DNA of 35,052 nucleotides from Phycisphaerae bacterium (lineage in GTDB: Bacteria > Planctomycetota > Phycisphaerae > UBA1845), in assembly GCA_029260155.1 (NCBI GenBank), contig JAJDDU010000411.1, positions 1 to 35,052 on the forward strand. Direction: 5' to 3'. Numbering within the stretch: the stretch's first letter is position 1; every line of letters begins with the position of its first letter. Positions 1 through 35,052 of the stretch are shown here, in pieces. The position numbers were made by a program, and so were the translations under genes. Under the pieces are notes generated by a model. That model made no database searches and was not told the DNA's origin. It worked only from the letters and a program-made list of their open reading frames with translations.

Positions 1-562
1 TGCGGTGGGCCCACTCGGTCATGATGCGCGGCATGAGAGGCACGCCGAGGCCGTGTAGCTCGTGCGCGACCCGGTAGATGGTGATGGCCAACATGCCGGG
101 GTAGGCGATGATGATCTCGTCAGGGCCGGTCGCGGCGGGGTCGCCGTCGATGGCTGCGTGGACGTCGTCGGCTAGTAGCGTACGGATTCGCGGCAGCACT
201 TCGAGGAAGGCATGGGTGATTTCACGAGCCTGCGTATCGCACTGCTGCTCGTGCGGCTCCTTACCGCTCGCATGTTGGTCTTCATGGCAAAGGCAGTGGA
301 ATACTTGGCCGAAGGTCAGTTGGCCGACACGGGGGAGGAGTTCACCGACGTGGTAGGAGATGTTGTGGTCGGTCAGATCCTGGCGTCCGATGTAGCCTGG
401 GTAGAGGAGTTCAAGCAGGCGGTCGATTAGTTCGGTGATCTGCTTGTGTGACGGGAAGTACACACGGCCAATGTGGCGCGTGCTTTCCTCTGCGTTGTAG
501 CTGGCCACCACATTGTCGACGTGCGTCGACAGCTTCTCGCCGATTTGAAAGTCCCTACTCAT
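1..562 (-). CDS. cysE: Serine O-acetyltransferase (EpsC/CysE type), runs off the left edge (3' partial)
   Basis: Not in the ORF track. Manual translation from ATG at 562 gives MSRDFQIGEKLSTHVDNVVASYNAEESTRHIGRVYFPSHKQITELIDRLLELLYPGY...DDVHAAIDGDPAATGPDEIIIAYPGMLAITIYRVAHELHGLGVPLMPRIMTEWAHR. The GDPAA..E...YPG..A...YR.AH.L...GVP..PR...E.AH pattern is the CysE signature. Confidence 0.88.
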   Translation of the reverse strand, partial: MSRDFQIGEKLSTHVDNVVASYNAEESTRHIGRVYFPSHKQITELIDRLLELLYPGYIGRQDLTDHNISYHVGELLPRVGQLTFGQVFHCLCHEDQHASGKEPHEQQCDTQAREITHAFLEVLPRIRTLLADDVHAAIDGDPAATGPDEIIIAYPGMLAITIYRVAHELHGLGVPLMPRIMTEWAHR

Positions 563-594
563 TGAATCGTGCTTTCCCCGCGCAGTGGTACGCG

Positions 595-1332
595 CTAGGC
601 GCGCGAGAGGCCATTCTCCGTCCATGCAACCCGTTCGCCAACCTTGGGGACGATCAGGCGAGTCTTCAATTCCTCGGGTAACGCCTCGCGAAAGGCCTCC
701 GCCGTGCCGTGCAACAGCGGAAACGTCCCGTAGTGAATCGGAACGATGCTGGCGGGCTCGAACATCTGAGCAGCCAAGCTTGCACCGGCTGGACCCATGG
801 TAAAGTGGTCGCCGATCGGAAGTGCTACGATCTTCGGGGCGAACAACTCAGCGATCAGCTTCATGTCGCTGAAGACGTCGGTGTCGCCGGCATGGTAGAA
901 CGGCGCGAGGCCATCCGCATCGACGACAACGCCGCAGGGCATGCCGGCGTATAGCGGCCCGCGATCGGAATCGATGCTCGACGAATGAAAGGCGCGCGTC
1001 AGGGAAAAGGCCACGCCATCTACCGTCTGCGTGCCGCCGATGTTCATGGGCGCGAATCGCGCCTTCGGACTCGTCATGTCAAGCAGCGCGCAGAGCTCGA
1101 CGGAGGCGATGACGTGTGGATTGTATTTCTCGATAAGGCGAGCTGCGTCGCCGGTGTGATCGCCGTGCCCGTGGGTGAGCGCGAGCAGGTCGCAGCGCGG
1201 CGGTTCCTTCAAGTCCGCAGGGCAGGACGGGTTGTCGCGCAACCAGGGGTCGATCAAGACAACGCGCTCATCCGGCAAGGTGAGTCGGATGGTGGCGTGT
1301 CCCAGCCATGTCATGCTTGCGGTGTCGGTCAT
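595..1332 (-). CDS. Metal-dependent hydrolase, metallo-beta-lactamase fold (UPF0173-like)
   Basis: TWLGHA N-terminus, THGHGDH (HxHxDH) metal site, FHSSS, YHAGDTDVFSDM, LPIGDHFTMGP and PIHYGTFP motifs. Confidence 0.9.
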   Translation of the reverse strand: MTDTASMTWLGHATIRLTLPDERVVLIDPWLRDNPSCPADLKEPPRCDLLALTHGHGDHTGDAARLIEKYNPHVIASVELCALLDMTSPKARFAPMNIGGTQTVDGVAFSLTRAFHSSSIDSDRGPLYAGMPCGVVVDADGLAPFYHAGDTDVFSDMKLIAELFAPKIVALPIGDHFTMGPAGASLAAQMFEPASIVPIHYGTFPLLHGTAEAFREALPEELKTRLIVPKVGERVAWTENGLSRA

Positions 1333-1365
1333 GTTGCTCTCCGCAGATGTTCTTCATGCACAGTG

Positions 1366-1599
1366 CTAACGCACTTTCGAGATCGCGCTGATTCTCTCGA
1401 CGATCAGCGTGTGTTCTGGAAACATGCCGGTTTCTTCCTTGCTGTATATCAGATCGCCATCGACTCGGACGTCGAAGATTCCGCCGGATCCCTCGATCAT
1501 CTCAGTTTCGATTCCGATATTGTCCTTGATCGTATCCGCCAGACTGGCGGCATCGGGGTGATAGTTTCACTGCATGCAGTATTCGATGGATACTATCAT
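1366..1599 (-). CDS. Rdx/SelW/SelT-family selenoprotein, 77 aa, CxxU motif (in-frame TGA at 1569-1567)
   Basis: Manual translation: MIVSIEYCMQ-U-NYHPDAASLADTIKDNIGIETEMIEGSGGIFDVRVDGDLIYSKEETGMFPEHTLIVERISAISKVR*. It shows IEYCxxU-Y, GxGGIFDV, GxLIYSK and G.FP Rdx motifs on both sides of the TGA, a GGAG RBS upstream of the ATG, and a hairpin after the TGA. Confidence 0.9.
1531..1555 (-). promoter_or_regulatory. Putative bacterial SECIS element
   Basis: On the coding strand: CG-AT-G-CCGCC-AGTCT-GGCGG-AT-A-CG. The apical loop AGUCU begins 22 nt after the UGA and resembles the E. coli fdhF SECIS loop AGGUCU. Confidence 0.7.
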
Positions 1600-2054
1600 T
1601 CGCAACACTCCAATAAAGAAACGCTCCAGCGCACTGTTTGGCGAATCATATCAGATTTTCGACACGGCGGGTACGGTCGGACGGCACAACATCGCCCTAC
1701 CCGCCGGAATCGGTCATCGATTGTCGGCGTAACGGCCATGTAACATGACGATGCTCACAGGACAGATAATCGGCATTCGCGAGGGCTGATCGGGGGCGAT
1801 GGTGCGTTGCGACCGCATATGAGATTCGATCGTCGAGCGTGTTTGGCGTGTGGTCGAAAAGTAACCTTCTGGTAACCACCCCGCGACGGTCTTGAATCGG
1901 ACCGGGCGCATTCCGTAGTATTTGGACGTCGGTGTGGCAGCGTGTCATGCTGGCGTGTTGTTCAGTTTTGGGATCCCTTGCCTGTCACGGATCGATGCCG
2001 CGTGTGGTAGTCCGGGCAACAGCGACCACGGGAGTATTGGAAAGGCCTTTCACA

Positions 2055-4187
2055 ATGATTCAAAGTTGGTTGTTCTCACGGCGTCGGATGGTTGCGTGTT
2101 TGTCGGCCCTCGTCATCGCGTTTTCGGTCGCGACGGCTGGGGCGCAGACGAAAGGTTCGCGGGTTAACATAAGCCCGTCGTTCGCAACAGAAAAGCCCGC
2201 CGCCGCGCCAGTGGCGCCGACGGGCCCTGCTCCGAAGATCGGCGCCGATACTCCGAAGCACGATTTCGGCGAGATATGGGTGGGCACGAAAGCGACGCAC
2301 ACATTCGTGGTTCGCAATACGGGCGATGCCCTGCTCAAGATCTCTCGCGTCAAGCCGAGTTGCGGATGTACCGTGGCCAAGTTCGATTCCGAAGTCGAGC
2401 CGGGCAAGACCGGCAAGATCGAGGTGACCGTCAATACGGCGAAGCTCAAGTCCAAGATCAACAAGTCGGTCAGCGTCGAGTCCAATGATACCATGAAGCC
2501 GGTGTTCAAGCTGGAAGTAACCGGCACGGTCAAACAACGTTTTCAGATTACGCCGAATCGCGGTGAGAGCTTCGGCCGCATCCGTCCGGACGAAGACCTG
2601 ACACGAACGCTGACGCTCACGAACAACATGGGCACGCCGGTTCAGTTGACGCTTCCGACTCCCAAGGCAGGTGTGTACACGGCTGAGCTTGTTGAGAAGA
2701 CGCCAGGCAACGTCTATGATCTCGTTATCACAGCGAAGCCACCTTACGCGGAGAAGATCAACCGCGGCGCCTACAAGATCAGGACTGACCTTCCCGGCAA
2801 CGTGACGATCGACATCGCGCTTTCAGCCTACGTCCCGCCGCTGGTGGAAGTGACACCGCCGCAGGTGATCATTCCGAAGACTCAGGCCACCGCACGCCAG
2901 CAGAGTGTTCGCGTGAAGTTCAACTCCAAGGAGCCGCATAAGGTCCTGTCCGCCACGACCAATGCGCCCGGTGCACAGGTTGAAATCAAGGAGATCGCGG
3001 AAAGCCATTACGACGTCGTGCTCGGGCTCCCGGCCAACTACTCGCCGCCGACGACAGGTCACAAGCTCACCCTCAAGACCGACGATCCGAAGAACGCGGA
3101 AGTCGAGGTCAAGATTGCGCAGCGGCAGTCCCCGAAGCGGGCGGCGCCGCAGCGCCCGGCGATGCAATTGTCAGGGAAACCTGTTCCCGACGCGACCTTT
3201 GTCCTCGCGAACGGTACGCCGCTCAAGACCAGCGAAATGAAGGACGATGCGACGGTGGTCATGTTCTACGCCAGTTGGTGCGGATTCTGCAAGCGCACCT
3301 TGCCCCAGCTCGAAGCGTACTCGAAGGAATTCAAGGACAAGCCCGTCAAGTTCGTTGCGATCAGCATGGACTCGCTCAAGGAAAACGGCGATACCGGCAA
3401 ACGTGCCCGCTCCAAGCAGCAGGTCGTCGATCAGTTCAAGTCCATGGGTGTGACGATTCCGCAGGCGTTCGACTCCAATAAGGACGGCGGCTCGAAATTC
3501 AAGGTGCAGAGCTTCCCGACGATGTTCTTGTTCGGCAAAACCGGCAAGATCGACCGCGTCTACGTCGGCGGTGCCGCCGCGAGCGACGGGTCGATGAAGA
3601 AAGACATCGAGACGCTGCTTTCTGGAAAGACTCTGGCAGCTCAGTCCCTTGCGCCCGTGAAGCCCAAGAAACGAGAGCGCCCGGCACTCAAGATGGCCGG
3701 CAAGCCCGCGCCGACCGGTACGTTTTCGGCGGCATCCGACGGCTCCACCGTCAGCCTCGCCAGTTCCGATGCCGAGGCAACCGTCGCGTTCTTCTACGCG
3801 AGCTGGTGCGGCTATTGTAAGAAGACTCTTCCCGTCCTGACCGCGATGTCAGCGGAGTACGAGGGCAAGCCGGTTCGCTTCATCGGCGTCAACCAGGACA
3901 CCATCATCGATCAGCCCGACCCCAAGAATCGTCGGGCCAAGACCAAAGACTACGTCATGAAGCAGTGGTCCGATCTCGGCGTCACGTTCCCGCAGATCAT
4001 GGACCCCAACGGCATCGGAAGGAAGGACTTCAAGGTCACCAGCTACCCGACGTACTTCCTGATCGACAAGTCCGGCAAGATTGAAAAAGCCTACGTCGGG
4101 GGCACCGCCGCCGGCAACGGCGCACTCAAGAAGGACATCGACGCGCTCTTGAAAGGCAACGGCGGAAAAGCCAGCGCCGGCAAGTAG
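2055..4187 (+). CDS. Secreted DUF1573 (Ig-like) domain protein with two C-terminal TlpA-like thioredoxin domains
   Basis: ATG 2055 follows GGAAAGG (the ORF track extends to 1932). Signal peptide RRRMVACLSALVIAFSVATAGA. HDFGEI..HTFVVRNTGDALLKISRVKPSCGCT matches DUF1573. Two FYASWCG(F/Y)CK motifs, each with a cis-Pro loop (SFPT, SYPT). Confidence 0.8.
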   Translation: MIQSWLFSRRRMVACLSALVIAFSVATAGAQTKGSRVNISPSFATEKPAAAPVAPTGPAPKIGADTPKHDFGEIWVGTKATHTFVVRNTGDALLKISRVKPSCGCTVAKFDSEVEPGKTGKIEVTVNTAKLKSKINKSVSVESNDTMKPVFKLEVTGTVKQRFQITPNRGESFGRIRPDEDLTRTLTLTNNMGTPVQLTLPTPKAGVYTAELVEKTPGNVYDLVITAKPPYAEKINRGAYKIRTDLPGNVTIDIALSAYVPPLVEVTPPQVIIPKTQATARQQSVRVKFNSKEPHKVLSATTNAPGAQVEIKEIAESHYDVVLGLPANYSPPTTGHKLTLKTDDPKNAEVEVKIAQRQSPKRAAPQRPAMQLSGKPVPDATFVLANGTPLKTSEMKDDATVVMFYASWCGFCKRTLPQLEAYSKEFKDKPVKFVAISMDSLKENGDTGKRARSKQQVVDQFKSMGVTIPQAFDSNKDGGSKFKVQSFPTMFLFGKTGKIDRVYVGGAAASDGSMKKDIETLLSGKTLAAQSLAPVKPKKRERPALKMAGKPAPTGTFSAASDGSTVSLASSDAEATVAFFYASWCGYCKKTLPVLTAMSAEYEGKPVRFIGVNQDTIIDQPDPKNRRAKTKDYVMKQWSDLGVTFPQIMDPNGIGRKDFKVTSYPTYFLIDKSGKIEKAYVGGTAAGNGALKKDIDALLKGNGGKASAGK

Positions 4188-4217
4188 ACCCACTGCGCGT
4201 CAACCAACGCCATCAAC

Positions 4218-4252
4218 AGCCCGCGCCGGTTCATAGACTGGCGCGGGCTTTT
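4218..4252 (+). terminator. Rho-independent terminator
   Basis: AGCCCGCGCCGGT-TCATAG-ACTGGCGCGGGCT followed by TTT, 30 nt after the stop at 4187. Confidence 0.75.
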
Positions 4253-4451
4253 CAATTGGTGCTTCAGGCATGACGCGTACCGTCATGCCCTGACGCCGTC
4301 TGCGTGCAGCGTCCGTCTCCGCGAAACGGACGGGAATGCCCGCGAGGGTTGATCGCGGCGCGACACTACGGGAGTGCGCGATAGATGCTACGTCCGAACC
4401 AGCTCGGACGCGTGAGCGGCCGGTGTGGCTATTGTTCTTGCCCCTCTCCGC

Positions 4452-4523
4452 GTAATCCCATGAAAGGCTGTCTCCCGCCGGACACCTTACCGTCCGGCGG
4501 GAGACAGCCTTTCATGGGATTAC
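4452..4523. repeat. Perfect 32-bp inverted repeat with an 8-nt loop
   Basis: GTAATCCCATGAAAGGCTGTCTCCCGCCGGAC-accttacc-GTCCGGCGGGAGACAGCCTTTCATGGGATTAC; the arms are exact reverse complements. Confidence 0.95.
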
Positions 4524-4580
4524 TCTTGGCATGCCAGACCCCCTGGCCATACCCTGCGCGGCAGGCGGGCGTGTCGGGTC

Positions 4581-4608
4581 TTGCGTCTTCATCGCGTGTC
4601 GGTACACT
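4581..4608 (+). promoter_or_regulatory. Possible sigma70 promoter for tRNA-Gln
   Basis: TTGCGT-16 bp-TACACT, about 95 nt upstream of the tRNA. Confidence 0.35.
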
Positions 4609-4703
4609 TCCGGTCACAGTGATAGGCCACGGCGAAGTGAAGCGTCGCACGTGCGCTTGAAAGCGGCAGACGCGTCCAACGCGGCGACGTCGGCTGCGCG
4701 CGA

Positions 4704-4776
4704 TGGGCTGTAGTTCAATTGGTAGAACGCCTGACTCTGGATCAGGAGGTTCCAGGTTCGAGTCCTGGCAGCCCAG
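4704..4776 (+). tRNA. tRNA-Gln (anticodon CTG), CCA not encoded
   Basis: Acceptor stem TGGGCTG/CAGCCCA, D arm GTTCAATTGGTAGAAC, anticodon arm CCTGA-CT-CTG-GA-TCAGG, T arm CCAGG-TTCGAGT-CCTGG, discriminator G. Confidence 0.97.
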
Positions 4777-5053
4777 TCGTGTCAGAAGCTGAAGCGAGAA
4801 CGAAACTGGGGTCAGAGCGCATTTAGTTGTTAGTTGTCGCCGCGGTAACGAAGCACGCAATCGCGATGCGGGGCCACGTGTTCGACCGGTTGGCCTGCTT
4901 GCCCCGAACGATATTCCTGAATACGACGGCGCACGCTGAGTGTCACCGTCGTGTCTGGCCCGGTGGCCACTGTCGACATTCCGGGTTCCAACAACGCCCC
5001 CTCCCATCGCTGTTACCATCACCCGCTCCGCCTCGCGCCGGGCGACACAATCG

Positions 5054-5082
5054 TTGACACGCGCGGGCGCCCTACCTATAGT
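5054..5082 (+). promoter_or_regulatory. Near-consensus sigma70 promoter of ppdK
   Basis: TTGACA (5054-5059), 17-bp spacer, TATAGT (5077-5082), 48 nt before the GTG start. This supports 5131 rather than 4951 as the start. Confidence 0.75.
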
Positions 5083-5130
5083 GCGCGCGTATCAGACTTG
5101 AGCGACTCGATTGAACGAAAGGTACACACC

Positions 5131-8100
5131 GTGGCGAAAGCACCCAAGTTCGTATTCTTCTTCGGCGCGGGCAAAGCTGAGGGTCAGAACGCAAGCAAAC
5201 TCCTCCTCGGCGGCAAAGGCGCGGGCCTCGCCGAGATGACTCACATTGGTCTGCCCGTGCCCGGCGGCTTCACCATCACCACACAGGCTTGCGCAGAGTT
5301 CATCCGCAGCAACAACAGTTGGCCGCGCGGCCTCGAAGAACAGGTCGACAAGAATCTCAAACGCCTCGAGCGCGTGTGCAACAAGAAACTCGGCGGGGCA
5401 CGCGACCCGCTCTTGATCTCGGTGCGATCCGGGGCAGCCGTCTCCATGCCCGGCATGATGGAGACCATTCTCAACCTCGGGCTTAACGACGAGTCCGTCG
5501 AGGGATTGGCTCGCGTCACCGGCAATCGCCGCTTCGCCTTCGATGCCTACCGGCGTCTCATCATGATGTACGGCACGACCGCCCAAGGGATCGAGCGATC
5601 CCTGTTCGACGACGCCTTCGATCGCATCAAAGAGCACAAGACGCGCTGGCGTCTCGAAGTTCCCCATACCCGAAAGATCGAAGACACCGAGGTCAACGAT
5701 GATGAGCTGGTCGAACTCGTTGCGGCTTACAAGACCATCTACTCGCACGCCACCGGTCAACCCTTCCCACAGGATCCGCTGGCGCAGTTGCGCGGGGCCA
5801 TCAATGCCGTCTTTGGCAGCTGGATGGGCGACAAGGCTGTCACCTATCGCCGCGTTGAGAAGATCAGCGGGCTTGAGGGGACCGCAGTCAACATCTGCCA
5901 GATGGTCTACGGCAACCTCGGCGATGATTCCGGAACCGGCGTCTGCTTCACGCGCGACCCGAGCACGGGCGAGAACGAGTTCTATGGCGACCTGCTGATC
6001 AACGCCCAGGGCGAAGACGTGGTGGCCGGTATCCGTACGCCCCTGCGCGTGGCTGAACTGAGCAGACACATGCCCGAAGCGTGGGACCAGCTTCTGGCGG
6101 TTCGGACCATTTTGGAATCGCACTACCGTGACATGCAGGACCTCGAGTTCACCATCGAACGCGGCACGCTCTACATGCTGCAGTGTCGGACCGGCAAGCG
6201 CTCGCCGGCTGCTGCCTTTCGCATTGCGGTCGAGCACGCGACGATGCCCCTGCTCGGGCGCGTCGAAACCAACCGACTCGTGAAGCGCGGGCACCTCCCG
6301 CGCAAGTACGCCGCGCAGGTCACCAAGCCGATCCTCACCAAGGAGGAGGCCATCGGGCGCATCACGGCTGCGGATGTCGAGAGGCTGTTTTATCCGGTTC
6401 TCGATTCCGATCTGTCGCGTGAAGAGCTCGCGAGTCGTCAGCTTGGTACCGGCATCAACGCGGTCCCCGGAGCGGCTTGTGGCGAAGTTGTCTTCCATCC
6501 AGCCGATGCGGAGCGCCGCGCTGCGGACGGTTCGAGCGTTATCCTGGTCCGCAAGGAGACTTCCCCCGAGGATGTCGGCGGCATGCACGCCTCTAGTGGG
6601 ATCCTCACCGCGACCGGTGGCAAGACCTCCCACGCAGCCGTGGTCGCTCGCGGGTGGGGCAAGTGTTGTATCGTCGGGTGCGATACGTTGAGCGTTGACG
6701 AGCAGCAGAAGACCATGCAGCTCAATGGACGCATGCTACGCGAGGGCGACACCATCACGCTCGACGGATCGACCGGCACGATCTACGACGGGTCCATCCC
6801 GTTGGTCATGCCCACCGCGCCGGACGAGTACAAGACACTGCTTGGTTGGTGTGACGAAACGCGCCGGCTGGCGGTACGCACCAACGCCGACACCCCCGCC
6901 GACGCTCACAAGGCCATCGAACTCGGGGCCGAGGGCATCGGACTCTGCCGCACGGAGCACATGTTCTTTGAGACAGAAGAACGTCGCTTGGCCATGCAAG
7001 AGATGATCGTGGCCGACAACGCCCCGGAACGCCGTCGCGCCCTCGACAAGCTCCAACCGTTCCAGAAGCAGGACTTCCTCGACATCTTCCGGGCCATGGA
7101 CGGCAAGCCCGTCACGATTCGCCTCATCGATCCGCCGCTGCACGAGTTCTTGCCGCACGACGAGGACAGTATCCAACTGCTCGCGCGGTACTCAGGAATC
7201 TCGACCGAACAGATTCGCGCCCGGGCTGAACAGCTTCATGAATCCAATCCCATGCTAGGCCACCGTGGCTGTCGCCTGTGCATCACCTATCCGGAGATTC
7301 TGGAGATGCAGGTCAGCGCCATCATCGAGGCAGCAGTCGAGGCTGTCGGCGAAGGCGTTGAGGTGCTGCCGGAGATCATGATCCCGCTGACGATCGACGC
7401 CAAGGAATTGAACATCCTCACCGATCAAACCCGTGCTGTGGCGGATGCGATCCTGGACAATGCCGGTATCAAGCTCGGGTATCTGGTCGGCACGATGATC
7501 GAAACGCCACGGGCGGCGCTGCTGGCTGATCGCATCGCCGACGTCGCTCGCTTCATCAGCTTCGGCACCAACGACCTTACGCAGACTGCCATGGGCCTGT
7601 CACGCGACGACGCGGGCAGGTTCCTTCCGGCCTATGTCGATCAGGACAAGCACGCCATCTTCGCAGCCGACCCGTTTGACTCGCTGGACGTCGACGGCGT
7701 CGGTCAACTCGTTGCGATGGCTGTCAACGGCGCCCGCGCCGCGCATCCGACGTTCAAGCTCGGCGTCTGCGGCGAGCACGGCGGCGACCCCGACAGCATC
7801 CGTTTCTTCCACGGCATTGGCTTGAACTACGTCTCGTGTAGCCCCCTCCGCGTGCCCATTGCGAGACTAGCCGCTGCCCACGCGGTGTTGGAGGAGCGAT
7901 CTCAACGCCCCGTCAAACGCAAACCCAAGAAAGCGGCTGCGTCGCCGAAGCGGGCGGTAAAGAAGACAGTTAAAGCCAAGAAGAAATCCGCCCCTAAGAA
8001 AGCCAAGAAGAAAGCAGCTGCCAAGAAGGTGCCAAAACAAGCTGCTCCCAAGAAGGCCACGAAGAAGAAGACGGTCAAGTCCGCGAAGCGCAAGGCAGCC

Positions 8101-8181
8101 ACGGCAACAACCAAACGCGTGACCAAGAAGAAGGCAGTCAAGAAGGCCAAAGGCACGAAGAAGAAGTCCAAACGCCGCTGA
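5131..8181 (+). CDS. ppdK: Pyruvate, phosphate dikinase with C-terminal Lys/Ala-rich extension
   Basis: GTG after GAAAGGT. Motifs LLGGKGAGLAEM, SVRSGAAVSMPGMMETILNLGLN, NAQGEDVVAGIRTP, phospho-His GGKTSHAAVVAR, GIGLCRTEHMF, SFGTNDLTQ and GVCGEHGGDP. Confidence 0.97.
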   Translation: MAKAPKFVFFFGAGKAEGQNASKLLLGGKGAGLAEMTHIGLPVPGGFTITTQACAEFIRSNNSWPRGLEEQVDKNLKRLERVCNKKLGGARDPLLISVRSGAAVSMPGMMETILNLGLNDESVEGLARVTGNRRFAFDAYRRLIMMYGTTAQGIERSLFDDAFDRIKEHKTRWRLEVPHTRKIEDTEVNDDELVELVAAYKTIYSHATGQPFPQDPLAQLRGAINAVFGSWMGDKAVTYRRVEKISGLEGTAVNICQMVYGNLGDDSGTGVCFTRDPSTGENEFYGDLLINAQGEDVVAGIRTPLRVAELSRHMPEAWDQLLAVRTILESHYRDMQDLEFTIERGTLYMLQCRTGKRSPAAAFRIAVEHATMPLLGRVETNRLVKRGHLPRKYAAQVTKPILTKEEAIGRITAADVERLFYPVLDSDLSREELASRQLGTGINAVPGAACGEVVFHPADAERRAADGSSVILVRKETSPEDVGGMHASSGILTATGGKTSHAAVVARGWGKCCIVGCDTLSVDEQQKTMQLNGRMLREGDTITLDGSTGTIYDGSIPLVMPTAPDEYKTLLGWCDETRRLAVRTNADTPADAHKAIELGAEGIGLCRTEHMFFETEERRLAMQEMIVADNAPERRRALDKLQPFQKQDFLDIFRAMDGKPVTIRLIDPPLHEFLPHDEDSIQLLARYSGISTEQIRARAEQLHESNPMLGHRGCRLCITYPEILEMQVSAIIEAAVEAVGEGVEVLPEIMIPLTIDAKELNILTDQTRAVADAILDNAGIKLGYLVGTMIETPRAALLADRIADVARFISFGTNDLTQTAMGLSRDDAGRFLPAYVDQDKHAIFAADPFDSLDVDGVGQLVAMAVNGARAAHPTFKLGVCGEHGGDPDSIRFFHGIGLNYVSCSPLRVPIARLAAAHAVLEERSQRPVKRKPKKAAASPKRAVKKTVKAKKKSAPKKAKKKAAAKKVPKQAAPKKATKKKTVKSAKRKAATATTKRVTKKKAVKKAKGTKKKSKRR

Positions 8182-8471
8182 GAGACTGTTGGACAACGCC
8201 GACCCAGACATTGCCGCATCGATCGGCCATCGCTGGAGTTCCGGCGCTACTGACGACGCCCCGTGTACGCTTGCCCCTGGACCGGAGTTTTCCACCGACA
8301 CCGTACGCAGATTGCGTTGGATGCCGGTGTACACTACATTCGTCTGGCCGTGCGTGATGATATGCCGTTGACGCAGGAGCGCTTGCCGCAGCAGATCCTC
8401 GATTGATGTGACGGCCTCGCGGAAGCGTTCAAGTCCGACGTGCTGGAAGTATTTGTCGAGGTGCGCGACCA

Positions 8472-9788
8472 GTGTTGTGTCAGCATAGATTTGTGGGATC
8501 GCGATCGTGGTTTTTGGTGGTTGTTGCTTGCGGTCTGGTCGTAGTGCCGGCAGTTGTCGCTCAGACGCAAGGGACTCCGGACGTGAAGACCTCGCTTGAG
8601 TCGGCCGCCATCGCCCTGGAGGAGCATCGTCCGTCGGACGCGATGGATGTGCTGCGATCGGTCGAACACCTCGAACGCGACAATCCCTGGATGTGGTTCT
8701 ACCGCGGGCTCGCTCAACTTGAGCTCGGTGACTGGTATGGCTCGATGGAGAATCTGGATCGTGCGCAGGATCTGCTGACTGCGCACGGAGGCTCTGACCC
8801 ACAGCTTGCAGCCGGTATCGCCGAGTACCGTCGGCGGGCGCGCAATCAAGTGTTCAATGTTACCTATCAAGCCGGGCTGACGTACGACGGAAACGTGACC
8901 TTCCTCGGCAGCGGCGGGGCGGGATTCAACATCTCCGGACGCGGTGATGGCAAGTTCACGTCCCGGCTTGAACTCCAATACGCCCCCATCGCCGACGCGA
9001 CCGAGACGGTCATCTTCGGCGTTCGTGCCAGTGACTCTTGGCACTTCAGAATCGACGAGTTCGATGAGCAGGATTACGGCGTAACGATGCGTTACAGTCG
9101 CGTTTTGAGCGAGCGATGGAAAGCGGCTGTTCAATACGACTACGACATCTACTATCTTGGCAACGAGCCGTTCCTTTCGGACCACGCCGTCAGCCCGAGC
9201 GTCGAGTACTCCTGGCCCCACAGCGTTTCACGCTTCAGGCCGATTGCGACGACGTTGCTCTACAAGATCGAATCCAGAGACTTCCTTTTCGACACTGCCC
9301 CCGAGTTCGACCGCGACGGATTCACCAACGCAGTCGCCGTGGAACAGTCCTTCAAACTACAGCCCATCGGCGACAGCGATTGGACTTGGGATGTCTACGG
9401 AGGATACCTGTTTGAGTCGGTGGCCACTGAGGGCAGTGAGTTCGATCGTTTGGACCACGTATTCAGCCTCGGTTTCGCCATGCCGCTTTCCAATCCGTTG
9501 CTACCCGCCAAGTCGCTTACGCTACGATTCGACGCAGCCTGGGAAATCGCCGACTACCGTCGGAACAGTGTGATCGACTTCAGTGGTGACGAGCGGTCCG
9601 ATCTCATCACCGCCTTGGGCGCGGTCTTGTCCCAGCAGTTGTTCTGCGATCCCGAAACGGGCGACGTCACTTTGCATGGGATCGTCGGCTGGACCAACGC
9701 GGACTCAAACGTCACGCTTCGCGGCGGTCCAGAGCCGTTTACCTACGACAAGTGGGTTGCGGGCATCCAGCTTGAATGGTCGTGGTGA
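8472..9788 (+). CDS. Secreted TPR-containing probable outer-membrane beta-barrel protein (Slam/DUF560-like architecture)
   Basis: Signal peptide (FLVVVACGLVVVPAVVA), TPR-like helices (PWMWFYRGLAQLELGDWYGSMENLDRA), AGLTYDGNV strand, alternating aromatic beta-strands and a terminal aromatic residue (GIQLEWSW). Family not confirmed. Confidence 0.6.
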   Translation: MLCQHRFVGSRSWFLVVVACGLVVVPAVVAQTQGTPDVKTSLESAAIALEEHRPSDAMDVLRSVEHLERDNPWMWFYRGLAQLELGDWYGSMENLDRAQDLLTAHGGSDPQLAAGIAEYRRRARNQVFNVTYQAGLTYDGNVTFLGSGGAGFNISGRGDGKFTSRLELQYAPIADATETVIFGVRASDSWHFRIDEFDEQDYGVTMRYSRVLSERWKAAVQYDYDIYYLGNEPFLSDHAVSPSVEYSWPHSVSRFRPIATTLLYKIESRDFLFDTAPEFDRDGFTNAVAVEQSFKLQPIGDSDWTWDVYGGYLFESVATEGSEFDRLDHVFSLGFAMPLSNPLLPAKSLTLRFDAAWEIADYRRNSVIDFSGDERSDLITALGAVLSQQLFCDPETGDVTLHGIVGWTNADSNVTLRGGPEPFTYDKWVAGIQLEWSW

Positions 9789-9844
9789 AGATCGCGTGCT
9801 CGTCACAAGTGTCATCATGTGGCACTTTCGTCGCGGTAACACGT

Positions 9845-10381
9845 TCAGTCGAGTGGATCGCAGTTCATTGCGTCGAGACCGTCGAGACTCTCCGGGTCGG
9901 GCGGGACGTCAAACACGTCGAGCCACCGCTCCGCCTCGGCCGACGACGGCGACGCGGGCTTTTCTTGTTCGGTTGCGACGGATTGAGGGGCGGCTTTGGC
10001 GGGCGGACACAGCTCCGCCACAAAGTCCTCTGATCGCGTACACGCGCATCGTCGGTACTTGGCTTCGTGACGGATCACGCTGTCGGTGGTCACGACGCGG
10101 ATCGACGCCGGGATCTTGGACTGATGAACCATTCGGATGATCACGTCGTCGGCTGTCTCGGAACCGCTGAAGCAGATCGTCAAGCGCGGAGATTTCATCT
10201 GCTTGGCTATGGCGCCTCGGGGGACACTGCCGTCGAATGCCACCGTCACGTTGTGATCGTGGGTTCGAGCCCACCGTTCCAAAAGCCTGACGAGAGTTTC
10301 GCGTCCGGTGTGTGGGCCGGGGGCGTGCGCGTGCATGGCGTGCATCAGATTGTTCCCGTCGATGATGATGTGCTTGGCCAT
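9845..10381 (-). CDS. NYN/YacP-like (PIN-fold) putative RNase
   Basis: IIIDGNNLMHA, VAFDG, ETADDVI and VVTTD carry the conserved acidic residues of NYN domains. Confidence 0.8.
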   Translation of the reverse strand: MAKHIIIDGNNLMHAMHAHAPGPHTGRETLVRLLERWARTHDHNVTVAFDGSVPRGAIAKQMKSPRLTICFSGSETADDVIIRMVHQSKIPASIRVVTTDSVIRHEAKYRRCACTRSEDFVAELCPPAKAAPQSVATEQEKPASPSSAEAERWLDVFDVPPDPESLDGLDAMNCDPLD

Positions 10382-10391
10382 CGGGAATCAC

Positions 10392-11798
10392 TCAGACTTC
10401 GTCGCCCAGCTTCATCGCCTCGATCACAGCGTCGGTTTCGATGGGCAGTTCTTCGGTGATATTCTCGGGACCGCCTTGTGCACGAACGTGTACGATGTCC
10501 TCCAGGCGAATCCCGCCGAAATGCGACTCGATGAGTGCGTCGACGGCGGCGCGGTTCACGCAATCTGCAAATGGGCTTACCAGGTCGTCCCGCGCCCAGA
10601 TGGCCGGCACGATGTAGATGCCGGGCTCGATCGTGACGGTCATGCCCACTTCGAGGTCGCGGTCGAGGCGCAGGGCGTTGTCGCCGAAGCCGGTTCGACG
10701 CTCCCGACCGGGTGCGTAGCCGGCAAGATCGCCAAAATCCTCCATGTCGTGCGTGTCCAAGCCGATCAGGTGGCCGACGCCGTGCGGGAAAAAGAGGGTG
10801 TGGGCCCGACGCTCGGCGAGGTCGTCGGGTTCGCCTCGAAGCAAGTCGGCTTCGATCAGCCCCTCGCAGATTACACGGGCGGCGAGATCGTGAACATCTC
10901 GATATCGGCGCCCTGGGACGCAGGCGGCGATGGCTTCTCGCTCGGCACGCAGAACGACGTTGTACAGCTGCTTCTGAATGGCTGTGAACTCGCGCGACAC
11001 CGGGCAGACGCGCGTGTTATCACTTGCGTACCCACCCGGTTCTGCGGCGCCGCCATCCACAAGGAGCAAGTCGCCGGGATTCATCGTGTTGTTGTAGCCA
11101 AGACAGTGCAGAATTTCGCCCCGCACCGTAACGATGGGTGTGAATGACGCGACGCAGCCGCCCGCTATGAGCGTCGACTCAAAGGCGGCAGCGATTTCCG
11201 CCTCCGAGCGTCCAGCCACGACGCAAGCCATGGCCACCTCATGCGCGTCGGCTCCGATGTCGGCGGCGTCGCGCATGGCTGTCAGCTCGTGGTCGTCCTT
11301 GACGTTTCGCATGTCAATGATCTGCAGCAGTTCGTCCGCGGCTGCCGGTTGCAAGCCGAGCGACGTCACCCAGTTCAGGGAGGCGGGGCAGGGCGGGCAG
11401 ATCGAGGCAGACTCACGTTTCGCCAGCAGCTCTTCAATGTCGCGAGGTGCGCGAATTGCGCCGACGGACACTCCGGCGGCTGCGGCGATGACATCGTCTT
11501 GCACGGGTTCGCCGGTCCACACGGCGTCGTCAGGGTCTGCGAGCGGACGCAACAAGGTGCTGCCGGCCATGCCGTCGCTGTTCGGCTCGATGATCCACGC
11601 GGCGCCTTCGATGGGAGGTCCGCCGAAGTAGAGGTAGGTGCTACCTGCCCGGAAGGGGTAATCCAGCCCGGCATAGGTTCGAGCGCGGGCTCGCCCAGCG
11701 AGGATTACCAGGGGGCGCTTCAAACCGGCTGCGAGTCGCGACCGCCGCTGCGTGTAGACCTCTGGTGGGGCGGTCATATTCAGTATCTGCTGTGCCAT
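10392..11798 (-). CDS. pepP: Xaa-Pro aminopeptidase / M24B peptidase
   Basis: YPFRAGSTYLYF N-domain, LLLVDGGAA..GYASDNTR, FPHGVGHLIGLDTHD, TIEPGIY and GGIRLEDIV. Start uncertain (11798 or 11777; ORF track gives 11897). Confidence 0.88.
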   Translation of the reverse strand: MAQQILNMTAPPEVYTQRRSRLAAGLKRPLVILAGRARARTYAGLDYPFRAGSTYLYFGGPPIEGAAWIIEPNSDGMAGSTLLRPLADPDDAVWTGEPVQDDVIAAAAGVSVGAIRAPRDIEELLAKRESASICPPCPASLNWVTSLGLQPAAADELLQIIDMRNVKDDHELTAMRDAADIGADAHEVAMACVVAGRSEAEIAAAFESTLIAGGCVASFTPIVTVRGEILHCLGYNNTMNPGDLLLVDGGAAEPGGYASDNTRVCPVSREFTAIQKQLYNVVLRAEREAIAACVPGRRYRDVHDLAARVICEGLIEADLLRGEPDDLAERRAHTLFFPHGVGHLIGLDTHDMEDFGDLAGYAPGRERRTGFGDNALRLDRDLEVGMTVTIEPGIYIVPAIWARDDLVSPFADCVNRAAVDALIESHFGGIRLEDIVHVRAQGGPENITEELPIETDAVIEAMKLGDEV

Positions 11799-12141
11799 TC
11801 TCACGTTCTCCGTCATTGGGTGGCGACAAGCCTGGGCGTCTTCCGCGTTATCGGGCATTGCCAATCTAGGATCCTCGATCTCCAGCTGGACCCACACACC
11901 GCGATCCTATCGCAAAAGAGCCCCGGAAACACGGGCGGTTTCGTCGCCCCCTCGCAATCTTGGCATCTTCAATCTTCGGCGGCGCCCCGCCGGCCATGTT
12001 CCGGGGCAGGGATGGTTCGACTTCGACACCAACATCACCTTGGTCAGAAAAACCGACGATATTCATGGGAAAGGTCTGGGAACCGACTTGTCTTTGGCAT
12101 CCGAGGTGTTTATTCTTCGTTAGCGGACGAAGGAGTCGCAA

Positions 12142-12609
12142 GTGAACGTTATAGACGACTTGTTTGAAGACCGTGTCAGTGGGTTGGGGATGAGCGATCC
12201 CGTGATCGTCGCACCGGGCGATACGATCGCGGCGGTCATCGCGCTCATGCAGCGCGAACGCGTGGGGTACGTGGTCGTCATGGAAGGTGATGTCCTCCGT
12301 GGCGTGTTCACCGAGCGCGACGTTCTGAAACACCTGCTCGCCACGGGAGTGCCCAACACCGCGCGCATCGATAGCGTGATGACGCACAAGCCTCAGACGC
12401 TGAGTCTCGCCGAGACCGTATCCGACGTTATTCGCAAAATGCATGAGGGGGGATTTCGCCACCTACCGGTTCTCGATGAGCACGGTAAGGTCGCCGGGAT
12501 CGTGTCGGTCAAGCGTGTTGTGCAGTACCTCGTGGAGCACTTTCCCGAGGCTGTTTACAACTTGCCGCCGGAACCCGCGAGCGTTTTGACGTCGCGTGAA
12601 GGGGGCTAG
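12142..12609 (+). CDS. Stand-alone CBS-pair protein
   Basis: GTG after AAGGAG; GVFTERDVL, VMT, GGFRHLPVLD and GIVSV CBS motifs. Confidence 0.88.
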   Translation: MNVIDDLFEDRVSGLGMSDPVIVAPGDTIAAVIALMQRERVGYVVVMEGDVLRGVFTERDVLKHLLATGVPNTARIDSVMTHKPQTLSLAETVSDVIRKMHEGGFRHLPVLDEHGKVAGIVSVKRVVQYLVEHFPEAVYNLPPEPASVLTSREGG

Positions 12610-12670
12610 CGATTTCGCCACGGCGAATGCCACGACTTTTTTCCACCAACGACGAGGAGCTTTGAGTTTC

Positions 12671-14527
12671 ATGGCCGGACCAACGGCAGCGCAACCAGCC
12701 GGGACAGTCGAGCGATTGGACGGCGTTGTCGTTCGCTTCGCAGGCGACTCCGGCGACGGCATGCAGCTTGCGGGTACGCAACTGACGAATACCTCCGCGA
12801 TCTTCGGAAACGATATCGCGACATTGCCCGACTACCCTGCGGAGATTAGAGCGCCGGCGGGGTCGCTGGCTGGGGTGAGCGGGTTTCAGATCAACCTGAG
12901 TGAGGCCCGCATCCATACGCCCGGCGACGGATGCGACGCGCTGATCGCCATGAACCCCGCAGCTCTCAAGGCCAATCTCGAAGACCTCAACGTGGGCGGC
13001 GTTGTGGTGGTCAATTCGGATGCGTTCACCAAGGGCAATCTCGCCAAGGCCGGTTACGATGAGAACCCGCTTGAGGGCGATTCGCTCGACCGCTACCGCG
13101 TCATCAAGGTGCCGATCGATACATTGACCACCGAAGCGGCCAAAGACACGGGACTGGGCACCAAGGCGATTCTGCGGACGAGGAACTTCTTCGCCCTTGG
13201 CTTCGTCTACTGGATGTACGGCCGGTCCGTGGACACGACCCTTGCCTGGATCGAGTCCAAGTTCAAGAAGGTTCCCGCAGTCGTCGACGCGAATGCCAAA
13301 GCCCTTAAGGCGGGGTACTTCTTCGGCGATACGACCGAGGCGGTTGCGGTCCGCTACGAGATCAGAAAAGCCGACATCGCCGCGGGTACCTATCGCAAGG
13401 TCACGGGCAACGAAGCCGTCGCCATCGGAATGGCCGCCGCCGCACAACGCGCGAACAAGTCGCTATTCTACGCCAGTTATCCGATCACGCCGGCCAGCGA
13501 CATCTTGCACACGCTGTGCCGGTACCAGAGCTACCGCGTCAAGACCTTCCAGGCCGAGGATGAGATTGCGGCGATGGCGGCTGCGATCGGCGCCTCGTTC
13601 GCCGGATCGCTAGGCAGTACGGGCACGAGTGGTCCCGGTCTTTGTCTCAAATCCGAGGCCATCGGCTTGGCAGTCATGACCGAACTTCCTCTCGTGATCG
13701 TCAATGTGCAGCGCGGCGGGCCGAGCACCGGGCTCCCCACGAAGACCGAGCAGTCCGACCTCCTCCAGGCTGCGTTCGGCCGACATGGCGAGTCGCCAGT
13801 GCCCGTACTGGCCGCCGCTACGCCGAGCGATTGCTTCGCCATGACGCTTGAGGCCTACCGGATCGCGATTCGCTACATGACACCCGTCCTGCTCTTGACC
13901 GACGGATACCTCGGCAACGGTGCGGAACCTTGGCGCATTCCCGAAGTCGACTCGCTGCCCGATTTGCGCGTCGAGCATCCCAAAGCCAATGGTTCGGCCT
14001 TTCAGCCGTACGCACGCGACGGCAAGCTGGCGAGACCCTGGGCGATACCGGGAACCAAGGGCTTGCAGCACCGAGTCGGAGGGCTTGAGAAAGCAAACAT
14101 CACCGGGAATGTGTCGCACGACCCGCAGAACCACGAGGACATGATTCGCCTTCGCGCGACCAAGATCGCCGGAATCGCAAACGACATTCCGCTTCAGGAC
14201 GTCGAGGGTCCTGCAGACGCCGAGTTGCTCGTTCTAACTTGGGGGAGCACCTATGGGGCAGTCATCACCGCCGTGCAGCACGCCCAAGCGAAGGGGCTGA
14301 GCGTCGCCTCGGCGCATTTGCGGTATTTGTTCCCCTTCCCCAGGAATCTGCAAGACGTGTTGCGGTCCCACAAGAAGATTCTGATACCCGAAATGAACGG
14401 CGGGCAGCTGCGCTTCATGGTTCAAGGCCAATACCGGGTCGACACCGTCGGGTACAGCAAGACTCAGGGGAAACCGTTTCGAATCGCCGAGATCGAACAG
14501 AAGATTGACGAAGTGCTGAAAGGCTGA
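12671..14527 (+). CDS. korA: 2-oxoacid:ferredoxin oxidoreductase alpha subunit (gamma-alpha fusion)
   Basis: ATG after GAGGAG; RFAGDSGDGMQLAG, PAEIRAPAG, YPITPASDIL, QAEDEIAA and VQRGGPSTGLPTK. Substrate specificity is inferred. Confidence 0.93.
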   Translation: MAGPTAAQPAGTVERLDGVVVRFAGDSGDGMQLAGTQLTNTSAIFGNDIATLPDYPAEIRAPAGSLAGVSGFQINLSEARIHTPGDGCDALIAMNPAALKANLEDLNVGGVVVVNSDAFTKGNLAKAGYDENPLEGDSLDRYRVIKVPIDTLTTEAAKDTGLGTKAILRTRNFFALGFVYWMYGRSVDTTLAWIESKFKKVPAVVDANAKALKAGYFFGDTTEAVAVRYEIRKADIAAGTYRKVTGNEAVAIGMAAAAQRANKSLFYASYPITPASDILHTLCRYQSYRVKTFQAEDEIAAMAAAIGASFAGSLGSTGTSGPGLCLKSEAIGLAVMTELPLVIVNVQRGGPSTGLPTKTEQSDLLQAAFGRHGESPVPVLAAATPSDCFAMTLEAYRIAIRYMTPVLLLTDGYLGNGAEPWRIPEVDSLPDLRVEHPKANGSAFQPYARDGKLARPWAIPGTKGLQHRVGGLEKANITGNVSHDPQNHEDMIRLRATKIAGIANDIPLQDVEGPADAELLVLTWGSTYGAVITAVQHAQAKGLSVASAHLRYLFPFPRNLQDVLRSHKKILIPEMNGGQLRFMVQGQYRVDTVGYSKTQGKPFRIAEIEQKIDEVLKG

Positions 14528-14532
14528 CGACA

Positions 14533-15555
14533 ATGTCCGTCGAAGTGGAAATAGCGAAGCTGACCGCCAAAGACTATGCCAGCGACCAGGACGTACGCTG
14601 GTGTCCGGGGTGCGGGGATTACTCGATTCTTGCCCAGACCAAGAAGGTCATGGCCAAGATCGGAATTCCCAAAGAGAAGTATGTCGTGGTCTCCGGGATC
14701 GGCTGCTCCAGCCGCTTCCCTTACTACATGGACACGTACGGCATCCACAGCATCCACGGCAGGGCACTTGCCATTGCGACGGGGGTGAAGTTGGCCCGCC
14801 CCGACCTGCAGGTCTGGGTTGCCACAGGCGATGGCGACGCGTTGAGCATCGGTGGGAATCATTTCCTGCACGCCATCCGCCGCAACATCGATATCAACAT
14901 CCTCCTGTTCAACAACCGCATCTACGGTCTGACCAAGGGGCAGTATTCGCCGACATCGGAAATGGGCAAGAGGACCAGGTCGTCGCCCAATGGTTCCATC
15001 GACTTCCCGCTCAGGCCGCTGTCCGTTGCCATTGGCGCAGAGGCGTCGTTCGTTGCCCGTACCCACGACGTCAACGTCGCGCACCTTGGCGAGATGATCG
15101 AGCGTGCCACGCAGCACAAGGGAACTTCCTTCGTGGAGATTTACCAGAACTGCAACATCTTCAACAATGGCGCTTTCGATTACGCTACGGGCAAGACCAC
15201 GCGGGACGATACGACCATCGCGCTTGAGCACGGTCGGCCACTCATTTTCGGCAAGGAACGCAAGAAGGGCATCCGCCTCAATGGCCTATCGCCGGAAATC
15301 GTAGACGTGGGCAACGGCATCAAGGACGACGATCTACTGTTCCATGATGAGCGTTCCACGGAGCCGACTCTGGCCTACATGCTCAGCAGAATGTACCACC
15401 CGGAATTCCCGGAACCGATCGGCGTCTTCCGGGCGATCGATCGCCCGTCTTACGATGAAATGCTTGAGGATCAGGTCGAAGCGGCCGTCGCTGCCCAGGG
15501 CGAAGGGACGCTCGAAGGCCTGCTGACCGGCGGCGACACGTGGGTCGTCGAGTAA
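14533..15555 (+). CDS. korB: 2-oxoacid:ferredoxin oxidoreductase beta subunit
   Basis: WCPGCGD, SGIGCSSR and the TPP motif GDGDALSIGGNH...NNRIYGLTKGQ. Confidence 0.93.
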   Translation: MSVEVEIAKLTAKDYASDQDVRWCPGCGDYSILAQTKKVMAKIGIPKEKYVVVSGIGCSSRFPYYMDTYGIHSIHGRALAIATGVKLARPDLQVWVATGDGDALSIGGNHFLHAIRRNIDINILLFNNRIYGLTKGQYSPTSEMGKRTRSSPNGSIDFPLRPLSVAIGAEASFVARTHDVNVAHLGEMIERATQHKGTSFVEIYQNCNIFNNGAFDYATGKTTRDDTTIALEHGRPLIFGKERKKGIRLNGLSPEIVDVGNGIKDDDLLFHDERSTEPTLAYMLSRMYHPEFPEPIGVFRAIDRPSYDEMLEDQVEAAVAAQGEGTLEGLLTGGDTWVVE

Positions 15556-15645
15556 TCGCCACCGGCTAGTTGCCGGGGGAGAGAGGCGAGCGAACCGTCG
15601 TTTGCCTTGCGGGCTGGGATTGAGGTCGATTCAGGGAGATTGACG

Positions 15646-16176
15646 ATGGACTGTCCGTCATGCGGATTCGAGAACATCGCCGGCGCGGATCACTGTGCCG
15701 AGTGCGAGACTGATTTGACGGACCTCGACGTCCGGGTCGGCAAGACCGCCTTCGAGCGGAGTGTCATGAAAGACCCTGTCGCCCGCTTGATCCCGAACCA
15801 TCCACTCAAGGTGCCGCCGTCCACCCCCCTTCGTGATGCTGTTCAGCAGTTGATTGACAGCGGACGCAACTGTGCGCTCGTCGTCGACGAAGACGGCAAG
15901 ATGACTGGCATTATCACCGAGCGCGACGTGCTCTTGCGTGTCGCCCATCGCTTCGACGAGGTGGCGGATCTGCCGCTGGCTGAGTTCATGACACCCGACC
16001 CCGAACGCCTGCGCCCTGTTGATACGGTCGCCTTCGGTCTGAATCGGATGATGGTTGGCGACTACCGTCACCTCCCGGTCGAGAAGGACGGCAAGGCTCT
16101 TGGCGTCGTCAGCGTTCGCCACATCATTGGCTACATCGCCGAGCGTAACCCCGCCATCCTGGCCACCGCGCGCTGA
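15646..16176 (+). CDS. Zinc-ribbon + CBS-pair protein
   Basis: ATG after AGGGAG; N-terminal CPSCG-x8-HCAEC ribbon; GIITERDVL, FMTPDP and YRHLPV CBS motifs. Confidence 0.88.
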   Translation: MDCPSCGFENIAGADHCAECETDLTDLDVRVGKTAFERSVMKDPVARLIPNHPLKVPPSTPLRDAVQQLIDSGRNCALVVDEDGKMTGIITERDVLLRVAHRFDEVADLPLAEFMTPDPERLRPVDTVAFGLNRMMVGDYRHLPVEKDGKALGVVSVRHIIGYIAERNPAILATAR

Positions 16177-16407
16177 GGTCGGCGGGGTGCATCGCGAACC
16201 GAGTGCTCCGGCCCTCAACCCCGCCCAAGACGAGCCCGCCAACAAAGCAACCTCCCAAGGACGTGACCTCGCGGGCGACCGACGCAATAGACTCGACGTC
16301 TCCATAGAGCGCTAACCTACACGGCAACCATTGAGCGTCACTTGATCAACCTCGCGCGCTTCGCCAAACTCGACGCCGAACGAGCGGTGGATCCGCCGAT
16401 CTTCACT

Positions 16408-17280
16408 TCAAGGGTGCGGTTGCTTCGCCCGGGCGCGCAATGCGGTTTCGATTGACTCGCCGGCCTCGTTCAGTCGTTGCACGGTGATGATGCGCATTGC
16501 GGCGACACGGTTGATTACGTTGTCCGCGTTTAAGCGGATACGGCTGAGTTGGGTGATCTTCTGGTTTTTGATCCTCTGAATGTTGTGCTGTGATTTCGTG
16601 CGTCCCTTGTTGGTCTTCTTGTGCTGAATGTTGAATTTGGCATCCCGGATGCGCTTGTCGAAGTTGAGATCTTTCCTGCGGTACGTGTCGAGCAGCTTGT
16701 TCGCACGATCACTTAACGAAAAGATCTCCTTTACAGACCTCAAAGCGTCTTTGAGAACCTCGCCGACTTCCTCATTGCCTTCCTGCGGAAACTGCGCATA
16801 TTCGCCGATCGACATCTCGCCGTGTTTCGAGCGCATGTGCCGCTTGTAGGCTCGACTTCCTTCGATCGCTTCGAATCTGGCGGAGTATTTGACCCATTCG
16901 TCCACGTAACGATCGCTGGATACAGGCTCGCGGTACATCCTGTGTCCGGTGATGCGGCGGCCGGTGGCCGTTTGCGTTATTTCCAATCCGTCACGTTGTT
17001 CCACGACCGTTCGGCCGAGCGCGGGCGAAACGAGTTCCTCGAACTCATAGAACATTCTTTGCAGATCCAGAAGCGTCGCTGTGGACTCGCGCACAACCCG
17101 ATCAGCCTCTTCGTCCGTGAAGTTGAACGTCTCCCCGCCATCGGCTGTGAATTCGATGCTGCCGGCCGTGCGCTTGTAATCGCCGCTCAACTTGCGGCCA
17201 TCATGAAGATACAGTTTGTCGGCACTCGCGCCACTTGTGAAGGCGGCAGTAACGAGCACGAAAACGAGCGTCCTTCTCAT
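16408..17280 (-). CDS. Secreted hypothetical protein
   Basis: 290-aa ORF with signal peptide MRRTLVFVLVTAAFTSGASA, then DKLYLHDGRKLSG, and a basic helical C-terminal half. Confidence 0.7.
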   Translation of the reverse strand: MRRTLVFVLVTAAFTSGASADKLYLHDGRKLSGDYKRTAGSIEFTADGGETFNFTDEEADRVVRESTATLLDLQRMFYEFEELVSPALGRTVVEQRDGLEITQTATGRRITGHRMYREPVSSDRYVDEWVKYSARFEAIEGSRAYKRHMRSKHGEMSIGEYAQFPQEGNEEVGEVLKDALRSVKEIFSLSDRANKLLDTYRRKDLNFDKRIRDAKFNIQHKKTNKGRTKSQHNIQRIKNQKITQLSRIRLNADNVINRVAAMRIITVQRLNEAGESIETALRARAKQPHP

Positions 17281-17629
17281 GGGTAGAGCGCCTTTCGAGT
17301 AAGACCCTGCGCCTCAGGGCGAGCCGCGTGATCGACCATGTTACGTCACTCCGAAGTGCCTCGCGTCCAATCCCATTCTACCCCACAGGCATGTTTTCGA
17401 TCCAGAAAAGAATCGCCGATGTGGACCGGATGGACGCCGAGGAAGATGACCGACGCCTGCGCTTTCGCAGCTTTGTTTGCGGAGCACCGGCGTCTCGCGG
17501 TCTGGTGGGGGTTGACGGGGGGGTGTGAGTTTTGACAATGCGGTGTCCTGATCGGGGCTTCGTTTGATGGCGGGGTGCGCGGGCGCGGGCGGCTTCCCTT
17601 GGCATGACGAGGATGGGACTGTTGATGGT

Positions 17630-18565
17630 ATGAAGGTGCTCCTTGCCAATCCGCGATGTTGCTGTGCGGGAGTTGATCGCGCCGTCGAGATCGTCAAACA
17701 GTCGCTAACGCGTTTTGGTGAAACGGTTTACGTTCGCAAGGAGATCGTGCACAACCGATTTGTTGTGGACCGGTTGCGCGAACAGGGGGCGGTGTTCGTC
17801 GAGGAATTGGCGGAAGTTCCGGAAGGGGCGCTGGCGGTGTACAGCGCCCATGGCGTTTCGCCGGCGGTACGCGACGAAGCCGCCGCGCGGGCGCTGCGGG
17901 TGCTGGACGCGACTTGCCCTCTGGTGACGAAGGTTCACGAAGAAGTGCGACGGTTCGTGGGTGCGGGCTATCACATCGTTCTGATCGGCAAGAAGGGCCA
18001 TGAAGAGGTCGAGGGGACCATGGGCTGCGCGCCCGACGACATCACGCTGATTGAAGACGTCGAACAGGCGCGTTCGGTGACGGTGCCCGAGTCCGACAAG
18101 CTGATGGTGCTGACGCAAACGACGCTGGGCGTGGACGATGCGAAGGTGATCGTGGACGCGCTGCGTGAGCGATTCAGGCATCTTGAGCTGCCGCCGGCTG
18201 AGGATATTTGCTATGCCACGCAGAATCGCCAGAACGCGGTGAAGGCCATGTGCGAACGTGGGATTGAGCTGCTGCTCGTGGTGGGGTCCCGTAATTCGAG
18301 CAATGCCGCGCGGCTTGTGGAGGTGGGCGTGGTTCGCGGCGTGCGCGGGCAATTGATCGACACTGCCGATGATCTCGACCCAGCCACGCTTGAAGGTGCT
18401 GAGACGGTGGGCGTCACGGGCGGAGCGAGCACGCCGGACGCGCTGGTGCAGGGCGTGGTGGGACGACTTCGGGAGTTGGGGGCTGAGGACGTGGAAGTCT
18501 GCACGACTGCGGTGGAGAATACGGTGTTTAAGCTGCCGGACATGCTTGCGGTGAAGGGTGATTGA
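17630..18565 (+). CDS. ispH: 4-hydroxy-3-methylbut-2-enyl diphosphate reductase
   Basis: CAGVDRAV, EIVHN, SAHGVSP, DATCPLVTKVH, GHEEVEG, TQTTL, DICYATQNRQ, VGSRNSSN and GVTGGASTP; all three Fe-S cysteines present. Confidence 0.95.
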   Translation: MKVLLANPRCCCAGVDRAVEIVKQSLTRFGETVYVRKEIVHNRFVVDRLREQGAVFVEELAEVPEGALAVYSAHGVSPAVRDEAAARALRVLDATCPLVTKVHEEVRRFVGAGYHIVLIGKKGHEEVEGTMGCAPDDITLIEDVEQARSVTVPESDKLMVLTQTTLGVDDAKVIVDALRERFRHLELPPAEDICYATQNRQNAVKAMCERGIELLLVVGSRNSSNAARLVEVGVVRGVRGQLIDTADDLDPATLEGAETVGVTGGASTPDALVQGVVGRLRELGAEDVEVCTTAVENTVFKLPDMLAVKGD

Positions 18566-18622
18566 ACGGGTCGTGTGTTGGTGCGGACCCACGGGTTGCG
18601 ACCCGTGGGCGTTTGGGTGGAT

Positions 18623-20290
18623 ATGACGACTGAGACTTCGGTTAATTCGGTAAGCGCGGAGCGCACGCGTGTAATCGGATGGTGGGTATCTGACGGATCG
18701 ACACCCGAACGGGGCGAGTCTGCGCTGTCGGCGGCAGTTCAGCGTCTTGGCGAAGCAGTTCAGCTGGCGGATCGGGGCGATGGAGCGGAGGTCGTTCGAG
18801 GTGGGACGTGTGTGTTCGGCGAGCAACCGGCTGATGGGGTGTTGCCGCTGGTCGGGTATGCGCCGCGGCTGGCTCCGGAGTCTCTCGGGGATCCTGCGTT
18901 TCGCGAGACCCACGGATTGCGGTATGCGTATGTCGGCGGGGCGATGGCAAACGGTATCTCGTCGGTGGAGATGGTCGAGGCGTTGGCGCGCGCCGGGATG
19001 CTCGGCTTCTTTGGGTCGGCCGGGATGTCGCTCGATCGCGTCGAGGCCGCCATCGAGCGAATTCAGCAGAGCGTCGGCGATAGGCCTCACGCTTTCAATC
19101 TGATCCATTCGCCGAACGAACCGCGTAGCGAGGCCGAGGTCGTTGATTTGTACTTGCGACGCGGTGTGCGGCTGGTAAGTGCGTCGGCGTATCTCGATTT
19201 GACGCTGCCATTGGTGCGGTATCGGGTTTCGGGGGTTCACCGGGGGCCTGGCGGCGAGATCGTGACGCCGAATCGGGTCATCGCAAAGGTGTCGCGGACG
19301 GAAGTTGCCCGAAAATTCCTGAGTCCGCCGCCTGCGGACATGCTGCAACAACTTGTCAATGAGAATGTTATCACATCTGAGGCGGCGCAGCTGGCGGCAC
19401 GGGTTCCCGTGGCCGGTGATCTGACGGCGGAGGCGGATTCGGGCGGGCACACGGACAACCGGCCTGCCTGTACGTTGATACCGACGATGCTCGCACTTGC
19501 GGACGAGATTCAGGCAGAGCACGGGTACGCGGAGCGGCTGCGGGTGGGAGCGGCCGGGGGCATTTCGACTCCGGAATCGGCGTCTGCGGCGTTTGCGATG
19601 GGGGCTGCGTATGTTCTGACGGGGTCGGTGAATCAGGCGTGCGTGGAATCCGGGACTTCTGTGGCGGTGCGTGAGATGCTGTGCAAGGCGCGGGAGGCGG
19701 ACATCACGATGGCCCCTGCGGCGGATATGTTCGAGATGGGTGTGAAGGTCCAGGTTCTGAAGTGGGGCACAATGTTTGCGGTCCGGGCGAGGAAACTCTA
19801 CGATCTGTACCGGACATGTGCATCGGTTGAGGAAATACCAGAGTCACAGCGTGTGGTTCTGGAGCGGGATCTTTTCCGATGCACCTTGGCGGAGGCATGG
19901 GCGAAGACGCGGGCGTACTTTGCCGTCCGCGACCCTACGCAGATCGCTCGGGCGGAGCGTGACCCGAAGCACAGGATGGCCTTGGTGTTTCGCGCCTATC
20001 TCGGTCAGTCTTCCGAGTGGGCCAACAGCGGGGATGCGTCACGTCGGGCGGACTACCAGATTTGGTGTGGTCCTTCGATGGGCGCGTTCAACGAATGGGT
20101 GCGTGGGACGTTTCTTGAATCGCCCGAGCATCGGGACGTGGTGACGGTCGGGCTCAACCTGCTGGTTGGTGCGGCTGTTGCGACGCGTGCGGCATGGCTT
20201 CGCGCCTACGGTGTGTCCCTGCCGGCGGCGGCTCGTCGTTTTGCGCCGAGACCGCAGGCAGAGTTGGCGCAGCTGTTGGGCAGCGCGTAA
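18623..20290 (+). CDS. pfaD: PfaD-family FMN-dependent trans-enoyl reductase
   Basis: YVGGAMANGISS, FNLIHSPNEP, AKVSRTEVA, TAEADSGGHTDNRP, GAAGGISTP, LTGSVNQ, APAADMFEMGVKVQVLK and DYQIWCGPSMGAFN. Confidence 0.93.
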   Translation: MTTETSVNSVSAERTRVIGWWVSDGSTPERGESALSAAVQRLGEAVQLADRGDGAEVVRGGTCVFGEQPADGVLPLVGYAPRLAPESLGDPAFRETHGLRYAYVGGAMANGISSVEMVEALARAGMLGFFGSAGMSLDRVEAAIERIQQSVGDRPHAFNLIHSPNEPRSEAEVVDLYLRRGVRLVSASAYLDLTLPLVRYRVSGVHRGPGGEIVTPNRVIAKVSRTEVARKFLSPPPADMLQQLVNENVITSEAAQLAARVPVAGDLTAEADSGGHTDNRPACTLIPTMLALADEIQAEHGYAERLRVGAAGGISTPESASAAFAMGAAYVLTGSVNQACVESGTSVAVREMLCKAREADITMAPAADMFEMGVKVQVLKWGTMFAVRARKLYDLYRTCASVEEIPESQRVVLERDLFRCTLAEAWAKTRAYFAVRDPTQIARAERDPKHRMALVFRAYLGQSSEWANSGDASRRADYQIWCGPSMGAFNEWVRGTFLESPEHRDVVTVGLNLLVGAAVATRAAWLRAYGVSLPAAARRFAPRPQAELAQLLGSA

Positions 20291-20302
20291 GGAGATCAGT
20301 AC

Positions 20303-23300
20303 TTGGCGAAGGTCGACGGCAGTGTGACGGCCACGCAAGCACCGATTGCCATCATCGGCATGGGGTGCTTGTTTCCGCATGCGCCTTCGTTGCGCGAATA
20401 CTGGAGACTGATCCGCTGGTCTGAGGACGGCGTGACGGACGTTCCCGACACGCACTGGTCGATTGATGACTACTACGACGCCGAAGCGAACGGGCGAGAC
20501 CTGACGTACTGTCGTCGGGGGGCGTTTCTTTCGCCGGTCGATTTTGATCCGATGGAGTTCGGGATTCCGCCGTCCACTCTGGAGGCGACGGACACCGCTC
20601 AGCTTCTGGGGCTAAAGGTTGCGAAATCTGCTCTTGAAGACGCGGGCTACGGTTCGGATCGGGAGTTCGACAGAGGGCGGACCAGCGTCATTCTAGGGGT
20701 GACGGGGACGCTGGAGCTGGTGATTCCGCTGGGGGCACGGATGGGCCATCCGCACTGGCGGCGGGCGATGCTTGAAGCCGGCGTGCCGGCGGACGTGTCG
20801 GAGTCGATCATCGAGCGGATTGCCGAGCAGTACGTACCGTGGCAGGAGAACTCGTTTCCAGGATTGCTGGGCAACGTGGTGGCCGGTCGGATTGCGAATC
20901 GGTTGAATCTCCGCGGCACGAACTGCGTGGTGGATGCAGCCTGTGCAAGTTCTCTGAGTGCCATTCACCTGTCACTTCTGGAGTTGAGCACCGGGCGAAC
21001 GGATATGGTGGTCAGCGGCGGGGTCGACGCGCTGAACGACATCTTCATGTTCATGTGTTTCAGCAAGACGCAGGCACTCTCGCCCACCGGGGACGCGAGG
21101 CCTTTCTCGAAGGACGCCGACGGAACGGTGATCGGCGAGGGGATGGGGATGATCGTGCTCAAGCGTCTGGCGGACGCGGAGCGCGACGGCGATCGGGTCT
21201 ACGCGGTGATTCGCGGCGTGGGCACGAGCAGCGACGGGAAATCCCAGAGCATTTACGCGCCGCGAAGCGAGGGGCAGGCTGAGGCGCTGCGATCGGCGTA
21301 TCGGATCAGCGGGATCGACCCGAGTACGGTGCAGCTGGTAGAAGCGCACGGGACGGGGACGAAAGTCGGTGACGTGGTCGAGTTCGACGCACTGAAGACG
21401 GTTTATCGCGAGTCGCGCGCCGAGGGCAAGTGGTGCGGCGTTGGCTCGGTGAAGTCTCAGATCGGGCATACCAAGGCTGCGTCCGGAGTCGCAGGGATCA
21501 TCAAGACGGCGCTGTCACTTCACCACAAGGTGCTGCCCGCAATGATCAAGGTTGGGGAAGCGAATCCGAATCTAGATGTCGATGCGAGTCCGTTCTACCT
21601 GAGCACGGAGACCAGGCCTTGGGTCGGCAAGCGCCCCGCGACGCGCCGTTCGAGCGTGAGTTCGTTCGGTTTCGGCGGGAGCAACTTCCACGCCGTTCTT
21701 GAAGAGTATGGCGATTGCAAGAGTGAGGTGTCCTGGGACGGGACGGTCACGATCATCGCGTTTTCGGCGGATACGAAAGACGGACTCACAGAGCGGCTGA
21801 GCGAGTGGCGCGCGTTGGTCGGCGAAAAGCCGAAGAATGCGGAGATAGCGTTTCGGGCGCGTGAATCGCGTCGCGGATTTCGCGCAGCAGACGAATACCG
21901 TCTGTTGGTCGTGTGCGAGTCGGGCGACGACCTTGTTAAACTGCTTTCCGGAGCGGCGGACCGACTTCGCTCGACGGACGAGGGAACCGCTTCGTGGAAC
22001 CTGCCGAGTGTCTTTTTCGGTGGTCCGCAGGCGCGTGGGAAGATCGCGTTTCTGTTCCCAGGTCAAGCCAGTCAGTACGTGGGAATGGGGCGCGACTTGG
22101 CGTGCATGTTCCCCGAAGCGCAAGACGCCGTCGCGCAGGCGGACGGCGAGAGCGGGCTGTGCGAGCGGATCTATCCGCATCCGGTTTTCGATAAGGGCGT
22201 ACGTGCGGAACAGCAGGCGAGATTGACGCACACGGAGGTTGCTCAGCCCGCGATCGGAGCGGTGAGCCTGGCGTGCTTGCGTGTTCTGGAGCGGTTCGGA
22301 GTGCGTGCGGATTCGGTGGCCGGCCACAGTTACGGTGAGCTTGTCGCGCTTCGGGCGGCGGGGCGCATCGACGATGCCACGTTGCGACACCTTTCGAGCG
22401 TGCGCGGGCGGTTGATGGCCGAGGGCAGCAGCGAGCCGGGCACAATGTTGGCGGTTCGCGCGCCGCTTAACGATATTGACGCGATGCTGACCGAGGAAGC
22501 ATCGGACGCGGTCCTAGCGCATCGCAACGGACCGAAGCAGGGTATTTTGTCGGGCAGTGTTGCGGCCATCGAGGCAGCCGATGCTGCCAGTGCATCGCGC
22601 GGGTGGCAGACGACGCGGTTGGAAGTGTCGGCTGCGTTTCACAGCCGGTTGATGAGCGCGGCGCGAGATCGATTCCGCACGGCGCTCGATGAGGCGTCCA
22701 TGTCCGAAGGTTCCATCCCCGTGATCGCGAATCGCACAGCCGAGGCGTATCCGGAGTCGCCGGACAGCGTTCGGGATATGCTGGCGGACCAACTCGTCTG
22801 CCCGGTGGATTTCGTGCGGTTGATTGAGAACATGCGGTCCAGCGGCGTTCGGCTGTTTGTCGAAGTCGGTCCGCGAAATGTGCTAAGCGGCTTGGTCCGA
22901 TCGATTCTGGGTGACGGATCCCAGGAGGCGGTGTCAATCGATGCCTCGTGCGGCCGCGCATCGGGTGTCACAGACTTTGCACGCGTGCTGGCGCGACTGG
23001 GCGCGATGGGGCATGCGGTGGATCTCGCAGCCTGGGAGCCCGACGTGGCGGAGCCGCGGCATCCAGCCATGGCGGTGCCGCTCATCGGTGCGAACTATCG
23101 GCCCCCTAAGAAGAAAACGTGCGTCGAGCCGAATCGGTCGTGTAAGGCGATATCGGCTAGTAACAACGGAAAAAACTACGTGAGTACGACGGTCGAAAAC
23201 AACGGCAAGAAGACGGCACCGCATGCTATGCGCGCGACGCAACCCATGGCGGCACCAACGCAAACGCCTGCGGTCGCACCCGGTGTGATGCAGGTCGTCC

Positions 23301-26300
23301 AGGAAGGCCTGCGGGCAATGCAGGCGTTGCAGCAGCAGACAGCCGAGGCGCACCAGCGGTTCCTGCAGGGGCAAGAGCTTGCCCAGCAGACGTTCCAGAA
23401 GGTCTTGGAGCACCAGCAGCGTCTCGTGGAGCATAGCCTGGGCATGCCGGTGAGCGCGCCGGAGAACCTGCCGCCCATCGCGCAAATGCCACGGTATGAC
23501 ACTCCTGTCCCGGCCCCCGCGGCCGTGCAAGCCCCCATCGCTGCTGCGGCGACCAGCGGCGACAACGGCGAGCACCGCACACTCGAAACCGCGCCGAAAG
23601 CGGAAGTGAGCGCGGTGGTGGCTGTGAGCGAATCTGTAGAAACTGTGTCGGCAGCGCAGCCTTCGGGATCGACGGAGCTGGAGACGACGCTTCTTGAGGT
23701 GGTCGCGGAATTGACGGGGTATCCGATCGAAATGCTCGATCCGGACATGGACCTTGAGGCCGACCTGGGAATCGACTCGATCAAGCGTGTTGAGATTCTC
23801 GCTTCGGTGCAGACGCGGCTGCCGGGCTTGGAAGCTGTTAATTCGTCGTACATGGGCAGCCTGCGGACACTTCGCAACATCATTGATTACATGGCCAGCC
23901 CCGAAGGCGAAACGAAAACGGATTCGTCACCCGCGCCGGTCGTCGAGGTCGTGGCCGACAACACGCCGTCCACAAGCGTCGATCGTCGCGTACTGCGTGC
24001 GGTCGATCTTCCCGCCATTGGGAAAGGTGACGGCGTTAGGATAGCCCCGGGTCGCGAGGTTTGGGTGCTTGAAGACGCCAACGGACTCGCCGAGGCGATC
24101 AGTGACAACCTTATGGCACTTGGGACGTTGTCGCGGGTGGTGACGAGCGATGCCGAGGTGGGCCACAACGGTGATGCGGCCGTTGGCGGCTTGATTATCG
24201 TGGCGTCCCCCGGCGGCATTTGGGACGAGAATTCGGAAAAGGCGTTGAAAGACGCTTTCAGCCTGACGCAGCGCGTGGGCACGCTTCTTCGCGATGCCGC
24301 GAATGAGGGCGGATCGCTGTTTGCGACGGTGTCGCGGATGGACGGTGCGTTCGGGCTTGTCGGCGGAGAATTCGATCCGGTGCAGGGCGGCTTGGCCGGT
24401 CTGGCAAAGACTGTCTCGCACGAGTGGGCCGGCGTTCGCACGAAGGCACTGGATGTGTCCGCCGGGTGGACCGATCACGCGAAGGCGGCTGATGCCGTCG
24501 TACGTGAGCTGTCGGTTGATGGCCCGATCGAGGTCGGGCTGGACTCTCGCGCGCGTCGCGGGTTGGCGTTGGTCTCGGAACCTGTCAGCGATGCTGAATG
24601 GCGGCCGGAAGCGGGTCAGGCGATCGTGATCTCCGGTGGCGCTCGCGGCGTGACAGCCGAGGTTGCCCACGCGCTCGCCATGCACAACAACCCGATTTTG
24701 GTGCTGCTGGGTCGATCGCCTTCGCCGGAAGATGAGCCGGCGTGGCTGAAAGACGTTTCGGAAGAAGCGGAGATCAAGCGTGCGATCATGGCGCACGGGT
24801 TTGACGCGGCTGCGAAACCGACGCCCGTTCAGTTGGAAGAGGCGTATGGCCGATGCGTAGCGGATCGCGAGATTCGTGCGACGGTTGCTCGACTTGAGCT
24901 TGCGGGCGCTAAGGTGATCTACCGTTCGGTGGATGTGCGTGATGCTGCGGCGGTGGCTGAGGTGATCGCGAAAGCGAGGAAGATCGCCGGTCCGATTGGC
25001 TCGCTCATTCACGGAGCGGGTGTGATTGAAGACCGTTGGATCGCGGACAAGAAAGCCGCACAGTTCGAGCGCGTGTTTGACACCAAGGTGGCTGGCCTGC
25101 GGAATCTGCTCGACGCGATTGGTGACGACAATCTGAAGTCTCTGGTGTTGTTCTCTTCGGTGAGCGGTCGTTTCGGGCGGCAGGGGCAGGTCGACTACGC
25201 GATGGCCAATGAGGTATTGAACAAGGTCGCGCACGCCCAAGCCCGATTGCGGCCTGACTGCCGGGTGGTTTCGATCAACTGGGGACCGTGGGAAGGGGGC
25301 ATGGTCACACCGGGTCTTAGGAAGGAATTTGCGCGGATCGGCGTGGGGCTGGTACCGCTGAAGGAGGGAGCTGAGAGCCTTGTTGCAGAGTTGTCGCAGG
25401 TTGGCGGCGACGTCGAGGTCATGATCGGTTGCGAACTCCCTTCGTCTGAGCCCATGTCGCAACCGGCCGCTACGGAACTATCGCCCGCGTTCAAGCGCCT
25501 GCTCGATATCGACCGTCATCCGTTTCTTCGATCGCATGTGATCGGGGGGCATCCGGTTCTTCCGGTGGCGGTGATTCTGGAGTGGCTTGGTCACGGTGCG
25601 TTGCATGACAACCCGGGGCTGCTGCTGCATGGGTTCGAGGACTTCCGGGTACTCAAGGGTGTGGTGCTGACCAACGGGCCGGCTGATCTGCGTGTGACGG
25701 CTTCGAAGGCGAGACGAAACGGATCGCTGTTTGAGGTTGACGTTGAACTGCGTGGCCACGCGTCGAACGGCCGTGAGACGCCGCACGCGCGTGCCCGGGC
25801 CATCCTCGCTACGGCGTTGCCGGCACCGCCGACATTCAGCCCGCCCGAGGAAATCGGCTGTCGCACATACGCCCGCGGTGTCGAGGGTGCGTACAATGAA
25901 GTGCTGTTCCACGGTCCCGGTTTTCAAGGGATTGAACGGGTTGCAGGTTACTCAGCCGAGGGGATGGTCGCGTACGTGCGTTCGGCGGCGGGGCCGTCGG
26001 ATTGGATGAGCGAGCCCGTGCGTAGCGCGTGGCTTGGCGATCCACTGGTGGTGGATGCCGGGTTGCAGATCGGAATCTTGTGGTGTCACGAGGAGTTGGG
26101 CGCGGTTTCGCTTCCGAGTTCCGGCGCGGGATACTATCAGTATCGGCCGTCTTTCCCGGAGATTGGGGTCAGCGCGGTCTTGGAAATCCGTTCGGCGAAT
26201 GAGACACAGATGACGGCCGACGTCACGTTTCTTGACGAAGCCGGCATCGTGGTCGCACAGATGAGAGGCTTCTCGTGGACGGTGGACGCGTCTTTGCAGG

Positions 26301-26344
26301 CTGCGTTCGGGCGTGAAGCGGTGGCCGGCGCTCAGTCGTCATAG
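20303..26344 (+). CDS. pfaA: PfaA-like iterative PKS: KS-MAT-ACP(x1)-KR-DH
   Basis: TTG after AAGGAG. KS DAACASS/EAHGTGT/IGHTK; MAT GHSYG/AFHS; one ACP (LEADLGIDSIKRVEIL, ~23678-23893); KR GGARGVT/FSSVSGRFGRQGQVDYAMAN; DH FLRSHVIGGHPVLP...DAGLQ. Confidence 0.92.
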   Translation: MAKVDGSVTATQAPIAIIGMGCLFPHAPSLREYWRLIRWSEDGVTDVPDTHWSIDDYYDAEANGRDLTYCRRGAFLSPVDFDPMEFGIPPSTLEATDTAQLLGLKVAKSALEDAGYGSDREFDRGRTSVILGVTGTLELVIPLGARMGHPHWRRAMLEAGVPADVSESIIERIAEQYVPWQENSFPGLLGNVVAGRIANRLNLRGTNCVVDAACASSLSAIHLSLLELSTGRTDMVVSGGVDALNDIFMFMCFSKTQALSPTGDARPFSKDADGTVIGEGMGMIVLKRLADAERDGDRVYAVIRGVGTSSDGKSQSIYAPRSEGQAEALRSAYRISGIDPSTVQLVEAHGTGTKVGDVVEFDALKTVYRESRAEGKWCGVGSVKSQIGHTKAASGVAGIIKTALSLHHKVLPAMIKVGEANPNLDVDASPFYLSTETRPWVGKRPATRRSSVSSFGFGGSNFHAVLEEYGDCKSEVSWDGTVTIIAFSADTKDGLTERLSEWRALVGEKPKNAEIAFRARESRRGFRAADEYRLLVVCESGDDLVKLLSGAADRLRSTDEGTASWNLPSVFFGGPQARGKIAFLFPGQASQYVGMGRDLACMFPEAQDAVAQADGESGLCERIYPHPVFDKGVRAEQQARLTHTEVAQPAIGAVSLACLRVLERFGVRADSVAGHSYGELVALRAAGRIDDATLRHLSSVRGRLMAEGSSEPGTMLAVRAPLNDIDAMLTEEASDAVLAHRNGPKQGILSGSVAAIEAADAASASRGWQTTRLEVSAAFHSRLMSAARDRFRTALDEASMSEGSIPVIANRTAEAYPESPDSVRDMLADQLVCPVDFVRLIENMRSSGVRLFVEVGPRNVLSGLVRSILGDGSQEAVSIDASCGRASGVTDFARVLARLGAMGHAVDLAAWEPDVAEPRHPAMAVPLIGANYRPPKKKTCVEPNRSCKAISASNNGKNYVSTTVENNGKKTAPHAMRATQPMAAPTQTPAVAPGVMQVVQEGLRAMQALQQQTAEAHQRFLQGQELAQQTFQKVLEHQQRLVEHSLGMPVSAPENLPPIAQMPRYDTPVPAPAAVQAPIAAAATSGDNGEHRTLETAPKAEVSAVVAVSESVETVSAAQPSGSTELETTLLEVVAELTGYPIEMLDPDMDLEADLGIDSIKRVEILASVQTRLPGLEAVNSSYMGSLRTLRNIIDYMASPEGETKTDSSPAPVVEVVADNTPSTSVDRRVLRAVDLPAIGKGDGVRIAPGREVWVLEDANGLAEAISDNLMALGTLSRVVTSDAEVGHNGDAAVGGLIIVASPGGIWDENSEKALKDAFSLTQRVGTLLRDAANEGGSLFATVSRMDGAFGLVGGEFDPVQGGLAGLAKTVSHEWAGVRTKALDVSAGWTDHAKAADAVVRELSVDGPIEVGLDSRARRGLALVSEPVSDAEWRPEAGQAIVISGGARGVTAEVAHALAMHNNPILVLLGRSPSPEDEPAWLKDVSEEAEIKRAIMAHGFDAAAKPTPVQLEEAYGRCVADREIRATVARLELAGAKVIYRSVDVRDAAAVAEVIAKARKIAGPIGSLIHGAGVIEDRWIADKKAAQFERVFDTKVAGLRNLLDAIGDDNLKSLVLFSSVSGRFGRQGQVDYAMANEVLNKVAHAQARLRPDCRVVSINWGPWEGGMVTPGLRKEFARIGVGLVPLKEGAESLVAELSQVGGDVEVMIGCELPSSEPMSQPAATELSPAFKRLLDIDRHPFLRSHVIGGHPVLPVAVILEWLGHGALHDNPGLLLHGFEDFRVLKGVVLTNGPADLRVTASKARRNGSLFEVDVELRGHASNGRETPHARARAILATALPAPPTFSPPEEIGCRTYARGVEGAYNEVLFHGPGFQGIERVAGYSAEGMVAYVRSAAGPSDWMSEPVRSAWLGDPLVVDAGLQIGILWCHEELGAVSLPSSGAGYYQYRPSFPEIGVSAVLEIRSANETQMTADVTFLDEAGIVVAQMRGFSWTVDASLQAAFGREAVAGAQSS

Positions 26345-26354
26345 GTGAAGATCG

Positions 26355-29300
26355 ATGAGCGGGCCATCACCGATTGCAGTGGTCGGGCTTGGCGGTGTTT
26401 TCCCCGGATCGCCCGACCTCGATACATTTCAACGGAACATTCTCAACAAGACAGACTCTTGCAAAGAGGTTCCGCCTGATCGGTGGATCCTCGACCCGCG
26501 TGATGCGTTTCGAGCGACCCTGTCGCCGGACCATGTTTATTCGACGCGCGGTTGCTTCGTGGAAGACTTCGCGTTTGATCCAGCCGGGTTGCAACTTGAT
26601 GCGGAGATCCTCCGCGGACTTGACCCCTTGTACACATTGGTGCTGCATGCTGGACGTGAAGCGTTTGTGGATGCGGTGACGAACGGTCTCGATCTGCGTC
26701 GCACGGGCGTGGTGCTGGCGGCTATCGCGCTGCCGACGGACGGAGCGTCGGCCATCACACGCGAGGTGCTGGGGGAGAAGTTCGAGCGTGCGCTGCTGGG
26801 CACGTCCAGTGTCAAGAACCTGTCATCACCGCTCAACGCGCGGGTGACGTCTCTTCCTGCGAGCTTGCTGGCCCGCGCGCTGGGCTTGCGTGGCGGCAGT
26901 TGCACGTTGGACGCAGCCTGTGCATCGAGCTTGTACGCCTTGAAGCTTGCATGCGAGGAGCTGCGGGCCCATCGTGCGGACGCGATGCTCGCCGGTGGGG
27001 TTTCGCGGCCTGAGTGCTTGTACACGCAGATGGGGTTCAGCCAACTGCGGGCGTTGTCGCCTTCGGGCGTGTGTCGACCTTTCGACGCTGGCGCGAACGG
27101 GCTCGTCGTGGGCGAGGGTGCGGGCATCGTCATGCTGAAACGGCTGGAGGACGCCGTTGATGCGGGTGATACGATTTACGGCGTGATTCGCGAGATCGGG
27201 CTATCGAACGACGTCGCCGGGAGTCTCCTGGCCGCGGATTCCGAGGGCCAGGTACGGGCAATGCGCGAGGCCTACCGCGCTTGCGGATGGTCGCCTGAAG
27301 ATGTGGACCTCATAGAGTGTCATGGTACTGGCACTCCGTTGGGCGACGCCGTGGAGCTCAGGAGTCTGCGGACGCTGTGGGGCGATGCACCGTTTCGCCC
27401 CGGTCAGTGTGCGATCGGGTCTATTAAATCGAACATCGGCCATCTGCTGACGGCTGCGGGGGCTGCGGGGCTAATCAAGGTCTTGTTGGCCCTGAGGGCG
27501 CGAACGCTTCCGCCGTCGATCCACTTCGAGAAGGCTCCGCGCAGCAGCGAACTGGAATCAAGCCCATTCAGAGTGCAGTGCGAGGCTGCACCGTGGGATC
27601 GACGGGACGCTGAGACGCCTCGGCGGGCGGGGGTGAGCGCTTTTGGGTTCGGTGGGATCAACGGGCATCTGCTGATCGAAGAATGGGAGCCGTCGCGGCG
27701 CAAGACGGCGGGTGAAACCCGCCCCGCGCGTGGGCGCCTTGAATCTGTTCCTGTTGCGATCGTTGGGATGGACGCACGGTTCGGTTCGACGGAGTCGTTG
27801 CGGGCATTTCAGGAGTTGGTGCTGAGCGGCGGATGCGCGAACCATGCGTCCGTTGATTCGGTGTCGGTGGGGCGGGGTGAGTTTCGATTGCCGCCCAATG
27901 AGATCCCAGAAGTGCTCCCGCAGCAGTTGTTGATGTTGAAATCGGTTGCGCGGGCACTGCAAGACACGGGGTTCACGAGGGGCGATCCCGTCGAACGCAC
28001 GGGCGTGGTCGTGGGCATGGGTCTCGATCTGAACACGACGAACTTCCATCACCGCTGGTCGCTGTTGCCGCAAGCGCGGGCGTGGGCACGGGCGATGGGG
28101 TTGGAGCTTACCGAGGATCAACTTGACGAATGGGTGGGTGATCTTCGCGAGCAGTCCGGTCCGGCGCTGACGCCCGGTCGGGTGGTCGGAGCACTGGGCA
28201 ACATCATCGCGAGTCGCATCGCGCGCGAGTTTGCGTTTGGAGGTCCGAGTTTTGCGATCTCCGCGGAGGAAGCGTCGGGCGTTCGGGCGCTGGAGGTTGG
28301 TGTTCGATCGCTACAACGGGGGGAGATGGACGCTGTGGTCGTCGGGGCGGTTGATCTGCCGGGCGATGAGCGGAATCTCTTGGCTACTGGCGCCTTGCGG
28401 GCGTTCTCGGCTCGCGGAGAGGTGCGGCCATTCGACGCGTCGGCGGACGGAATCGTTGTGGGTGAAGGCGTCGCGAGCATTGTGCTGAAGCGTCTGGAAG
28501 ACGCTGTGGCGGCCGGTGATCGGGTCTACTGCGTTGTGCGGGGCATCGGTGTGGCTAGCGGGAGCAACGCGTCGTATGCCGATGGCGAGACGTATCGACT
28601 AGCGCTTGAGCGTGCCTATGAGGATGCTTGCGTGCCGGGCGCGTCAGTCACTTACGTGGAAACGCATGGCAGCGGGGATGGGCGTGAGGACGACGTTGAG
28701 GCGGCTGCGCTGGCGGATTTCTTCGCGGATGGTCCGATCGCGATTGGCTCGGTCAAGTCGACCATCGGGAACACCGGGGCACTGGCGGGGCTTGCTTCGG
28801 TCGTAAAGACTGCCCTCTGTTTGCACAACGAGATGATCCCCCCGCTGGTCGGGCACGGGTTCGCTTCGCCGGAGAATCCCCTTAGGGGTGAGAAGTTCCA
28901 CACGCCGGACGCAGCGCAAGCGTGGCTGCACGACGGGGCCGACGGTCCGCGTCGTGCGGGTGTCAGCGTCATGACGCTGGACGGCATGTGCGCGCACGTC
29001 GTGCTCGAAGGCGCTGCGTGCGAGAACACGGGGCGGCGTCAGCCGTGCGGCGATCGCCCCAAGGGCGTTTTCGGTGTGCGCGGCGCCGATGTGAAAGCGC
29101 TACGCGCCGGGCTCGCGTCGTTGAAGCAGATGACCGCAGGGTCGGGGGACGGTATCGAACGATTGGCTCGACTGTGGTATGGGCGCGATACCGCGAGCGA
29201 AGGCAGCGATACTCTAGCACTCGCCATCGTCGCAGGCGGTTGTGATGAGCTCGCAATCGCGATCACGGATGCGGCGGATGCGCTGCGAGAGCGACCGACG

Positions 29301-32300
29301 GACCCCATCGCCGGCGAGGGTGGGGTGTTCTATTCGCCCAAGCCACTGGGCGGGCGAGGCGAGGTTGCGTTCGTGTTTCCGGGGTCGGGAAATCACTACG
29401 TTGGGATGGGCAGGGGACTCAGCGAGCATTGGCCGGAGGTGCTGCGTTTCCTCGATGGTGAGACGCGATATCTCAAGAGTCAGATGATGCCACACCTGTA
29501 CGCGCCGTGGCGGTTCGGCTGGGACGAAGGGTGGCGGCGCGAAGCGTCGGCGGCGGTTGAGGCTGACCCCGCCGCGATGATCCTGGGGCAGGTGGCGCAC
29601 GGTATCGCAATGAGCGACCTAATGCGCCGACTCGGGATCGAGCCATCGGTGGCCATCGGTTACAGCCTGGGCGAATCGACGGCGCTGTTCGCGTTGCGCG
29701 CCTGGCGGGATCGCGACGAGATGTTCGAGCGCATTCAGACCTCGCCGCTGTTTCGATCAGAGCTCGTCGGCCGATGCGACGCGGCGCGTCGGGCGTGGTC
29801 GCTCTCAGACGATGAGGCTGTGGATTGGCGCGCCGTCGTGGTGAATCGCGGAGCCGACCGCGTGCAGCACGTCGTTTCCCGGATCGATCGCGTCTACCTG
29901 CTGATCGTCAACGCGCCGGATGAATGCGTGATCGGCGGGCAGCGGGCAGCCGTCGATGCGGTCGTCGCCAAACTCGGGTGTGACGCGGTCGAGCTGACAG
30001 GGGCATCGACGGTACATTGTGACGTAGCCCGCGTCGTGGAGGACGAGTATCGCAGTTTGCATCTATTGGTTACGACGCCTCCAGACGGGCTTCGCTTTTA
30101 CAGCGGCGCTCAGGCGACGAGTTTCGCGGTCGATCGGGAGAGCGCAGCCGACGCGATCGTGGCGCAGGCGATAGCCGGTTTCGATTTCCCAGCCACCGTC
30201 GAGCGGGCGTATGCCGACGGCGTTCGCGTGTTCCTCGAGCCGGGTCCGGGCGGATCGTGTGCACGGATGATCGGGAAGATCCTGGCGGGTAGGCCGCACG
30301 TGGCCCGGTCGGCGTGCGTGGCGGGTGAGGATGACCTAACGACGATCCTCGACGTAATGGCGTGCATGTATGCCGAGCGTGTGCTTTGTGACCTCGGTCC
30401 ACTGTACGGCGAGGAAACGCTGGTCCTTGGTCACCGATCGGCTGACGTTTCGCACGGGGGTGGTGATGAGATTGTCGTTTCCGTGCGTCGTCCCGAGCCG
30501 CAGCCGACACTGCCGGCAGTTGTTACGCCCGAGCCCAAACCTGTTGCGACGGAGCCCGTGCAGGAAAGCGCAGAGGTGGAGTTGATGTCGGCCATCGCGC
30601 AAGCCAATACTGCGACGGCGGACGCGCATCAACAGTTTCTGCGACAGAGTCAGCTCGCGCTTGCGGACATGGGCGAGGCGATCGCGCTGCAGGCGCAGCT
30701 GGTCGACGGGCTGAATATCGAGCTCGGAGCGATTGTCGATCGCATTGCGACGGTGGCGGTGCCCGCGTTCAATCGTGACATGTGCTTGGAATTCGCGGTC
30801 GGATCGGTGGCCCGGGTGTTGGGCCCGGAATTCGAGGCGGCTGACACTTATCCCGTTCGCGTTCGTCTGCCGGATGAGCCGCTCATGCTGGTCGATCGGA
30901 TCGTGAGCATCGACGCGGTCAAGGGCAGCATGACAAACGGCAAGATCGTGACCGAACACGATGTGCTGCCCGGTGCGTGGTACCTCGATGGCGATCGTGC
31001 GCCAGTCGCCATCACTGTTGAAGCTGGGCAAGCCGACCTGTTTCTCTGTGCGTATCTCGGGATTGATCTGGCCGTCAAGGGGACGCGCGCGTATCGGCTG
31101 CTCGATGCGACTGTTACATTCCATCGCGGGTTGCCTCAGCCGGGTGATATCGTGCGGTACGACATCCACATAGATCGCTTCGTCAAACAGGGTGAGACGT
31201 ATCTGTTCTTCTTCCGATTCGAGGGGACGATCGATGGTGCGCCGATGCTGACGATGGCTGACGGATGCGCGGGGTTTTTTACTGAGACCGAGATTGCCGA
31301 GTCCGGAGGGATCGTACAGACCGCGGACGAGCGCGCACCGGCCGCGGGAAAGCGGGCGGACGATTGGCGCGACCTTGCGCCCATGGGAGTCGAATCGTAC
31401 GACGAAGCCAAGGTGGATGCGCTGCGCGGAGGTGATCTAGCTGGGTGTTTTGGTGCGGCGTTTGGCTCGTTGGGGTTGGTTGATCCGATACGCATACCCG
31501 GCGGTCCCATGCGCCTGATCGATCGCGTAGTCGAACTCGATCCCAATGGCGGGCGGTTCGGGCTGGGTGTGATCCGCGCTGAGGCCGACATTCGTGGAGA
31601 TGAGTGGTTTCTGACCTGCCACTTTACGGACGACATGGTCATGCCGGGAACACTTATGCATGAGTGCTGCACGCATACCCTGCGCATCTTTCTGATGCGT
31701 ATGGGGTGGGTGACGGAACGCAGCGGCGTGTGCTACGAGCCGATTCCCGGCGTGCCGAGCAAACTCAGTTGCCGTGGGCCGGTGACACCGAGCACCAAGG
31801 TGGTGACCTACGAAGTGCAGATTAAGGAACTGGGTTACAATCCAGAGCCGTATGTGATCGCCGACGCCCTGATGTACGCCGACGGGGAGAAAATCGTGCA
31901 GTTCACGGACATGTCGCTCAAGATGACTGGGGCGACACGGAAGGGAATCGAAGCGTTATGGGACGCTGGAAAGTGCCATGGTGTGACACTTGTCGGTGAT
32001 GCTCCGGTTGCGACCGACGTTGCACCGGCTGTGTTTGACGACGATCGTATTCTGGCGTTCGCCCTGGGCAAGCCGTCGGAGGCGTTCGGCGCGCCGTATC
32101 GCGCGTTCGACAATGATCGCCGCATCGCGCGGCTGCCGGGGCCACCGTACAAGTTCCTGAATCGGATTACGCGCGTCGACGCTGAGGCGTGGAAGCTCGC
32201 GCCGGGCGGGTGGATCGAGGCGCAGTACGACGTGCCGCCAGACGCATGGTATTTCGCGGCCAACCGGCAGCGGTCGATGTCGTTCGGAGTCCTCTTGGAA

Positions 32301-33161
32301 GTCGCGTTGCAGCCTTGCGGCTGGCTGGCGGCGTATCTGGGATCGGCGTTGCGCGGCGACACAGATCTGTCATTCCGCAACCTGGGTGGGTCAGCCATCC
32401 TGCATCGCGAGGTCTTTCCCGAGGCGGGGACTCTGACGACGCGCGTGCGGATAACCAAAGTGTCTGAAGCAGGCGGGATGATCGTCGAAGCGTTCGACAT
32501 GCAGATCTGGCAGGGCGGGGAAATCGTCTACGATGGCGAAACGACGTTCGGGTTCTTCACGGCCGACGCGCTTGCTCAGCAGATCGGCGTTCGCGATGCG
32601 GCCCAACGCCTGTACGAACCAGCCGATGACGAAGTCCGTCGTGGGAAGCGGTTTGCCCTAGAGTCGGTCGCCCCGTTAACGCCGGATGCGTGTGGGGCGC
32701 CGGATTGCAGTGGCATGGCGATGCCGGCGACGGCGTTTCGGATGATCGATGAAATCGACCTGTTTGTGGCGGACGGCGGGCACCACGGGCGTGGGTTCAT
32801 TCGCGGCGTGAAGCGCGTCGACCCTGCGGAATGGTTCTTCACGGCGCACTTCTATCAGGATCCGGTGTGTCCGGGTTCGCTGGGCTTGGAATCGTTCTTG
32901 CAATTACTCAAGGTCGTTGCCAACGATCGATGGGGCACCGAATACGCAACAACCCACCGCTTCGAGCCCATTGTCGTCGGGACGAGACATGAGTGGATCT
33001 ACCGCGGGCAGATCATCCGTACCAACAAACGCATCGAGGTCGAGGCCGTCATCACCCGCATCGACGACGCCCCGCAGCCAACGATCGTTGCCGACGGATT
33101 CCTCAAGGTGGACGGCATCCCGATCTACGAAATGAGAGACTTCGGCATCCGCCTCTGCTGA
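26355..33161 (+). CDS. Fused PfaB/PfaC-like protein: KS-CLF-AT followed by four FabA-like hot-dog domains (two apparently catalytic, two pseudo)
   Basis: KS DAACASS/ECHGTGT/IGHLLTAAG; CLF lacking the catalytic Cys (SAEEASG); AT FPGSG/GYSLGE/TVHC; FabA-like WFLTCHFTDDMVMPGTLM and WFFTAHFYQDPVCPGSLGLE. Confidence 0.9.
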   Translation: MSGPSPIAVVGLGGVFPGSPDLDTFQRNILNKTDSCKEVPPDRWILDPRDAFRATLSPDHVYSTRGCFVEDFAFDPAGLQLDAEILRGLDPLYTLVLHAGREAFVDAVTNGLDLRRTGVVLAAIALPTDGASAITREVLGEKFERALLGTSSVKNLSSPLNARVTSLPASLLARALGLRGGSCTLDAACASSLYALKLACEELRAHRADAMLAGGVSRPECLYTQMGFSQLRALSPSGVCRPFDAGANGLVVGEGAGIVMLKRLEDAVDAGDTIYGVIREIGLSNDVAGSLLAADSEGQVRAMREAYRACGWSPEDVDLIECHGTGTPLGDAVELRSLRTLWGDAPFRPGQCAIGSIKSNIGHLLTAAGAAGLIKVLLALRARTLPPSIHFEKAPRSSELESSPFRVQCEAAPWDRRDAETPRRAGVSAFGFGGINGHLLIEEWEPSRRKTAGETRPARGRLESVPVAIVGMDARFGSTESLRAFQELVLSGGCANHASVDSVSVGRGEFRLPPNEIPEVLPQQLLMLKSVARALQDTGFTRGDPVERTGVVVGMGLDLNTTNFHHRWSLLPQARAWARAMGLELTEDQLDEWVGDLREQSGPALTPGRVVGALGNIIASRIAREFAFGGPSFAISAEEASGVRALEVGVRSLQRGEMDAVVVGAVDLPGDERNLLATGALRAFSARGEVRPFDASADGIVVGEGVASIVLKRLEDAVAAGDRVYCVVRGIGVASGSNASYADGETYRLALERAYEDACVPGASVTYVETHGSGDGREDDVEAAALADFFADGPIAIGSVKSTIGNTGALAGLASVVKTALCLHNEMIPPLVGHGFASPENPLRGEKFHTPDAAQAWLHDGADGPRRAGVSVMTLDGMCAHVVLEGAACENTGRRQPCGDRPKGVFGVRGADVKALRAGLASLKQMTAGSGDGIERLARLWYGRDTASEGSDTLALAIVAGGCDELAIAITDAADALRERPTDPIAGEGGVFYSPKPLGGRGEVAFVFPGSGNHYVGMGRGLSEHWPEVLRFLDGETRYLKSQMMPHLYAPWRFGWDEGWRREASAAVEADPAAMILGQVAHGIAMSDLMRRLGIEPSVAIGYSLGESTALFALRAWRDRDEMFERIQTSPLFRSELVGRCDAARRAWSLSDDEAVDWRAVVVNRGADRVQHVVSRIDRVYLLIVNAPDECVIGGQRAAVDAVVAKLGCDAVELTGASTVHCDVARVVEDEYRSLHLLVTTPPDGLRFYSGAQATSFAVDRESAADAIVAQAIAGFDFPATVERAYADGVRVFLEPGPGGSCARMIGKILAGRPHVARSACVAGEDDLTTILDVMACMYAERVLCDLGPLYGEETLVLGHRSADVSHGGGDEIVVSVRRPEPQPTLPAVVTPEPKPVATEPVQESAEVELMSAIAQANTATADAHQQFLRQSQLALADMGEAIALQAQLVDGLNIELGAIVDRIATVAVPAFNRDMCLEFAVGSVARVLGPEFEAADTYPVRVRLPDEPLMLVDRIVSIDAVKGSMTNGKIVTEHDVLPGAWYLDGDRAPVAITVEAGQADLFLCAYLGIDLAVKGTRAYRLLDATVTFHRGLPQPGDIVRYDIHIDRFVKQGETYLFFFRFEGTIDGAPMLTMADGCAGFFTETEIAESGGIVQTADERAPAAGKRADDWRDLAPMGVESYDEAKVDALRGGDLAGCFGAAFGSLGLVDPIRIPGGPMRLIDRVVELDPNGGRFGLGVIRAEADIRGDEWFLTCHFTDDMVMPGTLMHECCTHTLRIFLMRMGWVTERSGVCYEPIPGVPSKLSCRGPVTPSTKVVTYEVQIKELGYNPEPYVIADALMYADGEKIVQFTDMSLKMTGATRKGIEALWDAGKCHGVTLVGDAPVATDVAPAVFDDDRILAFALGKPSEAFGAPYRAFDNDRRIARLPGPPYKFLNRITRVDAEAWKLAPGGWIEAQYDVPPDAWYFAANRQRSMSFGVLLEVALQPCGWLAAYLGSALRGDTDLSFRNLGGSAILHREVFPEAGTLTTRVRITKVSEAGGMIVEAFDMQIWQGGEIVYDGETTFGFFTADALAQQIGVRDAAQRLYEPADDEVRRGKRFALESVAPLTPDACGAPDCSGMAMPATAFRMIDEIDLFVADGGHHGRGFIRGVKRVDPAEWFFTAHFYQDPVCPGSLGLESFLQLLKVVANDRWGTEYATTHRFEPIVVGTRHEWIYRGQIIRTNKRIEVEAVITRIDDAPQPTIVADGFLKVDGIPIYEMRDFGIRLC

Positions 33162-33171
33162 GTGCTCCTGG

Positions 33172-33747
33172 TCACTGAGGCCCGTCGAACGAACTGACGA
33201 CCGACCGGACCAGCTCGACGTCGGCGGCATTGAGGGGCACTTGTGCGTTCAGCAATCCCACGCAAAACGCGTCGCGATAGTCGAGTCCCACGGCGATGAC
33301 CATGCCCCGCTCGTCGTCGCGGAGCAGAACGCCCTTGAGTGGGCCGAAAGGAGCGGCTTCGAGTTGCGCAGTAGGTCGTCGTCCTCGAATGATGTCGAGG
33401 GCTCTGAAGCCCCATTCCAGTCTTCTGTCCGACGCGATCTTCGCGGCAGACTCGTTGTCTGGGTTCGGGATCGCCCTGACCACCAAGCTCCGCGGCCTGC
33501 GTCCGTGCGCAGGTTCGACAAATTCCACGGCGTATCCGGTCGTGTCTCGGTTGAGGCGATCCCACCCTGCCGGGGGACGAAACCCCATGCTCCAGCCGTC
33601 GGGCGTGATGCGCGGCCCGAGTGAAATCGTCCTCCGGCTCCCTACGGTGAGAATGGCCAGCGCCGTTACGACAGTCAACATCACCAGGGCGCACGATGTT
33701 GGCGAGCCGAGAAGCTTGCGGAACTGGAATCGGTTTTCTGTGTCCAT
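33172..33747 (-). CDS. Hypothetical protein with an N-terminal membrane anchor
   Basis: ORF fills the gap between convergent neighbours; hydrophobic segment CALVMLTVVTALAILTV followed by a soluble domain (FRPPAGW...). Start uncertain (33747 or 33756). Confidence 0.6.
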   Translation of the reverse strand: MDTENRFQFRKLLGSPTSCALVMLTVVTALAILTVGSRRTISLGPRITPDGWSMGFRPPAGWDRLNRDTTGYAVEFVEPAHGRRPRSLVVRAIPNPDNESAAKIASDRRLEWGFRALDIIRGRRPTAQLEAAPFGPLKGVLLRDDERGMVIAVGLDYRDAFCVGLLNAQVPLNAADVELVRSVVSSFDGPQ

Positions 33748-33918
33748 AGGCCACACGGATGCTAGCGTGGGGGCGCGGTCGCGACAACGGTTGACCGTTG
33801 GGGCTGCTGTCCTTACATTGCAATCCGCCGTCGGCCGCGATCCTGGTGTACGACTGTCAAGGAACGAGCGTGACGAGCAGTCCTCCCACGCAGGACGCGG
33901 GTCGGCCGTCGGAATGCG

Positions 33919-34857
33919 TTGGCTCGTTCACGGGTTTTCTTGATGATCGGCGATTTCAAGCCATTCTTTATGCGGGGGTTGGGCGCGCTGGTGCCCACGT
34001 TGGCGACGTTCGCCATCCTCGTGTGGGCCTACCGCTTCATCGACGAGAACTTCGCCAGGTACATCACGCGGGGCATGGTCGCGGTTTACGCCCTCAAGGG
34101 CGAGCCTCATCACTGGCTGGGGATCGACGAGGAAGATGCCCTCGTCTTGGGCGACCCGGTGAACGAGTGGGACGAGAAGACAGGCCGCCGCCTCACCGCC
34201 CAGTACAAGACGATGATCGCGCAGCCCCGGCTGGGAGAATCGGCGACAAAGGACGAGGAGACGGCTGCGGGGATCGTTCTGAAGGACGCACGGTCGGCGG
34301 CCATGTGGGAGTTGGCCACGCGAAAGTGGCGATTCTTCAACGCGATCGGCTTCCTGATCGCGATCCTGCTGATTTACTTCATGGGATATTTCCTGGCCAG
34401 CTTGATCGGGCGAACGACGTGGCGCGTGGTCGAGCGGGTGATTCGGCGTATCCCGCTGATCGGGACCATCTATCCGAATATCAAACAGGTGACGGATTTC
34501 TTCATCTCGGATCGCAAAGTTGAGTTTTCAAGCGTGGTCGCGGTACAGTATCCCCGCAAGGGGGTCTGGTCGCTCGGTTTGGTGACCGGGGTCCCGTTGC
34601 GACAGATTGGCGCAGGCGACCCGCGTGCGCTCATCACCGTGTTCATTCCGAGTTCGCCGACGCCGGTGACCGGGTATACTATTACCGTCGCACGTGACGA
34701 CGCGCTCGAGTTGCCTATGACAATTGACGATGCGCTGAGGTACACGATTAGTGCGGGGATGATCAAACCGGACGGCCCGCCGGAGATTTCCGGCGATGCT
34801 GCCGAACTGCTGATAGCGGGCAAAACTCGCCGCGACACCGTGGAGGGTGCGCGGTGA
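33919..34857 (+). CDS. DUF502 family membrane protein
   Basis: FFMRGLGALVP..T, RIPLIGTIYPNIKQV, VQYPRKGVWSLGLVTG and VFIPSSPTPVTGY. Start may be ATG 33943. Confidence 0.85.
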   Translation: MARSRVFLMIGDFKPFFMRGLGALVPTLATFAILVWAYRFIDENFARYITRGMVAVYALKGEPHHWLGIDEEDALVLGDPVNEWDEKTGRRLTAQYKTMIAQPRLGESATKDEETAAGIVLKDARSAAMWELATRKWRFFNAIGFLIAILLIYFMGYFLASLIGRTTWRVVERVIRRIPLIGTIYPNIKQVTDFFISDRKVEFSSVVAVQYPRKGVWSLGLVTGVPLRQIGAGDPRALITVFIPSSPTPVTGYTITVARDDALELPMTIDDALRYTISAGMIKPDGPPEISGDAAELLIAGKTRRDTVEGAR

Positions 34858-34880
34858 TTAATGACTAAAGGAGGTTGGCT

Positions 34881-35052
34881 GTGCAGATTACGGTGACCGG
34901 AAAGCACGTTGAAGTCCCTGACGACGTCAAGGACTATGCACGGGAGAAATCCGAGAAGCTGCTGCGATTCTACGACCGCATCCAGGCCATAAAGGTGGTC
35001 GTGGGCTGCGAGGGTGATGAAATGGCGATCGAGATGATCGTCGATGTCGAGG
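34881..35052 (+). CDS. hpf: Ribosome hibernation promoting factor (HPF/RaiA), runs off the right edge (3' partial)
   Basis: Not in the ORF track. Strong RBS AAGGAGGT, then GTG: MQITVTGKHVEVPDDVKDYAREKSEKLLRFYDRIQAIKVVV, the HPF N-terminal signature. Confidence 0.88.
   Translation, partial: MQITVTGKHVEVPDDVKDYAREKSEKLLRFYDRIQAIKVVVGCEGDEMAIEMIVDVE

Follow-up and report, generated by a model that had tools for sequence, protein, structure and literature searches.

The window (the whole stretch of 35,052 nucleotides that was analysed) carries, at 1366..1599 on the minus strand, a complete gene of the SelW-like (Rdx) family that is predicted to encode a selenoprotein and that comprises 77 codons plus a TAG stop (1366-1368, minus strand) when translated with TGA read as selenocysteine (U). 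The reading frame opens with an ATG at 1597..1599 (minus strand), preceded across an 8-nt spacer by a GGAG motif (1608..1611, minus strand) that, as the sequence reads, would serve as ribosome-binding site. The residues MIVSIEYCMQ lead up to an in-frame TGA, which lies ten codons beyond the start as codon 11 (1567..1569, minus strand), and 66 open codons then follow until the TAG. The TGC codon of Cys8, the first residue of the CxxU motif, is located at 1576..1578 (minus strand), and the TGA=U translation of 1599..1366 contains the segments GSGGIFDV, LIYSK and GMFP. Downstream of the TGA, a SECIS-like hairpin (CCGCCA-GUC-UGGCGG; 1536..1550, minus strand) is formed by a 6-bp stem and a GUC loop whose G and U occupy positions 1544 and 1543. 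An initial annotation had listed the minus-strand ATG with its ribosome-binding site, the segment IEYCMQ-TGA-NY, the 66 open codons, the three Rdx motifs and a stem-loop just downstream of the TGA, and all of these were found where it had placed them, the stem-loop at 1550-1536, 16 nt after the UGA. It had also named reads with TGC or TGT at 1567-1569 as a finding that would speak against recoding; in one study, two public runs gave contigs that showed TGA, with letters identical to those of the window at these positions, at a low depth (~3), and since the assembly may itself derive from these runs, the match excludes a slip in this assembly only.

Standard ORF calling gave a 44-aa ORF (1366..1500, minus strand) instead of the full gene, and a search of a collection of 5.8 billion protein sequences returned as its sole protein a 44-aa C-terminal fragment, originating from this contig. 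The gene had been expected to be discarded by standard annotation or treated as a pseudogene; instead, its piece 1500..1366 was called as a protein. Annotation pipelines commonly truncate or miss selenoprotein genes (PMC13188914, a 2026 review), and many of the related genomes with an in-frame TGA homolog probably likewise hold only stumps. The lack of the full SelW-like gene in the 5.8-billion-protein collection is a practical point of annotation; correct annotation adds a predicted redox-active selenoprotein and marks the genomes as selenium users. On the opposite strand, a 252-aa frame at 985-1743 (plus strand) runs antisense to selW and to the adjoining MBL hydrolase gene and has no Pfam match; it is a shadow ORF in a genome with 62% GC, and it could mislead a length-based gene caller.

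The read-through protein was matched by the Pfam Rdx profile (PF10262) with 67.3 bits (cut-off 22.6, E 1.4e-18) over residues 3-71 and profile positions 2-73 of 74, and by TIGR02174 (CXXU_selWTH; SelT/SelW/SelH) with 58.1 bits (cut-off 34.2); with the narrower NCBIfam equivalog NF041051 its score of 85 lay below the cut-off of 88. The alignment to Rdx ran end to end, and the TGA position fell, as had been predicted for a TGA read as U, on the second Cys of CxxC in solved Rdx proteins. The best sequence matches among solved structures were MIEN1 (2ljk, E 3.5e-9), SAV_2001 (3dex) and Atu0228 (2fa8), and in the printed alignments C8 and position 11 fell on both Cys residues of the CxxC motifs of 2ljk and 3dex; the TGA position likewise aligned to the second Cys in CxxC homologs. 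A model computed with AF2 from 48 homologs as input (mean pLDDT 90.3) consisted of beta1 (3-8), the CxxU turn, alpha1 (14-28), beta2-4 and a C-terminal alpha2, with C8-M-Q-U11 situated between beta1 and alpha1, and this thioredoxin-like beta-alpha-beta-beta-beta-alpha arrangement is common to solved SelW-related proteins (AF2 and Foldseek). The top Foldseek matches were the SelW-related structures 2fa8, 2ojl, 2obk and 3dex (TMq 0.81-0.89; TM 0.84-0.89 for the highest-ranking hits), and all 22 matches at E <= 0.001 were chains of 2fa8, 2ojl, 2obk, 3dex, 2oka, 2p0g and 2ljk; mouse SelW (2npb) was found with TMq 0.71 and E 2e-3, and thioredoxins ranked lower. Membership in the Rdx/SelW-SelT-SelH group is thus carried by profile scores above cut-off, by the placement of the CxxU motif and by the fold, and 1599..1366 (minus strand) encodes a 77-residue SelW-like Rdx protein of thioredoxin fold with the predicted active site Cys8-Met-Gln-Sec11.

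Conservation of the in-frame TGA was followed in several samples. Among 41 related genomes, 32 contained a homolog and all 32 homologs had one in-frame TGA, and the Sec form was present in each of the 24 sampled genomes of the same family. Across the phylum, 122 of 301 sampled genomes gave a match, with an in-frame TGA in 128 of the 137 match rows and none in the other 9 (rows were counted by hand, and the position of the TGA was checked only in fetched loci). From the 41-genome search and the phylum-wide search, 49 loci (48 distinct sequences) were taken for alignment; in every one of the 49 the codon matching codon 11 was a TGA and followed a TGY Cys codon at a distance of three codons, and 45 had an ATG or GTG exactly ten codons 5' of the TGA, at the place of the start codon in the window. 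C8 and position 11 were invariant across the 48 aligned homologs, and protein identity to the window copy ranged from 69% down to 39%, with conservation on both flanks of the TGA. A scan of named genomes, in which the window protein served as single query, found the closest relatives in MAGs of Phycisphaerae/Phycisphaeraceae and the gene also in Gammaproteobacteria, Myxococcales, Acidobacteriota and Desulfobulbaceae; 24 of the 26 named loci, which came from several phyla, had the codon-11 TGA, and the other 2 had CxxC. On these comparisons, the in-frame TGA is read as a functional codon rather than a lesion.

The nine phylum homologs without TGA carried Cys (4), Gly (4) or Ala (1) at the position, and Cys forms are rare, with four CxxC proteins among the 137 phylum matches. 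In four of these Rdx homologs (L096, L097, L101 and L102) C-x-x-G replaces CxxU/CxxC, and in another (L100) S-x-x-A stands in place of the redox motif; the CxxG and SxxA proteins are paralogs in which the second redox residue, or both, has been lost.

The 15-nt hairpin (1550-1536, minus strand) begins 16 nt 3' of the UGA and, folded in isolation, reached -8.6 kcal/mol (z -3.71), a value equalled in 0 of 200 shuffles. The bSECIS consensus, taken from the legend of Fig 2 of PMC13188914, was compared with the folded hairpin: the apical loop has 3 nt (GUC; 3-9 nt required), the upper stem 6 bp (4-16 bp), the required loop G is in the first position (first two positions allowed), the distance from UGA to loop is 22 nt (16-37 nt) and the MFE of -8.6 kcal/mol lies under the limit of -7.5 kcal/mol. 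Standard pairs filled 95.1% of the pair cells in the alignment of 49 sequences, 48 of them distinct, a share that fell to 19-56% when the arms were slid by 1-3 columns, and the covariation score was 0.260 against 0.137 in shuffles and was equalled by 0 of 500 shuffles; as the aligned sequences are related, these shuffle counts overstate the significance. The most informative pair, 30-42, joins the third positions of two Ala codons and occurred as CG in 37 sequences, GC in 6, UA in 3, GU in 1 and UG in 1, with no sequence unpaired. The compensatory changes fall on synonymous sites, and RNAalifold independently recovered five of the six pairs. The bacterial SECIS check proposed at the outset thus gave values within the published ranges together with covariation.

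Third positions in the hairpin codons 18-20 had an entropy of 0.15-0.25 bits, compared with 1.80 bits at the codon of the invariant Pro15 and ~1.8 bits in flanking codons. Codon 18 varies between A, V, T and S, yet its C was kept in 47 of 48 sequences; the first loop base is an invariant G and the base after it is T in at least 90% of the sequences. The arms encode the conserved A-A-S-L-A at the start of helix alpha1, so the conservation is partly at the level of the protein, and the locus is a clean example of a double constraint in which an RNA stem holds five codons at their synonymous sites. All nine phylum homologs without TGA, which served as negative control, retained only 2-4 of the 6 pairs in the hairpin register, that is, the hairpin was absent. 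A near-identical 15-nt hairpin recurred in Planctomycetota, Gammaproteobacteria, Myxococcota, Acidobacteriota and Desulfobacterota. The central pair 31-41 was unpaired in 10 of the 48 distinct sequences. Longer folds 3' of the UGA were no better than shuffles (66 nt, z -1.26; 70 nt, z -0.71), so a long lower stem is unsupported and the short hairpin alone is distinct from them; a search of 1200-1800 against Rfam gave no match, even at E 10. In one Actinomycetes MAG (L094), a SelW-like gene has the codon-11 TGA, and the usual 15-nt hairpin sequence is missing from the usual place; this gene may rely on a different SECIS.

The genome of the window (594 contigs, 87% complete; G000) was searched for the selenocysteine machinery, and selA, selB, selC and selD, the genes that the initial annotation had proposed to look for, were all present, selD being cut by a contig end. 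Profile search of the contigs gave selA with 474 bits and selB with 362 bits summed, selB lying immediately upstream of selA on one contig (G000:C218:1124-4368, plus strand), and selD with 293 bits at the end of contig C118; the SECIS-binding SelB wing domain (PF09107) was matched with 71 bits. The tRNA-Sec gene (selC) was found on contig C55 with 68.1 bits by Rfam and was called tRNA-SeC(tca) by ARAGORN. In the set of 41 relatives, 32 genomes carry the TGA gene and 31 of these also have the SelB wing domain; the domain is missing from 6 genomes, 5 of which lack the TGA gene as well. The exception (G004; 90% complete, 480 contigs) has the TGA gene and no SelB wing match.

Other candidate selenoproteins were noted in the same genome. 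An ORF of the Redoxin family at G000:C313:4711-5187 (plus strand; PF08534, 91.2 bits) has an in-frame TGA at 4879 within W-G-S-Q-U-P-P-C and a 7-bp hairpin with GGC loop that begins 13 nt after the TGA, and it is probably a second selenoprotein, a thiol:disulfide oxidoreductase. A Redoxin/Prx-like ORF at G000:C465:522-1457 (plus strand; 37.7 bits), whose in-frame TGA at 1137 lies within H-W-U-P-F-C and is followed by a 7-bp hairpin with GUU loop, probably represents a third. With two Redoxin-family UxxC genes containing TGA, each with a hairpin, the organism appears to possess a small selenoproteome. A crude screen of the genome for CxxU/UxxC sites with TGA gave 2279 raw and 138 filtered candidates, of which the two reported here are those also matched by the Redoxin search, and searches of the genome for Molybdopterin (FdhA-type) and CMD/AhpD proteins found no in-frame TGA.

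The surroundings of selW were compared over flanks of ~1.5 kb per locus in the 49 loci. The downstream neighbour in the window is an MBL-fold hydrolase gene (595..1332, minus strand; Pfam Lactamase_B_2, 72 bits) that starts 34 nt after the selW stop and is possibly co-transcribed with selW; it follows the selW homolog in 9 of the 49 loci, and these 9 all belong to the same family or order. Divergent from selW across a 332-nt gap lies a gene for a 751-aa protein (1932-4187, plus strand) that combines a DUF1573 Ig-like domain with two domains of redoxin/thioredoxin-like type, whose motifs WCGFC and WCGYC are both Cys forms, and this gene adjoins selW in 2 of the 49 loci, namely the window and a relative of the same genus (L022). 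A CysE-like ORF is near the selW homolog in 5 of the 49. The neighbourhood was considered as a functional link and rejected as too patchy (9/49, 2/49 and 5/49); being poorly conserved, it gives no clue to the substrate of the SelW-like protein. A scan of 500-2100 for promoters and terminators found no promoter-like site and one terminator-like site on the plus strand, both results being at chance level. Among the public runs listed as containing the stretch, none was an RNA run. Elsewhere in the window, a pyruvate phosphate dikinase-like gene (4951-8181, plus strand) and a two-gene 2-oxoacid:ferredoxin oxidoreductase (12596-15555, plus strand) were noted, as were two very large genes at 20303-33161 (plus strand; 2013 and 2268 aa) with KS, AT, ACP, KR, DH and FabA-like domains, which in their domain content resemble a synthase of the polyunsaturated-fatty-acid type.

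These results establish the structure of the gene, its assignment to the family, the conserved TGA, the covariation of the hairpin and the presence of the Sec machinery, and the reading preferred here, with a probability of roughly 0.94, is that the gene encodes a genuine SelW-like selenoprotein in which UGA codon 11 would be recoded as Sec by means of the hairpin. That the organism recodes UGA as selenocysteine, as initially proposed, is supported by the family, the SECIS-like element, the machinery and the conserved TGA. According to this reading, the hairpin 1550-1536, 16 nt beyond the UGA, would form in the mRNA and would offer its conserved apical-loop G-U to the C-terminal winged-helix domains of SelB; the complex of SelB, GTP and Sec-tRNA(Sec) would thereby be kept at the ribosome, and the UGA would be decoded as selenocysteine without termination. 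The product would be a small thiol/selenol oxidoreductase cycling between the Cys-SH/Sec-SeH form and a selenenylsulfide. For Sec insertion, SelB binding and redox chemistry, the scheme draws on established knowledge of the pathway and of the family, as set out in the reviews PMC8659212 and PMC13188914 and in the redox argument on CXXU made in PMC1088965.

Three other explanations were weighed. Were the UGA to terminate translation, the product would be the 44-aa ORF (starting at ATG 1500), which is what the gene caller reports, or a 10-aa leader, and the hairpin would have a regulatory or pausing function rather than that of a SECIS; in the aligned homologs, however, both codons 1-10 and codons 12-33 show conservation at the protein level, C8, P15 and A17 being invariant, the 44-aa piece would be devoid of beta1, the active site and alpha1 of the AF2 model, and more than half of the homologs replace the Met that starts the 44-aa ORF by Leu or a small number of other residues, so termination at codon 11 was regarded as very improbable. 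UGA stop-codon reassignment occurs in some bacteria, and the codon might be read as Trp, Cys or Gly with no use of selenium, whether through near-cognate or suppressor decoding or through a reassignment of UGA across the genome, a possibility for which the Gly found in 4 of the 9 homologs without TGA could be cited. TGA closes 11 of the 20 large ORFs in the ORF list of the window, however, as well as 21 of the 49 homologs, and is therefore a normal stop codon that has not been reassigned here; the position aligns to a redox Cys, a dedicated tRNA-Sec, selA, selB and selD are present, the TGA gene co-occurs with the SelB wing domain, and the incorporation of an ordinary residue was accordingly given very little credence. 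Decay of a CxxC Rdx protein into a pseudogene, its second Cys codon (TGC/TGT) mutated to TGA, would take one base change in a phylum where CxxC homologs occur (4 of the 9 matches without TGA), and it was dismissed as next to impossible in view of a TGA at the same codon in 49/49 loci of 39-69% identity with open and conserved flanks, homologs too divergent to be assembly copies of one sequence, a covarying hairpin and a genome equipped with the Sec machinery.

With recoding of codon 11 as Sec kept as the preferred reading, a further proposal concerns the lineage as a whole: the SelW-like gene may be strictly selenium-dependent there, and the gene with its embedded SECIS may have been kept, or moved between phyla, as a unit. 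The proposal derives from the Sec forms in 24 of 24 genomes of the family, the rarity of Cys forms and the recurrence of the hairpin across phyla, and it is put forward tentatively, as a rather doubtful possibility. If it were true, the gene would be a candidate core selenoprotein that helps to retain the Sec trait in Phycisphaerae.

The predicted protein and its RNA element were finally compared with known systems. Like mammalian SelW (2npb) and MIEN1 (2ljk), the window protein has the Rdx thioredoxin-like fold with CxxU/CxxC between beta1 and alpha1, whereas its sequence is only 22-33% identical to theirs. In eukaryotes the SECIS is situated in the 3' UTR and acts with SBP2 and eEFSec (PMC1802603), whereas the element in the window is inside the coding region just after the UGA. 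The Cys-form SelW-related proteins 2fa8 (Atu0228), 3dex (SAV_2001), 2ojl, 2obk, 2oka and 2p0g superimpose on the model with TMq 0.80-0.89 and rmsd 1.1-2.7, and their CxxC aligns with C8 and U11 of the window protein; they differ in having Cys for Sec, a length of ~100 residues and R-W after the motif where the window protein has N-Y. CxxC homologs in the phylum of the window also differ from the window gene in being without the hairpin. The SECIS of E. coli fdhF, the standard of reference for bacterial Sec insertion, is a coding-region stem-loop soon after the UGA with an apical-loop G-U required by SelB (PMC8659212), and the hairpin of the window likewise follows the UGA within the coding region and carries a G-U in the apical loop. 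The minimal fdhF element, which contains a bulged U, begins 11 nt after the UGA (PMC8659212), whereas the stem in the window begins 16 nt after the UGA and consists of 6 uninterrupted pairs with no conserved bulge.

A literature search for Phycisphaerae and selenocysteine found, as judged by titles, no paper on selenoproteins of the class, which surveys in subscription journals may cover, and for two isolates of Planctomycetes the candidate selenoproteins of Table S9 include no SelW-like entry (PMC4807772). Descriptions of SelW-like CxxU selenoproteins in bacteria go back to 2005, when they were reported from the Sargasso Sea (PMC1088965), and they occur also in several sequenced bacteria (PMC1794560). 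Among the bacterial selenoprotein families of marine metagenomes, theirs is the most abundant (PMC1088965, PMC2398784), and the GOS data contained 427 Sec and 56 Cys SelW-like forms (PMC2398784). The window gene resembles these in its family by HMM, its N-terminal CxxU, its small size, its in-frame UGA followed by a coding-region hairpin with a loop G, and the predominance of Sec over Cys forms, and there is no difference in kind, the window copy coming from a Phycisphaerae-like MAG. Family, motif and recoding mechanism have long been established and no new question is opened by the locus; as SelW-like CxxU proteins are long known and abundant, the window gene is a further member of a known family.

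Follow-up and report, generated by a model that had tools for sequence, protein, structure and literature searches.

A Pfa-type lipid synthase with fused PfaBC in a Phycisphaerae bacterium, a likely supplier of acyl chains for an Ole-made polyene hydrocarbon

In 2011, the form of Pfa synthase with a fused pfaBC and without AGPAT was given the name 'Type I'; it occurs in Geobacter, Pelobacter, Desulfuromonas, and Gemmata, and a role in feeding olefin synthesis was suggested for it (PMC3098273). Synthesis of the C31:9 olefin has been tied to this form (PMC3098273, PMC4882568). In G. bemidjiensis, a producer of C31:9, a tandem array of pfaD, A, B, C is followed by oleA, B, C, D and then pfaE; the same source terms Type I products 'largely unknown' (PMC4882568). 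In Gemmata obscuriglobus, n-C31:9 makes up 8.9% of the lipids, and the hydrocarbon is described as 'detected in many other planctomycetes' (PMC3327967, PMC6995999).

The link between pfa and C31:9 is proven in marine Gammaproteobacteria. In Shewanella, C31:9 formation needs pfa; the chain that OleA condenses is predicted to be 16:4n-3 and seems to come from the Pfa ACP. In Shewanella and Photobacterium, a single synthase serves PUFA and hydrocarbon alike (PMC6463001). These clusters run pfaA-B-C-D and encode PfaB and PfaC as individual proteins; they have 4-6 ACPs, an Sfp-type PfaE, and PfaT, an accessory thioesterase, and most of the strains make mainly EPA or DHA (PMC3098273, PMC6463001). 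In the myxobacteria Aetherobacter, Minicystis, and Sorangium, pfa1-pfa2-pfa3 encode ER, KS-MAT-ACP-KR-DH, and KS-CLF-AT-DH'/DH; the C-terminal AGPAT of Pfa3 transfers the PUFA to lysophosphatidate, and pfaE lies elsewhere in the genome (PMC8436480). This agrees with the Pfa3 layout given in a preliminary description of the present locus (KS-CLF-AT-DH/DH'-AGPAT).

We analyze here a window of 35,052 nucleotides (the whole stretch of DNA considered) from a Phycisphaerae MAG that is 87% complete with 1.3% contamination. In the ORF list, three intact plus-strand genes follow one another with gaps of 12 bp (20291-20302) and 10 bp (26345-26354). Pfam and NCBIfam profile searches give the domain order ER; KS-MAT-ACP-KR-DH; KS-CLF-AT-DH'-DH-DH'-DH, and all catalytic motifs can be read from the translations.

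17564..18565, plus strand: ispH (HMBDP reductase); PF02401 297.6 bits, TIGR00216 299 bits (cut-off 188)
18623..20290, plus strand: pfaD, stand-alone enoyl reductase (FMN/NMO-type ER), 555 aa; TIGR02814 pfaD_fam, PF03060, PF21607
20303..26344, plus strand: pfaA-like gene, 2013 aa, KS-MAT-ACP(x1)-KR-PS-DH; TIGR02813, Pfam domains
20339..21550, plus strand: PfaA KS, aa 13-416, with C214, H349, H389; PF00109, PF02801, motifs
22049..22900, plus strand: PfaA malonyl-CoA:ACP transacylase (MAT), aa 583-866, GHSYG, S676; PF00698 106.7 bits, motif
23687..23890, plus strand: PfaA ACP, aa 1129-1196, LGIDSI, S1159; PF00550 (one stretch), motif
24623..25294, plus strand: PfaA ketoreductase (KR), aa 1441-1664, Y1632; PF08659 126.7 bits, motif
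25481..26281, plus strand: PfaA PKS-type dehydratase (PS-DH), aa 1727-1993, H1745 in HxxxGxxxxP; PF21089, PF14765, motif
26355..33161, plus strand: pfaB/pfaC fusion (pfaBC), 2268 aa, KS-CLF-AT-DH'-DH-DH'-DH; Pfam/NCBIfam, segment searches, 22 full-length homologue loci
26367..27530, plus strand: PfaBC KS, aa 5-392, with C189, H323, H363; PF00109, PF02801, motifs
27879..28850, plus strand: chain-length factor (CLF), KS-like, aa 509-832; PF00109 and PF02801 on the segment, BLASTP
29601..30239, plus strand: PfaB-like acyltransferase (AT), aa 1083-1295, GYSLG, S1104; PF00698 37 bits on the segment, motif
30867..31241, plus strand: pseudo-dehydratase DH', aa 1505-1629; PF07977 29.6 bits (weak)
31497..31904, plus strand: FabA-like dehydratase/isomerase 1, aa 1715-1850, H1756; PF07977 118.8 bits (strong), motif
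32133..32537, plus strand: pseudo-dehydratase DH', aa 1927-2061; PF07977 35.7 bits (weak)
32724..33134, plus strand: FabA-like dehydratase/isomerase 2, aa 2124-2260, H2165; PF07977 114.4 bits (strong), motif

PfaD scores 634.1 bits against TIGR02814 pfaD_fam (cut-off 449.25), as a member of the trans-acting ER family. Its frame is open from 18575 (18575-20290), with the ATG at 18623 in phase. PfaA has the KS-MAT-ACP-KR-DH set in one protein and scores 1380.1 bits against TIGR02813 (cut-off 1010.1); its alignment with the homologue of the related locus L015 begins at residue 1. PfaA has a single ACP rather than a tandem array: there is one PP-binding stretch with one DS[LIVM] carrier motif, a motif scan gives no second such motif between the MAT and the KR, and the flanks of the ACP (aa 870-1130 and 1200-1440) have zero Pfam matches. 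The number of ACPs in relatives is 1-6. Several tandem ACPs are typical of Pfa synthases but are not a requirement in the scheme of Shulse & Allen (PMC3098273).

In PfaBC, the KS and the CLF segment share 36% identity (BLASTP, E 4e-40). Glu replaces the active Cys and Asn replaces the last His in the latter, indicating that the second KS-like domain is a true CLF. The AT region (residues 990-1350) scores 100.9 bits against TIGR02816 pfaB_fam, under the cut-off of 144. The KS-CLF didomain is followed by FabA-like domains, two strong and two weak, as in a Pfa-type synthase. PfaBC ends 8 residues past the last DH, and the synthase proteins have no Pfam match to PF01553 (AGPAT) or to a thioesterase family at E<=0.001. 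Full-length PfaBC homologues (query residues ~1-2267) are found in 22 loci from several phyla, the closest of which are Phycisphaerae MAGs with 73% and 59% identity. In accordance, the preliminary description had read the same domains, gaps, and intact motifs, had noted the absence of an AGPAT, and had guessed a planctomycete host.

The ispH gene is a neighbor that lies outside the synthase, and the ispH-pfaD adjacency is common to two Phycisphaerae loci, L015 and L016 (tblastn synteny). A consensus scan of 17200-18800 gives a sole promoter-like site, at 17512-17539 upstream of ispH, to which we attach low weight. Profile search of the window finds no NRPS, PKS, or glycosyltransferase neighbors, and no PPTase or ole gene, as stated earlier for pfaE and ole. 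Elsewhere in the genome, a separate type II FAS is present (FabH and FabF on contig C58; FabF 578 bits, cut-off 494). Therefore, the pfa cluster is a secondary system.

Judged by gene layout, the locus resembles Type I. In both, pfaD comes first and pfaA second, the functions of pfaB and pfaC are fused in one KS-CLF-AT-DH protein without AGPAT (PMC3098273), and oleABCD are partners (PMC4882568). Gemmataceae and Isosphaera MAGs have full-length homologues with the same layout, 45-48% identity (best segment), and pfa-ole synteny. The differences are that the ole genes of the host are on another contig, that PfaA of the host has one ACP, and that the host genome lacks the pfaE present in the G. 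bemidjiensis cluster (PMC4882568). In addition, the Phycisphaerae sequences make up a separate group on the PfaBC tree, nearer to Desulfobacterales and Vulcanimicrobiota than to the Gemmataceae and Isosphaera sequences, so that the lipid data from cultured planctomycetes concern a different branch of the family.

The marine gammaproteobacterial system has the same catalytic domain set as the host but differs in gene order, in the separation of PfaB and PfaC, in ACP number, and in having PfaE and PfaT. The myxobacterial genes have the same order as those of the host; however, host PfaBC has no C-terminal AGPAT of the Pfa3 kind and stops after the last DH, and the host cluster, unlike pfa1-2-3, has ole gene partners. 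The earlier choice of the myxobacterial system as the best comparison is not sustained, since an AGPAT-less fused pfaBC together with ole corresponds in layout to Type I (PMC3098273, PMC4882568).

The ole partners expected for Type I are present in the host genome as a four-gene cluster on contig C413 (L014), which reads oleA-oleB-oleC-oleD along the minus strand.

14657-15856, minus strand: oleA, non-decarboxylative thiolase; NF006720 450.9 bits (cut-off 285), PRK09258 451 (285)
13720-14646, minus strand: oleB, alpha/beta hydrolase, haloalkane-dehalogenase-like
12056-13873, minus strand: oleC, beta-lactone synthetase; PRK09274 716.8 bits (cut-off 478)
11076-12059, minus strand: oleD, NAD(P)H reductase (2-alkyl-3-oxoalkanoate reductase); NF042423 389.4, NF042422 383.1

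The best specific names for OleC are those of olefin beta-lactone synthetase, NF045786 (647.2) and NF045785 (568.2). OleC and OleD fall under the NCBIfam equivalog cut-offs (NF045786, 647 versus 900; NF042423, 389 versus 580). The ends of contigs C348 and C413 do not overlap, so the linkage between pfa and ole in the host is only that of belonging to the same MAG.

Among the 22 related loci, three are uninformative, with the contig ending right past pfaBC. In 16 of the 19 usable loci, including the Phycisphaerae locus L016, which also has ispH-pfaD, oleA starts within ~200 nt past the pfaBC stop; complete oleABCD is visible in 10 of these 16. One further usable locus has oleBCD 3.4 kb downstream, and ole genes are absent from the remaining two.

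Co-occurrence points in the same direction. In a sample of the class (151 genomes, including that of the host), PfaD is found in 14 genomes and OleA in 18, and all 14 genomes with PfaD have OleA. In a sample of the phylum (201 genomes), PfaD is found in 37, OleA in 71, and both in 35; of the two genomes with PfaD only, one is 84% complete and split into 1330 contigs, and the other is 59% complete. OleA without PfaD is found in 4/151 and 36/201 genomes, indicating that Ole is independent of Pfa and that the pairing is one-directional. In the 34 other genomes of the phylum sample with both, pfa and ole are at most 25 kb apart in 16 and on different contigs in 16, and in two single-contig genomes of the host's order the distances are 217 and 232 kb. 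Since linked and unlinked layouts both occur among relatives, the separation in the host genome is normal.

The cluster is best read as an iterative secondary lipid synthase of the Pfa type (PUFA-synthase-like), in the form with a fused pfaBC and no AGPAT, Type I of Shulse & Allen. Its most likely role is to provide the building blocks from which the ole genes elsewhere in the genome make a long polyunsaturated hydrocarbon. The evidence observed is the gene content, the intact motifs, the oleABCD genes in the same genome, the synteny in relatives, and the co-occurrence. On balance, we consider it likely that pfaD-A-BC supplies the acyl chains in a pathway of two halves, in which OleABCD would convert a 16:4n-3-type chain into a C31:9-type polyene. 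The C16:4 chain length and the C31:9 end product are transferred from what is known of other organisms, and a literature search judged by titles and abstracts found no lipid data for Phycisphaerae. Weighing against this reading are also the position of ole on a separate contig, the OleC and OleD scores under the equivalog cut-offs, the genomes with OleA but no PfaD, and the failure to find an Sfp-type PPTase. To our knowledge, neither genetics nor biochemistry has so far given direct proof for a Type I cluster.

What is known of Pfa and Ole enzymes suggests the following mechanism. The MAT would put malonyl units on the single PfaA ACP, presumably activated by the AcpS-type PPTase, the only one of the genome. 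Both KS domains would elongate the chain, with the CLF setting its length. The KR, the PS-DH, the two FabA-like dehydratase/isomerases, and the trans-acting ER PfaD would introduce methylene-interrupted cis double bonds, yielding a polyunsaturated medium-chain acyl thioester, probably 16:4n-3 by analogy. OleA would accept two such chains, probably straight off the ACP, in which case neither an AGPAT nor a releasing thioesterase would be needed. Head-to-head joining by OleA, reduction by OleD, beta-lactone closure by OleC, and decarboxylation by OleB would give a C31:9-type polyene hydrocarbon (hentriacontanonaene), predicted to be located in the membrane.

Alternatively, the synthase could, like those of marine Gammaproteobacteria and myxobacteria, provide membrane phospholipids with a long-chain PUFA (EPA-, DHA-, or ARA-like), and the ole genes would act on other substrates. 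Proven PUFA synthases share the domain set, TIGR02813 and TIGR02814 are both over their cut-offs, and a PUFA and a hydrocarbon are made by one synthase in Shewanella and Photobacterium (PMC6463001). However, the host has neither an AGPAT nor a separate PfaB, OleA nearly always accompanies PfaD, and oleA is in the operon in most informative loci. Several ACPs are typical of high-flux PUFA synthases, whereas PfaA has one. Further, the fatty-acid tables of n-C31:9 planctomycetes, all outside Phycisphaerae, list no C20-22 PUFA (PMC3327967 Table 2; PMC6995999 Table 1). We therefore consider long-chain PUFA production unlikely.

The synthase could also make another secondary lipid unrelated to Ole, for example very-long-chain (omega-1)-hydroxy fatty acids or the lipid tail of a natural product. 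Pfa-like clusters of other phyla make heterocyst glycolipid and phenolic-lipid chains (PMC3098273), pfa-type genes are reported to feed lipopeptides (PMC12964715, PMC13291983), and some planctomycetes are characterized by (omega-1)-OH C26-C32 acids (PMC3327967). However, the presence of two FabA-type dehydratase/isomerase pairs suggests that cis-polyenes are made, the window has no NRPS, PKS, or glycosyltransferase neighbors, and synteny and co-occurrence tie the cluster to ole. Moreover, G. obscuriglobus, a listed Type I carrier, has n-C31:9 and no (omega-1)-OH acids in the published table (PMC3327967 Table 2). Such a product is quite improbable.

Canonical Pfa synthases are regarded as requiring an Sfp-type PPTase. 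PF01648 profile search of the 87% complete MAG finds one match, an AcpS of about 125-140 aa (TIGR00516, 93.9 bits), and no Sfp-type PPTase (pfaE); tblastn with the pfaE-like protein of locus L019 against the host genome gives a best E of only 0.6. It is nevertheless very improbable that an unactivated carrier domain leaves the cluster without expression or function in this lineage, because all three large genes are intact and no catalytic motif is missing, and 12/12 relatives of the order that carry pfa, including two with single-contig genomes, likewise have AcpS only and no pfaE. Some 14.5 kb of open frame are kept across the order, which argues for a cluster in use, and the AcpS-only complement is an unusual feature of the host and its order.

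With the Ole pathway retained as the likely destination of the chains, the preliminary description stands in its domain reading, gaps, absences, and host, and gives way where it left the product open. It had asked for a genome search for a PPTase and oleABCD; that search yields oleABCD and a PPTase of the AcpS type only. The label 'product unknown' is overcautious in view of oleABCD on C413, the ole genes next to pfaBC in relatives, the co-occurrence of PfaD and OleA, and the Type I literature. The pairing of pfa with ole is already known from other bacteria.

Three genes on the plus strand make up the cluster, with spacings of 12 and 10 bp between pfaD and pfaA and between pfaA and pfaBC.

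Genes of the pfaD-pfaA-pfaBC cluster.
18575/18623-20290, plus strand, gene 1: PfaD-family enoyl reductase (TIGR02814, 634 bits; cut-off 449).
20303-26344, plus strand, gene 2: PfaA-like protein with KS, MAT, one ACP, KR and a PKS-type DH (TIGR02813, 1380 bits; cut-off 1010).
26355-33161, plus strand, gene 3: KS, KS-like chain-length factor, PfaB-like AT and four FabA-like stretches.

The FabA-like stretches of gene 3, two weak and two strong, are arranged as DH'-DH-DH'-DH. The cluster proteins retain every expected catalytic residue, and in the chain-length factor the active Cys is replaced by Glu and the last His by Asn. The ORF list, family scores and motifs confirm in full the domain content and gene spacing of the preliminary description. 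Gene 3 ends 8 residues past the last DH, and the family search detects neither an AGPAT nor a thioesterase family in it.

Six-frame family searches of the metagenome-assembled genome (MAG; 87% complete, 594 contigs) locate a FabH-like thiolase on another contig, C413, with a 3-beta-HSD-type reductase close by. Four consecutive minus-strand genes of this contig correspond to oleA, oleB, oleC and oleD, so that the proposed genome search for oleABCD recovers the entire set.

Ole proteins encoded on contig C413.
C413, minus strand: OleA (PRK09258, 451 bits; cut-off 285).
C413, minus strand: OleB, alpha/beta hydrolase.
C413, minus strand: OleC (PRK09274, 717 bits; cut-off 478).
C413, minus strand: OleD (two 2-alkyl-3-oxoalkanoate reductase models, 389 and 383 bits, under cut-off).

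The specific models that OleC matches best are two for olefin beta-lactone synthetase (647 and 568 bits, each under its cut-off). The start of oleD overlaps the stop of oleC, and C413 ends about 600 bp past oleA. Neither a blastn comparison of the terminal 2.5 kb of C413 and of the window's contig (C348) nor an exact end-overlap test detects a junction between the two.

Scanning a single genome from each species yields 22 loci with full-length or partial PfaBC relatives. The closest are in two Phycisphaerae MAGs (73% and 59% identity); the others belong to Acidobacteriota, Desulfobacterales, a gammaproteobacterium, Elusimicrobiota, Vulcanimicrobiota, Gemmataceae, Isosphaera and Nitrospinota. 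The window proteins and the C413 Ole proteins were searched against these loci by tblastn. Three loci break off at the pfaBC stop and are uninformative. In 16 of the remaining 19, oleA starts at most about 200 nt past the pfaBC stop, and ten of these 16 carry complete oleABCD. In one further locus oleBCD lies 3.4 kb farther downstream, behind an unannotated 1023-aa ORF, and in two no ole genes are found within 7 kb or more past pfaBC. One Phycisphaerae locus (L016) has the order ispH-pfaD-pfaA-pfaBC-oleABCD, which is the window layout continued directly by the ole genes.

Several loci show local peculiarities. The 1023-aa ORF (L021:17452-20523, Vulcanimicrobiota MAG) occupies the usual place of oleA between pfaBC and oleB and has no Pfam match; the locus returns no OleA match at E<=1e-10. 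At L034:20859-22517 an inserted Tn5-type transposase separates oleC from oleD. At L030:16576-18726 both oleA and oleB match in two separate pieces, with neither oleC nor oleD behind them. L026 has genes for EF-P, an Fe-ADH and a PAS protein after oleA-oleB, in place of oleC and oleD. In this locus and in L024, L025 and L027 (all Desulfobacterium/Desulfobacteraceae MAGs) the PfaBC match stops at about query residue 1869, and these proteins appear to have one DH'-DH pair, not two.

The preliminary description named the myxobacterial system as the nearest layout. The layout it gave agrees with PMC8436480, but the system is rejected as the best match: the AGPAT that defines it is absent from this cluster, and ole linkage is present.

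PfaD and OleA also occur together across genomes. In a sample of the host's class (151 genomes including this one), PfaD is found in 14, OleA in 18 and both in 14; in a phylum sample (201 genomes including this one) the counts are 37, 71 and 35. The samples overlap slightly and kin genomes are non-independent, so these figures are counts, not statistics. The two PfaD-only phylum genomes are fragmentary, at 84% completeness (1330 contigs) and 59% completeness. OleA is commonly present where PfaD is missing (4 class-sample and 36 phylum-sample genomes), and therefore the dependence is one-way; all eight genomes of one family in the phylum sample (f23), for example, have an OleA-family gene without PfaD. 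Apart from this genome, 34 phylum genomes have both genes: within 25 kb of each other in 16, 34-39 kb apart in two and on different contigs in 16. Two single-contig genomes of the host's order have them 217 and 232 kb apart. In G078 and G148, genomes of the window's family, oleA lies behind the pfa genes on the same contig and the best OleD match is on another; the ole operon seems to be split there. In a further genome of the phylum sample, G253, PfaD-like enoyl reductase matches fall inside megasynthase-like open frames of 8935 and 10517 aa.

A PfaBC tree (19 sequences, LG+G4, SH-aLRT, midpoint-rooted for drawing only) was built without L020, L023, L027 and L036, of which three are partial and one is frameshifted. 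The window and two Phycisphaerae loci group at 100% support, and this group sits with Vulcanimicrobiota and Desulfobacterales, apart from a Gemmataceae-Isosphaera clade. The tree is in line with the previously described patchy, transfer-prone distribution.

Pfa-like clusters were divided into 20 types by Shulse and Allen, who describe the ole genes as 'often linked' but note that they can also 'reside elsewhere' (PMC3098273). The products are 'largely unknown' by direct evidence according to Yoshida et al. (PMC4882568), who report a tandem pfaD, A, B, C, oleA, B, C, D, pfaE arrangement in the C31:9 producer G. bemidjiensis (PMC4882568). C31:9 is recorded for Geobacter and other bacteria, as cited in PMC4882568 and PMC3098273, and n-C31:9 in Gemmata obscuriglobus, Zavarzinella, Telmatocola, Lacipirellula and 'many other planctomycetes' (PMC3327967, PMC6995999). 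A literature search judged by title and abstract returns no report of C31:9 in Phycisphaerae. In Shewanella and Photobacterium, OleA joins the two pathways (PMC6463001, Allemann et al.); its substrate there is a predicted 16:4n-3 chain, probably taken straight off the Pfa ACP (PMC6463001).

The cluster is thus most likely the half of a pfa/ole polyene-hydrocarbon pathway that supplies the acyl chain; the ole genes have presumably been relocated elsewhere in this genome. The chain would be passed directly from the ACP to OleA, which fits because an AGPAT and a releasing thioesterase are absent. A C31:9-type polyene hydrocarbon, made with oleABCD, is a well-supported prediction for the product, and it replaces the earlier 'product unknown'. 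By analogy with other organisms, the chain is probably 16:4n-3 and the end product C31:9. The competing readings, in which the product is a membrane PUFA or a different secondary lipid or the cluster is silent, are together improbable.

A type II FAS (FabH and FabF) is encoded on contig C58, and the pfa cluster is therefore a secondary system. Upstream of pfaD lies ispH, and the sole promoter-like site within 17200-18800 is ahead of ispH (consensus scan, low weight). Downstream of pfaBC are ORFs without family match and a DUF502 protein; no thioesterase or other accessory gene is recognized among the ORFs of 33125-34523, which have no Pfam or NCBIfam match, and no tie to the cluster was found for these ORFs, which are rejected as accessories. 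One of them, 33172-33756 on the minus strand (194 aa), converges on pfaBC with stops 10 bp apart; it has a gene-like codon-position GC pattern, no Pfam/NCBIfam match, and weak relatives (31% identity) in two of ten family genomes. No accessory lipid gene is apparent within the window. A 751-aa DUF1573/Ig-like protein with two thioredoxin/redoxin domains (1932-4187), a pyruvate phosphate dikinase (4951-8181) and a two-subunit 2-oxoacid:ferredoxin oxidoreductase (12596-15555) have no visible link to the cluster.

The main point concerns carrier activation. The genome-wide PPTase search proposed in the preliminary description does find a PPTase, but not of the Sfp or pfaE type: the MAG has a single PF01648 match, an AcpS (TIGR00516, 93.9 bits). 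A six-frame PF01648 search for a hidden pfaE gives only this AcpS, and tblastn of the MAG with the pfaE-like ORF of L019, a locus of a gammaproteobacterial MAG, gives nothing better than E 0.6. The absence of a second PPTase is probably not an assembly gap, because each of the 13 other PfaD-positive class-sample genomes likewise has exactly one PF01648 match above cut-off. This match is an AcpS in all 12 pfa-bearing relatives of the host's order (TIGR00516, 87-102.5 bits), two of them single-contig genomes. The 13th genome, G123, which belongs to another order, carries a linked pfa-ole cluster in which a HetI-like Sfp-type gene lies about 4 kb past oleA; this gene is the only Sfp-type PPTase in the class sample. 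It is the sole PF01648 match of that genome (C12:39279-39605, equivalent to L047:342-1157), and no AcpS-type match is returned. Among 14 loci scanned for pfaE in ORFs downstream of the ole genes or pfaBC, only L019 has one. PfaA has one ACP here and one to six in relatives. We lean slightly toward the reading that the Pfa synthase of this order runs without an Sfp-type PPTase, in which case AcpS would activate the single PfaA carrier domain.

The pfa-ole pairing has been in print since 2010-2011; its extension to uncultured Phycisphaerae mainly improves annotation. Less expected is that intact pfa genes are kept order-wide where the sole PPTase is of AcpS type and, in this genome, PfaA has a single ACP. 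If true, the reading that AcpS suffices would overturn a rule drawn from marine bacteria, namely that Pfa synthases cannot do without a dedicated pfaE, and would define a minimal three-gene, one-ACP synthase expressible in AcpS-only hosts. If borne out at the bench, the AcpS-only state would bear on the enzymology of carrier-protein activation and on the engineering of small PUFA/olefin pathways.
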